From the NCBI GenBank assembly GCA_965249625.1, contig OZ252246.1, forward strand, positions 1,854,365 through 1,918,364: a DNA stretch of 64,000 nucleotides, in the 5' to 3' direction. The translations under genes were made by a program, and so were the position numbers. Source of the stretch: Nitrospinales bacterium. GTDB taxonomy: Bacteria > Nitrospinota > Nitrospinia > Nitrospinales > VA-1. How positions within the stretch are numbered: the first letter of the stretch is position 1; the number at the start of each line of letters is the position of its first letter. The notes under the pieces are model-generated. The model did not search any database. It saw nothing but the letters and a program-made list of their open reading frames with translations, and was not told the origin of the DNA. This document shows, piece after piece, positions 1-64,000 of this stretch.

Positions 1-552
1 AGCCAGTAAACTGAACTCCGGTTGCAGTGACACAATTTTTCCGTATTGAAGACAGCCGTTGATCTGTTGAGCCGAGTAATTGCTGACACCGATATGACGA
101 ATCTTGCCTTTTTCCTGAATCTCCAACAGGGTTTCCATAGTCTCTTTCTGACCCGTTTCCACATCGGGCCAGTGAACCTGATAAAGATCGATCACATCCG
201 TATCCAGACGTTTCAAACTCTGGTCAATTTCTTCCAGAATAGAAGTTCTGCTGGCATCCTTGCGGAGCGAGCTTAAGGATTTCTTATCCCACCGCAATCC
301 ACATTTGGTCGCAAGAATCACTTTATCCCTGAGCGGTTTCAGGGCTTTTCCAATCAACTCCTCAGAATGGCCAAAACCATAAACCGGGGCCGTATCAAAA
401 AAATTAATACCCAGGTCATACGCCTTCCTGATAGAATCCAGCGATTTCCCATCGCCCTCGTTATTCCAGAAGGGTGCTCCACCTATCCCCCACGCACCAA
501 AACCGATCACCGACACTTCAAGATCACTGCTTCCCAGTTTTCTGTATTCCAT
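1..552 (-). CDS. aldo/keto reductase family oxidoreductase (C-terminal part cut by window edge)
   Basis: My own minus-strand translation from ATG at 552..550 gives MEYRKLGSSDLEVSVIGFGAWGIGG...GINFFDTAPVYGFGHSEELIGKAL...DLYQVHWPD...IRHIGVSNY, which are typical AKR N-terminal motifs. The frame stays open to position 1. It is absent from the ORF track because no stop lies inside the window. Confidence 0.85.
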   Translation of the reverse strand, partial: MEYRKLGSSDLEVSVIGFGAWGIGGAPFWNNEGDGKSLDSIRKAYDLGINFFDTAPVYGFGHSEELIGKALKPLRDKVILATKCGLRWDKKSLSSLRKDASRTSILEEIDQSLKRLDTDVIDLYQVHWPDVETGQKETMETLLEIQEKGKIRHIGVSNYSAQQINGCLQYGKIVSLQPEFSLLA

Positions 553-718
553 ATTCTCGTTGAGTTTAAATTTAAGGTTTCAGGTTTTCTCGCAAAAACC
601 ATTTCGCATTATTAAGGTTACTCATTATAATCGTAAGGACACCTCTAAAAATCAGAACCTTTATGCTTTGACAGTTTTTAGAGGCTTTTTTAATTATAGC
701 AGTCCAAACGCTGAAAAC

Positions 719-2443
719 ATGAAATCCCTTGCAAGAGTACTGAGTTATTTAAAACCTTATCAAAAAGGGGTAGCGATGACACTGTTTTTAGCCATCGCCA
801 CCACCCTCCTGGATCTAGTCCCACCCTGGCTGATTAAACTGATTGTCGACAGCCTGGTCGAAGGCGGAGAATCCTTATGGATATACGGACCCATAGCCGG
901 TTTGGCCGGTATTTATCTGACGCGAAACTTCACCAATCACCGGCGCATCATGATCAACAACAAAGTCGAGCAGAGTGTAGTGTTCGATTTAAGGTCAGAC
1001 GTTTATCGTGCGTTGCAGAATTTATCCCTGAACTATTTTGAAAACCGCTCCACCGGCGAGTTGATGTCCCGCGCCAACGATGATGTGACCTATGTCGAGC
1101 GAATTTTTATTGATGGCGTGGAGCAGGTTGTGACCGCGATCCTGACCCTGATCGGGATTTCCATTATACTTTTTTATATGCATTGGAAACTGGCCTTGGT
1201 GGCCCTGCTTCCCATTCCTTTCCTGGCTTATGGCGCATGGATCTACACCGCCAAGGCCCACGACCAGTATCATGTTGTGCGCAAGCGGGCCGCGAAAATG
1301 AATGCTAAGTTGCAGGACTCCATTTCAGGAATCCGCGAAACACTTTCTTTTAACCGCCAGCTTCATGAAGTCAATCAATTTGAAAAACGCAGTCGGGATT
1401 ACTGCGATGGGACTTTGGAAGTCATGCGGTTGTGGGCCTTCTACTCCCCGACCATGATGTTTTTTGGGTCTCTCGGCACAGTTCTGATCCTCCTGTATGG
1501 AGTGGGGCTGGTACAGGCCGGGGATATCACCGTCGGTTCCCTGATCGCTTTCGTAGGCTACTTGGCATTATTTTATACGCCGATCAACCAATTGCATTCG
1601 GTCAATCACATGCTTCAGCACGCACTGGCTTCCGGCGAACGGTTGTTTGAGATCATCGACACGGTGCCCGAGATCCAAGAGATGCCACATGCGATTCTCC
1701 CCTCTACCAATGTCTTGGGCACGATTCAATTTAACCGGGTGGACTTTTCATACATCTCGGGCAAACCCGTCCTTCAAGAAGTTGACTTCACCATTGCCGC
1801 CGGAGAAAAGATAGCTCTGGTCGGTCATACCGGCAGCGGCAAATCCACCATGGTTAAACTGCTCATGCGGTTTTATGATGTCCAGTCAGGAGCCATTCTC
1901 ATTGATGGTCACCGAATAAAAGACCTGAAGCTTTCTTATCTCCGCGAACAGATCGGGCTGGTCGCGCAAGATCCGTTCCTGTTTAATGGCACAGTGGCAG
2001 AAAACATCCTTTACGGGAACATTGAAGCCGACCGGGATCAGATCATTTCAGCCGCTGTCTCAGCACACGCCGACCCCTTTATAAAAAATCTGCCGGAGGG
2101 ATACGACACCATGGTCGGAGAACGGGGAGTCAAACTTTCTGGAGGGGAAAAACACCGCATCGCCATCGCCCGGACTTTTCTGAAAAATCCGCCGATCCTG
2201 GTGCTGGACGAAGCCACCTCATCGGTGGACACTGAAACCGAGAGCCATATCAAACAAGCTCTGGACACGTTGATGGCAGGGCGTACCACTCTGATTGTTG
2301 CGCATCGCCTGTCAACTTTGAAAGGGGCAGACCGTGTTCTGGTCATGAAACAAGGAGAACTGGTTGAAACAGGAGTGCACGATACCTTGATCACCACTGA
2401 CTCAGAATACGCACAACTGTTTTGCCAACAGGTCCACCTCTAA
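719..2443 (+). CDS. ABC exporter, fused permease/ATPase (MsbA-like family)
   Basis: ORF track 560..2443. I moved the start to ATG 719 (MKSLARVLSYLKPYQKG) because the upstream residues look non-coding. A multi-TM exporter domain is followed by Walker A GHTGSGKST, signature LSGGEKHR, Walker B ILVLDEATS and H-loop AHRL. Confidence 0.9.
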   Translation: MKSLARVLSYLKPYQKGVAMTLFLAIATTLLDLVPPWLIKLIVDSLVEGGESLWIYGPIAGLAGIYLTRNFTNHRRIMINNKVEQSVVFDLRSDVYRALQNLSLNYFENRSTGELMSRANDDVTYVERIFIDGVEQVVTAILTLIGISIILFYMHWKLALVALLPIPFLAYGAWIYTAKAHDQYHVVRKRAAKMNAKLQDSISGIRETLSFNRQLHEVNQFEKRSRDYCDGTLEVMRLWAFYSPTMMFFGSLGTVLILLYGVGLVQAGDITVGSLIAFVGYLALFYTPINQLHSVNHMLQHALASGERLFEIIDTVPEIQEMPHAILPSTNVLGTIQFNRVDFSYISGKPVLQEVDFTIAAGEKIALVGHTGSGKSTMVKLLMRFYDVQSGAILIDGHRIKDLKLSYLREQIGLVAQDPFLFNGTVAENILYGNIEADRDQIISAAVSAHADPFIKNLPEGYDTMVGERGVKLSGGEKHRIAIARTFLKNPPILVLDEATSSVDTETESHIKQALDTLMAGRTTLIVAHRLSTLKGADRVLVMKQGELVETGVHDTLITTDSEYAQLFCQQVHL

Positions 2444-2484
2444 GCGGAGAACCTCCGCTGGTAACTAGCAATAGCTTTTCAAGG
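2444..2484. repeat. stop-codon-adjacent hairpin repeat, copy 1
   Basis: GCGGAG-AAC-CTCCGC forms a perfect 6-bp stem starting 1 nt after the TAA stop. About 41 nt (gcggagaacctccgctggtaactagcaatagcttttcaagg) matches the sequence starting 1 nt after the TGA stop at 8173 at roughly 80 percent, aligned by eye. Confidence 0.6.
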
Positions 2485-2541
2485 CTGGCAACAATTCTCC
2501 TTGGCTTGAAGAGTTCCTGATCATTGGGTAGCGTCACGTGT

Positions 2542-2572
2542 GGTGACCCTTCATTAACCCTCATGCCCCGAA
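2542..2572 (-). repeat. REP-like hairpin module M1, left part (interrupted by IS110-family element)
   Basis: gtgacccttcattaaccctcatgccccgaag is the same module as 10349..10387 and 28460..28497. It breaks off in the hairpin loop (ccccgaag) exactly where the IS sequence begins. Confidence 0.7.
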
Positions 2573-3646
2573 GCAACTGTGTTAAATGTCAAGTGCTGGC
2601 AATGAGATTTTCATTCCAGAGTGTTTTTGTTTTGATCATAGTATTGATGATCGTTAATAATTTTCTCATGCATGCAGTAATGGCGACTTTAAAGGGTTTT
2701 CCCTTTTCGATGAGGCGTGTGTAAAAGGTACGAATCAGAGGATTATGTTGCATAGCAGTGACGGCGGTCATGTATAAAGCGGCACGCACATTGGCGCGTC
2801 CGCCCCGGATACACCGGCGGCCCCGGAACTTTCTGCTGTCACGATTGAGTGGAGCAAGACCGATCAGTGCGGCAACTTGCCGCCGGTTTAAGGTTCCTAA
2901 CTCTGGAACACCGGCTAACAGGCGACAATACGGGCCCTGCGCCTGGCAAGCTTTGAATGATCAGGTCGCGCTCATGCCAGACAGAACTGTTCCGGATAGC
3001 TATGGAAAGGTCACCATCGATTTTACGCAAGCGTTTTTTTAAGAGATTCGGTATGCTCCTTAATGTCCTTACGTATCCATTTTGGAGCTTGTTTTAAACG
3101 GGTCTTTTCCCTGGTTAGCATCTCGATCAACTGGCGTCTGCGAGTGACCAGAGCTGAGAGCTTCAGGGATTCTGCATCTTTGATTTTTCTGGCCTCAGGG
3201 CGTATGGCCTTGGCAAAATGGGCCAGCACAAGAGAATCAATGACATCCGTTTTTGCCAGTTTTCCGATGGCTTTGGCAAAATCACGAACTTGCCGTGGGT
3301 TGACCATGGCTACTGGCAGTCGACCCGCAGCCAAGGCCGAGGCCAGCGGGAGCTCCAAACCGCCTGTGGCTTCCAGAACAATTAATGGAGGGTTTAAGGC
3401 GGATAAACTCTCGACCAAACCAGCAATCCCTTCCTCATTGTCAGCGGTTTGCCAGGTTTCTTGAGTCATGCTGTCAGCGGCATCCAGATGGTGTTTGGAA
3501 ATATCGATGCCAATAAAATGCGCTTTCTGATTCATAATTTGGTCTCCCAGCCTTGTCGATGCGGGCTCAGTGGCCCAGGCAACTGTTCGGGTTAATCAAA
3601 ACAGGACACAACGACCTGCGCTCCAGGACGGGTTTAATAACCCAAG
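2573..3646 (-). mobile_element. IS110-family insertion sequence (decayed), inserted in an M1 hairpin
   Basis: It contains the IS110-type transposase reading frames. The boundaries are inferred from the flanks. Joining left flank ...catgccccgaag to right flank ggggtaaacgatc recreates an intact M1 hairpin (compare catgcccctaaaggggtaaaacgctc at 28481..). The triplet aag occurs at both junctions (2570..2572 and 3644..3646). Confidence 0.7.
2589..3535 (-). pseudogene. IS110-family (DEDD/RuvC-like) transposase, at least two frameshifts
   Basis: Three minus-strand ORF pieces make up the gene. Piece 3023..3535 is the N-terminal domain (FIGIDISKHHLD, VLEATGGLE, KTDVID). Piece 2839..3030 reads IRNSSVWHERDLIIQSLPGAGPV. 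Piece 2589..2789 is the C-terminal domain (RAALYMTAVTAMQHNPLIRTFYTRLIEKGKPFKVAITACMRKLL). My own translation of a third frame across about 2790..2925 gives VPELGTLNRRQVAALIGLAPLNRDSRKFRGRRCIRGG and bridges the pieces. One frame change sits at an A7/T7 run near 3033..3039. Confidence 0.8.
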
Positions 3647-3728
3647 GGGTAAACGATCTATTGTGCCCTGAATCGAATCCTGTGAGCTTGTGGAAAACAC
3701 AAAACCGGCTTCCCACAGGACTCACAGG
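3647..3728. repeat. right half of interrupted M1 hairpin plus an adjacent inverted repeat
   Basis: ggggtaaacgatc completes the M1 stem. CCTGTGAG (3679..3686) pairs with CTCACAGG (3721..3728), and an inner cttgtgg/ccacagg pairing extends the stem. Confidence 0.5.
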
Positions 3729-3789
3729 TTCTTTGGACGGACTACTGAAAGTTGAAACCTTTCAAGAAGAATACACCCAGAAACAGAAA

Positions 3790-4026
3790 ATGATCACAGT
3801 CCGAGTTGAGGGCACAGGAGGAGGCATTCCCCATGAAGTTTTTGAAAATATTTTTAATCCCTTTTTCACCACTAAACATACGGGAACCGGGCTCGGACTT
3901 TCCATCTGTCGGAAAATTATAGAGAATCATGGCGGAACAATTCGGGTGGAAAACCAATTAGGTAAAGGGGTTATCGTCTATCTCCATTTACCGTTGCAAA
4001 ACAGCCCCGATTATTATAAAAACTAG
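3790..4026 (+). pseudogene. histidine kinase remnant (C-terminal HATPase_c tail only)
   Basis: Only the last part of ORF 3553..4026 is kinase-like: ITVRVEGTGGGIPHEVFENIFNPFFTTKHTGTGLGLSICRKIIENHGGTIRVENQLGKG (G1/F/G2 boxes). No H-box, N-box or sensor region is present. The upstream part of the ORF runs over IS and repeat sequence. Confidence 0.7.
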
Positions 4027-4100
4027 TGTCCTTCTGTCATGGTGAATCCATTTTCTTTTTCCAGGATCCTTGACCTGAAACCATAAAAGCAAAACTAAAC

Positions 4101-4466
4101 ATGAAAACCATCCTCGTTGTTGATGACGAACAAAATATCAGGTTTCTTTACAAGGAAGAGCTTGAAGATGCCGGTTACCAGGTTTCGGTGGCTGCCACCG
4201 GCGAAGAAGCTCTGAAAATGTTAGATAAGCAGGCTCCGGACCTCATTATCCTGGACATCAAAACGCCTGGAATGGACGGCATTGAGGTCATGCGAAAAAT
4301 CAAGGATGATAAAGGCGATATTCCCATAATACTTTGTTCTGCTTATGGCCAGTACAAGCAGGACTTTGGAGTATGGGCCTCGGATGCCTATGTGGTCAAA
4401 TCAGCGGACCTCAGGGAACTGAAACTCACCATCAAGGAGATTTTCAATCAGCTGAAAGCGGGTTGA
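4101..4466 (+). CDS. single-domain response regulator (CheY-like receiver)
   Basis: MKTILVVDDEQNIR..., phospho-acceptor context DLIILDIKTPGMDG, and conserved Lys in YVVKS. At 121 aa it has no output domain. Confidence 0.9.
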   Translation: MKTILVVDDEQNIRFLYKEELEDAGYQVSVAATGEEALKMLDKQAPDLIILDIKTPGMDGIEVMRKIKDDKGDIPIILCSAYGQYKQDFGVWASDAYVVKSADLRELKLTIKEIFNQLKAG

Positions 4467-4476
4467 TCAGAATAAA

Positions 4477-5127
4477 ATGGCCAAGCAAACCATCGAACCC
4501 AGATTCATTGCTGTTGAAGGTGCTATAGGCGCAGGCAAAACATCTTTGGTCAGCCTCCTTAAACAACAATATGGCGCCCGGGTGATTCTGGAGGAGAATG
4601 ACTCCAATCCCTTTATCGCGAAATTTTATGAGGATCAGGAGACCTACTCCTTTCAAACCCAGATTTTTTTTTTACTGAACCGTTACAATCAGTATATGGA
4701 GCTAGCGCAGAGAGACCTGTTTAACTCCGTGGTCGTGATCGACTACCTGTTTCAACGCGACAAAATATTCGCACAACTCAACCTGGAAGATCACGAGTAT
4801 CGCCTGTATGAACAAATCTTCAACCTACTCGGCCACAAAGCTCCGAAACCCGATTTAGTCATTTTTTTGCAGGCCAGCACCGAAGTGTTGATGGAGAGAG
4901 TTTCCAAAAGAGGCCGGGATTATGAAGCTTTTATGGACCCCGATTATCTTGATTCGGTGAACAAGGCTTTCAATAATTTCTTTTTTTACTACTCCGACAC
5001 ACCGCTTTTGGTCATAAATACCAATGAAATCGACTTTGTTGAAAAAAAATGTGACCTGGAAGAGTTGATTAACAAGATCAACAGCCATAAAATAGGCAGA
5101 GAATATTATAACCCGCTTGGATCCTAA
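4477..5127 (+). CDS. deoxynucleoside kinase family protein
   Basis: P-loop IAVEGAIGAGKTSL. The dNK-like layout includes NPFIAKFYED, the DYLFQRDKIFA motif region and the lid region ERVSKRGRDYE. Confidence 0.8.
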   Translation: MAKQTIEPRFIAVEGAIGAGKTSLVSLLKQQYGARVILEENDSNPFIAKFYEDQETYSFQTQIFFLLNRYNQYMELAQRDLFNSVVVIDYLFQRDKIFAQLNLEDHEYRLYEQIFNLLGHKAPKPDLVIFLQASTEVLMERVSKRGRDYEAFMDPDYLDSVNKAFNNFFFYYSDTPLLVINTNEIDFVEKKCDLEELINKINSHKIGREYYNPLGS

Positions 5128-5305
5128 CGGACCGGGACGGAGTAAGCTTCATAAATCAAGGCGAACGTAATTCGGGGACCCCATTGGCGGCCTCAAAATT
5201 TTTCATAGCGTTCTCCATGCTACGCTGCTCCCACAGCATTTGCTGCTGGTTTCATTTTTTGATCCCCCCCCCGTTTGGCCTCAAGCCTTATCCGTATAAA
5301 AAATC

Positions 5306-6151
5306 ATGGATAACAGGCCTGTCACCGTCCCTGAAATTTCAGGGAGAAAAAATTCAGGGAAAAAGATCACCGCCCTGACCGCTTGCGATTACAGCTTCGC
5401 GAAACTCCTCGACGCAACAGATTTAGACATCATTCTGGTGGGAGATTCCTTAGGGATGGTTTCACTCGGCCATGAGAACACCCTCGCAGTGACCATGGAA
5501 AACATGGTTGACCATACCCGCGCCGTCAAACAAGGCGTCCAGCGTGCACTGGTTGTGGGCGATATGCCGTTCATGTCCTATCAGGTTTCAGTGGAACAGG
5601 CAGTTACTAACGCTGGCCGCCTGATTCAGGAAGGCGGGGCCTCCGCCGTCAAACTTGAAGGGGGAGCCCGCGTGTCCGACAGGGTTCAGGCGATTGTTCA
5701 GGCGGGAATTCCCGTCATGGGCCATATTGGCTTGACCCCGCAGTCCGTCCATCAATTTGGTGGCTACAAAGTGCAGGGCAAAAACTATCTCGACTCCCGG
5801 CAAATCAAGCAGGATGCGCACGATCTGCAAAACGCCGGCATCTTTGCTCTGGTTCTGGAGGGCATCCCCGGTGGACTTGCAGAAGAAATCACCGCCGAAT
5901 TAAAAACACCGACCATCGGTATTGGGGCCGGCTCTAAATGTGACGGACAGATTCTGGTGCTTCACGACCTGCTCGGACTGAATCAGGACTTCGTGCCCAA
6001 ATTCGTAAAACAATATGCCCAACTGGCTGATAGCCTGAAGGACGCGGTTTCCGAATACATACAGGACGTCAGGAGCGAAACGTTTCCGGGGCAGGAACAT
6101 ACCTATCACTCGAAACAGGGAAAACTCAAACAGGTCAACGATGGGGACTAA
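5306..6151 (+). CDS. panB: 3-methyl-2-oxobutanoate hydroxymethyltransferase
   Basis: KITALTACDYSFAKLLD, ILVGDSLGMV, VVGDMPFMSY, AVKLEGG, PVMGHIGLTPQS and LVLEGIP. It is followed by panC and panD. Confidence 0.92.
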   Translation: MDNRPVTVPEISGRKNSGKKITALTACDYSFAKLLDATDLDIILVGDSLGMVSLGHENTLAVTMENMVDHTRAVKQGVQRALVVGDMPFMSYQVSVEQAVTNAGRLIQEGGASAVKLEGGARVSDRVQAIVQAGIPVMGHIGLTPQSVHQFGGYKVQGKNYLDSRQIKQDAHDLQNAGIFALVLEGIPGGLAEEITAELKTPTIGIGAGSKCDGQILVLHDLLGLNQDFVPKFVKQYAQLADSLKDAVSEYIQDVRSETFPGQEHTYHSKQGKLKQVNDGD

Positions 6152-7016
6152 AATTAAATCTCGAACCTTGCGAGAAATATCCTCCATTTCCGAAATGAAA
6201 GATATTTCTCAATCGTTGCGGAAACAGAACCTGACTATAGGGTTTGTGCCGACTATGGGTTGCCTCCATGCAGGTCATTTAAACCTGGTCAAAAGATCAT
6301 TGGAAACCTGTGACCGAACCGTGGTCAGTATTTTTGTCAACCCCACTCAGTTTGGTCCCAACGAAGATCTTGATACCTACCCACGCCAGTTGGAGAACGA
6401 CATCGAAAAGCTGGAGACAATAGGCACCGACATTATGTTCCATCCAACCAAAGAGGAGATGTATCCACCCGACTACAAAACCTATGTAGAAGTGCAGAAC
6501 ATCACCGAACAGCTATGCGGCGACAGTCGACCCGATCTTTTTGAGGGAGTCAGCACAGTGGTGTTAAAACTGTTCAATATCGTTCGGCCCCACAACGCTC
6601 ACTTTGGCGAGAAAGACTGGCAACAGCTTGCCGTCATTGAGGCTCTGGTTGAGGATTTAAACCTTGATGTTGCCATCATCCGTGTCCCAATTGTAAGGGA
6701 ACCTGATGGACTTGCCATAAGTTCCAGAAACCGCTATTTGTCACCTCAAGAGAGACAATCCGCGCTGTCTTTATCGCGTTCGCTTCAGCAGGCCCGGGAC
6801 AATATTCGCCGGGGAACTACTTCGGCAAAAGCGATCAGCGATTCAATCCGGCAATGCCTGTCCGAGCAAGAAGGAACAGAAGTCGACTATATTTCCGTTT
6901 GTGACCCGGAAAGTTTCAAGGAAAAAGAACAAATTCGTGGTAGAACGCTGATCGCCCTCGCGGTGAAGGTCGGCCCGTCACGGCTCATTGACAATTGCAT
7001 TATCGAGGAGTTCTGA
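6141..7016 (+). CDS. panC: pantoate--beta-alanine ligase
   Basis: IGFVPTMGCLHAGHLNLV, VVSIFVNPTQF, AHFGEKDWQQL and LAISSRNRYL. It overlaps the panB stop by 11 nt and the panD start by 1 nt (the A shared by TGA and ATG). Confidence 0.9.
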   Translation: MGTKIKSRTLREISSISEMKDISQSLRKQNLTIGFVPTMGCLHAGHLNLVKRSLETCDRTVVSIFVNPTQFGPNEDLDTYPRQLENDIEKLETIGTDIMFHPTKEEMYPPDYKTYVEVQNITEQLCGDSRPDLFEGVSTVVLKLFNIVRPHNAHFGEKDWQQLAVIEALVEDLNLDVAIIRVPIVREPDGLAISSRNRYLSPQERQSALSLSRSLQQARDNIRRGTTSAKAISDSIRQCLSEQEGTEVDYISVCDPESFKEKEQIRGRTLIALAVKVGPSRLIDNCIIEEF

Positions 7017-7369
7017 TGCAAAGAATTATGCTTAAATCCAAACTTCACCGTGCCCGGGTAACGGCAACGGAGATTGATTATGAAGGCAGTATCGCCATTG
7101 ATGAAAACCTGTTGGAAAGAGTCGGCATTCTGCCCCTTGAACAGGTCCACATCTATAACATTAACACCGGAGGCCGGTTCGTCACCTACGTCATCACCGC
7201 CGAACGGGGATCCGGGATTTTTTCAATCAATGGTGCGGCCGCCCGTCTGGCGCGGATAAATGATCGTATCATCGTTGCGGCTTATGGTATGATAGATACC
7301 GAACAAGAAAACCATAATGCCCAAGTAGTTCTTCTCGACGAGAGCAATAAAATCGTTGAAGGCCAATGA
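7016..7369 (+). CDS. panD: aspartate 1-decarboxylase
   Basis: MLKSKLHRARVTATEIDYEGSIAIDENLL contains the Gly-Ser self-processing site. I moved the start to ATG 7016, which overlaps the panC TGA, rather than the track start at 6995. Confidence 0.9.
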   Translation: MQRIMLKSKLHRARVTATEIDYEGSIAIDENLLERVGILPLEQVHIYNINTGGRFVTYVITAERGSGIFSINGAAARLARINDRIIVAAYGMIDTEQENHNAQVVLLDESNKIVEGQ

Positions 7370-7419
7370 GCATTTATTAAGTTTGTCCCAATAGTCCCTT
7401 TTACAAAAAAGAGGTTATC

Positions 7420-8172
7420 TTGCCCGATCTTTTTATATATGGCGCCGCCGGGTTCATGGTCTGGATGTGTCTGGACTGCATCCAGCGCCGCGAACATTTT
7501 ATCTGGATCATTATCATGATCATCCTCTTCCCCGTAGGGGCAGTTGCCTATTTCTTTGTGGTGAAAAACCGCGCCGGAGGAGAAGGTAAAACCGGGTTCT
7601 CCATCACTCCCATCCGCAAAGAAGTTGAAACGGAAGAAACCCTGCAGCTCAAGGAACTGATCGGAAAACACCACAAAGCCTATCATTATGAAAAGCTTGG
7701 GCAGGTCTATATCGAGCAGAAAAAGTTTGAGCAGGCAATTCCCGAGTTTGAGGAAGCCATCCAACGCGACCCGGAAATGCTGGAAGCCCGTTATGGTCTG
7801 GCTAAAAGCCTTCACGGAATGGGCAACTATGCAGAAGCCGCCGTTGCTCTGGAAAAACTGACCGCCATTGAAAAAAAATACGACTATGGCAATGCAATAT
7901 TTGGCCTCGCAGAAAGCTACCGCTTGTCCGGCAATGAAGAAAAAGCTCTGGAAACATATCGTGAAGTCATAAACTCCTTCCACTTTTTTAAGGCCTATTA
8001 CCACTACGCCCGGCTTCTCGACAAAAGAGGAAAAAAACAGGAAGCCATCGACCACATGAAAAGTATTGTCGGCTCTTCCAAAGACCTGCCCGACTACAAA
8101 CTCGAAAAAGAGCGGTTCTGGATTGATGAGGCTTATAAATTTCTAAGAAAAAATGGGATTGAGCTGGCCTGA
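7420..8172 (+). CDS. membrane-anchored TPR-repeat protein with PLD-nuclease N-terminal-like (PLDc_N) hydrophobic head
   Basis: The N-terminus FMVWMCLDCIQRREHFIWIIIMIILFPVGAVAYFFV is followed by TPR-like helices (KLGQVYIEQKKFEQAIPEFEEAIQRDPEMLEARYGLAKSL...). The start is TTG in the track, and the exact start is uncertain. Confidence 0.7.
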   Translation: MPDLFIYGAAGFMVWMCLDCIQRREHFIWIIIMIILFPVGAVAYFFVVKNRAGGEGKTGFSITPIRKEVETEETLQLKELIGKHHKAYHYEKLGQVYIEQKKFEQAIPEFEEAIQRDPEMLEARYGLAKSLHGMGNYAEAAVALEKLTAIEKKYDYGNAIFGLAESYRLSGNEEKALETYREVINSFHFFKAYYHYARLLDKRGKKQEAIDHMKSIVGSSKDLPDYKLEKERFWIDEAYKFLRKNGIELA

Positions 8173-8213
8173 GCGTAGAACCTCCGCAGGCATTAGCACT
8201 AGCTTTTTAAACC
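8173..8213. repeat. stop-codon-adjacent hairpin repeat, copy 2
   Basis: gcgtagaacctccgcaggcattagcactagctttttaaacc starts 1 nt after the TGA stop at 8170..8172. It is homologous to 2444..2484. Confidence 0.6.
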
Positions 8214-8301
8214 GAGAGCACCGTAGTTAGCCAGACAAGTCCAGGCTTATTGGCCCCACCTGAGCGGGGAAAGTAAAACCCACTTGTGGGGTTCAAAAAT
8301 C

Positions 8302-8499
8302 ATGACAGTCCTTTCTGAAAATCTAAAAACCCTCAGAAAAAAACTCAACTGCACACAGATGGCCCTTTCAGAAGCCCTCGAAATCGGATTCAGGACCTAT
8401 GTCCGATACGAAGCAGGGGAAAGAAACGCGCCGGTCATGGTCAAACTTGCCAAACTGGGGAACGTGTCGCTCGACCGCCTGCGCGTCATCCTGAGCTAG
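8302..8499 (+). CDS. XRE-family helix-turn-helix protein (short)
   Basis: LKTLRKKLNCTQMALSEALEIGFRTYVRYEAGERNAP is a Cro/C1-type HTH. I prefer the ATG at 8302. The last codons (RVILS) run into a gtcatcctgag-type repeat module, so the C-terminus may be repeat-derived. Confidence 0.6.
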   Translation: MTVLSENLKTLRKKLNCTQMALSEALEIGFRTYVRYEAGERNAPVMVKLAKLGNVSLDRLRVILS

Positions 8500-8600
8500 T
8501 GATAATTAACCGTTGATTTCTTGCCCCGCAGGGGTATGTCGAAGGATCAATCCCTCACTTTATCTGACAAAACAAAAAACTTGAGGAACGTTCATGCAAA

Positions 8601-8813
8601 CTATTCCACTGCCAGATTGGAAATATCATCTCCCAATTCCCGTAGGGCTTTGCTAATGAATACACCACCTACCCCGCCAACAACCGCCCCAACAGGTCTG
8701 CCAATTAAAAATCCAGTTACTCCTCCAATTGCAGACCCGGTTGCATCAGATCCCAAACTGATCAAGTTTCTAAGTTTTCCTTGGATTTCTTTTTGATCAG
8801 GATGCTCACTCAT
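8601..8813 (-). CDS. small glycine-zipper-like membrane protein (hypothetical)
   Basis: The Gly-rich hydrophobic core GSAIGGVTGFLIGRPVGAVVGGVGGVFI resembles glycine-zipper segments. There is no other support. Confidence 0.4.
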   Translation of the reverse strand: MSEHPDQKEIQGKLRNLISLGSDATGSAIGGVTGFLIGRPVGAVVGGVGGVFISKALRELGDDISNLAVE

Positions 8814-8864
8814 TTAATTGGTCGTTCCAGGGGTTGTTCATCCTTTAAAGGGGTCAAGTCTTTT

Positions 8865-10052
8865 GGGCCTGTTGCCCAAACCTTTTGATGGGAGCGTGGG
8901 TTTATAAGGATTATAATTTATCCAGCTAGTTTTTGTTGTTCTACAGTTTTAATCTTTTTTTCCGGGAGTCCTTCCCATGATGAAACGCGAAACCCCGTGG
9001 CAGAGCGTATTCTTTAACTATGCCGTGAATCTTGAAGATCGGATACCTCGAGATCACGAGTTGCGGCAAGTTTCTTCCGTTTTGAACCTGGATTTTATGT
9101 ATGAACAAGTAAAGGATAAGTACGGCCACAATGGAAACGAATCGGTTCCGCCTCCGGTGATTCTAAAACTGATGTTGCTGCTCATCTTTTACAACGTTCG
9201 TTCCGAACGTGAGTTGATGCGTACGCTTCCGTACCGGATGGATTGGCTCTGGTTTCTGGGTTATGGTCTGGACACTGTGATTCCTAATCACAGCGTATTA
9301 TCGAAGGCGCGTTTCAGATGAGGTGAATCAGTTTTTAAAGAGTTGTTCGAGCGAATCGTACACCAATGTGTAGAGTTGGGTTTGGTGGATGGGAAGAAAT
9401 TGTTCATGGACTCAAGCCTTGTCGATGCGAACGCTTCCCGGGAATCGGTGGTCGACATGCATTCACTCAGCGCATTTACATTCGACCCTGAAAGCGATAC
9501 CTATATCTGCCCGGCGGGCAAACGCTTGCGGCTGAAGACCCGCCGGTTAAAAGAGCAGCGTATGTATTACGCCGCCAGAGCAGACGACTGTAATGCCTGC
9601 GAACTAAAATCCCAATGCACACGTAGTGCAACCGGACGCACGATCCAACGGTATGATCGTCAGGACGACCTCGAAGAAATGCGCGCAATGGCAAAGACCC
9701 CAAAAGGAAAACAAGACCTGAAAACGAGACAGCATCTTATGGAACGGTCATTCGCATATTCAGTGCCCTTGGGATTCAAAAGGGCGCGGTGGCGAAGATT
9801 ATGGCGGGTCCAGATTCAAGAATACCTGACTGCATCCATTCAAAACATCAAACGAATGATCCAACACCTGAAAAAATCGATTCACAGTAATGCATTGAAG
9901 GTCGTACAACGATTCAAAAACTGCTTGCAGGCTTCAACTTGGGGAGGAATGAATCTGAGTTTTGGGATTTCAATTTAGAAAAGAAAATTCGTAGGAAATA
10001 CACAAAATCAATATCAGCAACCCTTCACGGCAACCCTTTGGGCAACAGGCCC
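8865..10052 (+). mobile_element. IS5/IS1182-like insertion sequence with 16-bp terminal inverted repeats
   Basis: Left end gggcctgttgcccaaa (8865..8880) is the exact reverse complement of right end tttgggcaacaggccc (10037..10052). T-runs flank both ends (tctttt / ttttct). The element encloses the DUF772-type transposase frames. Confidence 0.75.
8977..9978 (+). pseudogene. IS5/IS1182-type transposase interrupted by in-frame TGA, probably also internally shortened
   Basis: ORFs 8977..9321 (InsH/DUF772-like N-terminus: IPRDHELRQV...PPPVILKLMLLLIFYNVRSERELM) and 9343..9978 (LFMDSSLVDANAS, DTYICPAGKRL, CNACELKSQC, HLMERSFAY...GFKRARWRRLWRVQIQEYLTASIQNIKRMI) are in the same frame. They are separated by TGA at 9319..9321, at a position where relatives as I recall them have Trp (ARFR-W-GE). 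The total of about 330 codons is short for this family. Confidence 0.7.
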
Positions 10053-10200
10053 TTTTCTTGGCTACAAAGTTTCGGGTCTGCCAAAAACCCCCACAGTAAA
10101 ATCCTTGAGCGGAATCATACCATAAGAGGAGGTGATCCTTCGAGGGCCTCAGGATGACGACTAACCCTCTCCCTTATCTGGGAGACCCGTAAACTAGATT

Positions 10201-10282
10201 CGTCATCGCGAGCGACAGAAAGGAGCGCGGCGATCCAGTCTTTCTGGATTACTTCGTCGCCTCCGGCTCCTCGCAATGACGG
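10201..10282. repeat. 82-bp palindromic repeat unit (gtcat...cgag / ctcg...atgac type)
   Basis: The arms cgtcatcgcgag (10201..10212) and ctcgcaatgacg (10270..10281) are reverse complements at 11 of 12 positions. The unit is related in design to the gtcattctga modules of the two arrays. Confidence 0.6.
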
Positions 10283-10348
10283 ATAGAGCAACGCCCCTCA
10301 ATCCCATCGAATAAGCCAAACCCCTTGCGGTCAATCACCCCAGCCCTT

Positions 10349-10387
10349 GTGATATCCTCTCATTAACTTTCATGCCCCGAAGGGGAC
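10349..10387 (-). repeat. REP-like hairpin module M1 (complete copy)
   Basis: The reverse complement reads gtccccttcggggcatgaaagttaatgagaggatatcac, with a CCCC-TTC-GGGG stem-loop and a conserved tail. Confidence 0.75.
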
Positions 10388-10469
10388 TTTTAGAAAGAGG
10401 GGGCAAAACCTACTCAAGCCGAGGTAGCCGATTGCCTGCCAATAAGAGCTATGGCAGTGGGCTTCGCGC

Positions 10470-12293
10470 CTAGCGACGGAGGAATTTTTTCAGGATGTCA
10501 TCCATATCGAACAACAGAGAGATGGGCCGTCCGTGAGGACAGGTATAGGGCATGGAAGTCTGTTCCAGATCGGAGATCAGTTTCCGGATCTGGTCGAGGT
10601 TGAGAGTGTGGTTGACCTTGATGGCGTTGCGGCACGACATCATGATCAACACATCTTCGTATTTTTCGTTGAGGACGTCGTCATGCGCTTCTCTTGGCAG
10701 GGCTTCGAGGGTTTCGCGCAAAAGTTTTTCGTGATCGCCGTTTTTGAGGATTGCCGGGACGGAGCGGAGCAAAAATTCGTTTTTCCCGAACGTTTCCAGT
10801 TCCAGTCCGAGATCAAGCAATCGTGTTAGGTGAGGCGTTAAAACTTCCGTCTCTTCGGGAGAAAGCTCTATAGGGAGAGGAAACAAAAGTTGCTGGATTT
10901 CGATCTTGCAGTTTTTGGCGGCACCGCGAAACCGTTCATAAAGAATCCGTTCATGGGCTACGTGCTGGTCGATGACCAGAATTCCCTGTTTGCCCTGCAT
11001 GATGATGAAAGACCGGTCCAACTGTCCTAATGGCTCGAACTCCGAATAGATCAGGTCGGCAACTGGTGTTGGAGCCTTGTCGAACCAGGTAACCTGATGT
11101 GATGCGGAGTCGACATCGGGTTTCAACATGGTTCTTAAGGCTTGTGACAGATCGCCTCGAACCGGGGGATGCGATTTATCGATCCACTGCGGTGGCTGAT
11201 AGCTGGCTCGCGGTGGAGACGATTGTCTTGATTCGCTCAGAGGGATGTCGGCTTCGTCCCGCGCCGTTAAATCGACCTGCTGGTTTTTTTCCAGAGCCGC
11301 GCGAACACCGTGCGCCACAAACTGGTGCACATCCTGTTGAAACGCGAAGCGGACTTCCGCCTTGGAGGGATGGACATTCACATCGAGCAGTTTGGGGTCC
11401 ATCGTCAAATACAGGAACATCGCCGGGTGTTGCCCTTTCGGCAACAAATGGCTATAGCCCTGCTGGGTGGCATGCAGAATAACTTTGTCCCGCACAAAAC
11501 GTCCATTGATGAAACAATACTGGGCATTTCTATTAGAGCGGGTATAAACAGGGCTCGAGACAAATCCTTTCAACTGGTAGTCCCCCGACTCAACTTCAAC
11601 TTCCAGTAGAGATTTGCCAAGGTCGGGCCCGAACAACTCGGCAATGCGGTAATGCCATTGATCGGTGGGCAGGGTGTTGATCACCTCGCGTCCGTTATGG
11701 GTTAGGTGAAACTGGATATGGGGACAAGCCAGTGCCTGTTGTGTGACCACCTGGGTGATGTGAGAAAATTCTGTCGAATCCCCTTTCAGGAATTTACTGC
11801 GTGCGGGGGTCACATAGAAAAGCTGGGCCACCTCAAGCGTCGTTCCCTGGGGGCAGGCCGCATCCTTTTCTTCCAGAACCTCTCCCCCTTCTACGACGAT
11901 CAACCTGCCGCCTTCACTTTCGCTGCGGGCACTGGTGCAACGCACTTTAGCCACGGACGCGATACTGGGCAGGGCTTCGCCGCGAAATCCTAACGACTGG
12001 ATGCTCTCAAGATCTTCGAACCGGGAGATTTTGCTGGTCGCATGACGGGAAAAAGCCAGACTGCATTCTTCCGGCACCATACCCATTCCATTGTCCATAA
12101 TGCGGATTTTCTTTTTCCCGCCGCCCTCAATATCCAGCCGGATCAGGGTCGCCCCGGCATCGATGGAGTTTTCAACCAGTTCCTTGACCACGGAAGCGGG
12201 ACGTTCCACCACTTCCCCGGCGGCAATCTGGCTGGCGAGGTCATCAGAAAGGACGCGAATTTGCGGGTGTGCTTTTTGAGAGGAAACAGACAT
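10470..12293 (-). CDS. mutL: DNA mismatch repair protein MutL
   Basis: The N-terminal GHKL ATPase carries IAAGEVVERPASVVKELVENSIDAG, MDNGMGM and GFRGEAL. The C-terminal dimerisation domain carries DQHVAHERILYE and the tail TCPHGRP. Confidence 0.95.
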   Translation of the reverse strand: MSVSSQKAHPQIRVLSDDLASQIAAGEVVERPASVVKELVENSIDAGATLIRLDIEGGGKKKIRIMDNGMGMVPEECSLAFSRHATSKISRFEDLESIQSLGFRGEALPSIASVAKVRCTSARSESEGGRLIVVEGGEVLEEKDAACPQGTTLEVAQLFYVTPARSKFLKGDSTEFSHITQVVTQQALACPHIQFHLTHNGREVINTLPTDQWHYRIAELFGPDLGKSLLEVEVESGDYQLKGFVSSPVYTRSNRNAQYCFINGRFVRDKVILHATQQGYSHLLPKGQHPAMFLYLTMDPKLLDVNVHPSKAEVRFAFQQDVHQFVAHGVRAALEKNQQVDLTARDEADIPLSESRQSSPPRASYQPPQWIDKSHPPVRGDLSQALRTMLKPDVDSASHQVTWFDKAPTPVADLIYSEFEPLGQLDRSFIIMQGKQGILVIDQHVAHERILYERFRGAAKNCKIEIQQLLFPLPIELSPEETEVLTPHLTRLLDLGLELETFGKNEFLLRSVPAILKNGDHEKLLRETLEALPREAHDDVLNEKYEDVLIMMSCRNAIKVNHTLNLDQIRKLISDLEQTSMPYTCPHGRPISLLFDMDDILKKFLRR

Positions 12294-12751
12294 GAAAATC
12301 CTTCAGCCCCACCAGTGGGGTTTTACTCCCCATGACTCGGCTATGTCTTTTAAAATAACTCTTTATCAGGATACTCCATCCGCTTGCGGCGGGATTGTCG
12401 CTCTGAAGCCCCAATCAATTTTTTAAAGCAATTCGGAAACGATTGCAAGTCAATTGGTGATATGATGGTACCGATGCAATACGGAGACGCCTCGTTGGAC
12501 AATCATTTCTTCGAAAAAAACCTCCAATCAGGGAAAAAACAACTGTCGGTAAAAAGCACTCAGGAGAATCCCCTGCTCACCGACCAAGTCATGTATAGTT
12601 ATTTACGAACACTGGAATACATCATCCAGGCCAATTCAGCTACCCGTGTTTTTAACTTTTATTCACACGGTGCTGAAATTAAACAGGCATCGGTTTCAGG
12701 TTCGGCGAACAAATTAAAGTGCCGGGCTTTTTCCCCAGTGACCTGAGAGCC

Positions 12752-13351
12752 ATGTCACCTTTCACAAAATACCTGCCCCATCTTGGCGTAACCGCCTTCA
12801 TCGTTTTTCTTACAGCGGATTATTTTCCTCCAGCCGAGAAACCTGCCTCACTCAACCCGGGGAATCTTCAAAGCATGGCAGAAGGGAGTCATAAGGAAGG
12901 CAGTAATTGGAGCAATCTTTCACAGGAAGGGCGGGAACATCGAATGGCAATTTTCCATTACAACGAAGGAAATAAGTTTTATAGGGAAGGGAATTATGCC
13001 GAGGCCATCATTCGCTACGAAAAAGCCATGCACCATAACAAGGGATTTAAGGAAACCCTCATTAACCTGAGCACCGCTTATATGAAAAACAAAGTGTTCG
13101 ATAAAGCACTGGAAACACTTCAGACGGGTCAAAAGAAATTCCCGCGGGAACCTCTATTCGATTACAACTTTGCCTGCTATTATTCTTTGACGGAAAGCCT
13201 GGAACCAAGCCTCTCAGCTCTTAAACAAGCGGTAGGAAAAGGGTTCAAACAATTTAAACAAATGGAAAGCGACTCCGATCTTAATAATTTGAGGCAATCG
13301 GATGAATATAAAGTCTGGAAAGAAAAGATACCCTCTGCGACCGCGACCTGA
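12752..13351 (+). CDS. TPR-repeat protein with N-terminal hydrophobic anchor
   Basis: I moved the start to ATG 12752 (MSPFTKYLPHLGVTAFIVFL). TPR-like helices include YNEGNKFYREGNYAEAIIRYEKAMHHNKGFKETLINLSTAYMKNKVFDKALE. Confidence 0.7.
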   Translation: MSPFTKYLPHLGVTAFIVFLTADYFPPAEKPASLNPGNLQSMAEGSHKEGSNWSNLSQEGREHRMAIFHYNEGNKFYREGNYAEAIIRYEKAMHHNKGFKETLINLSTAYMKNKVFDKALETLQTGQKKFPREPLFDYNFACYYSLTESLEPSLSALKQAVGKGFKQFKQMESDSDLNNLRQSDEYKVWKEKIPSATAT

Positions 13352-13353
13352 TT

Positions 13354-14514
13354 TTACGACTCCGTCAAACGAACCTGGCCGGATGGGTCAATCCTGAGTC
13401 CCACCTTGCCACTCAACAAAGAAAACATGGGTGTGCCTATTAATTCTTTCCTCCACCCCTGAAACAGAAAGTGTTCTTCCATATCTTCCTTTTGTTCAAA
13501 GTGGGCCACAAAACTGTGAATCTGCTTTCGGTCTGCCAAAACGCTCGGCTCAATTTTCAATTCTTCAGACCGAATCTGCACATAAGCCGAAAGCAACTCC
13601 TCCACTCCCCGGGTCGTGGCATGTCCATTGCTTTCTGGGAGAACCGTAAGCTCCTCCTCCGGAATTTTCATAGCCTTTTCAATCGCAGACAAAATGGCTG
13701 CCCCGCCTTTACTCAGTTCCTTTTGGTAAAAACCACGAATTCCGGATAACGCTTTTGGGTCCCTGGGAATTTTGCGGGCTATTTCCAGTAATGTTTCATC
13801 CCGGATGATGGCCTTGGCCAGACAATCTCTCTTGACCGCTTCCCCTTCCCGCCAGGCAGCGATTTCTTGAAGTACCGTCAGGTTCCTGGGCTTCAAGCTA
13901 CGCAGGTTTTTAATTTTCATGAATCGTTGTCGTGGGTCGGGCAAAGCAAATGTTTTGGGGTCTTCCCAATTCTGAACCTCACCTTTCACCCAATCTAGAC
14001 GATTCATCTTTTTCAATCGCTCAATCAGTTTGTTGTACACCGGAACCAGATAGCGGACATCGTCAATGGCATATTCAATCTGGTTATTACTTAAAGGGCG
14101 GCGACACCAGTCTGTATAGGTTTCTGTTTTATGAATCTTTTTTCCTATAGCTTTATAGACAATTTTTGCGAAGGAAATCTGAGTCCCCCATCCCACCAGG
14201 GCAGCGGCGATCTGGGTATCAAACACCGGAGGAATTACCTGGCCGCAGAGGCGCACCAGAATTTCAAGGTCCTGTCTGGCAGCGTGAAAGATTTTTATTT
14301 TTGTGGGATCTTTTAACAACTCCAGCAACGGAGTCAAATCCGAAAGCAAAACAGGGTCGATGGCGGCAAAGTGCTCTCCGCTACCCACCTGAATCAGCCC
14401 GGTACGGTGAAAATAAGTTCTTTCCCGGACAAACTCAGTGTCTACCGCCAGAATTTCAGCAGACTGAAGGCTTTCACAGAATACTTTTAACTGGTCCGCA
14501 GACGTGATGTACAT
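13354..14514 (-). CDS. rnd: ribonuclease D
   Basis: The DEDD 3'-5' exonuclease motifs are LAVDTEF, IFHAARQDLE and YAIDDVRYL. An HRDC-like region follows (VLQEIAAWREGEAVKRDCLAKAIIRDETLLEIA). Confidence 0.9.
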   Translation of the reverse strand: MYITSADQLKVFCESLQSAEILAVDTEFVRERTYFHRTGLIQVGSGEHFAAIDPVLLSDLTPLLELLKDPTKIKIFHAARQDLEILVRLCGQVIPPVFDTQIAAALVGWGTQISFAKIVYKAIGKKIHKTETYTDWCRRPLSNNQIEYAIDDVRYLVPVYNKLIERLKKMNRLDWVKGEVQNWEDPKTFALPDPRQRFMKIKNLRSLKPRNLTVLQEIAAWREGEAVKRDCLAKAIIRDETLLEIARKIPRDPKALSGIRGFYQKELSKGGAAILSAIEKAMKIPEEELTVLPESNGHATTRGVEELLSAYVQIRSEELKIEPSVLADRKQIHSFVAHFEQKEDMEEHFLFQGWRKELIGTPMFSLLSGKVGLRIDPSGQVRLTES

Positions 14515-14637
14515 AAATTAACTCGAAAAACTGGTTTAATTCCTATTCAATTCTCAAAATTAGAATTATAGGGGAATCGACTCCAGAAGAATAGGATGAA
14601 AAAAATAACAGAATAAAGCCATTACCGCCCAGAGCAT

Positions 14638-14669
14638 AAAAAAATGGCACAGAGCTTGGCTCCATGCCA
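14638..14669 (-). terminator. possible rho-independent terminator
   Basis: The minus strand reads gtggcatggagccaagctctgtgccattttttt. This is an imperfect stem (TGGCA..GAGC / GCTC..TGCCA) followed by a T7 run, downstream of the transposase fragment ending at 14705. Confidence 0.4.
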
Positions 14670-14704
14670 CTTTATTCGATCAGAGTTCGTTAAAACATTT
14701 TAAA

Positions 14705-15172
14705 TCAATGATCTTCCAACTGATACTCGTCCTTGCCTTTCCATCCAGCGGAGCGGAACGTGCTTTCAAAATCCACCTTGCCCCGGATCACCGCTTGCAG
14801 AGTGGCTCTTGAGCAATCAGGAACGATCCTTGTGTATACGTTTCCATTACGTTTAAGCAACCCGAAGACGATGGTTTTGCCACTGGCTCCGCGACCTCTT
14901 TTTCCTTGAACCCGCCGGGCCCCGAAAAAGCTTTCATCGACTTCGATATCTCCAGAAAATGGAGATTCTATTTCACATTCTTCAGCAATTCTTTCGCGGA
15001 CAAGAAGCTGATATTTATTAACCGGGTTGCGATTTAAACCTGTCAATTTGGCAATCCTGGTCGCTTCAATATCCAGTGAAAAATACTTTAAAATTTCCCT
15101 GAATTTCCTCCTCGAAATCCGGGCACGTTTCAAAGCCGCGTAACTCTTTGTCATAACTGAAGTTTGAACCAC
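14705..15172 (-). pseudogene. IS1595-family (ISXO2-like) transposase, N-terminal fragment
   Basis: The HTH-like region (RRKFREILKYFSLDIEATRIAKLTGLNRNPVNKY) is followed by the start of the DDE domain (IEVDESFFGARRVQGKRGRGASGKTIVFGLLKRNGNVYTRIV). The frame ends after about 155 codons, and the rest of the catalytic domain is missing. Confidence 0.65.
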
Positions 15173-15183
15173 TTTTAATGGCT

Positions 15184-15363
15184 TTAACGAGTCATGAACC
15201 TAAGTTTTTTGCTTTCCCAGTCCGACGAGGACTGGGTCTCCTTATCACTAAAGTCGATCAAATTCTGCTCACCGTTCTTCCAAAATCGGTTGCTCAGCCT
15301 TTTGGGGGATAAAACTTTTTTCAGTTCTCCTTTGGTGTCGAAAATCCTGACTTCATAGAACAT
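15184..15363 (-). CDS. hypothetical small protein (59 aa)
   Basis: My own translation gives MFYEVRIFDTKGELKKVLSPKRLSNRFWKNGEQNLIDFSDKETQSSSDWESKKLRFMTR. It falls below the ORF-track length cutoff. I recognise no homology. Confidence 0.25.
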   Translation of the reverse strand: MFYEVRIFDTKGELKKVLSPKRLSNRFWKNGEQNLIDFSDKETQSSSDWESKKLRFMTR

Positions 15364-15794
15364 AACGCGCCTGCCTCCAAAAAAAAGCCCTCAATACCTA
15401 TTTTCTGGTGTCCCCTGCGCTTACAAAATAAACCAAAAAATAAGATTTACCCTGCAACTAATATTCACTATAAATTCAACATCGATGTTTGTCAAGCAAA
15501 TAAAGCTAATTTTTTCAATGCTTAGACTCAGTTCCTTCTAGTGGACATCAGATTTACCCCTTTATCAATTTAGGCTAAATTAAAAATGCGGTCCTATGAA
15601 GCTCACCTTTATTAATGTTTTTCAGGGAAATTTGGCGGACATTTTAAAAGCTGCCATCGCGAAAAAGAATTTTCGCGACCACATCACGGCTATTCGTGGG
15701 AGGGACTTTTAACTTATTGGAGAAATTGACAAAACTCTATCTACGATATTGGAGGAGGGGGCTGTTTCCACCTATTCCCGGCAATGAAACAGTT

Positions 15795-16388
15795 TCAGCC
15801 TTTATTCTCATAATAATCCAGGCCAGAGTGGTCGATCACTTTTTCTCCCATAATGATCCGCAAGGTATTGCGAAGTTTATCATCCTGATCGAACAGGGAG
15901 TTCACCGGTTTGAGGTAGGGTCTGCATTGGGGCGATTTAAAATAAAACGAAAGCCATTCCTGTATGCCTCTCATTCCCGCCCGTTGCGCCAGGTCGAGGA
16001 ATAACACCAGGTCCAGAACGACAGGTGCCGCAAGAATAGAATCGCGACAAGGAAAATTGATTTTTAATTGCATTTTTTGACCCAACCAACCTTGGATATC
16101 TATATCATCCCAGCCTTCTTTAGCATCTCCTCTTGGAGGATAATATTCGATGCGGATTTTATGGTAGTAGTCTCCATAGAGATCGGGATAAAGATCATCC
16201 TGAAGGATGCGCGACATTTGCGTGACCGACCCAATAGGTTTGCTATGTCCAGAATTCACCAGAAAGACCCCAGCGATAAGTGTCGAACGCACCGCTCCCA
16301 TTCCTGGCAACAAAACTCCCAATTTCCCTTTTGGCGGCGCAATTTTTTTCGCCATGCCGCTATATTTGTCGCTGGTCTCAGTCATCAA
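15795..16388 (-). pseudogene. myo-inositol-1-phosphate synthase remnant (intact frame, central part apparently deleted)
   Basis: The N-terminal Rossmann start GKLGVLLPGMGAVRSTLIAGV...KPIGSVTQM joins directly to the C-terminal MIPS region YHKIRIEYYPPRGD...CRDSILAAPVVLDLVLFLDLAQRAGMRGIQEWLSFYFKSP. The ORF is 197 aa, against roughly 360-400 aa for archaeal/bacterial MIPS as I recall them. The junction is near 16195..16210. Confidence 0.6.
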
Positions 16389-16663
16389 GTCCTACTCCTC
16401 TCAAGTTAGATCATGACTCTAGTGGTTGTAAATTGGTTCAACTGGAAGGCCCTGGCACAAGAAGGAGGTACAACCTTGCGAGTGGCAAACCTGTTGATTC
16501 TGTGCAAGAATGGCACCCTGCAGCCTGTATTGGATAGTTTTTTTCCAATCTAGAGATCTGCAACAAACTGACTTAAAAACCGACCCTCATAAACAAATGG
16601 CCTCTATCGGGTGAGGCTAGCTTTTGTTTAATATTACAATACGTTTCACAGGCTAACAGCCGC

Positions 16664-17878
16664 ATGAACCCCAACACCAACCCTCCAAATTCCGAAGCTT
16701 CACTGCAAAGTACATGTGGCATCCTTTACTTACCGCCTCCTCCGGAACCTTGGGAAACTGCGGAGTGGTATGCATCATCCATTGCCGGCGTACCTTTCCT
16801 TTTAAGAAACATTCTGACTCTTCAGCGTTCTGGACTGCATGACATAACCATCCTCATGGATGCCGGGGAAACAGAAAAATTAACCCTCGCCATTGAGAAA
16901 GATTCTCGCATCACCGCAAAGGTTCATTGGATGACAAAACCCGACCAGCTAAAAGAAACGCTGCAAAACCACCGGGTTCTTTTTTTTAACGGATCTGCTC
17001 TTCACGACAAAAAAGAGGTTCGTTCCCTTCTAGAAACTGAAGGAACAAAAACTCCTGAAACTTTACCCATCAGCAACGAGCAGCTCGAATCATTGATAGA
17101 AAAAATCCAAACGAATGGCGAAAAAGAATCAGGAGAACTCCTAGAAAACACACGCTCCTTTACATATGTACCTGGGATGGAAAAAACCCATGTTCGGGAA
17201 CAAAAAGATTTTAATACTCTAAACAAACGCTTACTTAAAGGTTCCGGCCAAAACCATGACAGCACCATAACCCGACTTCTATCCCGTCCAGTTTCCAGAA
17301 AACTGACCCGCTTTTTTTTGAATACGCCGATTCACCCCAACCAGATCACGCTGTTTGGTTTTGCCATGGGCTTGGGGTCGGCTCTGTGTTTTGCGCAAGG
17401 AACATATCAGACAAACATATTTGGCGGCCTCTTGTTATTATTTTCAACATGGGTGGATGGAGCAGACGGAGAAATCGCCAGATTGAAATTTATGGAAACG
17501 GAATTAGGAGGCAAGCTGGACATTGTTTGCGACAACATTGTCCACTTCTTCGCATTCGGAGCTATAGGCTGGGGGTTGAGCGAGGCAACAGGCGACAAAA
17601 CCTACATATATGTAGGAGGATTGGCCGCATTCGCCAGCTTAACTTCCTTTATGCTTCTGGGCGCATCCCTTCTCAAGAAAAGCTCCAACGCCGCCACTCC
17701 GTTACCGGAATCGCAACCCTCTCTGGCCGATAAACTCGCCAACCGGGACTTCATTCATTTTCTTATGTTGATGGCTTTGATCGATTTGGTGCAAGTGTTT
17801 ATATTCATCGCCGCTGTAGGTGCCACCGTTTTCACCACCTATCTGATTTACCTACGCCTCTCTCAGCGATCTCATTAA
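16664..17878 (+). CDS. CDP-alcohol phosphatidyltransferase with N-terminal degenerate nucleotidyltransferase-like domain
   Basis: The C-terminal TM domain carries the family motif DGADGEIARLKFMETELGGKLDIVCD (D-x2-DG-x2-AR-x8-G-x3-D-x3-D). The roughly 200-aa N-terminal domain sits where IPCT sits in bifunctional IPCT/DIPPS enzymes. It lacks a G-x-G-x-R-L loop and reads ILYLPPPPEPW instead. Confidence 0.75.
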   Translation: MNPNTNPPNSEASLQSTCGILYLPPPPEPWETAEWYASSIAGVPFLLRNILTLQRSGLHDITILMDAGETEKLTLAIEKDSRITAKVHWMTKPDQLKETLQNHRVLFFNGSALHDKKEVRSLLETEGTKTPETLPISNEQLESLIEKIQTNGEKESGELLENTRSFTYVPGMEKTHVREQKDFNTLNKRLLKGSGQNHDSTITRLLSRPVSRKLTRFFLNTPIHPNQITLFGFAMGLGSALCFAQGTYQTNIFGGLLLLFSTWVDGADGEIARLKFMETELGGKLDIVCDNIVHFFAFGAIGWGLSEATGDKTYIYVGGLAAFASLTSFMLLGASLLKKSSNAATPLPESQPSLADKLANRDFIHFLMLMALIDLVQVFIFIAAVGATVFTTYLIYLRLSQRSH

Positions 17879-17882
17879 AAAA

Positions 17883-18605
17883 TTATTTTGAAGAATTGGC
17901 AATCAAATAACTTTCGGCTTGTTTGTACCTTTCAGGGTCATCAATATCGATCCAAAACATGCCATCGACCGGCATGGTGCGTACCCGACCTTCCCGGGCC
18001 ATGATACGAACCCCTCCGGACAGTGAGTCATCCCCAGAGTCCCGCAAAGATTGCTCCAAGGCCGAAAACAAGGCCGGATTGCAAAGAAAGATTCCCGTAT
18101 CAAAACAGTTATATGCCTCAATTCCTTTACCTATATTTTGAATCAGGCCCTTCTCTGCCATCACCCGAGTCACATCATCCAGATCAACCATGGGGTTTTT
18201 CAGATCCTGATCCACCGCCAAAACGATTTCATCATCAGCCAAGGGATAGTCGATCATTTTGCGAGCAATACCAGGATCAAAAAGATGGTCTCCCATTAAC
18301 AGGAAAAAAGGCTCCTTTAAAAATTTCTTTGCTTTAAGCACCGACAAGCCGTTGGCCTTTTCCCAATCGTCATTTTCAATCACCGTGACAGGCACATCAA
18401 TTTTGCCAGCTAAATCTTCAAGAAAAGCGCGAACCTGATCCCCTCGATACCCCACCACCGCATAAAATCCATCCACTCCCGCCTCTAAAGCAGAACAAAT
18501 GACCCGTTCAACAAGAGGAACATCCAAAAGGGAAGCCAGCGGCTTACTGTCGGACAGAGATTTTAAGCGACTTCCTTTTCCAGCGATAATGATTAAGCAT
18601 TTCAT
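17883..18605 (-). CDS. nucleotidyltransferase, CTP:inositol-1-phosphate cytidylyltransferase-like
   Basis: MKCLIIIAGKGSRL, then NGLSVLKAK...FFLLMGDHLFD, CFDTGIFLC and FWIDIDDPE. In my recollection of the A. fulgidus enzyme, these align closely with the IPCT half of archaeal IPCT/DIPPS. Confidence 0.75.
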   Translation of the reverse strand: MKCLIIIAGKGSRLKSLSDSKPLASLLDVPLVERVICSALEAGVDGFYAVVGYRGDQVRAFLEDLAGKIDVPVTVIENDDWEKANGLSVLKAKKFLKEPFFLLMGDHLFDPGIARKMIDYPLADDEIVLAVDQDLKNPMVDLDDVTRVMAEKGLIQNIGKGIEAYNCFDTGIFLCNPALFSALEQSLRDSGDDSLSGGVRIMAREGRVRTMPVDGMFWIDIDDPERYKQAESYLIANSSK

Positions 18606-18657
18606 AATGTTAATGACTCATTTCAGCGAAAAAATTTCTGTCAAAACTAAAAGCATC

Positions 18658-19665
18658 CTAATTCGAATCTTCCTGAGCGACTTTAGCCAGATCAAAAGGC
18701 TTTTGTGAATATTCCAGGCCTACGGAAAATCCCCAAACCAACCAGACAATTTCCCGAACCCGCCTGATGAGAGCCGCAGCAACGCCCAATGCAGGTTGAC
18801 CCGCTATCGCTTCCGTTGCGATCATAAAAATAGCTTCCGTACTGCCCAGCCCGGAAGGAATAAAAAATGTGCCTGCCCGAACCAGTTCAATGAGTGTTTC
18901 CAGAATTATGGCCTCAACAATTGTAATAGGATGGCCTAAAAAATAAAAAATGACGAATATTTCCAAGGCACCCAAATACCAGTTAACAAGATTCAAAAAT
19001 AGCGCGGAGATGAAGCGTCCCTTGTCACAGGTATAAAATTGCACCAGCCGCTCATCCATATCATGGATTTGGTGGAGAAATTTTTCCAGCCGTTGGCCAA
19101 ACTTTCTCTGGCTAAGCCAAGTACCGGTTAATGAAGTGATCTTGTAGCGCTGAATGGCGTAGAACAAAAATATTCCAAGAGTGATTGCACTCAAGCTAAG
19201 AATCGCGAAGAGACGAAAGCTCTCAGGAAGGTCTGAACCCATGATTATAAGGAAAACACCCGTTGCCGCAAATAAAACCAGGGAGATCATATGGGTGGAT
19301 TCGGCAAGGATCATTGATGCCGTCCCTTCCCGGTAGCGGATTCCATAATGATGCTTGAGAATATAACCTTTAATAGGCACTCCTCCCCAAGAGCTGAAAG
19401 GCATCACTTTAGAAAAAGCCGAACCCACCATGCGGACCTTCCAAAGGTCATACAACCATCGTTTGGTGAATTGTGTGCCGGGCAAAGTAAACTGCCATGC
19501 AAAGGTGTCCACCATAAAGGCTATTTTATAAACGACCAACACAACTACAATGCCCCAGCCCATTTTTTTTAACTGGGACCAAACCGAAGCAAGGTCTGTA
19601 TAGCTCAGAACAAAAAAAAGCAGGCCAATACCTATCAACAAATACAAAATTTTTAAAGGTTTCAT
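18658..19665 (-). CDS. flippase-like polytopic membrane protein (lysyl-PG synthase TM-region / UPF0104-like)
   Basis: I moved the start to ATG 19665 (MKPLKILYLLIGIGLLFF), 5 nt after the upstream stop, to remove the 127-nt overlap in the track. It has multiple hydrophobic spans. The family call is from general resemblance only. Confidence 0.6.
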   Translation of the reverse strand: MKPLKILYLLIGIGLLFFVLSYTDLASVWSQLKKMGWGIVVVLVVYKIAFMVDTFAWQFTLPGTQFTKRWLYDLWKVRMVGSAFSKVMPFSSWGGVPIKGYILKHHYGIRYREGTASMILAESTHMISLVLFAATGVFLIIMGSDLPESFRLFAILSLSAITLGIFLFYAIQRYKITSLTGTWLSQRKFGQRLEKFLHQIHDMDERLVQFYTCDKGRFISALFLNLVNWYLGALEIFVIFYFLGHPITIVEAIILETLIELVRAGTFFIPSGLGSTEAIFMIATEAIAGQPALGVAAALIRRVREIVWLVWGFSVGLEYSQKPFDLAKVAQEDSN

Positions 19666-19670
19666 AGCTG

Positions 19671-20300
19671 TCACACATGCCAGCGACGCGCACTGCAGGT
19701 GAACTGCAGGCACCAATAGGCCTGGGCACCAATCGCGGTCGGAGGGAGAATGTACCAAAGTACGCCCCCCATACTCATAAATAATACGATGAAACAAAAA
19801 TCGCTGCGGACAACACGTGCGTTGAGCACAAATCGATCCATCCTGGTGTCGTCATCCCTCGTCATCGCATCTTCGGGAGGACGTTGGCTGGAATGAAGCT
19901 TGGTCTTATTTTGATAAAGCTCCAGGCCGTAATTAATGGTGCCGCCTAACCCCGCAGCGATACCAGTCCACAACCACCATTTCTGCCCTGTCACTGAGGT
20001 TGCCCCCCACCCCAGGCAAACAAAGAAAAAACCATGGACAACCCAATCGACGAAGGTGTCGAATCTCATTCCAAAAATACTGCGCATATCCTTGAGGCGG
20101 GCAATCTCACCATCGCAGTTGTCGAGCACATAGCAACCAAACAACAAAAATGCGCCAATAAGTGTCGAGGTATAGGTTCCATTTAGACAGGTCACTCCAG
20201 CGGCCAAGCCAAACAGTAAAGACAAGGAGGTGATCTGGTTCGGCGTGATCGGTGTGCGTACCAATAGCAGGGTAAGCCGAAAGGAAAAATGCCGGATCAA
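19671..20300 (-). CDS. CDP-alcohol phosphatidyltransferase family protein
   Basis: The motif DNCDGEIARLKDMRSIFGMRFDTFVD is present. The 209-aa protein is polytopic. Confidence 0.85.
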   Translation of the reverse strand: MIRHFSFRLTLLLVRTPITPNQITSLSLLFGLAAGVTCLNGTYTSTLIGAFLLFGCYVLDNCDGEIARLKDMRSIFGMRFDTFVDWVVHGFFFVCLGWGATSVTGQKWWLWTGIAAGLGGTINYGLELYQNKTKLHSSQRPPEDAMTRDDDTRMDRFVLNARVVRSDFCFIVLFMSMGGVLWYILPPTAIGAQAYWCLQFTCSARRWHV

Positions 20301-20838
20301 TGGCGACCATGCCCTGGGCGGCTTTAACCTTTGCTCAGATGGATTCTTAAAGGATTCAGAAATGATAATTGCTATCCGGTTGAAATTGTTTGATGTTAAA
20401 AATTGTGAATCAGGAAAACTTTAAATCTAAGAAGCGAAGTTCCCCTCTTGGCCAAAACCCGAAAACTTATGGTTTTTCAGCCCGATCAAACCTTACTTTC
20501 AAGGCCCTCGTTTTGCAATGAAAAATTCCAGCCGAATGTTTGCCCTAACTGATATCCCCCATCATCGCCCTGCTAACATTAAACATTTTCTTCTGAAATG
20601 GGAATATGAGTTAAGTTAGCTTATTTCAAGAGCTTGAAGATATCATGCTCCTCTGTCATTTGTCTTGTTTCCTTAAACCCATGAATTTTAAAGCAAAACT
20701 GCACCTCTATTGAGGCTCAAAATTGCCGATTTTTCATTGACTTTCCCCAACCTATCCCCTATGTTTAGATTAAGTCTTCAGGAGTGATCCAATGTCCCTC
20801 TCGTTGCAATTTCATCTTCATTTCCCGAACGTGAAACG

Positions 20839-21546
20839 ATGATTATATTAGGGCTTGATGCCTCCACGCCTCAAGGAAGTGTTGCTCTTCTGGATGGCGA
20901 ACGCATCATTGCCGAGTCTGCCAGTTCTTCAGCATTTTCTGACCAGCTTCTGGTCATGGTGGATGAAGTTTTGGGGAAATTGGAGGGGGGGCTCGAGAAA
21001 GTGGATGGGTTCTGCGTCACGACAGGTCCCGGTTCTTTTACCGGACTCCGGGTTGGCGTCAGCCTGATAAAAGGTTTGGTACTAGCCACAGAAAAGCCTT
21101 TCTGGGGAATCAACACGCTGGAAGCATATGCGAATTTAGTCAAACCCATTTCCCAACCGATTTGTCCAATCCTGGATGCTAGAAAGAAAGAAGTTTATAC
21201 CGCGAAGTTTAAATATACAGGTGAACAATTAGTCAGGGAGACCCCGGACCAGGCCATTTCTCCCCAAGAATTATGTGACCTGACCCAGGAACCCACTGTC
21301 TTTTTAGGAGGTGGGTTAGAGCCCTATGGAGAAACCCTTTCCTCCCCGTTAGGAGACAGGTTTATCGATCAGGCCCCGATCAAAAACCAAACAGTTGCCG
21401 CCAGCGCAGCGCAACTTGCCTTCAGTCAATTCAGGGCGAATCCCTGTTTTGACCTTGACGCCTTGACCATTCATTATGTCAGGAAATCGGAAGCAGAATT
21501 AAACCGCAAAATATTTAATCAGGAGGTTGTAAAGCATGGACATTAA
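20839..21546 (+). CDS. tsaB: tRNA t6A37 biosynthesis protein TsaB (YeaZ)
   Basis: ILGLDASTPQGSVALL and VTTGPGSFTGLRVGVSLIKGL. Confidence 0.85.
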   Translation: MIILGLDASTPQGSVALLDGERIIAESASSSAFSDQLLVMVDEVLGKLEGGLEKVDGFCVTTGPGSFTGLRVGVSLIKGLVLATEKPFWGINTLEAYANLVKPISQPICPILDARKKEVYTAKFKYTGEQLVRETPDQAISPQELCDLTQEPTVFLGGGLEPYGETLSSPLGDRFIDQAPIKNQTVAASAAQLAFSQFRANPCFDLDALTIHYVRKSEAELNRKIFNQEVVKHGH

Positions 21547-21763
21547 TCCCGCTTTGCTTGAAAAAGTTAAACAGGAAAATAGCGAATTTCGTGAGCTCTA
21601 TGAAGAACACACTACCCTCAAATTAAAAGTTGCGGAATTCAACAAAATGAAGCTCATCACTCCCGAACAGGAACTCGAAAAGAAAAAACACCAGAAACAA
21701 AAACTAAGCCTCAAAGATCGCATGGAGAAAATTTTAAGTCTCTATGAAGAGACAATTCACTAA
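21536..21763 (+). CDS. DUF465 (YdcH-like) small coiled-coil protein
   Basis: EFRELYEEHTTLKLKVAEFNK...TPEQELEKKKHQKQKLSLKDRM is the typical DUF465 pattern. Confidence 0.7.
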   Translation: MDINPALLEKVKQENSEFRELYEEHTTLKLKVAEFNKMKLITPEQELEKKKHQKQKLSLKDRMEKILSLYEETIH

Positions 21764-21795
21764 CAACCATTAGCCCATCTGGACACCACAAATCT

Positions 21796-22242
21796 ATGAA
21801 AAAAAACTGACCGCCTTGATCGAGGAGAAAGGCGATCTCCCGCCTCTTCCCGATATCCTCCTGAACCTGGAAAATAAAATCATCCGACCTCACCTTGGCG
21901 GAAAATGAAGCAGGAACTTTCGGCATCACACATGCTGAACTGGGGGCACGGTTCATCGAAAAATGGTGGCCGGTTTCACCGGGCCTGATGGAAGCCATTC
22001 GCGTCCACCATGATTCACCACGAGATGATGGCAACGTGAAGCATATTGCCCACCTTCTCGCCACCGCCAACCTTCTGGCAAACCAGAACGAATTCAGCAA
22101 TGGTATTGTCCCGGAAGACACGGTGCCTCTCGAATACGGTGTCCTGGACAAACTGGATCTGGATTCCGAAGAACTGGAAATCCTGATTGAGAACACTAAA
22201 GAAGGTCTGGAGGCCGCGCAATCTATCCTTAAAAGCAACTGA
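21796..22242 (+). pseudogene. HDOD-domain protein remnant (homopolymer frameshift plus internal deletion)
   Basis: The C-terminal half is in ORF 21895..22242 (GITHAELGARFIEKWWPVSPGLMEAIRVHHD). My own translation of another frame at 21789..21893 gives QIYEKKLTALIEEKGDLPPLPDILLNLENKIIRP, an HDOD N-terminus. The ATG at 21796 is out of frame with it by one A in an A8 run. The roughly 130 central residues expected between the two parts are absent. Confidence 0.6.
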
Positions 22243-22252
22243 TCACCTTAAG

Positions 22253-23503
22253 TCACAGCACCTTTCTCAAAGCCACCGTCTCATATCCCTTGAAAGCTCC
22301 AACGAGAAGTTGTAACAGAAACTTCAAAGAAACCACTTTTTTGGCTGGCAGGATATCCCCGATCACACCTACCAGCGTTTCAGCGAGAACCTGATTGTCC
22401 GAAAGGCTTTTCATCACCCGGTCACATAAAACCCGGTTATAAATCAGCCCTTGAAGAATCCGGCTCAACAAAAACTTGCCGCCAAACTCTTGCTTTCGCC
22501 TCTCGTCATAAACGGAAAGAAAATTCCTGGAAAAATTTGAATTTTGAAATCCAGAATGGATCACCTCACCTGCTAGCTGAGAACTTCTCAATGACAGATA
22601 AATACCTTCACCGGTAAACGGGTCGATAAAACCCGTCGCGTCCCCGACCAACACAAGTCCGCCACAAGGAACAGGCTTAACCGCAAACGCCAAAGATTCC
22701 ACCGAGCGCACAGGTTCCACCCGCTCCCCGCCCTCAAGCATTTTAGTTCGACGAGAGTTTTTCATCAGCATACGATGATAAAATGCTTCCGATTTTTCAC
22801 CATCCAAGGCAGAATCCGCCACCACCAGCACCACATTGGCCCGACCGTTTCCGACAGAAGATATTCCCGTATAGCCCGGATGGCTGACATGCATATAACA
22901 ATAGTCTTGCGGCAGACGCACGCCCTGCCAATGCGCAGAAAAAGCAATCCTCGAATTGCCTTTGGGTTTCCGCTTTAAATTGAATTTCCTCAAAGAGACC
23001 GCATTGCGCCCCCCGGCATCGACCACCAGTTTGCCATTCAAGGAAAAGGAGGTTTTCGTTTCATCCCAGCCCTTAATCCCAACAACATAACCTTCGTTGA
23101 AAATAAAATCCGTCACCTTATATTGCTCAAAAACTTTCACCCCGGTGCTTTGAACCTGCTTCAAAAACAGTGCGTCCAACTGGTAACGCGGCACCGACAA
23201 ACTGGTCAGACTCAATCCCGTCTCTGTTGAAACAGGATAGTCAATTTCCAACTCAGCACTTTCATAAGACGAGATCGCTACACCTTTTAGCCGTTTAGGC
23301 GACAAAGCCTCTATGGAACTAAGCACGCCCAACTGCTCAAGAATAGGGTCGGCACCCGGACTGATGAACTCTCCACACACCTTGTCGCGGGGAAATTTGG
23401 CCTGATCGCAAAGCACCACGTCATAACCACGACGGCTGAGGTCCAACGCCACGGAGCAACCCGCAGGCCCGCCGCCAATGACAATGACATCGTAAGAATT
23501 CAT
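22253..23503 (-). CDS. FAD-dependent oxidoreductase, geranylgeranyl reductase family
   Basis: YDVIVIGGGPAGCSVALDLSRRGYDVVLCD is an FAD-binding Rossmann motif. PRDKVCGEFISP and LVGDATGFIDPFTGEGI are also present. Confidence 0.8.
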   Translation of the reverse strand: MNSYDVIVIGGGPAGCSVALDLSRRGYDVVLCDQAKFPRDKVCGEFISPGADPILEQLGVLSSIEALSPKRLKGVAISSYESAELEIDYPVSTETGLSLTSLSVPRYQLDALFLKQVQSTGVKVFEQYKVTDFIFNEGYVVGIKGWDETKTSFSLNGKLVVDAGGRNAVSLRKFNLKRKPKGNSRIAFSAHWQGVRLPQDYCYMHVSHPGYTGISSVGNGRANVVLVVADSALDGEKSEAFYHRMLMKNSRRTKMLEGGERVEPVRSVESLAFAVKPVPCGGLVLVGDATGFIDPFTGEGIYLSLRSSQLAGEVIHSGFQNSNFSRNFLSVYDERRKQEFGGKFLLSRILQGLIYNRVLCDRVMKSLSDNQVLAETLVGVIGDILPAKKVVSLKFLLQLLVGAFKGYETVALRKVL

Positions 23504-23578
23504 GGTCGATCCTTTCGGCTCAGCAAAGCAATGCCTTATAGAAAATGGAGAGGGATTTCAAAACCACACCGTGAAAAT

Positions 23579-24301
23579 TCATGATTGGGTCTTTTGTCCC
23601 ACTAAAGCAATACGGTAAGGAAAGTGGAGGTGGATTTCAAAAGGATCTATTTCCGCCTCCCTGGCCAACTCATGAAACTCGTCGGGCGTGAAGGCATTCA
23701 TCACCGAAACCGGCGCATCATACCGGGTCAACCGGTTGCGAGTAAAGATTCGGGTCAACAGAAAAATCACAGCATGCGCCACGCGACTGCGATGCAGATC
23801 ATTGACCACCACACCCAATCGCCCGGCCTTGTAAATCGCCCGCAAAATCGCTACCGCCTTCTGCCAACTGAAATGATGCAGAGACAAAGAGTTGACCGCC
23901 AAATCGAATCCGCCTTCTCGGAATGGCAACGCAAGAACATCGCACTGCACCAGGTGGATTTCGGGATAAGAGGCAATCTCCTCCCAAGCCAGTTTCAGCA
24001 TCTTGGGGTTGATATCAATAGCAGTGATATGGATCGGCACTCCCAAACGGCGCGCCAGCTGGACCAGCGCCACTGGCTGGTCGGCCGACCCGGTGGCCGC
24101 GTCCAGCACCCTGAAGGGGCGATCAGCTTTATGGGATTTCAAGAAAGGTTCCACATGCCGGAGCAGAACCCGGTATCCGCTCAAATAGCGGTTGACCGTG
24201 GCAACATCCTGCAGACTGTCCCGGACCTCTTCATAAGGAGCTTCGTCCAGGTCCAGCAGTTCATCTCTAAGATTTCTAGGAGGAAAGAAAAATGATCGCA
24301 T
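23579..24301 (-). CDS. class I SAM-dependent methyltransferase
   Basis: Motif I VLDAATGSAD is followed by ITAIDINPKML and FDLAVNSLSLHHF. Confidence 0.8.
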   Translation of the reverse strand: MRSFFFPPRNLRDELLDLDEAPYEEVRDSLQDVATVNRYLSGYRVLLRHVEPFLKSHKADRPFRVLDAATGSADQPVALVQLARRLGVPIHITAIDINPKMLKLAWEEIASYPEIHLVQCDVLALPFREGGFDLAVNSLSLHHFSWQKAVAILRAIYKAGRLGVVVNDLHRSRVAHAVIFLLTRIFTRNRLTRYDAPVSVMNAFTPDEFHELAREAEIDPFEIHLHFPYRIALVGQKTQS

Positions 24302-24400
24302 TACAGAGGGCCTCCGCCCACTCCCATTGGAGGGAATAAGAATGAGATTCTATAGCCGAGATAACTTTTTGCCGGGAAATAAAAATTCTTGCTAGTTGCA

Positions 24401-24438
24401 CCCCTTCGGGGCACGAAATTTATGGAAAGGGATACCAC
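24401..24438 (+). repeat. REP-like hairpin module M1
   Basis: ccccttcggggcacgaaatttatggaaagggataccac. Confidence 0.7.
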
Positions 24439-24494
24439 AGCCCCACGCCTTTGGCAATCGCGGCAGCGTCACCGCCACCAGTGGCTCACCGGGG

Positions 24495-24890
24495 CTAGTC
24501 TTTGAAAAAGAAATACGGTTGTCCTGATTGGATTCTATCCTTGGTAATGTCTAAAGCAATTTTCTTGAAGATCCCACGGGTGAGCGGGGTCATGATGAGG
24601 AGTCCAATCGTATCCGTCACCACGCCGGGAGTGATGAGGAGCATGCTGGCCACCCCCATCACCGCGCCGTCCAGGGCCTCGTCACTAGGGGCTTCGCGCG
24701 ACTTGAGTTGTCTCTGCATTTTCTCGAAGACCTCTTTGCCATAGCTGCGGCTGACAACAATTCCCACCAGAAAGGTGAACATGATCAACGAAACCGTATT
24801 GAGGATGCTGATCTCATCGCTCACATATTTCAATCCATAAAGTTCGATCCCTGTGCCCAGAGCAAAAATAGCGGTAATGGGTAAAGACAT
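24495..24890 (-). CDS. fxsA: FxsA-family inner-membrane protein
   Basis: LLITPGVVTDTIGLLIMTPLTRGIFKK is the characteristic FxsA C-terminal motif, and TM segments lie at the N-terminus. Confidence 0.75.
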   Translation of the reverse strand: MSLPITAIFALGTGIELYGLKYVSDEISILNTVSLIMFTFLVGIVVSRSYGKEVFEKMQRQLKSREAPSDEALDGAVMGVASMLLITPGVVTDTIGLLIMTPLTRGIFKKIALDITKDRIQSGQPYFFFKD

Positions 24891-25135
24891 TTCAAATACC
24901 TGTAAAATATTAAACGAGCGAAATAGAAGTTTTCACCATAGCACGGTCCCTGCCCTGCCGGACCTGCCGGAAAGCAAAAATCCGGTAAAGTCCGGAAGCT
25001 TTTTCTGCCCCCTGTTAACATCGATTTATCAAGAATTAACAAACCCAACACAAGTAAAAACAAGGAGACAGACTTCCTTTTACCTGATTTTTCAGCTATG
25101 CTCCCACCAATATTTCTCGGTAGTGGAGGACCGGG

Positions 25136-25712
25136 ATGAAACGTTTTATCCAGACAGGAATCGTACTTGGAGCCGGGTTCATGCTATGGCAGGTGTCTGC
25201 CGATGCGCGTTTTCTCGACTTGTAAAGAACAGAAACCGTCGCCGACTCCAGAAATAGCCCCCACTCCTGCCTCTTCCTCCCAATCCCGTTTACAAACCCA
25301 AAATTGAACCTCGCGGAATCAGCCTCCAGTTTGAGGACCTGGCCTGCTTGGCGTTTTAAGAAACATTCAGGACGAAACCGGGATTTTATTTTCCGTTGAC
25401 CCTTCCCTTGAAACGGTTCCTTTCAGTGCCCGCATTCAGGCCAATGACCGAAGTTTCGAGTAGCTTCTGCTCCAAAACCAACAGCCAGTTCCAATATCAG
25501 GATTGAAGATCTCCCACCGCATATTCTTTTTGAACCAGAAGTGTTGACCTTCTTCAAATCAAAAGGCCCAGCTTCCTGACAATGTAAAGAACATGTTTGA
25601 TCCCAACCTGGAAGGGTTGCCGGCCAATATGCCCATCTCTCCGCATATCCTGAACGACCCAACCTTTAAACAGTTCCTCGACCCAGAAGGAATCCAAACC
25701 CCGCAGGGTTAA
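25136..25712 (+). pseudogene. degraded gene for a secreted protein with an STN-like (secretin/TonB N-terminal) segment
   Basis: My own three-frame reading finds these pieces: MKRFIQTGIVLGAGFMLWQVSA (signal-like); GISLQFEDLA; after a frame change, LLGVLRNIQDETGILFSVDPSLETVPFSARIQANDRSFE followed by TAG; and further open pieces up to 25712. No frame is continuous. Confidence 0.4.
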
Positions 25713-26543
25713 TCACTTAACGTTATTCTGAGCCTGCAAAAGGTAATCGACAACACGCTCCAGTTTTCCCTCGGTGACGAACTGTTCAAATTCAACATCC
25801 TGTTTATCTGCATTGTCTTTATGATGAAAATTTTTAAAATCCGCCAAAAACCGTTTTCGATCTGAGTCATTCGCAAAGGTGTACTCCTGTAGGAGTCGCA
25901 CACCCTTATTGCCACCCCTGCCTTTTAAGGAATGGCAGGACAGGCAATTATTTTTGAAAACTTCCAAGCCTTCCCGAGCCTGCAGTGAATCTCCCGCAAT
26001 TTTTTCGAGCGGTGCGTAATAGTCATTCAGTCGGACGAATTTCAGTTCCCGAATATTCGCCGTCATGAACCGCCCCTGAAACGGCGGTCGTTTTCCATCC
26101 GGCACCAGAATGAGGAGCGGATTCAACCAGTCCGGCCTGGAACTTGTGGACGTCAGCCCTATTTTTGTCGCGAGGCGCAGATCATAACGGTAAATATCAT
26201 TGAGAGATAAAATCCCCTGGTAGTCGTCAAAGCAATTCAACAGCACGGCATCCTCGCTGCGTTTCAAGGCAAACTCCTTCACCAAATTGGAAAGAGATAT
26301 GGCATTAAACCACGAGTCACTCGTGTGCATGGCCCGGTCAAAATACTCGCTGGAAATTTCCCGCGACCCTAATGACTCCAGTTTCGGCACGGTCCAGGTT
26401 TCCGAAACCATCCGGCCTGCGGAATCGGCATGGGTGATGCGAAAATTCCTCTGCTCCCCCAGCTCCGATTTTTCCGGGGCGGAGCAGGCTGAAATCCATA
26501 TCCCGGTGAGCAGGGCCAAAAACCCACAAAATATTTGTTTCAT
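25713..26543 (-). CDS. lipoprotein with C-terminal mono-haem cytochrome c domain
   Basis: I prefer the ATG at 26543, which has AGGAGG about 9 nt upstream. The signal/lipobox-like sequence is LALLTGIWISAC. There is a single CLSCH haem-binding motif. The N-terminal domain is of unknown function. Confidence 0.65.
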   Translation of the reverse strand: MKQIFCGFLALLTGIWISACSAPEKSELGEQRNFRITHADSAGRMVSETWTVPKLESLGSREISSEYFDRAMHTSDSWFNAISLSNLVKEFALKRSEDAVLLNCFDDYQGILSLNDIYRYDLRLATKIGLTSTSSRPDWLNPLLILVPDGKRPPFQGRFMTANIRELKFVRLNDYYAPLEKIAGDSLQAREGLEVFKNNCLSCHSLKGRGGNKGVRLLQEYTFANDSDRKRFLADFKNFHHKDNADKQDVEFEQFVTEGKLERVVDYLLQAQNNVK

Positions 26544-26613
26544 TGGAGAAAACCTCCTATAATGGGAGAAAGTATTCATCAACTGCTAATTTTTATCAGG
26601 CCCCCAGTCTAAC

Positions 26614-27954
26614 ATGGAAACGAACCCCACTTTAGAATTCAGCCCGGAAAAAATGGACTTCCGCGCTTACTCAATATCCTGGAACCTCACCAAGCGGTGC
26701 AACCTCAATTGTGACCACTGCTATCTTGACGCCGACTTTCGCGGTGGCCTCAAAACCGATGAACTCAACACTGAAGAATGTTTCCGGGTCATCGACCAGA
26801 TCGCGGAAGTTAATCCTAACGCGTTTCTGATTCTCACAGGTGGCGAGCCGCTACTTCGTCCCGACATCTACGAGATAATCCGCTACGCCGCCGACAGAAA
26901 ATTCATGGTTGTGCTGGGCACCAACGGCACCATGATCAATCGCGTCAACGCCGAAAAAATAAAAGCCGCCGGAGCCCACGGTGTAGGAATCAGTATCGAC
27001 TCAATGAATCCGGACAAACATAACAAGTTTCGCGGGGTGGAAAAAGCCTGGGAACTTTCCATGGCGGCCTTCGATATTCTGAACGAAGTGGGTGTCGACT
27101 TTCTCGTGCAGATGTCTGTATCGGATATGAACTATAAGGAAATCCCTGAGGTGGTCGAGTTCACCGAAAAAATTGGTGCCATCGCTTTCAATTTGTATTT
27201 TCTGGTCTGCACCGGACGAGGACAAGGCAATACCGATATTTCCAACGCTGCTTATGAAGAAGCTTTGAAAATGTTGTATGAGCAGCAAATGAAATACAAA
27301 GGCAAGTTGATGATCAACTCCAAATGCGCCCCGCAGTACAAGCGCGTTGTTTATGAGAACGATCCCGAATCGGTTTACACCCGCACCTATTCCGGCGGGT
27401 GTCCGGCGGCCACACATTACAGCCGCATTTCACCGGAAGGCAACCTGACCCCCTGCCCCTTTATCGAAGAGTCAGTGGGCAATTTGAAATCCAGAACATT
27501 TAAAGACCTGTGGGAAAACGCGCCGTTGATGATCCAGTTGCGCGACCGCAAACAACTCGAAGGCAAATGCGGCACCTGCGAATTCTCCACCATGTGTTCC
27601 GGCTGCAGGGCACGGGCTTTTGCCGAAACCGGAAACTATATGGACCCGGACCCCTCCTGCGATTACGAACCGGGAAAATATGGCGGCAAAGCCATCACCT
27701 TAAAAGTCGAAGACACACTTGGGCTCGAAGTCGAGTTCCAGATCCAATGGACCCCGGAAGCCAAAAGCCGACTCGACCGAATCCCCTCTTTCGCCCGCGG
27801 TATGGTGGTGAAAGGCATCGAGAAATTTGCCGCCGAACGCGACATCCGCCTCATTGACGAGGCCGTCGTGAAAAAGTCACGCGAAGAAATGATCGAGAAA
27901 CGCGGTGCCATGTTCCCCTTCCTGAAAAAGTTCATCAATTCCGAAAACCAATAA
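26614..27954 (+). CDS. radical SAM / SPASM-domain protein with C-terminal PCP_red-like extension
   Basis: The radical SAM cluster motif is CNLNCDHCY, followed by ILTGGEPLL. The SPASM-like Cys motifs are GGCPAA, CPF and CGTCEFSTMCSGCRARA. The tail WTPEAKSRLDRIPSFARGMVVKGIEKFAAERDIRLIDEAVV resembles the protochlorophyllide reductase C-terminal (PCP_red) fold. Confidence 0.85.
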   Translation: METNPTLEFSPEKMDFRAYSISWNLTKRCNLNCDHCYLDADFRGGLKTDELNTEECFRVIDQIAEVNPNAFLILTGGEPLLRPDIYEIIRYAADRKFMVVLGTNGTMINRVNAEKIKAAGAHGVGISIDSMNPDKHNKFRGVEKAWELSMAAFDILNEVGVDFLVQMSVSDMNYKEIPEVVEFTEKIGAIAFNLYFLVCTGRGQGNTDISNAAYEEALKMLYEQQMKYKGKLMINSKCAPQYKRVVYENDPESVYTRTYSGGCPAATHYSRISPEGNLTPCPFIEESVGNLKSRTFKDLWENAPLMIQLRDRKQLEGKCGTCEFSTMCSGCRARAFAETGNYMDPDPSCDYEPGKYGGKAITLKVEDTLGLEVEFQIQWTPEAKSRLDRIPSFARGMVVKGIEKFAAERDIRLIDEAVVKKSREEMIEKRGAMFPFLKKFINSENQ

Positions 27955-28000
27955 GCCCACTAGGCGTGGAGACCCTTGCATAAGTTGATAAAACAGAAAA

Positions 28001-28500
28001 GCGAGATTCTTCACTACGTTCAGAATGACAATGCGACCTCGTTCAGCATGACAATACTGGGCCATTTTGTCATCCTCGAGGAACCGAAGGCGACGAAGGA
28101 TCTCGCCTTGCACTAACTTGGGGATTACCCCTTCGGGGCACGAAAGCTTGAGTGAAACATCACGTCTTCACGGAGCCTGTGCTAAGCGAAGCCGAAGCAT
28201 TCAGAATAACAATGCGACCTCGTTCAGCATGACAATACTGGGCCATTTTGTCATCCTTGAGGAGCCGAAGGCGACGAAGGATCTCGCCTTGCACTAACTT
28301 GGGGATTACCCCTTCGGGGCACGAAAGCTTGAGTGAAACATCACGTCTTCACGGAGCCTGTGCTGAGCGAAGCCGAAGCATTCAGAATGACAATGCGATC
28401 TCGTTCAGCATGACAATACTGGGCCATTTTGTCATTCTGAGGAACAAGGTGACGAAGACGTGATATTTTTCCTTAAACTTCATGCCCCTAAAGGGGTAAA
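28001..28500. repeat. mosaic repeat array A
   Basis: The array contains gtcat(t/c)ct(g/c)a-type modules in both orientations, two M1 modules at 28128..28163 and 28309..28344 (+), and one M1 at 28460..28497 (-). It lies between the convergent genes ending at 27954 and 28545. Confidence 0.85.
28019..28448. repeat. 181-bp tandem direct repeat, about 2.4 copies
   Basis: Units start near 28019, 28200 and 28381. The track ORFs 28067..28297 and 28248..28463 are offset by exactly 181 nt and give near-identical peptides (SSRNRRRRRISPCTNLGITPSGHESLSETSRLHGACA...). Confidence 0.85.
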
Positions 28501-28544
28501 ACGCTCCGCGAGCCACTAGCAGATCATACTTTGCCACCGGTGGA

Positions 28545-28928
28545 TCACCGGTTTTTATAAAGATCTCCAACACGGAAACCGCCGCGGTCTTCCTGATCAA
28601 TGCTGCTCTGGCGGGTGTCTTCCACATCGAGTTTGCCAAGAGCTTCCGACACTTCGACCTGATAGTTTTTGACCTTTCGATAAAGGGGGTGGGTAATATC
28701 GAGTTTCAGGTTGGTGAGCGCGGCAGTGAACTCGCCTTTCCCATCCGGACTCAGCTTGCAGACCAGTTCACCTGAATTGTCATCGCAGTAAACATCGATC
28801 ACTTCAAGCGGGGTTTTATTTTTGACCGGGAATCCCATTTCACGGAGCAAGGTCAACACAGCTCCGCGCCCATAAACACGAAGTGGCAGGTGCGGTAAAA
28901 GTTCATTTAACAAAGACTGTGCGCTCAA
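28545..28928 (-). CDS. hypothetical protein (127 aa)
   Basis: The ORF is non-repetitive and has a plausible composition. I recognise no motif. The start codon is uncertain (TTG in the track). Confidence 0.45.
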   Translation of the reverse strand: MSAQSLLNELLPHLPLRVYGRGAVLTLLREMGFPVKNKTPLEVIDVYCDDNSGELVCKLSPDGKGEFTAALTNLKLDITHPLYRKVKNYQVEVSEALGKLDVEDTRQSSIDQEDRGGFRVGDLYKNR

Positions 28929-29845
28929 AATCTATTCCTTTCCAAAATGAGGACCAACTATTGAATTCGACCAGTATATACGCCCACTAGGCGTGGAGCC
29001 AATGAGTAATTACCTTCTCCCAAGGGCAAAAAGTATGGGTGACTTGACGGGTTCCTGCCAATTGCCCCTGCGGCGAACAGGGGAAACATAAATGTTTAAA
29101 GGTCTTTCCCTAATTATCCGAAAATAATAATAGGCAAGTCTGCTAATAATGAGGGCACTTATCGTTTCACGTTGTTTTCAGCCTGATCCGAACTTAGATT
29201 TATTACAGTGAGTATGAGGCCAGTCTCGATGCGTCAAAATTTTGTAATAACTTGACAAACATCAATAAATTCATTAAGTAGGGAGAGAAATTATGAGGGA
29301 AATGTGTGCCTGTGAATAAAATTTTCCCGGCGGTCAATGCGGTCAATCTGGCTTTTGTCCCCACCATCGCTCTCCTTGTTACCTTGTCGGTCAAAACCTG
29401 GACCCACCCCCTTATCCATCCATGGTGGGTGGTTCCTCGCTGGTGGGATTGATGCGTACAGACACCACCGACACCACTGCAAGCATTCCTATGCTGAAAG
29501 ATCTCCCCCACAAGTAGGAAAGCTGTTTGATTCCGAAACCACCACCCCTAAAAAACGGAACTGATGATATTTATCACCCCTCACGTTATCTCGAACTCTG
29601 ATGATTCTGAGTTTGTCACCCGCGAATTCAAAAAACGTCTGCCCAACCTGAAAAACCTCGACCCCAGAAGAAGCTAGCCTCCAACCCAGGCAAAAACCCC
29701 ATAAAGTGCTTGAAATCAGGGCCAATCTCAAGCATAGTGGGTGTTCTTTTATTCTATAATTCCCTTTCGTGCACATTTGTTTCCTGGCATACACAGGGGC
29801 CATTCCAAAGGAAGCGGATTAGAGTGCCAGATTCCCAGGGTTGAA

Positions 29846-30772
29846 ATGATTAAATCCAAATTTGTGAATAGTTTAGAGTTGATCGGTGACACCCCTTTGG
29901 TTAGACTGAACAGCGTTATCCCTTCAAATGGTGCCAATATTTTCGCTAAGCTGGAATTCTTCAATCCAGGGGGCAGTGTCAAGGATCGTATCGCACTGGC
30001 TATGGTGAAAGATGCAGAAAAAAAGGGCCTGCTGAAACCCGGTTCCACGATCATTGAACCCACAAGTGGAAATACAGGGATCGGCCTCGCTCTGGTGGGT
30101 GCCATCAAGGGCTACAATGTCATACTGGTCATGTCTGAGAACATGAGCTCCGAACGAAGGATGATTCTGGAAAGTTTTGGCGCAAAAACTGAATTGAGCC
30201 GCGCCGAATTCGGGATGGAAGGCACCATCCAAAGGGCAGAAGAAATGCTGGCTGAAAATCCGGGTTATTTCATGCCCCAGCAGTTCAACAACCCCGCCAA
30301 CCCGGAAGTGCATCGGCAAACAACCGGGCCCGAAATCGTTGCCGCCATGAATGGTGAATCGGTTGACGGTTTTGTGGCCGGCATTGGAACCGGGGGAACT
30401 ATCACCGGAGTTGGGGAAGTCTTAAAACAGCATTATGAGCAGGTTAAAGTGGTGGGTGTCGAGCCGGCAACCTCGGCGGTGTTATCAGGAGAACCACCCG
30501 GTCCCCACAAAATCCAGGGAATTGGCGCAGGGTTTAAACCCAATGTCCTGAACTTTGATCTGCTGGATCGTATTTTACCCGTTTCCGATGAAGACGCCTT
30601 TCTGTTTGCCAAGAGGCTCGGGAAAGAAGAAGGTCTTCTCGCTGGCATTTCTTCCGGAGCCGCATGTTTTGCCGCCAATGAAGTGGCCAAAGAGTTAGGC
30701 CCCGACAAAAATGTGGTGGTGGTTTTACCAGATACGGGCGAACGCTATTTCAGTTTTAATCAATACTTCTAA
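29846..30772 (+). CDS. cysK: cysteine synthase A (O-acetylserine sulfhydrylase)
   Basis: I moved the start to ATG 29846 (MIKSKFVNSLELIGDTPLVRLN). The PLP-lysine motif is NPGGSVKDRIAL, followed by TSGNTGIGLA and GIGTGGTITG. Confidence 0.9.
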   Translation: MIKSKFVNSLELIGDTPLVRLNSVIPSNGANIFAKLEFFNPGGSVKDRIALAMVKDAEKKGLLKPGSTIIEPTSGNTGIGLALVGAIKGYNVILVMSENMSSERRMILESFGAKTELSRAEFGMEGTIQRAEEMLAENPGYFMPQQFNNPANPEVHRQTTGPEIVAAMNGESVDGFVAGIGTGGTITGVGEVLKQHYEQVKVVGVEPATSAVLSGEPPGPHKIQGIGAGFKPNVLNFDLLDRILPVSDEDAFLFAKRLGKEEGLLAGISSGAACFAANEVAKELGPDKNVVVVLPDTGERYFSFNQYF

Positions 30773-30821
30773 AATAGACAGGATTTTGTTTTCCTGTAAA
30801 AAAAACCAAGGGAATGTTGGA

Positions 30822-32060
30822 ATGGGTTATGTTAAAGGATTAATCTGTAAAGAATGCAAAAAAGAATACCCCAAGGACCCGATTCACGTTTGTGAATTTT
30901 GTTTTGGGCCCTTGGAAATCAATTACGATTACGAATCCATCAAAAAGGTCGTGACCAAAAAGTCTATTGAGTCCGGCCCGCCCTCCATGTGGCGCTATGA
31001 GGCCCTTTTGCCTCTGGATGAGCCCCCAAAAGTAGGTCATCACACCGGTTTCACCCCTTTAATCAGGGCAAAAAACCTGGGCAAGGCACTGGGACTGAAA
31101 CATCTTTACCTGAAAAACGACTCCGTCAATCATCCCACTTTTTCTTTCAAGGACCGGGTCGTTTCAGTGGCCGTTTCCAAGGCCATAGAGTTTGGGTTCG
31201 ACACCATCTCCTGCGCCTCAACGGGTAACCTGGCAAACTCGGTGGCCGCCCATGCGGCAGAGGCCGGCCTGAAAAGTTGCATCTTCATTCCTGATGGATT
31301 GGAAGCGGGAAAAATTCTCGGGACTTTGATTTACGGAACGCAGCTGATTGCCGTCAAAGGCAGTTATGATGACGTGAACCGGCTTTGCAGTGAAATTGGA
31401 GCCAACCATGACTGGGCCTTCGTGAATATTAACATCCGGCCTTATTATGGCGACGGGTCTAAATCTTACGGTTATGAAATTGCCGAGCAGCTGGGCTGGA
31501 AAACACCGGACAATGTTGTGGTTCCCGTGGCAGGCAGTTCGCTGATCACAAAAATATGGAAAGCTTTTCATGAGTTTGAAATGCTGGGGCTGGTCGATAA
31601 GGTACAAACCAAAATTTTTGCGGCCCAGGCCACTGGCTGTTCCCCCGTCACCACAGCCATAAAAAATGGCACTGAAAACATCATACCGGTCAAGCCGAAT
31701 ACCATTGCCAAGTCCATCGCCATTGGAAATCCGGCCGATGGATACTACGGGATCAAAACCGCAAACACCAGCGGTGGCTACGGAGAAGACATCTCTGACG
31801 AAGAGGTGGTCACTGCTATGAGACTGCTGGGCGAGACCGAAGGCATATTCACGGAAACTGCAGGAGGCGTTACTGTAGGCGTCACACAAAAACTGGTCCA
31901 GCAAGGCCGGATCAAACCGGATGAAGTGACGGTCATTTGTATTACCGGCAACGGATTAAAAACCCAGGAAGCCTTGGCAGGTTGTTTTCCAGTGCCTACG
32001 GTGATCGAACCTAAAATAGATAGTTTTGAAGAAATTTTTGCCAACGGTTTAACAGTTTAA
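30822..32060 (+). CDS. threonine synthase family PLP enzyme with N-terminal zinc ribbon (ThrC or ThrC-like)
   Basis: I moved the start to ATG 30822 (MGYVKGLICKECKKEYPKDPIHVCEFCFGPLE). The PLP-lysine motif is HPTFSFKDRVVS, followed by CASTGNLANSVAAHAA. Whether it makes threonine or acts with the adjacent sulfur carrier cannot be decided from sequence. Confidence 0.85.
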   Translation: MGYVKGLICKECKKEYPKDPIHVCEFCFGPLEINYDYESIKKVVTKKSIESGPPSMWRYEALLPLDEPPKVGHHTGFTPLIRAKNLGKALGLKHLYLKNDSVNHPTFSFKDRVVSVAVSKAIEFGFDTISCASTGNLANSVAAHAAEAGLKSCIFIPDGLEAGKILGTLIYGTQLIAVKGSYDDVNRLCSEIGANHDWAFVNINIRPYYGDGSKSYGYEIAEQLGWKTPDNVVVPVAGSSLITKIWKAFHEFEMLGLVDKVQTKIFAAQATGCSPVTTAIKNGTENIIPVKPNTIAKSIAIGNPADGYYGIKTANTSGGYGEDISDEEVVTAMRLLGETEGIFTETAGGVTVGVTQKLVQQGRIKPDEVTVICITGNGLKTQEALAGCFPVPTVIEPKIDSFEEIFANGLTV

Positions 32061-32072
32061 AAGGAGTAAAGC

Positions 32073-32354
32073 ATGGCAGTAAAAGTAAGAGTACCCACCC
32101 CGTTAATGAAGTTGACCAACAACAAGAGCGAGGTGACGGCAGAAGGTGCCACCATCAGCGAAATTCTCAACAATCTGGAGAGCCAGTTTGCTGGAATTAA
32201 AGAGCGCATCTGCGAAGAAAGCGGTGCTCCCCGGCGTTTCATTAATATCTATTTGAACGAAGAAGATATCCGGTTTCTTGAGGGCGAAAGCACCGCTGTT
32301 AAAGATGGCGATGAAATCTCCATCATACCGGCAATAGCGGGCGGCACTAAATGA
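32073..32354 (+). CDS. MoaD/ThiS-family sulfur-carrier protein, C-terminus ...AIAGG-TK
   Basis: It is a 93-aa beta-grasp-like protein ending DGDEISIIPAIAGGTK. AAGGAG lies upstream of the ATG. Its stop overlaps the next gene's start (ATGA at 32351..32354). Confidence 0.8.
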   Translation: MAVKVRVPTPLMKLTNNKSEVTAEGATISEILNNLESQFAGIKERICEESGAPRRFINIYLNEEDIRFLEGESTAVKDGDEISIIPAIAGGTK

Positions 32355-33157
32355 TCGATTTTACCGATGAGCAGATAGAGCGCTACAGCCGCCACATCAT
32401 CCTCCCTGAAGTGGGAGGTGAGGGACAAAGCCTCCTTTTAGAATCAAAAGTTCTTTTGGTGGGTGCAGGTGGGCTGGGCTCTCCTGCCGCGTTTTATCTT
32501 GCCGCCGCTGGTATCGGCAACATGGGAATCATCGACTTTGATACCGTCGACCTCAGTAATCTGCAGAGGCAGATCATCCATAATACCGAGCGTATCGGCA
32601 TGCTCAAAACCGAGTCCGCAAAAAAAACCATTTCAGCACTCAATCCTGATGTCAATGTCACAGTTTTTAATGAGAGACTGAATTCGGAAAACATCATGCG
32701 CCTGTTTGAAGGCTATGATTATATTCTTGATGGCACCGACAATTTTGCCACGCGTTATCTCATCAATGATGCCTGTGTGATGACGGGAAAAGCCAATATC
32801 CATGGCAGTATATTCCGTTTTGAAGGACAGGTAACCGTTTTCAAGCCTGACGAAGGCCCCTGCTACCGTTGCCTCTATCCGGAACCGCCCCCACCGGGTC
32901 TGGTTCCCAATTGTCAGGAAGGCGGTGTTTTGGGTGTGCTGGCAGGAGTGATCGGAAACCTGCAAGTGGTCGAGACCCTGAAACTAATTCTAGGGAAAGG
33001 AGAAACCCTGGTCGGTTCTCTGCTTATTTATGACGCACTGAAAACAGAATTCAGGAAACTGAAATTAAAGAAAGATCCGAAGTGCCCTATTTGTAGCGAC
33101 CAACCCGCGATCACCGAATTGATTGACTATGAAGAATTTTGTGGTTTGCCGCGCTGA
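32351..33157 (+). CDS. ThiF/MoeB/HesA-family E1-like adenylyltransferase (no rhodanese domain)
   Basis: RYSRHIILPEVG, the nucleotide loop VGAGGLGSPAAFYLAAAGIG, DLSNLQRQ, and the zinc pairs CYRC and CPIC. At 268 aa it has no C-terminal extension. Confidence 0.85.
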   Translation: MIDFTDEQIERYSRHIILPEVGGEGQSLLLESKVLLVGAGGLGSPAAFYLAAAGIGNMGIIDFDTVDLSNLQRQIIHNTERIGMLKTESAKKTISALNPDVNVTVFNERLNSENIMRLFEGYDYILDGTDNFATRYLINDACVMTGKANIHGSIFRFEGQVTVFKPDEGPCYRCLYPEPPPPGLVPNCQEGGVLGVLAGVIGNLQVVETLKLILGKGETLVGSLLIYDALKTEFRKLKLKKDPKCPICSDQPAITELIDYEEFCGLPR

Positions 33158-33238
33158 TAAAGAAATATAAAAAATACCGGTAATTTTTTGCATCGTACCC
33201 GGTTTAAAAGATATCTAATATCTGAAATATCAAAATCG

Positions 33239-34240
33239 ATGAAATTCCCCATTCCCTTTGAGGTTCAGGCACCAACTTGCCCTGTCATCACCAACCAATC
33301 GGTGTTGAAGGCGATCGGCAACACCCCTCTGATCCGCATTCATAACTTGGGAAAAGAGTTCAAGGATGTGGATATTTACGCCAAGGCCGAGTGGAAAAAC
33401 GCCGGCGGTTCAGTAAAATCCCGCCCTGCCCTGAGAATGATCGAAGATGGTGAAAAATCCGGCAAGCTCACCAAAGATAAAATCATCCTCGATTCCACAT
33501 CCGGCAACACCGGCATCTCCTATGCACTGATCGGCAAGGTAAAAGGCTATAAAGTCAAACTGGTCATGCCAGCGAATGTCTGCAAAGAACGCAAAGGACT
33601 CATGGCCGACTTTTACGGCGCTGAAATTGTGACCTCCAGCCCCTTTGAAGGCTCCGATGGTGCGATCATCATGGCCAAGAAAATCTATGACGAAAATCCG
33701 GATATTTACTTCATGCCGGACCAGTACAACAACGACTCCAACTGGAAAGCGCATCAGGAAACCACAACACAGGAAATTTGGAATCAGACCAATCACCGAG
33801 TCACCCATTTCCTGGCGGGTATCGGAACCGGGGGTACCATTATGGGAACCAGCCGCGGCCTGCGCCAACTGAACTCTGACATCAAATGCTACGCAGTGGA
33901 ACCGGCAGAGTCCCTGCACGGACTGGAAGGCCTCAAACATATGGAGACTTCCATCGTACCCGGAATTTATAAAGAAGAAGAACTGGATGGGAAACTCAGC
34001 ATCCCGACCGACGAAGCTTACGACATGGTTGAGGTGCTGGAAAAACAGGAAGGCATCCTGGTCGGGCATTCTTCTGCCGCCGCTATGGTGGGAGCCCTGA
34101 AACTCGCCTCACAGATTAAAAGAGGGGTGATTGTTACCGTGTTCCCCGACAGTTGTGAAAGATGTTACGTTAACTTTGGGCAATTCAAGCAGTATTACGA
34201 GACCCACTCCAGCACCAGGCGTGAGGCCAACGAGCAATAG
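33239..34240 (+). CDS. cysteine synthase B-like PLP enzyme (CysM-like)
   Basis: I moved the start to ATG 33239. Motifs are IGNTPLIRI, the PLP lysine in NAGGSVKSRPAL, TSGNTGISYA and GIGTGGTIMG. Confidence 0.85.
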   Translation: MKFPIPFEVQAPTCPVITNQSVLKAIGNTPLIRIHNLGKEFKDVDIYAKAEWKNAGGSVKSRPALRMIEDGEKSGKLTKDKIILDSTSGNTGISYALIGKVKGYKVKLVMPANVCKERKGLMADFYGAEIVTSSPFEGSDGAIIMAKKIYDENPDIYFMPDQYNNDSNWKAHQETTTQEIWNQTNHRVTHFLAGIGTGGTIMGTSRGLRQLNSDIKCYAVEPAESLHGLEGLKHMETSIVPGIYKEEELDGKLSIPTDEAYDMVEVLEKQEGILVGHSSAAAMVGALKLASQIKRGVIVTVFPDSCERCYVNFGQFKQYYETHSSTRREANEQ

Positions 34241-34328
34241 CTCTATTTGGCGAGCAAGAGGTATGGGGCTTGACAAGCCTTTGCTATCTGCCTTCCCTGC
34301 CAAGGGGCGGCGAGTGGATCGATCAACC

Positions 34329-34656
34329 ATGCCACCTTTTGAAAAACATATTTTCATCTGTACCAACGAAAGAAAAGCCGATGATGCCAGAGGCTGTTGT
34401 CACGCACGCGGTTCCCAAGAGCTTCTAGATCACATGAAAAGCCGTGTCCACGAACTGGGGGCTGAAAGGGAAAGTGCGGGTTAACAAAGCCGGGTGTCTG
34501 GATGCCTGCGCCCAAGGGCCATCCATGGTGGTTTATCCCGATGATGTCTGGTATTCCCCGAAGACGAAAGAAGACATGGAAGAAATCCTCACCGAACATA
34601 TCCAGAACGACCGCCCCGTTGACCGGCTAACCCTTTCCTTTAAGGCAAAAAGCTAA
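34329..34656 (+). pseudogene. thioredoxin-like [2Fe-2S] ferredoxin, +1 frameshift in a G5 run
   Basis: MPPFEKHIFICTNERKADDARGCCHARGSQELLDHMKSRVHELG (frame of ORF 34131..) continues as LKGKVRVNKAGCLDACAQGPSMVVYPDDVWY (frame of ORF 34444..). The switch is at ctgggggctg near 34456..34465, and one G fewer would restore a single frame. Confidence 0.7.
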
Positions 34657-34663
34657 AACTCTG
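34561..34663 (+). repeat. direct repeat R1 (3' end of ferredoxin gene)
   Basis: aagacgaaagaagacatggaagaaatcctcaccgaacatatccagaacgaccgccccgttgaccggcta...aaaagctaaaactctg recurs at 35398..35500 with a few substitutions and one small indel. Confidence 0.85.
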
Positions 34664-34860
34664 ATCGCTTGAAAATCAAGACAAAATCATGCGACATTTA
34701 GGGTAATCCTGGTCTTTGAATTTGGGTTAGCTGATTTCCAGTCTCAATACCACACAAAATCTGTACGGCACGGGGTTAGTGTCGGGCATCCGGCACCCCT
34801 TGCTTTTTTTTTCTGACACGCTAAACTGGGGGCAACAATAACTTTACGGGTACGCACACA

Positions 34861-35115
34861 ATGTCAAAAGTTATTCATACAAAAAAAAGCCAATTGCCTC
34901 CCGAATGGCAAGAGGGTATTTCTGCTGATCCGGACGAAATACTTGAGGTGCGGATTTTAACCAAGCAAGAAGCGGAAAATGATATGCCTCCGGAGGAGAA
35001 TTTTCGCCCGGAGTTTATTGAGGAAATGAAGCAGGATGATGAAGATTATAAGGCAGGAAAGTACACGGAGTACGAAAGCAGTAAGGAAATGTTTAAGGAT
35101 ATGTTTAGTAAATAA
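34861..35115 (+). CDS. putative antitoxin (acidic, 84 aa) of a RelE-type module
   Basis: Its stop lies 6 nt before the toxin ATG. The C-terminus is acidic (PEFIEEMKQDDEDYKAGKYTEYESSKEMFKDM). The assignment rests on gene position only. Confidence 0.45.
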   Translation: MSKVIHTKKSQLPPEWQEGISADPDEILEVRILTKQEAENDMPPEENFRPEFIEEMKQDDEDYKAGKYTEYESSKEMFKDMFSK

Positions 35116-35121
35116 AAATCC

Positions 35122-35378
35122 ATGTATCGGAGACAGCTTACTGAAAATTTCAAAAAAGATACAAAAAAATAAAAGAAAATTCCCTCCTCGGCAAACGGCT
35201 CCAAAAAAAGATGGTGGAAATTTTAGAAAACCCCCACCACTATAAACCCCTACGAAATGTTTTGAAAAATCGTTGGCGAGTGCATATCGATAGCTTCGTG
35301 TTGATTTTTGAATTAAATGAAGTGGAGAGGGTTGTTATCTTCCGACAATTTAAGCACCACGATAACGCATACGAATAA
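35122..35378 (+). pseudogene. RelE/ParE-superfamily toxin, frameshift in an A7 run
   Basis: My own translation gives MYRRQLTENFKKDTKK from ATG 35122. After a -1 shift in acaaaaaaat (about 35159..35168) it continues KENSLLGKRLQKKMVEILENPHHYKPLRNVLKNRWRVHIDSFVLIFELNEVERVVIFRQFKHHDNAYE, a typical RelE core pattern. Confidence 0.6.
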
Positions 35379-35397
35379 AACCTCATCAGACAAGTGG

Positions 35398-35500
35398 AAA
35401 AAGACGGAAGACATGGAAGAAATCCTCACCGAACATATCCAGAACAACCGCCCCGTTGACCGGCTAATCATTCCTTTCAAGCCCAAAAGCTAAAACTCTG
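35398..35500 (+). repeat. direct repeat R2 (orphan copy of ferredoxin gene 3' end)
   Basis: It encodes KTEDMEEILTEHIQNNRPVDRLIIPFKPKS plus a stop, against KTKEDMEEILTEHIQNDRPVDRLTLSFKAKS in the gene copy. It is followed by a weak hairpin plus T-run (ggggattaggttttaaccccctcttttt). Confidence 0.85.
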
Positions 35501-35709
35501 GCCGCCAAGGGGATTAGGTTTTAACCCCCTCTTTTTAAAGACTCAAGCCCGATCATTTGAGGGGTTGATGCTGGGGTGATTTATCTTCAGGTCTACCATA
35601 GGTTTATAGTTGCAGGTAAATCAGGGTGGGAGGAATTACCAATGTTCTTCCTGTCCCCTTTGACACGCTCCCTGAACCATTACAACTTGTTAAAATTAAT
35701 GGCAATAGA

Positions 35710-37149
35710 TCATAAACTCTCCAAATCTTCCTCTATCGCATCGCCAGCTTCCAGTAAATTATCAGTGATGTCTTCTAATTGAGGAATTGAATGACCTACA
35801 ATTCCTTCAAATGAGCCATACATTGATAAAATATTCTCTTCAACTTGTTTAATTTGCTCCTCCCGCTTAGCCCAACGGTTTTTAGTGGTTCTAATTTCTT
35901 TTTGAAGCTCCTCATTCATTCGGCTAAAACTGTCTAGACAATCAGAAATCCTGTTTTTGAACCCTGGAGAAGTTAAGTAACCATAAAGCTTTTCCATTTT
36001 TAGATTTTTACCCTCTAAGGTCTGATCTTTTTGATGCAATTCAATAATTGCATTTCTGAGAATTTTGGCTAGTGGAACAACTAAATCCATATTAGTTACC
36101 CAAACATTCCTGATATCACCAAAATTTGAGATTTCTTTAGGAAGAGTTTTAGATACCAATATAGAAAAGTTCGCATTAACTACCTTCTGATCAGCCTTTA
36201 ATTTATCAATCCAAGGATCTTGCCACAATTTAGTATTTTTGGATTCCCACAAAATAATGCCACAGGTCCTACCTTGAAGACGTATTGTTTGAACAATATC
36301 AGCACCATTGACACCAACAGGAACATCTTCGATGATATCCTCGTAAAAGTTTTCTTTTAAAGTAGCTTTTAATTGTTCTTCAGTTACTTCTCCTTGTATT
36401 TGCTGTGATCCTTGTTCCACCGTTTGCTTTAAATTATTGATTTCTTTTCTAAGAAGCTCAATGGTTTTTTCTTTTTCCCCAAGTTTTTGCCTGGATTCAC
36501 TTTGAGTTTGATCTTGGGTTTCTTTTATTAGTTTTTCTTTGTTGAAAAGAAAATCCTTTTCCATCTCCCTTTTTTTGTCTTCTAATTGATCCTTTTGTTT
36601 AATGAATTCCAATTCTAAGTCTTTACGCTCATTTTTTGCTTTTCTTAATTCTTCGTTTAGGTTTTTAATGTTGATTTCAACCTCAGCAATTTCCTTTTCT
36701 TTTTCAAAATCATATTTCTTTTTTAATTTACCTTTAGCTTCTATCACCTTTTTCTCCAATTCTCTATCAAAATCTTCTTTGGTTTCTTGCAATTTGCGTT
36801 CAGTTTTTCGGGCCTTTAGTTCGGCATCTTTTAGTTTTTCATTTACAGCCTGTTGTTCTTTTAGCTTTTCGTTTAAATCATTTAACTCTAATGAAAATTT
36901 GCTTTCCGCCTCATTGGTAAGCTCTATTTTTAAGTTATTTCTTTCTTTTAATAATTTTTCACTAATGGTTTTCTCAATTGACCCCTCTTTCTTTAATAAT
37001 GCTTTTTCTTTTTCAATTAACTCCTTTTCTTTTTCCTTGGCCTCTGATTCTATTTCAGTCCTCAACTCCTGGGCTATTTGACTAGTAAGGACATCAGTTA
37101 AGGGGATTTCTGATTTACAATTAGGGCACGTAAGCAGTTGTTCAGCCAT
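35710..37149 (-). CDS. DUF2130-family protein: zinc ribbon, long coiled coil, C-terminal PD-(D/E)xK-like domain
   Basis: The N-terminus has CPNCKSEIPL. About 230 aa of K/E-rich heptad-like sequence follows. The C-terminus reads GADIVQTIRLQGRTCGIILWESKNTKLWQDPWIDKLKADQ (a D...ExK arrangement). The gene is markedly AT-rich: I counted 17 G+C in the 60 nt of line 36601. Confidence 0.8.
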   Translation of the reverse strand: MAEQLLTCPNCKSEIPLTDVLTSQIAQELRTEIESEAKEKEKELIEKEKALLKKEGSIEKTISEKLLKERNNLKIELTNEAESKFSLELNDLNEKLKEQQAVNEKLKDAELKARKTERKLQETKEDFDRELEKKVIEAKGKLKKKYDFEKEKEIAEVEINIKNLNEELRKAKNERKDLELEFIKQKDQLEDKKREMEKDFLFNKEKLIKETQDQTQSESRQKLGEKEKTIELLRKEINNLKQTVEQGSQQIQGEVTEEQLKATLKENFYEDIIEDVPVGVNGADIVQTIRLQGRTCGIILWESKNTKLWQDPWIDKLKADQKVVNANFSILVSKTLPKEISNFGDIRNVWVTNMDLVVPLAKILRNAIIELHQKDQTLEGKNLKMEKLYGYLTSPGFKNRISDCLDSFSRMNEELQKEIRTTKNRWAKREEQIKQVEENILSMYGSFEGIVGHSIPQLEDITDNLLEAGDAIEEDLESL

Positions 37150-37340
37150 TGGGACCTCACATTTTAAATTAAATCGGAATGCCTACCCTAAATCAGGGTA
37201 GCAATATTGTCAAATTTGAGTAGTAAGTTGGTTGACTTATTAATTTAAGCTGGGTTAGGTCAACGCATAGCAAAAATAAATTTTCCTTCACTTGAGGCGG
37301 GAAAACTGCTGGGAGTTTTCTTACAAATTTTTACATTCAT

Positions 37341-39131
37341 TTATTCTCCCGTATTATCTGATGTTAAGCGTTGCGACTGCGACTGGCAAAGTTTATAAAA
37401 AACTCCTTTTTGTTGCAACAGTTCCTTTCGAGGGCCGTATTCCAATATTTTTCCCTGCTTCAATACAAGAATTTTGTCGGCGTGCAGAAGGGTGGATATC
37501 CGATGTGCAATTATAATGCTGGTTCTTCCACGCGTCAATTCCCGGATTCCATTTTGGATCTGGCTCTCGGTTTCAGGGTCAACGCTGGAAGTCGCTTCAT
37601 CCAGCACCAGTATGCGTGGATTGCTGGCCAAAGCCCGGGCAAAAGACAATAATTGCCGCTGGCCGGAGGAAATCCCAACCCCGCCTTCCTTTAGCTCCTG
37701 CTCATATTTAAAAGGAAGACTGCTGATAAAATTATGTGAACTGACGGCTTGCGAAATAGACTCGATTTCTTCCTGACCCATCTGTTGGTTTCCCAGTCGA
37801 ATATTATCCGAAATATTTCCTGAGAATAAAAATACATCCTGCTGAACAAGAGCAATCTGGCGGCGTAAATCGTATTTATTGATATCCCTGATGGGTTTAC
37901 CGTCAAACCGAATATCGCCTTTTTGAATATCATAAAAACGGCAAAGGGCATTGATGAGGGTGGATTTTCCCGAACCCGTCGCGCCGACAATGGCAAGGCT
38001 CTCCCCTTCTGACAGGGAAAAACTGATGTCCTCCAAGATAAAGTTTTCATCATTATAGGCGAACCAGACATTCTTGAACTCAACCGCCCCCTTCATTTTG
38101 AAATCCGGGTGGGATGGAACCTTGTCGGGCAATTGTTCAGGCGTGTCCAGCAGTTCAAAAATCCGCTCAGAAGATGCCATGGCCGTTTGAATGATATTGA
38201 ATTTTTCCGCAAGGTCTCTTACCGGCTCAAAAAATTTCTGCAGGTACTGGATGAATGCCACCAGGATTCCCAACTGGATTTCATCCTGAACAAATCGCCC
38301 TCCCCCATACCAGATAACCATCCCCACAGCCAGCGAGTTGAACAAATCGATGGAAGGCATATACAGGGAATTGTAATAAACGGTTCTTAAATCCTCTTGA
38401 AGCCGGTTACGGTTAATGCCGGTAAAGTTTTCCAGATTCGTCTTTTCCCGGTTGAAGCATTGAACCGTATCCACACCTGATAAATTTTCCTGTAGATAAG
38501 AATTGAGCTCCGAAACATGCGCCCGATTTTTTCTAAGCGCGTCACGCGCTCGAATCCTGTATAGACGCGTACCCCACGCCAGCAACGGGAAAACCGTGCA
38601 GACCACAAGCGTCAGTCGCCAGTCCAGATAAAGCATGACAGCAAAAATTCCTGTCAATGTGAACAGGTCGCTGAAAATAAGGATGAGCCCGGAAGTCAAC
38701 ATTTCATTGAGAACCTCAACATCATTCACCACCCGGGTGATCATTTTCCCAATGGGGTTCTTGTCAAAATAGGAAAACGACATCTTATGGAGATGGGCGA
38801 ACACTTTAGAACGCAGGTCAAACATGACTTTCTGGCCAATGTACTGCATTAAATAGTTCTGGAAAAACTGAAACACGAATGAAGCGATCAATACAGCCAG
38901 ATACAGGCCCGCGACGACATCCAGCCCATTAAGATCAGAAACTTTTATATAGTCGTCAATAACGATCTTGGTGAAGTAGGGGCCTGCCAGATTGAGCAGA
39001 GAAACTCCTAAAAGCAGGAATATAGCGAGCGCCACCCACTGGCTATAAGGTTTCAGATAAACAAGCACCCGCTTAAATAAAACCCACTCGCGGTACCGGT
39101 CTTTCATGTTTTCCATGTAGGTTCCACTCAT
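37341..39131 (-). CDS. ABC exporter, fused permease/ATPase (second subunit of a probable heterodimer)
   Basis: Walker A GATGSGKST, signature ISSGQRQL, Walker B ILVLDEATS and AHRIST. The ATG at 39131 overlaps the upstream TGA by 1 nt. Confidence 0.9.
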   Translation of the reverse strand: MSGTYMENMKDRYREWVLFKRVLVYLKPYSQWVALAIFLLLGVSLLNLAGPYFTKIVIDDYIKVSDLNGLDVVAGLYLAVLIASFVFQFFQNYLMQYIGQKVMFDLRSKVFAHLHKMSFSYFDKNPIGKMITRVVNDVEVLNEMLTSGLILIFSDLFTLTGIFAVMLYLDWRLTLVVCTVFPLLAWGTRLYRIRARDALRKNRAHVSELNSYLQENLSGVDTVQCFNREKTNLENFTGINRNRLQEDLRTVYYNSLYMPSIDLFNSLAVGMVIWYGGGRFVQDEIQLGILVAFIQYLQKFFEPVRDLAEKFNIIQTAMASSERIFELLDTPEQLPDKVPSHPDFKMKGAVEFKNVWFAYNDENFILEDISFSLSEGESLAIVGATGSGKSTLINALCRFYDIQKGDIRFDGKPIRDINKYDLRRQIALVQQDVFLFSGNISDNIRLGNQQMGQEEIESISQAVSSHNFISSLPFKYEQELKEGGVGISSGQRQLLSFARALASNPRILVLDEATSSVDPETESQIQNGIRELTRGRTSIIIAHRISTLLHADKILVLKQGKILEYGPRKELLQQKGVFYKLCQSQSQRLTSDNTGE

Positions 39132-40903
39132 CAAAGAAAAATCTCCATTTCTCTGGCCAATGATTGATTCTGGAACAGGCCCGCATAGACTCCGCCCGCC
39201 TGGGTCAGCGAAACATGACTGCCCTGTTCAAGTATTTTTCCCGCATCCATCACGATTATCAGGTCCGCGTCACGAACAGCCGATAACCTGTGGGAAATAA
39301 TCAGGGTGGTGGTTTGACTTGGCTGGCCTTGGATATTCCTTAAAATTTCTTCTTCGGTGTCCGAGTCCAGATTTGAAAACGCGTCATCAAGAATCAGCAC
39401 TTCGGGTTTCTTGATCAAAGCACGGGCCAGGGCCACCCTTTGCTTCTGGCCTCCCGACAACGAAACCCCACGCTCGCCGACCAACGTCTCCAATCCCTCC
39501 GGGAACCGTGCCACATCTTTGCTCAATCCGGCGATCTGGATAATTTCTTCCAACTCAAGGTCTGTGGCAGATCCCCTTCCCAGCACAATATTGTCGCGAA
39601 TGGATGCAGAAAATAAAAAGGGTTCCTGACTCACATAACCTATGGATTCTCGCAGTTTTTGCAGAGGGATTTCTTTTATGGGAAGGTTTCCTATTAACAA
39701 AGCACCCGCAGTCGGATCATAAAAGCGTAAAAGCATTTGAGCCAAAGTGGTTTTTCCAGAACCGATCACACCCACCACTCCCAGCGTCTGGCCTCTGGGA
39801 ATTTTAATATCGACTCCCCTTAAACTTGGTGTTTCTGCATCGGGGTAGGTAAACTGCAGTCCCTGAAACTCTATGCCACCCATTGGCTCCAGAGAACCAG
39901 CTCCTTCAAGGGCCGGTTTTATTTCAGGCTGGGCCTTAAAGATTTCATGAATACGGCTCATGGCCGCCATCCCTTTCTGGGTGAGGTTAAAAACATATCC
40001 GATTCCCATCATGGGCCATGAAAGAAGCATCAAATAACCATTAAATGCGACAAAAGATCCCAACGTCATGGAGCCGCCAATCACTGCCTTTCCTCCCAGC
40101 CACAAAGAAAGCATCGCCGCCACCCCTATAACAAACACCATTGTGGGCGTGAAAATTCCAAACATTTGCGTGACATACAGGTTTTTTTTGATGTATTCGT
40201 TATTCAGTTCTGCAAATTTTATTTTTTCATTTTCCTCCTGAACAAATGCGTGGAGAACCCGGATGCCAGCAAGGTTTTCCTGAACGTGACCTGTTATCAA
40301 AGCCAAATGCTCCTGCACCGCTTTATGACGCTTGCCGATTTCCTTAACAAAATAAAAAAACAAGAACGAAATAAAAGGAAGCGGCAGTAAAACCTTGAGA
40401 GCCAGATCAGCATTGATCCAGATCATCATGCTCATGGCGGTGATAATGACAAAAACCGCATCAATGAGAATCAACACCCCCAGCCCAATAAATTCCCTCA
40501 CCGCCCGCAGATCATTGGTGGCGCGCGACATGATATCCCCTGTCGTTTGCTTCAGGTACCATGCCCGGTCTAAAGTTAAAAGATGGCTGAAAAGCCGGTT
40601 CAGGATATCAAATTCAATTTTTCGGGAGGCTCCGAACATATACATCCTCCAGCCATAACGGCCCACTACAAGAAATAGAGCAATCAGCAAAAGAAGAAAC
40701 GCATATTTCAAAAGAATTTCTGAAGAAGGCTTCCCCGGCAGGACATCAATAAACTCCTTGATCAACCAGGGCACAACCAGCGTTATAGAATCCGTGATGA
40801 TTAAAGCCACGATGCCTAGTACCAGCTCCCTCTGGTATTTGGATATATACGGCCAGAATGATTTTAAGTTTTCCAATTTAAATCCTTTTCCTCTTCCCGC
40901 CAA
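39131..40903 (-). CDS. ABC exporter, fused permease/ATPase (first subunit of a probable heterodimer)
   Basis: Walker A GVIGSGKTT, signature LSGGQKQR, Walker B VLILDDAFS and SHRLSA. The start is TTG in the track, and the exact start is uncertain. Confidence 0.9.
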   Translation of the reverse strand: MAGRGKGFKLENLKSFWPYISKYQRELVLGIVALIITDSITLVVPWLIKEFIDVLPGKPSSEILLKYAFLLLLIALFLVVGRYGWRMYMFGASRKIEFDILNRLFSHLLTLDRAWYLKQTTGDIMSRATNDLRAVREFIGLGVLILIDAVFVIITAMSMMIWINADLALKVLLPLPFISFLFFYFVKEIGKRHKAVQEHLALITGHVQENLAGIRVLHAFVQEENEKIKFAELNNEYIKKNLYVTQMFGIFTPTMVFVIGVAAMLSLWLGGKAVIGGSMTLGSFVAFNGYLMLLSWPMMGIGYVFNLTQKGMAAMSRIHEIFKAQPEIKPALEGAGSLEPMGGIEFQGLQFTYPDAETPSLRGVDIKIPRGQTLGVVGVIGSGKTTLAQMLLRFYDPTAGALLIGNLPIKEIPLQKLRESIGYVSQEPFLFSASIRDNIVLGRGSATDLELEEIIQIAGLSKDVARFPEGLETLVGERGVSLSGGQKQRVALARALIKKPEVLILDDAFSNLDSDTEEEILRNIQGQPSQTTTLIISHRLSAVRDADLIIVMDAGKILEQGSHVSLTQAGGVYAGLFQNQSLAREMEIFL

Positions 40904-41055
40904 CCAAGGTTATTTTCCTGTTCCTTTGACGGCTTTTTAGCTAGAATAGGCGCGGGTTTGGGTAAAATTAAAATGCTCCTCAAAACAAACATTGTATCCC
41001 GTTTAATCCCTGGAGACCCGTAATCACTTGAACCATCAAAAAGAAAGACCGTCTT

Positions 41056-42480
41056 ATGTACGGAGTTATACTGGCCGGGGGAAGCGGCACCCGGTTCTGG
41101 CCTAAAAGCCGCGAACAAAGCCCAAAACAACTGCAGAAAATCGTTGGCACCGGAACCATGCTTCAAAACACCGTTCAACGCCTGCTGCCCCTGGTTTCTA
41201 TTGAAAATTTATACCTGTGCACCAACCATCAGCAAGCGGTCGAGACCCTTCGCCAGCTGGATTCCTACGGTTTTTTCCCCGATCATCTCATGGCAGAACC
41301 CTGCAGCAGAAATACCGCATTAGCAATCGGTTTGATGGCAAAAGTAATCATCGAAAAAGATCCTGGTGCGGTCATGGGTGTTTTTCCCGCTGACCATGTT
41401 GTAGCGAACTCTGAGAACTTTATCAAGACACTTCAAAGGTCAGAAACTCTGGCCAAAAAGGGTTATCTCGTTACCCTTGGTATCCCGCCGACCCGGCCTG
41501 AAACCGGATTCGGTTACTTGCAACAGGGAGCTGAAATAGAAGATGGAATCTATCAGGTAGAACGGTTTGTAGAAAAACCTGGCCGACCTGAGGCTGAACA
41601 ATATTTAGAGAATGGCTATTATTTTTGGAATTGCGGAGTCTTCGTCTGGAAGGCTTCTGTCATTCTTGAGGAATTGCAACAGCATGCAGAAAATATTTAT
41701 TCACAGCTTGAAACTATTGCCAGATGCATCCGGAACGCAAAAGGAAAATCCGCCTATCTGGAACTGGATGAAAGGGGCCGCAGCCTTTTTTCTTCCCTGC
41801 CCAGTCTTTCCATCGACTGTGCGGTCATGGAAAATTCGTCAAAGGCAGTCCTCATCCCTGCAGATATCGGTTGGAACGATGTCGGTGCCTGGACTGCTTT
41901 GGACGATGTATCCAAAAAAGATTCTAAAGGTAATATCATCAGCGGAAATGTTCTGGTTCAAGATTGCAGCAACTCCATAATCCAGGCGCAAAATCGGCTC
42001 ATCGCTGTATTGGGATTAAAAGATACAATCGTGGTGGACAGTCCCGATGCCCTCCTGGTCTGCGCCAAGGAGCGTTCCCAGGATGTAAAAAAACTGGTGG
42101 AGTCTCTCAATGAAAACGGCCACCCTGAAGGCAAACAGCCTGCTACCGTTAATAAACCATGGGGGTCCTATACGGTATTGGATTCAGGGTCTTCTTATGT
42201 GCTAAAGCGTATCGAAGTCTTGCCCGGAGAAGCACTCAGCCTGCAATCTCATCAGCACCGCAGTGAACATTGGACTGTTGTCTCCGGCTCAGCGGAAGTG
42301 GTGCGGAACAAAGAAACTTTTCAATTAAAAAGTAACGACTCCATCACCATCCCCAAAAATACCAGGCACAGACTGGGGAACCCAGGTTCCGACCTGCTAA
42401 TAATTATTGAAATTCAGTTTGGCCATCTCCTGGATGAATCCGACATCTCACGTTACGAAGACCGCTACGGTCGTTGCTGA
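41056..42480 (+). CDS. manC: mannose-1-phosphate guanylyltransferase / mannose-6-phosphate isomerase (bifunctional type)
   Basis: The N-terminus is VILAGGSGTRFWPKSR. The C-terminal cupin reads KPWGSYTVLD...RIEVLPGEALSLQSHQHRSEHWTVVSG. Confidence 0.9.
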   Translation: MYGVILAGGSGTRFWPKSREQSPKQLQKIVGTGTMLQNTVQRLLPLVSIENLYLCTNHQQAVETLRQLDSYGFFPDHLMAEPCSRNTALAIGLMAKVIIEKDPGAVMGVFPADHVVANSENFIKTLQRSETLAKKGYLVTLGIPPTRPETGFGYLQQGAEIEDGIYQVERFVEKPGRPEAEQYLENGYYFWNCGVFVWKASVILEELQQHAENIYSQLETIARCIRNAKGKSAYLELDERGRSLFSSLPSLSIDCAVMENSSKAVLIPADIGWNDVGAWTALDDVSKKDSKGNIISGNVLVQDCSNSIIQAQNRLIAVLGLKDTIVVDSPDALLVCAKERSQDVKKLVESLNENGHPEGKQPATVNKPWGSYTVLDSGSSYVLKRIEVLPGEALSLQSHQHRSEHWTVVSGSAEVVRNKETFQLKSNDSITIPKNTRHRLGNPGSDLLIIIEIQFGHLLDESDISRYEDRYGRC

Positions 42481-42519
42481 TCTTGTCCGCCCTGAAAATA
42501 GTGTGCAACGACCGGAACT

Positions 42520-44052
42520 TTAATTTTTCGGCAATGAAATCACAAAATAATTTTTAATGGACTTTGAGTCGACCAGCCGGTTGGCGTATGCGCCGGCCTG
42601 ATCCTTGGCAGCAAATTGTCCGACCCTGATTTTATACCAGTGCCCTCCGGCTCTTCGGATGTCCTTGACGACGTAGAGGCCTTCGATCCCTTTATTTTTA
42701 AGACGCCGGATCATCTTATCCGCATGTTTGGCAGAAATGACCGCGGCAATTTGAATGGTGTATACCCTGTCTTCCTTTTTTATTTGTGCCAGTTTTGATA
42801 TAAGCATCGATGTTAAAGACGGGGAAGACAGGTTATCCTCATTTTTCGAAACCAATTCGCTGAAGCCAAGGGCCAGCATAATTGAAACGGAAAGAACCGC
42901 AAAGCTGACCAGTTTGGCCCTCAACGAGAGTTGTCCGAACTGGATGAGGCCTTCAAGAACCTGAAGAAGGATCCATTTAAATCCAATTAAAATTTTGCGG
43001 GCCAGCCAACCGAACCCTCTCCTTAATATTGTCATTCGGCCTGCAACCAGGCCCATCTCCACTTTCAGGCGTTTCAAATCCTGAAGATCTTCCCGGCGGA
43101 AAAGTTTTATCTTTTTCAGTTTGGAAGCGATCCGGTTTTCCTCAGACTGTCTTCTAGCCTCCGCCTGCTGGTCAGAACTCAAGCCCGCAAATACTTCTCC
43201 GCATTTCTGGTGCAATTCTGGCGCAACCCCGGCAAGATTCCCCTCACAATAACTATGGGCAAGATAGTTCTTAATTTCTTCTTCCTCTTTAACCGAATAA
43301 TTCAACGCAAACAGGTAAAACCTCAAGGCCAACTCATCCGTTCTTTTGTGAGCCAGGTAAATAGGCAGGGCAAATTGGATAATTTCACTGGAAAGCTCAC
43401 TCTGATCTTCCAACGCACTCAAGAATAGCGGTTCAACTTTTCCGGACCATTGTCCAGCCTCTAGAAACAGGCTGGACAGGTAATGAGTTAAAGCGGGGTC
43501 ATGAATTTCCTCCTGCTGCACCAGGACGAGAAGCAGATCCATTTCCTCCCGGGTGAGTTCCCGGCCCTGGTTCAGAATAGCAAGGAGCGGCTTGCGAAAA
43601 CGCGAATCCCCGGGGCTTTGCAAAAAGGCCTGCACATAAATATTCAAGGCCCTGGGGGTTTCATCCCCAATTGATAGCAGGTAGTCCGCGTATAACAGGA
43701 CTCCAAGAATCCGATACTGCTTGCCCGTTTCCGGTAAAAAATAAGAGGAGTAGGTGAAATTCAGGAGATTTTCATACTGGTTTTTAATATCGTCAGGGTT
43801 TGACTGGGGAGGAAAATTTTTAAGAAAGTGCAGAGCGTTAAAAAAACGTTGTTCCCCTACCATCCCATACGCAATAAACCCAAAAAACAGGCAGACGAGG
43901 AAAATCGCCCACTGGATCGGAGCATCGTCAAACAGAACGTTTGGAAGTGCCACCTCGTGCAGAAAAAACAGAAGCGTGAAACCCAATCCAAAAATCAGGA
44001 TTAACGAGACGGCGATTCGGGCCAGATAAAATTTAAGGGTCTGGTACAGCAT
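42520..44052 (-). CDS. SPOR-domain membrane protein
   Basis: TM segments lie at the N-terminus and near residue 370. The C-terminal SPOR-like domain is YTIQIAAVISAKHADKMIRRLKNKGIEGLYVV...WYKIRVGQFAAKDQAGAYANRL. It overlaps the PBP gene stop by 20 nt. Confidence 0.7.
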   Translation of the reverse strand: MLYQTLKFYLARIAVSLILIFGLGFTLLFFLHEVALPNVLFDDAPIQWAIFLVCLFFGFIAYGMVGEQRFFNALHFLKNFPPQSNPDDIKNQYENLLNFTYSSYFLPETGKQYRILGVLLYADYLLSIGDETPRALNIYVQAFLQSPGDSRFRKPLLAILNQGRELTREEMDLLLVLVQQEEIHDPALTHYLSSLFLEAGQWSGKVEPLFLSALEDQSELSSEIIQFALPIYLAHKRTDELALRFYLFALNYSVKEEEEIKNYLAHSYCEGNLAGVAPELHQKCGEVFAGLSSDQQAEARRQSEENRIASKLKKIKLFRREDLQDLKRLKVEMGLVAGRMTILRRGFGWLARKILIGFKWILLQVLEGLIQFGQLSLRAKLVSFAVLSVSIMLALGFSELVSKNEDNLSSPSLTSMLISKLAQIKKEDRVYTIQIAAVISAKHADKMIRRLKNKGIEGLYVVKDIRRAGGHWYKIRVGQFAAKDQAGAYANRLVDSKSIKNYFVISLPKN

Positions 44053-46111
44053 TTCTTTTTTCAGATTGTTTGGAATTCATGGGTTCACTTTTCGGATCAG
44101 GAAGAAGCCCGGTTTCATCCGGCTCCGAGTCTTCAGGCAAAGCGGGAGGCACCGAAAGGTCCACACCTTCTTTAACCGCAACCTGCAAAGTCTCAAGGGA
44201 AAACTCATCAGCAAGATAACCTGTCTGCACATCCACGGTGGCAAATTTAACTTTTTCCGGAACAGGAAATTTCACCGGACTTTTCCCCTCCAGTACCTTC
44301 TGCATAAAAAACACCCAGATGGGAGCGGCGGCACTGGCACCAGTTAAACCTTTACCGGATTTGACTTTCATAGGTTCATTATTATCAAAGCCCACCCAGA
44401 CCGAAGCTGAGATATCTTTTGTAAAAGCATTGAACCACGCATCCTTAAAGTCATTGGTCGTTCCCGTTTTGCCCCCGGCGGGGTGACGAAAACCCATCCT
44501 CCTTACCACCCGTCCGGTGCCTCCATCTATCACTCCTTGCATCATGTTCAGAAGCGGGAAAAGGGAATCAGGCAAAAACTGTTGCACCCCTTGATAGTAA
44601 TGCTCATAAAGCCGGTTGCCTTGGAAATCCTCAATGTGCTGGATCAAATAAGGTTCATTATAAATTCCCAGGTTGGCGATAACACTGTAGGCGGATGCCA
44701 TTTCATAAGGGGATAAACCGGAAGTCCCCAGAGCAAGGGAAAGGTTTTTACCTAACGGACTTTTAATACCAAACTGCCGTGCCGTACGAATCACTTTTTC
44801 CGACCCGACCTCATTAATCAGTTTCGCAGAAATAATGTTAATGGATTTCATCAGAGCTTTTTTAAGAATAATACTTCCTGCAAACTCTTCATCGAAATTC
44901 TGTGGACTCCACGGTTCGCTGCCGGGAACATCTATGGTCAGCGGCTCGTCCACCACCACTGTGGCGGGTGAATAACCCAACTCTTCCATAGCCGTAAAAT
45001 ACACAAACGGTTTGAAGGAAGAACCTGGAAGGCGGTTGTTCGATACCGCTCGATTGAATTGACTGTAGGAGTAGTCTCTTCCACCAAGCATGGCCCGCAC
45101 AGCACCGCTTTTATTTTCTATCGCCACTAATGCCACCTGAAGTGGACCCGCACCCGGCTCCTTGACGACTCTGCCTTCCAAAGCCTCCAGATGATTGCGG
45201 GCACTTTTAAAAGCAAGCTTCTGGTAACGCGAATCCAGTGTAGTAAGAATTTTTAAGCCGCCAAAATGCACAAATTCTTTGCCATAATCCTTTTCTATTT
45301 GCTCCAGCACCTGATCAACAAAATAAAGATTGGGACCCGAATCTACCCGGGGATTAACCAGATCAATATTGGACTGAAGGGCCAATTCTTTCTCTTCAGC
45401 GGTAATCAGGTTTTCACTGACCATCCGGTTCAACACATACTCCGTTCTTTTCATCGCTCTTTCATAATGCGAGAACGGGTTGGCATTATTGGGAGAGTTG
45501 GGGAGGCCCGCAAGAAGAGCCGATTGCAGCAAAGTCAGATCCTTGGCACGTTTTCTAAAATAGACTTGCGCCGCCTCTTCCACACCATAAGCGCCGCTAC
45601 CGAAATATATCTGATTGCAATAGGCTTGAAGAATCTGGTCTTTATTGAAAGTCGCCTCCAATTGAAAAGCAATCAATAGTTCCTTGATCTTGCGCACCCA
45701 GTTTCTCTCAAAAGAAAAAAACAGGTTTTTGGAAAGTTGCTGAGTGATCGTGCTTCCCCCCTGAGCAATCCTTTTTTCACGAAGGTTGGTCAATAACGCA
45801 CGCACCAATCCCCTGTGATCTATTCCGCTGTGGCGATAAAACCGGGAATCTTCAACAGCTATAATGGCTTTTGTGAAAAAGGGCGCAATATCCTCAAGAG
45901 CAACAGGATGCCTCTCACCAAGAATCTTGATGCGGTCACCATCCGAAGAATAAATTTCTGTCGGAAGGCTCAGGTTGATATGTTGCAGGTTTTTGGGAAG
46001 CTGGGGCAAGTCCTGGTTTAACCAGAAGTACAGACCCGCCACAACCAGAACCACAAAAAGAATTAAAGTTACCAGAACCAGATTCAGGGTATGGAGTAAG
46101 CGGTCGGTCAA
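44033..46111 (-). CDS. class A penicillin-binding protein (PBP1A-type transglycosylase/transpeptidase)
   Basis: GT51 motifs are EDSRFYRHSGID and GGSTITQQL. Transpeptidase motifs are SSFKPFVY (SxxK) and KTGTTND (KTG). Confidence 0.92.
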   Translation of the reverse strand: MTDRLLHTLNLVLVTLILFVVLVVAGLYFWLNQDLPQLPKNLQHINLSLPTEIYSSDGDRIKILGERHPVALEDIAPFFTKAIIAVEDSRFYRHSGIDHRGLVRALLTNLREKRIAQGGSTITQQLSKNLFFSFERNWVRKIKELLIAFQLEATFNKDQILQAYCNQIYFGSGAYGVEEAAQVYFRKRAKDLTLLQSALLAGLPNSPNNANPFSHYERAMKRTEYVLNRMVSENLITAEEKELALQSNIDLVNPRVDSGPNLYFVDQVLEQIEKDYGKEFVHFGGLKILTTLDSRYQKLAFKSARNHLEALEGRVVKEPGAGPLQVALVAIENKSGAVRAMLGGRDYSYSQFNRAVSNNRLPGSSFKPFVYFTAMEELGYSPATVVVDEPLTIDVPGSEPWSPQNFDEEFAGSIILKKALMKSINIISAKLINEVGSEKVIRTARQFGIKSPLGKNLSLALGTSGLSPYEMASAYSVIANLGIYNEPYLIQHIEDFQGNRLYEHYYQGVQQFLPDSLFPLLNMMQGVIDGGTGRVVRRMGFRHPAGGKTGTTNDFKDAWFNAFTKDISASVWVGFDNNEPMKVKSGKGLTGASAAAPIWVFFMQKVLEGKSPVKFPVPEKVKFATVDVQTGYLADEFSLETLQVAVKEGVDLSVPPALPEDSEPDETGLLPDPKSEPMNSKQSEKRNAVPDP

Positions 46112-47007
46112 GGGCTTTCCTTCAAGGAAGGTGGAGTTCCATTAGAACTTGCATCAGAAATATCCGCTTTTTCAATTTGGGACATCATATTGTTGGCCAA
46201 TTCCACAGCCACAGGAATCAAGAGAATCCCCGTGTAGTAATCGGTGTCGTACTCAACTCCAAACAGCAAGTGTTGGACAGGTTCTCCAGCAGGCAAATCC
46301 GAAATGCCCACACGGGTGACATGATAATTCTTCCCCAAAAACCAGCGGGGTTCCGGGAAAACTGCTTTTTGGGTGGTTGCGTCCAGAGATTTCAAAACAG
46401 GAAGAAAATCGAAAATTGAGAAAATCCGGTTTTCAGTAAAATTCGCATCTTCAAGAGTTCCCCGCTTAACCGTCCGCGTAGCCTGAACCTCAAACAACGT
46501 GTCTACAGATAAGAACAATTCATGAATGGGAATGTTTTGGCGGTCAATGAATTGCAGGGTGATCCAGGGACCAAATCGTTTCAGAAAAATCCGATCCCAG
46601 TTTTTCCTTGAGTCCAGCTCAACCAAGTCGTAAGAAGAAATGATTTGCTCCGACCATGGCCCAGGAAAATCATAATAGAGTTGGAGAAATTTTTCCCGGG
46701 AAACAACAAGGGGGAACCCCGGGGACAACCCTTCAAACAAATGCTTGAAGGAAGAAATTCCCAAAGCCGTCTCTTCCTGAAGATCCAGCGAGGACCGAAT
46801 GGACTTTATCTTGGCTTGCGCTACCAGAGATTGTCTATCCCGCTCCCACATTCTACCTAATTGAGGCCTTTTGTGGTTTTGCCACTTTAAGTGATAACCG
46901 ACACTTTTTTCAAACAGGTTGGTATAAAACTCAAGGGAAAGGAATGCGGAAAGAACAATCAACCCGGCTACACCGTGCCATGGCTTTCTGACACCGGCAA
47001 ATTTCAC
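46108..47007 (-). CDS. hypothetical membrane-anchored protein, first gene of the PBP operon
   Basis: It has a GTG start and an N-terminal TM segment (WHGVAGLIVLSAFLSLEF). It overlaps the PBP gene start by 4 nt. I recognise no domain. Confidence 0.55.
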   Translation of the reverse strand: MKFAGVRKPWHGVAGLIVLSAFLSLEFYTNLFEKSVGYHLKWQNHKRPQLGRMWERDRQSLVAQAKIKSIRSSLDLQEETALGISSFKHLFEGLSPGFPLVVSREKFLQLYYDFPGPWSEQIISSYDLVELDSRKNWDRIFLKRFGPWITLQFIDRQNIPIHELFLSVDTLFEVQATRTVKRGTLEDANFTENRIFSIFDFLPVLKSLDATTQKAVFPEPRWFLGKNYHVTRVGISDLPAGEPVQHLLFGVEYDTDYYTGILLIPVAVELANNMMSQIEKADISDASSNGTPPSLKESP

Positions 47008-47033
47008 TGAATATTATCTCACCGTAGTTTTTT

Positions 47034-48236
47034 ACCCGTACCGGGCATGAAGTTTAATGAAGAGGATATCACAGGCTCCTCAAGGATGACAAATTGGCGT
47101 CTCTTGTCATGCTGAACGACTGCTTTGTCATAGGGTTAGTGCAAGGCGAGATCCTTCGTCGCCTTAGGCTCCTCAAGGATGACAAATTGGCGTCTCTTGT
47201 CATGTTGAACAAAAGGATGACAAATTGGCCTTGTATTGTCATTCTGAACGCAGTGAAGAATCTCGCTTTTCTTGTCATTCGTGGGAGAGATCCTTCGTCT
47301 CCCTAAAGGGACGTGCCAGGCCTTAGGCTCCTCGAGGATGACAAACTGGCGTTTCTTGTCATTCTGAATACTTCGGCTTCGCTCAGCACAGGCTCCTCAA
47401 GGATGACAAAATAGCCTTGCATTGTCATTCTGAACAACTGCATTGTCATTCTGAACGAAGTGAAGAATCTCGCTTTTCCTGTCATTCGTAGGAGAGATCC
47501 TTCGTCTCCCTAAAGGGACGTGCCAGGCCTTAGGCTCCTCGAGGATGACAAAATGGCGTCTCTTGTCATTCTGAATGCTTCGGCTTCGCTCAGCACAGGC
47601 TCCTCAAGGATGACAAAATAGCCTTGCATTGTCATTCTGAACAACTGCATTGTCATTCTGAACGAAGTGAAGAATCTCGCTTTTCCTGTCATTCGTAGGA
47701 GAGATCCTTCGTCTCCCTAAAGGGACGTGCCAGGCCTTAGGTTCCTCGAGGATGACAAATCTGAATGCTTCGGCTTCGCTCAGCACAGGCTCCGCATTGT
47801 CATTCTGAACGAAGTGAAGAATCTCGCTTTTCTGTCATTCAGGGAGAGATTCTTCGTCGCCTTGTTCCTCAGAATGACAAACCACGTTGTTCCTCAGAAT
47901 GACAAAATGGGGTAACCTCGCTTTTCTTGTCATTCTGAATGCTTCGGCTTCGCTCAGCACAGGCTCCGCTTTGTCATTCTGAACGAAGTGAAGAATCTCG
48001 CTTTTCTTGTCATTCAGGGAGAGATTCTTCGTCACCTTGTTCCTCAGAATGACAAAATGGCCTTGCTTTGTCATGTTGAACAAAAGGATGACAAACTGGC
48101 CTTGTATTGTCATTCTGAACGAAGTGAAGAATCTCGCTTTTCTGTCATTCAGAGAGAGATTCTTCGTCACCTTGTTCCTCAGAATGACAAACCACGTTGT
48201 TCCTCAGAATGACAAACTGGGGTAATCTCGCTTCTC
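47034..48236. repeat. mosaic repeat array B (1.2 kb)
   Basis: It starts with an M1 module (acccgtaccgggcatgaagtttaatgaagaggatatcac). A dense patchwork follows, made of gtcattctgaacgaagtgaagaatctcgc, gagat(c/t)cttcgtc..., ggctcctcaaggatgacaaa and ttgttcctcagaatgacaaa modules. Many occur as mutually inverted pairs. The array fills the whole space between the giant gene's stop (48237) and the PBP operon start (47007). Confidence 0.9.
47281..47840. repeat. 207-bp tandem direct repeat inside array B (2 full copies plus 1 copy with deletions)
   Basis: Units are 47281..47487, 47488..47694 and 47695..47840 (shortened). Track ORFs 47303..47485 and 47510..47692 are offset by exactly 207 nt and are nearly identical. 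Confidence 0.85.
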
Positions 48237-51200
48237 TTAAAACCGGATATCGCCTTTCAGCATGATGGCGTGGTCAGTAACATTGCTGTTACTCTCTCTG
48301 CGCTCACCGGTCAGGTTCAGGTCAAACAACGCATCAAGTTCCCATCTCATCCCCAGGCGGTAACTTCTGGAAGAGTCGCCGAGAGTCATCTCACTGTAGG
48401 GAGTCAGCAGTCCCCGTCCGTCGGGAGCGGTCAGTCCGTAACCCAGGCGGGCATCCAATCGCGCGCCGTAACCCTGGTCACCGCTGACCTCATCGCCCAG
48501 GCCCTGCTGCCATACTTTTTGCGTGCCACTGCCTGTATCGCCGTAACCGGGACTCAGGCTGAACGACAGTCCCCGTCCGTTGCTGCTCTGCTCCAGAAGA
48601 ATCAGGCCGGAAACACCCCATTCCTCATAGTTGTCCCGTCCTACCAGGGTGCGGGCCCTGCCTTCCAAGGTCAGGCCGGCGGTCGGATCGGTGTAGCGGA
48701 AACCGGCGCCCAGCTCGGCCCCGAAACCGGTCTCGCCGTCACCGCCGTCATACCGCACTCCAGCCTCCAGGCTCGGTTCCACATAAGCCCCGTCAGCCAG
48801 CGTATGCTTATACGCCCCTTCCAGGATCATGCGCAACAGGCTGGACTCCACTTCCAGTCCCGCTATATCATCACTGCCCTCCACTTCCATCTCAGTCAGC
48901 AAAGCTGAACTCTTGAGCTGGAACAGGACCGGGCCTGCCCGCGACAACTGGGCATTGCTACCCACAGCCACGTTCCACGCTTCAACATCGCTCGATGCCG
49001 GGTCCTGCTCATCAGTGATCTCCAGGTCACCCCAGCCGTAGCCGGCAGTGGCCCACAGGTCCAGCTGTCCGGCCAGCGCCTCCCAGCTCACATAAGGGTG
49101 GACGCTGGTGAGGTCCAGCTCGTAATCGCCGCTGCTATCGTCGCCGTCCTGATAGTCCAGATCGCCATGGCTCCAGGATACTGTCAGACCCGTCAGCAGG
49201 TCGTCACGCGGTCGGCCATCCAGTCCCAGATGGGCGCTGAACAGGCTGCCGTCCCAGTCGATTGTCCCGCCGGAACCTTCGAGACTGCGGTAGCCGCCCC
49301 CGCCCCACAAGGTCAGGGAGGACAGTATCCCGCTGTCCGGTCCGCCCGCATCACTCAACGGCAGTACGAAGTCGGAGTTACCCAGCACATCCTTAAGACT
49401 CAGCGTACCGTCAGCAATGGCCTGGCCGTGGGCAGATGCCGCCCCGGCCAATGTGGACTGCCCGGCAATAGTGACGGACCGGGCATTGCCGCCGTTCCCA
49501 GCCTGACTGATACGTTGCGTTATCGCGCTCACCGTCTGGTCCGCTATGGCACGCGCCATTTCCGGCAGGATCACGGCATTGAGGTCGGTAAACCCCTCGT
49601 CCGTCACATTGGTAACCCTCACCGTTACCGCAACTGCGTCGCTGGTCCCGCTCGCGTCATCGGTGGCGGTGACGGTGATTTCATAATCGTTGTCGGTGTT
49701 GGCATCGGTCGGCATCTCAAAGTCCGGCGGGGTGCTGAAGGTCAAGACGCCAGCGTTAGTGATGGAGAAGTCATCCGCATCGGCCCCGCCGAGGGCGTAA
49801 CTGGTAATGGTCCTGCTATCAGTCGTGGTCGCGCTGAAGGAGTGCACTTCTGCCGTATCATTCTCGGCAAATACTATCGGTGTTGTTGGTGGTGGAGTCA
49901 CAACCGGTTTGGTCGGGGTCGCGGCCTGCACGGCGGCGGTCGGGTTGCTGGTGACTGCTTTACCGCTACCCTCACCATCGGTGTAAGTGGCGATGACTCG
50001 AATGGTCCTGTCTTCATCGGTTGCCACCGGCGTGTAGGTTGCACCGGTGCCCGCGCCGCTGATGTCGGTGTAGGTACCGTCTCCGCCTGCACTTCGCCAT
50101 TGATAGGTGATGGTGCCAACTTCCACACCATCCGGCGAATCCGCGTCGGTTACCGTGCCGGCGGTCAATTCCACGCTAACCCGCGCGGTGCCGGTGATGT
50201 CGCTGATGGCACCCGTCTCATCCACATTGGTAACCGTCACCGTTACCGCCAGCGGTGCGCTTGCCAGGTTGCTTGGGACGCCATTGGTTTCCGTGGCGGT
50301 AATGGTGACCTCGTAGGTCTCGGTGTGTGCATCGTCTTCAAAGTCCGGCGGATTGTTGAAAGTCAATTCGCCCTTATTAGGAGCAGCGCTATTAGGAGCA
50401 ATCGAGAACAATGCCGCATCCGTGCCGCCAGTGATTGACCAGATGATGGCGTTGCCCTCGGCATCGGTCGCGGTGTAGGTCTCCACCGGGGTGTCGGCGT
50501 TCTCGGCATAATTCGGTGCTGCATTGCCACTGACTACCGGCGCGGTGTTAGCCGCTGCCGCCGTCGCCATGCCGTTCACGCTCGCCGCGCTCTCGGGGCC
50601 TGGGTTCGGGGTGGTGGCAGCATCCATCACGCTGTTCGCGGCAAGGATCAGGCTGAAGGTTGCCGCGGTCGGGGTGAAGTTGATGGTGTAGGCGGCACCG
50701 CTACCGCTCACGCTATTCACCGTGACAAAGGTGGAAGTGGAGAAAGCATCCACCACCAAACCGGTTACCGCCTCGTTGAAGGTGATGCCGTGATCCTGCG
50801 GCGTGCCAATCACACCTGCGGTAATGGTGCCGAGGGTCACCGTCGGCGCGGTGGTGTCAGGTACATCCGTTACTGTGTATGTTCTAGTTACCGAGGTAGC
50901 CGCATTGCCTGATGCATCTACAGAATCATAAGTGATTATGTAATCGTCTAGTGTGCCAACCTCAACAGTTCCCGTTGTAGTCACTGCAGAACCGTCATCA
51001 GTTGTGACTCCATCAAGTAAGTTAGGTGGTGCTGAACCAATTTGTAGTGTAACGGTAGAAGGAACAACTGTGATGACTGGCGCTGTGGTATCAAGCGTAA
51101 TGACTAATTCTGATGACGCACCAGATTCATTACCTGCTGCATCCGTAGCCGTTGCGGTGAAGGTGTTGGCGCCTTCAGATAGTGCAACTGCTGCAAATGA

Positions 51201-54200
51201 GAAATCCCCTGAGCCATCAGCAGTTGTTGTACCCGCTGAGGTTGTTCCATTGAATAGTGCTACAGTCGCTGCGGCCTCAGCCGTGCCCTCAATTGTGATT
51301 GGCGATGAACCAACAGTTGCCGGTGCTGTGGTAATTGCAGGAACTGCCGGTGCTGTGGTGTCCTCCACAGTAATTACAATTGATTGTTGGGCTGGTGTGT
51401 TACCTGCCGCATCATCCGGCGCATTATATAATACGGTGTAAACTCCTACAGCACTGGTGTCAGGTGTGTCGCCTGTAATTGCTACTGCTCCAGAGTAAGC
51501 CGGGTCATTATCAGTTACCGTAGCGCCAAGTTCAGTGTAAGTGTTGGTTGCAGTTAACTCTATTGTTTCACTAGATCCTGCTACTGCGATAACTGGTGGG
51601 GTAGTATCTGTAACGGTAACTGTTCTGGTTACTGTTTCCGCAGAATTTCCAGACGCATCATCCACATTAAAGGTTACAGTGTATGTATTAGCCACACTGG
51701 TATTAACCGTATCGCCACCAACAACTACACCACTTGCGATATCTCCATCAGCATCATCAGTGGCAGAATAGGTAAATGGCGTGTATTCCGCTCCAAGTTC
51801 AACAGAGAATGAATCTTCAACAACTGCGATTACTGGTAGGGTAACATCATCAGCCGTAGTAGTTGTAGTTACAGGCAGATCAGCAGAGTTGTCACTCGTC
51901 CCGGCAGCGTTAGTTGATGTGGCGTGATATGTATACGCTGTTCCGGCAGTCAATCCAGTATCAGTGTAGGATGTTTCAGTGGTAGTAGTTGTTATGGAAG
52001 CGCCATCTCTAAACAACTCGTATCCTGTGGCGCCATTCACTGCAGTCCATTGAATCACAATGCTGGTCGGAGTGACTGCTCCTTGTACAAGTACAGGTGC
52101 GGCAGGTGCTTCAATTGGTGTAGTCAAGGTAGTGGCAGCAACCTCGTTGGAATTAGCAGTTGTTCTGCTCCCCACTGTCGCGGTAATGACATACCTATAC
52201 TCGGTTGCAGCAGTCAAGCCAGTATTAGTGGCAGTCAATGCAGTGGTTGTTGGCACTGTTACATCAGCACCGCCCGCAACAATTCTGGTCAGGGTGTAAC
52301 TATCGGCATTATCCACTGCACCCCATGAGAGCGTTATGCTTGTATCAGTAATTGTTCCTGCGACAAGTACAGGTGGGGTAGTTACAACCAACACAGCGGA
52401 TGGGTTACTTTGCTCGGAAGCATCGTTAAGTGCTATGACGTGATAAGTGTAAGTTGTTCCAGGAGTCACGTCCGTATCAGTGTATGCTGGTAAATCACCA
52501 CCCAGAGTAGTGTGAAAAACCCTTGCTATGCAGCCGGTTTTATCAGACCTAACCAAGCAATAGGCCAAGGTGCCATCCACTGCAGTCCATGTAATCGTAA
52601 CACTTGTCGAAGTGACTGCTCCGAGAATGAGTGTGGGTGCGGCGGGTGCAGTTGGCGCAGGCAAGGTAGTTGCAGTAACCTCGTTGGAATTAGCACTTAT
52701 TCGGCTCCCAACTGTCGCGGTAATGACATACTTATACTCGGTTGCAGGTTCCAAGTTCTCATCAGTGGCAGTCAATGCAGTGGTGGTTACTGTTACATTA
52801 GCACCGCCTGCAACCATTCTGGTCAGGGTGTAACTATCGGCATTATCCACTGCAGTCCATTCAAGCACTACGCTTGATGCCGTAGTTGTTCCTGCAGAAA
52901 GTATCGGTGCGGCGGGTGGTTCAGTTGGCGCAGGTCCAGTCGTTATAGGTGCAGAATCTATAACTGCGTCAAGGCCAAGGAAAATACTAACCTCGCCAGT
53001 ATAATCATAGCCCACTGTTTCTGTGTGAATGTATGGGACGGCTGCATCATTAATGCTAAAGCCAGTGGTAGAACCAGGATCAAATTGAATTTCAAAATCA
53101 CCGGTGTGTGACGACGTGAAGGTTATAACTACTTTATCTCCGTCAGTCGCATGGGGTTCATCGTTGAGAGTGTACACGGCAGGTGAAGTTGGCGCAGCAT
53201 TAGTCCTTGCCTCAACCTCGTTAGAATCTGCACTTGTCCCAACAGAATTTGTTGCGGTAACGACATACTTGTACGGTGTCTCAGGAGTCAGGCCAGCATC
53301 AGTGGCAGTCAATACATTGCCTGTTGCCACTTCAATATCATTAATGCCATCAACAATTCGGGTCAGGGTATAACTGTCGGCATTATCCACTGCACCCCAT
53401 GAGAGCGTTATCGTTGTCGGAGTAACTTCTCCGAGAACAAGTGCGGGAGTAGCCGGTGCAGCGGTCGGCGTGGCGGTGGCTTCGTTTGACGCTTCGCCCC
53501 CGCCCGCCGAGTTCACCGCGCGCACTTGGAAGAAGTATGCGGTGTCGTTGGTCAAGCCGGTCACGGTGTATTCGGTCGCGGTGGCACTGTTTGGAATTGC
53601 TGTCCACGGATTGGTATCGTCATAAGTTCCCGCTGTTGTGCTTTGGCGAACCTCATAGCCGGTGATTGCCGCGCCGCCGGTTGCGCTCGGTGCCGTCCAG
53701 GTCAGCGTGACCGTGGTATCGCCCGCATCCGCCGTCAAACCGGTCGGCGCGGCGGGTGCTGTTGTTGTGTCAGCGGCGGTCGTTCCCGTGTTGGTCACAT
53801 AAGCGCCTGCCACTTCGGCGGTGGCGCCGCTGCCGGCTTTGGCGCGCACGCGCACAGTGTAGCCGGTGTCTGCCGTCAAGCCGGTGATGGCGGCGGTCTC
53901 GGCAGTCACCGCGACATTCGCAGCCGTGTAGGTGCTGTCGTCCGCGCCAGTCACTTTATATTCCACATCAAAGCCGGTGGTCGGGTCTTTGTCGGTGTCG
54001 GATCCTTGCGTCCAGGACACCGCGAAGGCGCTCTGGGCGGGCGAGCCCGCGTTGACGGTGACGCTGGCAATGGCGCGCGGTTGCGCCACATTGGGGATGA
54101 TGATGTCCACCATGTCGGTAACGGGCGAGTTGCCGCCGCCAGACAGGGTCACGCTCAACTCAAAAGTCAAGGTGGTGTCGGCGGTTACATAAGGCGCGGT

Positions 54201-57200
54201 GAAACTCGCATCCTCCATGTCCGAGCCGGTGATGGCCAGCGGGGTGGACGGCAGTGAGCCATTGGTCCCGGTGTGCGTCCATAAAATGGTCGGGTCGGTG
54301 CCAGGATTGGTGATGGTGCCATCCAGATTCACAGTCGTGTTTTCCAGAACGCCAGGTTGATCCGCGCCGGCATTCACCGTCAGGGCGGTATCCACGGTGG
54401 CGGTCGGCGTGGCGGTGGCTTCGCCTGACGCTTCGCCCGCGCCCACCGAGTTCACCGCGCGCACTTGGAAGAAGTATGCGGTGTCGTTGGTCAAGCCGGT
54501 CACGGTGTATTGGGTCGCGGTGGCGCTGTTTGGAATTGCCATCCAATCGACGACGGCGGCGGAGCCGGTGGTGTCATAGTCGCCCGTGGCGTCGCTTTGG
54601 CGATACTCATAGCCGGTGATGTCCGCGCCGCCGGTTGCGCTCGGTGCCGTCCAGGCCAGCGTGACCGTGGCATCGCCCGGCGTCGCCGTCAAACCGGTCG
54701 GCGCGGCGGATACGGTAGGCGGCGTGACCGTCACGGTATCGGTTGCCGCGCTGGTGGCAGTTTTGTTGCTACCCTCTCCATCGGTGTAAGTGGCAACGAC
54801 TCGAATGGTCCTGCCGACATCATCGGCATCCGGCGTGTAGGTTGAAGTGGTGCCCGCGCCGCTGATGGGGGTGTAGGCGCCGTCTCCGCCTGCGCTTTGC
54901 CAGGTATAACCATCACCCCTAACCGCGTCATCCGGGTCGGTTACGCTGCCGGCGGTCAATTCCTCGCCTACCCGCGCGCTGCCGCTGATGTCGCTGATGC
55001 TTCCCGGCTCATCCACATTGGTAACCCTCACCGTTACCGTAACTGCGTCGCTGGTCTCGGGCTCGCTGTCGGTGGCGGTGATGGTGATTTCATAATCGTT
55101 GTCGCCATCGCCATCGGTCGCTGACTCAAAGTTCGGCGGTGTCTTGAAGGTCAAGACGCCGACGTTAGTGATGGAGAAGTCACCCGCTCCGGTTCCGCCG
55201 AGGGCGTAACTGGCAATCGTCCTGCCGCTAGTCGCGGTCGCGGTGAAGGTGTGCACTTCTCCCCCGCCATTTTCGGCAAATTCTATCGGCTCTGTTGGCG
55301 CCACCACAGTCGGTTTGGTCGGGGTCGGCTCGCTCACGGTGACGGTGCGGGTCAGCGTGTTGGAGACATTGCCGGCGAGGTCGGTGGCGATGTAGGTAAT
55401 GGTGTAGTCGCCGGCGGTGTTGGTGTCCACTGCGTTCACTGTCATAGCGCCAGGCCCGGCAATAGTGCTCACCAGAGTCTCCCCACTCCCCACTCCAATC
55501 ACACCCCTATCACTGTAAGCGTCGCCGTGGGCAACGGTAAAGGATGAAGCGCCATTCAGTCTGATGACCGGCGCCGACACATCAATTCGAATCGCACTGT
55601 CGGTAGCGGGTTGGGCAAGGGTGCCGGCGGCGGCATCAGCGGCGGTCATTTCGGCAATGGCATACCTTGCCAACTCACCGTCGCGTGCCTGAACCTGCGC
55701 CGCGACCACCACATAGGTCGCGGTGTAATCATTGTCACTGCCTTTTGTCGCCGTGACAGTTTGCCCGGCGATGGTCACGCTTGGGTCGTCTGCCAATGCC
55801 TGATTGACCGTGAAGGCAAGGGTCAGGGTGTCGCCGTTTATGGCGTAATCACCGGGGTTATCGCTAACGAGCGTGGGTTCCCCTCCTGCGTTAAAGGCAA
55901 GGGCTACGGCGGCCACCGGTGTTGCAGTGGTAGTTGCAGTAAACTCGGCGGAAGGAGTACTTGTCCCAACAGAATTTGTTGCGGTAATGACATATTTGTA
56001 CGGTGTCTCAGCAGTCAAGCCAGTATCAGTGGCAGTCAATACATTGCCTGTTGCCACTACTACATTATCATCGCCATCAACAATTCGGGTCAGGGTATAA
56101 CTGTTGGCACCATCCACCGCACCCCATGTAATCTCTATGCTGGTATCAGTGACTTCTCCGAAAACAAGTGTGGGAGTAGCCGGTGCAGTTGGGGTCACGC
56201 CCGCGGCACGCACGGGGGTGGTCTTGTCGCTCCTGGCATTTTGGGTGCGGCCTTCCTCGGCATAGGTGACCTCGACTCTAATGGTCTTGCCGCTATCGGC
56301 TGGCTTCAGCATGTAGGTATCGGATGGGCCACTGGCGATGTCGGTGGCGGTACTGCCTAATCCCGTTGGCTCGCTTTCCCAACGATAATTGGTGCCGGTA
56401 ACATCGCCATCCATGTTGTCCTGGGTGACGAAATCCGGGTCGGTCGCGCTGGCGGTCAATACCTGCCCGACCTGAACGTCGCCGGCGATGGTTGCCGTGC
56501 CGTCTTCATCCACATTGGTAACCGTTACCGTTACCGCAACTGCGTCGCTTGCCTCGACCGGCGCGCCGTTATCGGTGGCGGTAATGGTGATCTCATAAAC
56601 ATTATCGCCGGCGACGACAGTGGAATCGTCGGGGTCAGCGACATCGGTCGGCACTTCAAAGTTCGGCGAAGCCCTGAAAGTCAATGCGCCATCCGCATCA
56701 ATCGCAAACAAACCCGCATCCGCGCCACCGACTGACCAGGTGATGGTGTCGCTCTCGGCATCGGTCGCGGCGTAGGTATGCACCGCCGCAACATTCTCGT
56801 CAACCGTTATCGCATCATCGCCATTGGTTCTGGTAATCACCGGCGCGGTGTTGGTCACGGTCGGGGCGGTCACGGTGATGACTACCGTGTCGGTGCCGCT
56901 TGCCGGGGGCGTGCCATCATCGGTGACGGTCAGTTCAAAGGTATAAGCCCCAGCCGTGGCCGGCGCGATGAAGGTCGCGGTCGGGGTGGCGGTATCCGCA
57001 TTAGTCACGGCGATTACCGCTGTCGGCGCAGGCGCGCTGTCATCGGTCATGGTATGCACCCAAGCGTAAGTCAGCATATTGTCATTGGAATCGATGGTAG
57101 CAGAGCCGTCCAGCGTCACTTCGGCACCGGCAACTGCATTAGCATCGGCTCCGGCATCGGCAGACGGCGCATAGTTTGCCGTGCCCTCTACACTCGCCGC

Positions 57201-64000: not shown

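Follow-up and report, generated by a model that had tools for sequence, protein, structure and literature searches.

Mosaic genes are classically represented by the penicillin-binding protein genes of Streptococcus and Neisseria and by the iga protease autotransporter genes of Neisseria, in which the donors are congeners or close relatives, the exchanged blocks are arbitrary stretches and selection is exerted by antibiotics or antibodies. Foreign DNA reportedly keeps the composition of its donor, which is most visible at the third position of codons, and approaches the recipient value over time, the process that Lawrence and Ochman are said to have described as amelioration in 1997. Among large adhesins, fap2, radD and cmpA of Fusobacterium nucleatum are recombination-derived mosaic type Va autotransporter genes, whose patchwork has been ascribed to horizontal gene transfer (HGT) and recombination between niche-sharing bacteria (PMC10995627). 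In sponge symbionts, attachment genes with cadherin and fibronectin-III (FN3) domains have moved laterally between distantly related lineages within a common host (Robbins et al. 2021, PMC8163846). Here we analyse a giant ORF located in a stretch of 64,000 nucleotides, hereafter the window, whose neighbouring genes indicate a host belonging to the Nitrospinales. For instance, the MutL encoded in the window is 93-95% identical to MutL of two Nitrospinales MAG contigs.

Modular organization and secretion type of the giant ORF

The stop codon of the giant ORF occupies positions 48237-48239 and the frame is still open at the end of the window; the N-terminus lies beyond it, and the 5,253 codons counted are a lower bound (Table 1). 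Pfam domains found along the protein are fn3, Cadherin-like, Cadherin, Bact_surface_Ig-like, Big_12, Big_13 and PKD. The 12 FN3 modules fall into three subfamilies, A, B and C. Within the main low-GC3 block there are five FN3-C modules, one module of about 100 aa without a Pfam match and four Ig-like modules, namely Bact_surface_Ig-like at aa 4062-4129, 4143-4201 and, as a partial match, 4337-4376, and Big_13/Big_6 at aa 4235-4304. Patch 1 corresponds to a single FN3-C module (aa 2611-2690), whose protein sequence is 72% identical to that of the first FN3-C of the block, while patch 2 comprises one divergent FN3-C (aa 1348-1429) and about 20 codons that enter the start of the next Cadherin-like domain. 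A 0.8-kb segment is duplicated within the gene; its two copies share 95.7% DNA identity, and the second stops a few codons short of the upstream edge of the main block. The Big_12 module on the other side of the block has homologues at aa 1749-1855 and aa 2181-2272.

Table 1. Positions of the giant ORF and of its principal segments in the window
Feature	Residues (aa)	GC3	Window position	Strand	Basis
Giant ORF, multi-module surface protein	at least 5,253		48237 to at least 63998	-	ORF, Pfam
Copy 1 of internal 0.8-kb duplication	868-1133		60600-61397	-	
Low-GC3 patch 2	1345-1450	0.40	59649-59966	-	two-state HMM
Low-GC3 patch 1	2603-2693	0.35	55920-56192	-	two-state HMM
High-GC3 stretch, Thermohalobaculum-like	3098-3412		53763-54707	-	blastn
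Copy 2 of internal 0.8-kb duplication	3241-3506		53481-54278	-	
High-GC3 FN3-B module, directly upstream of block	3420-3511	0.71	53466-53741	-	
Main low-GC3 block, 868 codons	3513-4380	0.34	50859-53462	-	segmentation, HMM
FN3-C module 1 of block	3520-3599	0.38	53202-53441	-	
Remaining FN3-C modules of block			52665-52901, 52377-52631, 52128-52367, 51864-52091	-	
Low-GC3 Ig-like modules of block			50871-51815	-	Pfam
First high-GC3 module past block, Big_12	4381-4470		50589-50858	-	
C-terminal autotransporter unit	4802-5253	0.70	48240-49595	-	PF03797

The last 480 aa match PF03797 (Autotransporter) with an E-value of 8.9e-10 and 39.2 bits against a cutoff of 26, as a partial match that covers model positions 3-123 of 255 (aa 4899-5015). 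Homologues at 55-81% identity carry PF03797 as well, and the final residues before the stop codon are ...DIRF, an aromatic terminal residue being typical of outer-membrane beta-barrel proteins. Since the C-terminus is an autotransporter beta-barrel, the secretion route is assigned to type Va and not to type I. The passenger architecture is atypical for this class: no pertactin-type Pfam match indicating a right-handed beta-helix, usual but not obligatory for type Va, was found in it. A type I-secreted RTX giant adhesin was considered and ruled out. Indeed, the Pfam search of the giant ORF found no RTX/HemolysinCabind repeats, and the ABC genes at 37341-40903 code for ordinary ABC_membrane+ABC_tran exporters; in the roughly 7 kb between them and the giant ORF lie a guanylyltransferase-like ORF (41056-42480) and SPOR and PBP1 genes.

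Two sharply bounded codon dialects in one frame

An initial sequence-only reading had described two codon dialects within this gene, citing the peptide YKYVVTATNSVGTS and its A/T-ending codons. Both were found exactly as given, as minus-strand codons of window 53273-53232, and recounting reproduced its three G+C hand counts (30/60, 42/60 and 30/60). The GC3 of the giant ORF, about 0.70 in general, falls to 0.34-0.40 in three sharply bounded segments. The sliding profile is far from flat: most 100-codon windows lie between 0.56 and 0.82, and those across aa 3513-4380 between 0.23 and 0.42, while GC1 and GC2 stay flat over the same windows. Likelihood segmentation placed the upstream change-point of the main block between aa 3512 and 3513 (window 53463/53462, LLR 64) and the downstream one between aa 4380 and 4381 (window 50859/50858, LLR 119), the latter exactly at the start of the Big_12 module. 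The limits proposed by eye, 50861 and 53445, thus lie within about 20 nt of the computed ones, and the two smaller patches that had been suspected were both recovered by a two-state HMM.

Each transition between dialects takes only a few codons. Of the six boundaries, five lie in linkers between modules, for instance ...EATATPT/AAPATPALVLGEV and ...TVTDVP/DTTAPTVTLG (the slash marks the boundary), and the sixth is located about 14 aa inside a Cadherin-like domain. Since both parts are unusual sequences rich in Thr, Ala and Val, one could suppose a priori that amino-acid composition or a chance fluctuation produces the GC3 difference. This has practically no probability, and is already refuted by the data: the amino-acid compositions of the low and high parts are nearly equal, the codon preferences of the high part predict a GC3 of 0.715 for the low part against the observed 0.348, GC1 and GC2 do not follow the drop, both change-points have high LLRs, and when the high part was shuffled 1000 times, no 90-codon window reached the low GC3 observed.

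Both dialects are foreign to the host

The sequence-only reading regarded the high-GC modules as compositionally foreign to the rest of the window, and codon usage bears this out. The neighbouring genes of the window have a GC3 of 0.53 (range 0.46-0.63), from which the rest of the gene (0.70) departs by +0.17 at synonymous sites. The RSCU of the high dialect correlates at 0.54 with that of the window housekeeping genes and at 0.70-0.76 with that of alphaproteobacterial flanking genes; the window housekeeping genes and the flanking genes of Nitrospinales loci correlate with each other at 0.89. The GC3 of flanking genes is 0.77 in Thermohalobaculum, 0.76-0.77 in other Alphaproteobacteria, 0.51 in Nitrospinales MAGs and 0.32 in a low-GC organism.

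That reading missed that the low-GC3 block is foreign to the host as well. Its departure is of opposite sign (0.35, or -0.18), its four-fold sites are 66% A+T compared with 39% in housekeeping genes, and its RSCU correlates at -0.08 with the window genes, at 0.01 with the flanks of Nitrospinales MAG loci and at 0.67 with the flanks of the low-GC organism. It is therefore highly improbable that only the high-GC part is foreign and that the low block is native to the Nitrospinales, or is a native gene captured into the ORF. Such an origin could be suggested by the overall G+C of the block (0.475-0.50), which equals that of the flanking housekeeping DNA (about 0.47), in line with the hand counts, which are correct. 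Given the GC3 and RSCU values, however, the housekeeping line at 30/60 is no proof of a native block; the likeness is a coincidence, in which a high GC2 is offset by a low GC3.

Module phylogeny and relatives in other genomes

All five FN3 modules of subfamilies A and B have a GC3 of 0.71-0.81, and all seven of subfamily C, whatever their position, one of 0.38-0.41; protein identity between FN3-C and A/B modules does not exceed 36%. In a tree built from 54 FN3 modules of four genomes, a high-GC3 and a low-GC3 clade are cleanly separated. The latter contains all seven FN3-C modules of the window, intermixed with copies from the low-GC organism and from Thermohalobaculum, the genome G+C of which is about 0.63-0.68. 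The earlier view of the gene as a mosaic of modules with different histories is thus substantiated: dialect tracks phylogeny without exception among the 54 modules, and the nearest relatives of the two dialects sit in different organisms.

The related loci compared extend no further than 10 kb upstream of each barrel, so that the comparison set is incomplete. Among them, the nearest relatives of the high-dialect passenger are found in Thermohalobaculum. The stretch aa 3098-3412 is 90.6-90.8% identical over 958 nt (blastn) to Thermohalobaculum MAG loci L026 and L020, or 92% over aligned codons, with a dS of 0.06 and a dN of 0.09, and a 306-nt piece reaches 94%; the dS of shared high-dialect stretches is 0.05-0.08. 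Proteins with cadherin and FN3 modules are thus shared by Nitrospinota and Alphaproteobacteria at a dS of 0.06. The autotransporter unit has its nearest relatives in paralogues of Nitrospinales MAGs and in locus L004 (80-87% nucleotide identity, blastn), and the dS of the barrel is 0.32-0.60 to the Nitrospinales paralogues and 0.66 to Thermohalobaculum. In the NJ barrel tree (midpoint-rooted), one copy labelled Alphaproteobacteria, L007, is nested among Nitrospinales copies.

Relatives of the low block were detected in the low-GC organism and in low-GC3 patches of Thermohalobaculum, while the search of the Nitrospinales loci for relatives of the block or patches found none, which again argues against a native block. 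The low-GC3 Ig-like modules have relatives only in the low-GC organism among the sampled loci (76-82% nucleotide identity, dS 0.46-0.51). No near-identical donor copy of the block occurs among these loci; as the best matches reach only 76-87%, its immediate source would lie outside the sampled set. The low-GC organism is represented by a circular 2.23-Mb contig at 8737x coverage, from an ENA sample that also contains a Thermohalobaculum contig. It carries a giant gene of at least 5,943 aa with the same FN3 and Ig-like modules; over the 2,283 codons of its N-terminal part that the locus includes, GC3 is uniformly 0.20-0.37 and matches are to the low-dialect parts of the window gene only. The two-dialect design itself recurs: Thermohalobaculum paralogues with a GC3 of 0.7-0.9 contain low-GC3 FN3-C patches, and Nitrospinales MAG locus L005 carries low-GC3 Big_13 modules on a barrel with a GC3 of 0.7. 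Only one of the six junctions, the FN3-B/FN3-C joint between aa 3512 and 3513, was seen in another genome, at Thermohalobaculum locus L024.

These relationships bear on two further explanations. The dialects could arise in place, through GC-biased gene conversion among the repeated high-GC modules or because selection in certain module types acts on the choice of codons, on mRNA structure or on the speed of translation, and no foreign DNA would be needed. Indeed, the GC3 of FN3-C stays at 0.27-0.41 in three genomes of very different G+C and seems at first sight intrinsic to the module; furthermore, the gene contains the high-GC modules in many repeats. FN3-C is also repeated, in seven copies, and yet its GC3 is low. 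Moreover, each dialect mirrors the full synonymous codon usage of ordinary genes of another organism, beyond the G+C level, the unsaturated inter-phylum dS of 0.06-0.5 allows an accent to be retained without selection, and a DNA identity of about 91-94% between a Nitrospinota and an alphaproteobacterial genome cannot originate in place. We thus consider this explanation very unlikely. Alternatively, reads of different organisms sharing adhesin modules might have been merged into a chimeric ORF, as the gene is highly repetitive, the assembly is of metagenome type and several co-assembled organisms have related modules. Such an artefact is extremely improbable, since 15.7 kb remain open and in frame across all six dialect switches, five of them in linkers, and the MutL sequence of the window is on record on a 2.86-Mb contig. 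The foreign segments are also 6-25% diverged from every sampled relative and hence do not represent the same molecules, and independent assemblies again show both the two-dialect design and the FN3-B/FN3-C joint.

Proposed origin of the mosaic

Taken together, the segmentation by composition, the phylogeny of the modules, the closest relatives of each segment, the synonymous divergence and the C-terminal barrel make it very probable that the gene encodes a type Va (classical) autotransporter adhesin in which whole modules were exchanged in frame after cross-phylum HGT, too recently for codon usage to adjust. The passenger would be a string of beta-sandwich modules of about 90-100 aa (FN3, cadherin-like and Ig-like), with a presumed adhesive function, and the two dialects would mark the provenance of the modules. 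The barrel and most passenger modules probably derive from a gene family compositionally native to high-GC Alphaproteobacteria (the Thermohalobaculum MAG and other Rhodobacterales), and the FN3-C and Ig-like modules of the block and patches from module lineages native to a low-GC bacterium; this direction of transfer is suggested by composition and by the midpoint-rooted barrel tree. Horizontal transfer would come first, followed by recombination between adhesin genes that joins modules in frame, with joints in short Thr/Ala/Pro-rich linkers in five of the six cases. Since the transfers would be recent, as the low synonymous divergence between phyla suggests, host mutation pressure, acting towards its own GC3, would not have erased either accent. 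The dN/dS of shared modules is about 0.5-1.7, and 1.5-1.7 for the most recently shared ones; such rapid amino-acid change may make the modules seem older than they are. The trend that amelioration predicts, with the highest GC3 in the segments nearest to Thermohalobaculum, is weak (Spearman 0.37, p 0.03). Searches for a mobile element adjoining the giant gene and for phage relatives of it found none.

More tentatively, the gene could be one product of a pool of adhesin modules that extends across phyla and through a whole community, in which entire FN3, Ig and cadherin cassettes are frequently exchanged below the gene level. The contrast between a dS of 0.06 for passenger modules and 0.66 for the barrel is consistent with this possibility, as is the dN/dS of the most recently shared modules. 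Such cassettes might be shared by Alphaproteobacteria, Nitrospinota and a dominant low-GC symbiont living together and be put in frame onto lineage-specific autotransporter barrels, and positive selection might keep them diverse. If so, the provenance of a module could be read from its codon dialect as from a barcode, and the surface repertoires of such communities would evolve as a shared toolbox and not genome by genome.

Comparison with known systems

The giant gene shares with giant type I-secreted RTX adhesins (LapA, SiiE and MpIBP type) the multi-thousand-residue surface protein with tandem Ig- or cadherin-like modules and the presumed role in adhesion; unlike them, it lacks RTX/HemolysinCabind repeats and ends in an autotransporter beta-barrel. 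With the classical mosaic genes it has in common sharp breakpoints, delimiting three low-GC3 segments, and blocks that are closer to another species than the flanking blocks of the same ORF. Indeed, the nearest relatives are in Thermohalobaculum for the high passenger, in the low-GC organism or Thermohalobaculum patches for the low block, and in Nitrospinales for the barrel. Its blocks, however, are domain cassettes, and the donors appear distant. Amelioration takes time, which would explain why the accents are still legible, but the concept is generally used for entire genes or islands, whereas here two opposite departures in GC3 occur in one frame.

The sponge-symbiont genes are similar in their cadherin and FN3 domain types and presumed attachment role; they were detected with MetaCHIP as whole-gene transfers, whereas the Nitrospinales gene combines modules of two putative foreign sources inside one ORF. 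The Fusobacterium adhesins are likewise large type Va genes made of a patchwork of segments from different lineages. There, the exchange takes place between subspecies of one species complex and was found by allele alignments, with no compositional contrast. The segments of the Nitrospinales gene, in contrast, have their matches in different phyla, show a two-fold difference in GC3 and for the most part coincide with entire structural modules. Mosaic adhesins of such a kind are already known, and it is the inter-phylum scale that constitutes the unusual element of the gene described here.

Architecture and predicted secretion of the giant protein

The giant protein comprises at least 5,253 residues, its N-terminus lying beyond the window. 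Its passenger, the modules that precede the C-terminal barrel, is a chain of β-sandwich domains assigned by Pfam to fn3, Cadherin-like, Cadherin, Bact_surface_Ig-like, Big_12, Big_13 and PKD. At the C-terminus, PF03797, the autotransporter beta-domain, is matched within the final 480 residues (39.2 bits versus a cutoff of 26), and the protein terminates in ...DIRF. Together, these two features argue that the gene encodes a type Va autotransporter of giant size, whose Ig/FN3/cadherin passenger is unusual. A type I secreted (T1SS/RTX) adhesin was ruled out by domain content, since RTX repeats are absent and the ABC genes located about 7 kb off are ordinary exporters. The gene also contains an internal duplication, whose second copy stops a few codons short of the upstream edge of the low-GC3 block described below. 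Several ORFs run antisense to its high-GC parts; in GC-rich coding DNA, long antisense ORFs are common by chance.

Features of the giant gene and other elements of the window (aa numbers count along the giant ORF from the window end)
Feature	Window position	Strand	Remarks
DDE_Tnp_1_6 transposase fragment	9343-9978		
Stretch adjoining the transposase fragment	9968-10067		100 nt
Tandem intergenic repeat	28019-28457		181 nt x2.4
DUF2130 gene	35710-37149	minus	479 aa; GC 0.31 island; GC3 0.28 versus about 0.5 in neighbours
Tandem intergenic repeat	47235-47759		207 nt x2.5; just downstream of giant gene stop
Tandem intergenic repeat	48168-48217		25 nt x2; just downstream of giant gene stop
Giant ORF	48237 to at least 63998	minus	stop codon 48237-48239; frame still open at window end, 63998
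Antisense ORFs	49098-50438, 56778-58142, others	plus	up to 454 aa
Low block, downstream change-point	50859/50858	minus	aa 4380/4381; log-likelihood gain 119
Low block, upstream change-point	53463/53462	minus	aa 3512/3513; log-likelihood gain 64
Internal duplication, copy 1	60600-61397	minus	aa 868-1133; 0.8 kb, DNA 95.7% identical to copy 2
Internal duplication, copy 2	53481-54278	minus	aa 3241-3506
Low patch 1	55920-56192	minus	
Low patch 2	59649-59966	minus	
High dN/dS stretch	53763-54707	minus	aa 3098-3412
High dN/dS stretch	60882-61496	minus	aa 835-1039

Two codon dialects in one reading frame

In 100-codon windows, GC3 is 0.56-0.82 over most of the giant ORF and falls to 0.23-0.42 at aa 3513-4380 (the low block), with GC1 and GC2 unchanged. 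Likelihood segmentation places a change-point at each edge of this block, and a two-state HMM also picked up the two small A/T-codon patches that the sequence-only reading had pointed out. This reading had proposed two codon dialects inside one gene, which the segmentation, the HMM and the shuffles described below confirm. Indeed, the peptide with A/T-ending codons that it quoted is found exactly at 53273..53232 on the minus strand, its three hand counts of G+C on 60-nt lines are exact, and the GC3 profile, checked for the flatness set beforehand as speaking against the claim, steps sharply, so that the dialects stand.

Amino-acid composition, which had likewise been named beforehand as a possible refutation, and chance can both be excluded as the cause of the difference. 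The compositions of the low and high parts are nearly identical, and the residues of the low part, combined with the codon preferences of the high part, give an expected GC3 of 0.715 versus the 0.348 observed. Furthermore, when the high part was shuffled 1000 times, no 90-codon window came out as low as that observed. Individual codon shares move accordingly from the low to the high part: Thr ACC from 0.24 to 0.66, Asp GAT from 0.82 to 0.45 and Ile ATC from 0.16 to 0.59.

Neither dialect is native to the host

The 24 ordinary genes checked in the window have GC3 values of 0.46-0.63 (pooled 0.53). The high dialect, at 0.70, stands about 0.17 above them and the low dialect, at 0.35, about 0.18 below; neither is native to the host genome. 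Relative synonymous codon usage (RSCU) gives the same picture. The window housekeeping genes correlate with the flanking genes of Nitrospinales MAG loci at r = 0.89, whereas the high dialect correlates with its own housekeeping genes at 0.54 and with alphaproteobacterial flanks at 0.70-0.76. For the low dialect, the values are -0.08 with its own housekeeping genes and 0.67 with the flanks of a low-GC organism carrying a similar FN3/Ig giant gene. The earlier suggestion that the high-GC modules are foreign to the window thus holds, but the low block is foreign as well. Overall G+C of the block and of housekeeping genes is similar because this Thr/Ala/Gly-rich protein has a high GC2; such a match is no proof of a native low block, an origin that is contradicted by both GC3 and RSCU.

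The window MutL is 95% identical to that of Nitrospinales MAG OZ253496.1, 93% to that of OZ242182.1 and 85-86% to MutL proteins labelled Nitrospina sp., and short intergenic repeats of the window have counterparts, at 80-97% identity, in intergenic DNA of those Nitrospinales MAGs. Judged by these sequence matches, the host is a Nitrospinales bacterium of the phylum Nitrospinota.

Other elements were noted outside the giant gene. Pieces of the tandem repeats are 80-94% identical to intergenic DNA of three Nitrospinales MAG loci (L004, L006 and L029), suggesting an element of REP or MITE type that is specific to the lineage. Flanked by ordinary ABC transporter and housekeeping genes, the DUF2130 gene has the look of another foreign island, small and separate from the giant gene. 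The stretch adjoining the transposase fragment matches the opening 100 nt of locus L008 from a Nitrospinales MAG at 97% identity, and therefore points to a mobile element common to both genomes.

Codon dialect tracks module lineage

Searching the gene with an HMM derived from its own sequence gave 12 FN3 modules in three subfamilies: FN3-A (2 copies, GC3 0.79), FN3-B (3 copies, 0.71-0.81) and FN3-C (7 copies, 0.38-0.41). FN3-C modules share at most 36% protein identity with A or B, versus 27-76% with each other. Each of the two patches is a single C-type module surrounded by high-GC modules. Five of the six dialect boundaries lie in short inter-module linkers, and the sixth, the downstream edge of patch 2, is about 14 residues inside a Cadherin-like domain. 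The first high-GC module past the block, a Big_12 domain homologous to aa 1749-1855 and 2181-2272, starts exactly at the change-point.

In a tree of 54 FN3 modules (neighbour-joining without support values, as for all trees here), modules of high and low GC3 separate cleanly into two clades, and the low clade intermixes copies from the window, from Thermohalobaculum (Alphaproteobacteria) and from the low-GC organism. The gene had been read as a mosaic of modules with different histories, and this view is upheld: dialect follows module lineage, and the relatives sit in different organisms. GC3 of C-type modules is 0.27-0.34 in the low-GC organism, 0.32-0.35 in Thermohalobaculum and 0.38-0.41 in the window, a slight source-to-host rise, as early amelioration towards 0.53 would be expected to produce. 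An amelioration gradient inside the high part is weakly supported (Spearman 0.37, p 0.03).

Relatives of the two dialects in other organisms

No close homologue of the low block was found among 5.8 billion proteins. Its best matches, at 47% and 61% local identity, are on two low-coverage contigs of one ENA sample; these are matched only by the low-dialect parts of the window, which find many tandem copies there with protein identities of 45-78%. The same low-GC organism is represented in another sample by a circular contig of 2,230,439 bp at 8737x coverage (L033, ENA ERZ26167708). Its giant FN3/Ig gene encodes at least 5,943 residues, and the 2,283 available N-terminal codons have a uniform GC3 of 0.20-0.37, with flanking genes at 0.32, and match only low-dialect parts. 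A Thermohalobaculum contig comes from this same sample, and the window's organism presumably shared a habitat with both sources. The low-GC organism is very abundant and transposase-rich. A JGI metagenome scan with the low block returned only distant FN3 proteins (24-49% identity), two viral_contigs scans gave no phage relative closer than 40% over 60 aa, and nothing usable on a Thermohalobaculum-sponge link was found in the literature.

Relatives of the high-GC C-terminal part are much closer than those of the low block, at 55-81% identity. When genomes were scanned with the barrel, paralogues came from the two Nitrospinales MAGs (protein identity 73-81%) and from one Thermohalobaculum MAG, which has about 18 of them (64-67%), with further copies in other Alphaproteobacteria, including Rhodobacterales. 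When the whole gene was painted with these loci, high-dialect passenger modules matched only Thermohalobaculum (64-94% nt), low parts matched the low-GC organism (67-83%) and Thermohalobaculum low patches (74-87%), and the barrel was best matched by Nitrospinales loci and L004 (87%). In the barrel tree, Rhodobacterales copies are basal and a Thermohalobaculum clade is sister to a Nitrospinales clade. The barrel of L007, from an 'Alphaproteobacteria bacterium' MAG (CBDBJQ01), nests in the Nitrospinales clade beside OZ242182 copies, a hint that transfer also ran the other way or that one more lineage took part in the exchange. The window flanks are not syntenic with any of the barrel-bearing Nitrospinales loci, of which only short intergenic repeats match.

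The two-dialect pattern is general in this autotransporter gene family. Many Thermohalobaculum paralogues of GC3 0.7-0.9 (flanks 0.77) hold patches of 100-200 codons at 0.17-0.45, and these patches are FN3-C modules. Likewise, a small autotransporter of Nitrospinales MAG OZ253496.1 (L005, 9356-10000) has its first 200 codons at GC3 0.19-0.22, encoding Big_13/Big_6 Ig modules fused to a barrel of 0.7. The FN3-B/FN3-C joint at the upstream edge of the low block is also present in Thermohalobaculum L024 (83% identity left, 78% right) and is therefore older than one transfer or more; none of the remaining five joints turned up in the sampled loci, whose coverage ends no further than 10 kb upstream of the barrel. 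An assembly chimera, which would join reads of different organisms into one apparent gene, is unlikely: the ORF runs unbroken through all six joints, the foreign segments each differ by 6-25% from their sampled relatives, and the two-dialect design recurs in independent assemblies.

Within the Thermohalobaculum MAG CBDFHG01 (L010-L024, L026 and L028), barrels of the giant autotransporter paralogues are almost identical. Several of these paralogues carry long arrays of uniform GC3 0.90-0.95 versus 0.77 in the flanks, amounting to a third dialect, and transposases adjoin some of the genes.

Synonymous divergence and a model of module exchange

Residues 3098-3412 share 90.6-90.8% DNA identity over 958 nt with two Thermohalobaculum loci, and a 306-nt piece shares 94% with a third. 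All dS values in the table below are unsaturated; vertical inheritance since the phylum split would have saturated them.

Synonymous divergence of gene parts from their relatives (Nei-Gojobori, custom NG86 implementation)
Comparison	dS	dN/dS
High passenger modules vs Thermohalobaculum	0.06-0.22	0.6-1.7
FN3-C vs Thermohalobaculum copies	0.25-0.37	0.6-0.9
FN3-C vs low-GC organism	0.39-0.43	0.6-0.9
Low Ig modules vs low-GC organism	0.46-0.51	about 0.5
Barrel vs Nitrospinales paralogues	0.32-0.60	0.23-0.36
Barrel vs Thermohalobaculum	0.66	0.35

The modules look old by protein identity (60-70%) because amino-acid change is fast; they are young at synonymous sites and therefore retain the codon accent of their source. 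Against Thermohalobaculum, the two high dN/dS stretches reach 1.5-1.7 at dS 0.06-0.08 (bootstrap 95% lower bounds of dN/dS 0.88-1.03), which may reflect diversifying selection on a putative adhesin surface. An origin of the dialects in place, whether through biased gene conversion or through selection acting on codon choice, does not explain these data, since it accounts neither for each dialect copying the full codon usage of another organism nor for 91-94% DNA identity across phyla.

Drawing on the observed segmentation, phylogenies, nearest relatives and dS values, the best-supported account is that whole modules would have been exchanged in frame between adhesin genes after horizontal transfer, presumably by recombination at the linkers. 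The barrel and the backbone of high-GC modules belong to a family compositionally native to Alphaproteobacteria, one that would have resided in Nitrospinales for enough time to give rise to a separate barrel clade there. Exchange of passenger modules would be much more recent than that of the barrel (dS 0.06 vs 0.66), with the FN3-C and Ig cassettes probably coming from the low-GC lineage, directly or through alphaproteobacterial intermediates.

Significance and comparison with known mosaic adhesins

Collectively, these data indicate that single protein modules can pass horizontally from one phylum to another, and very recently (dS about 0.06). GC3 segmentation alone was able to expose such module-level transfer in raw sequence, and genes of this kind would be misjudged by whole-gene HGT detectors and by gene-level taxonomic binning. 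The module pool of the Thermohalobaculum MAG, the low-GC organism and Nitrospinales could constitute a tractable system for studying the diversification of attachment surfaces in a shared habitat.

Within-species mosaic adhesin genes are well known; here, one frame appears to join two foreign sources of different phyla, neither of which matches the host, with joints mostly between structural modules. In Fusobacterium nucleatum subspecies, type Va autotransporter adhesins are mosaic through recombination (PMC10995627), and among distant sponge symbionts, whole cadherin and FN3 attachment genes have reportedly been transferred laterally (PMC8163846). The process proposed for the giant gene would be of the same kind. 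However, unlike the exchange between Fusobacterium subspecies, it would extend across phyla, and unlike the whole-gene transfers of sponge symbionts, its exchanged unit would be the single structural module. The giant gene differs from both cases in carrying two opposite non-native compositional signatures in one reading frame.
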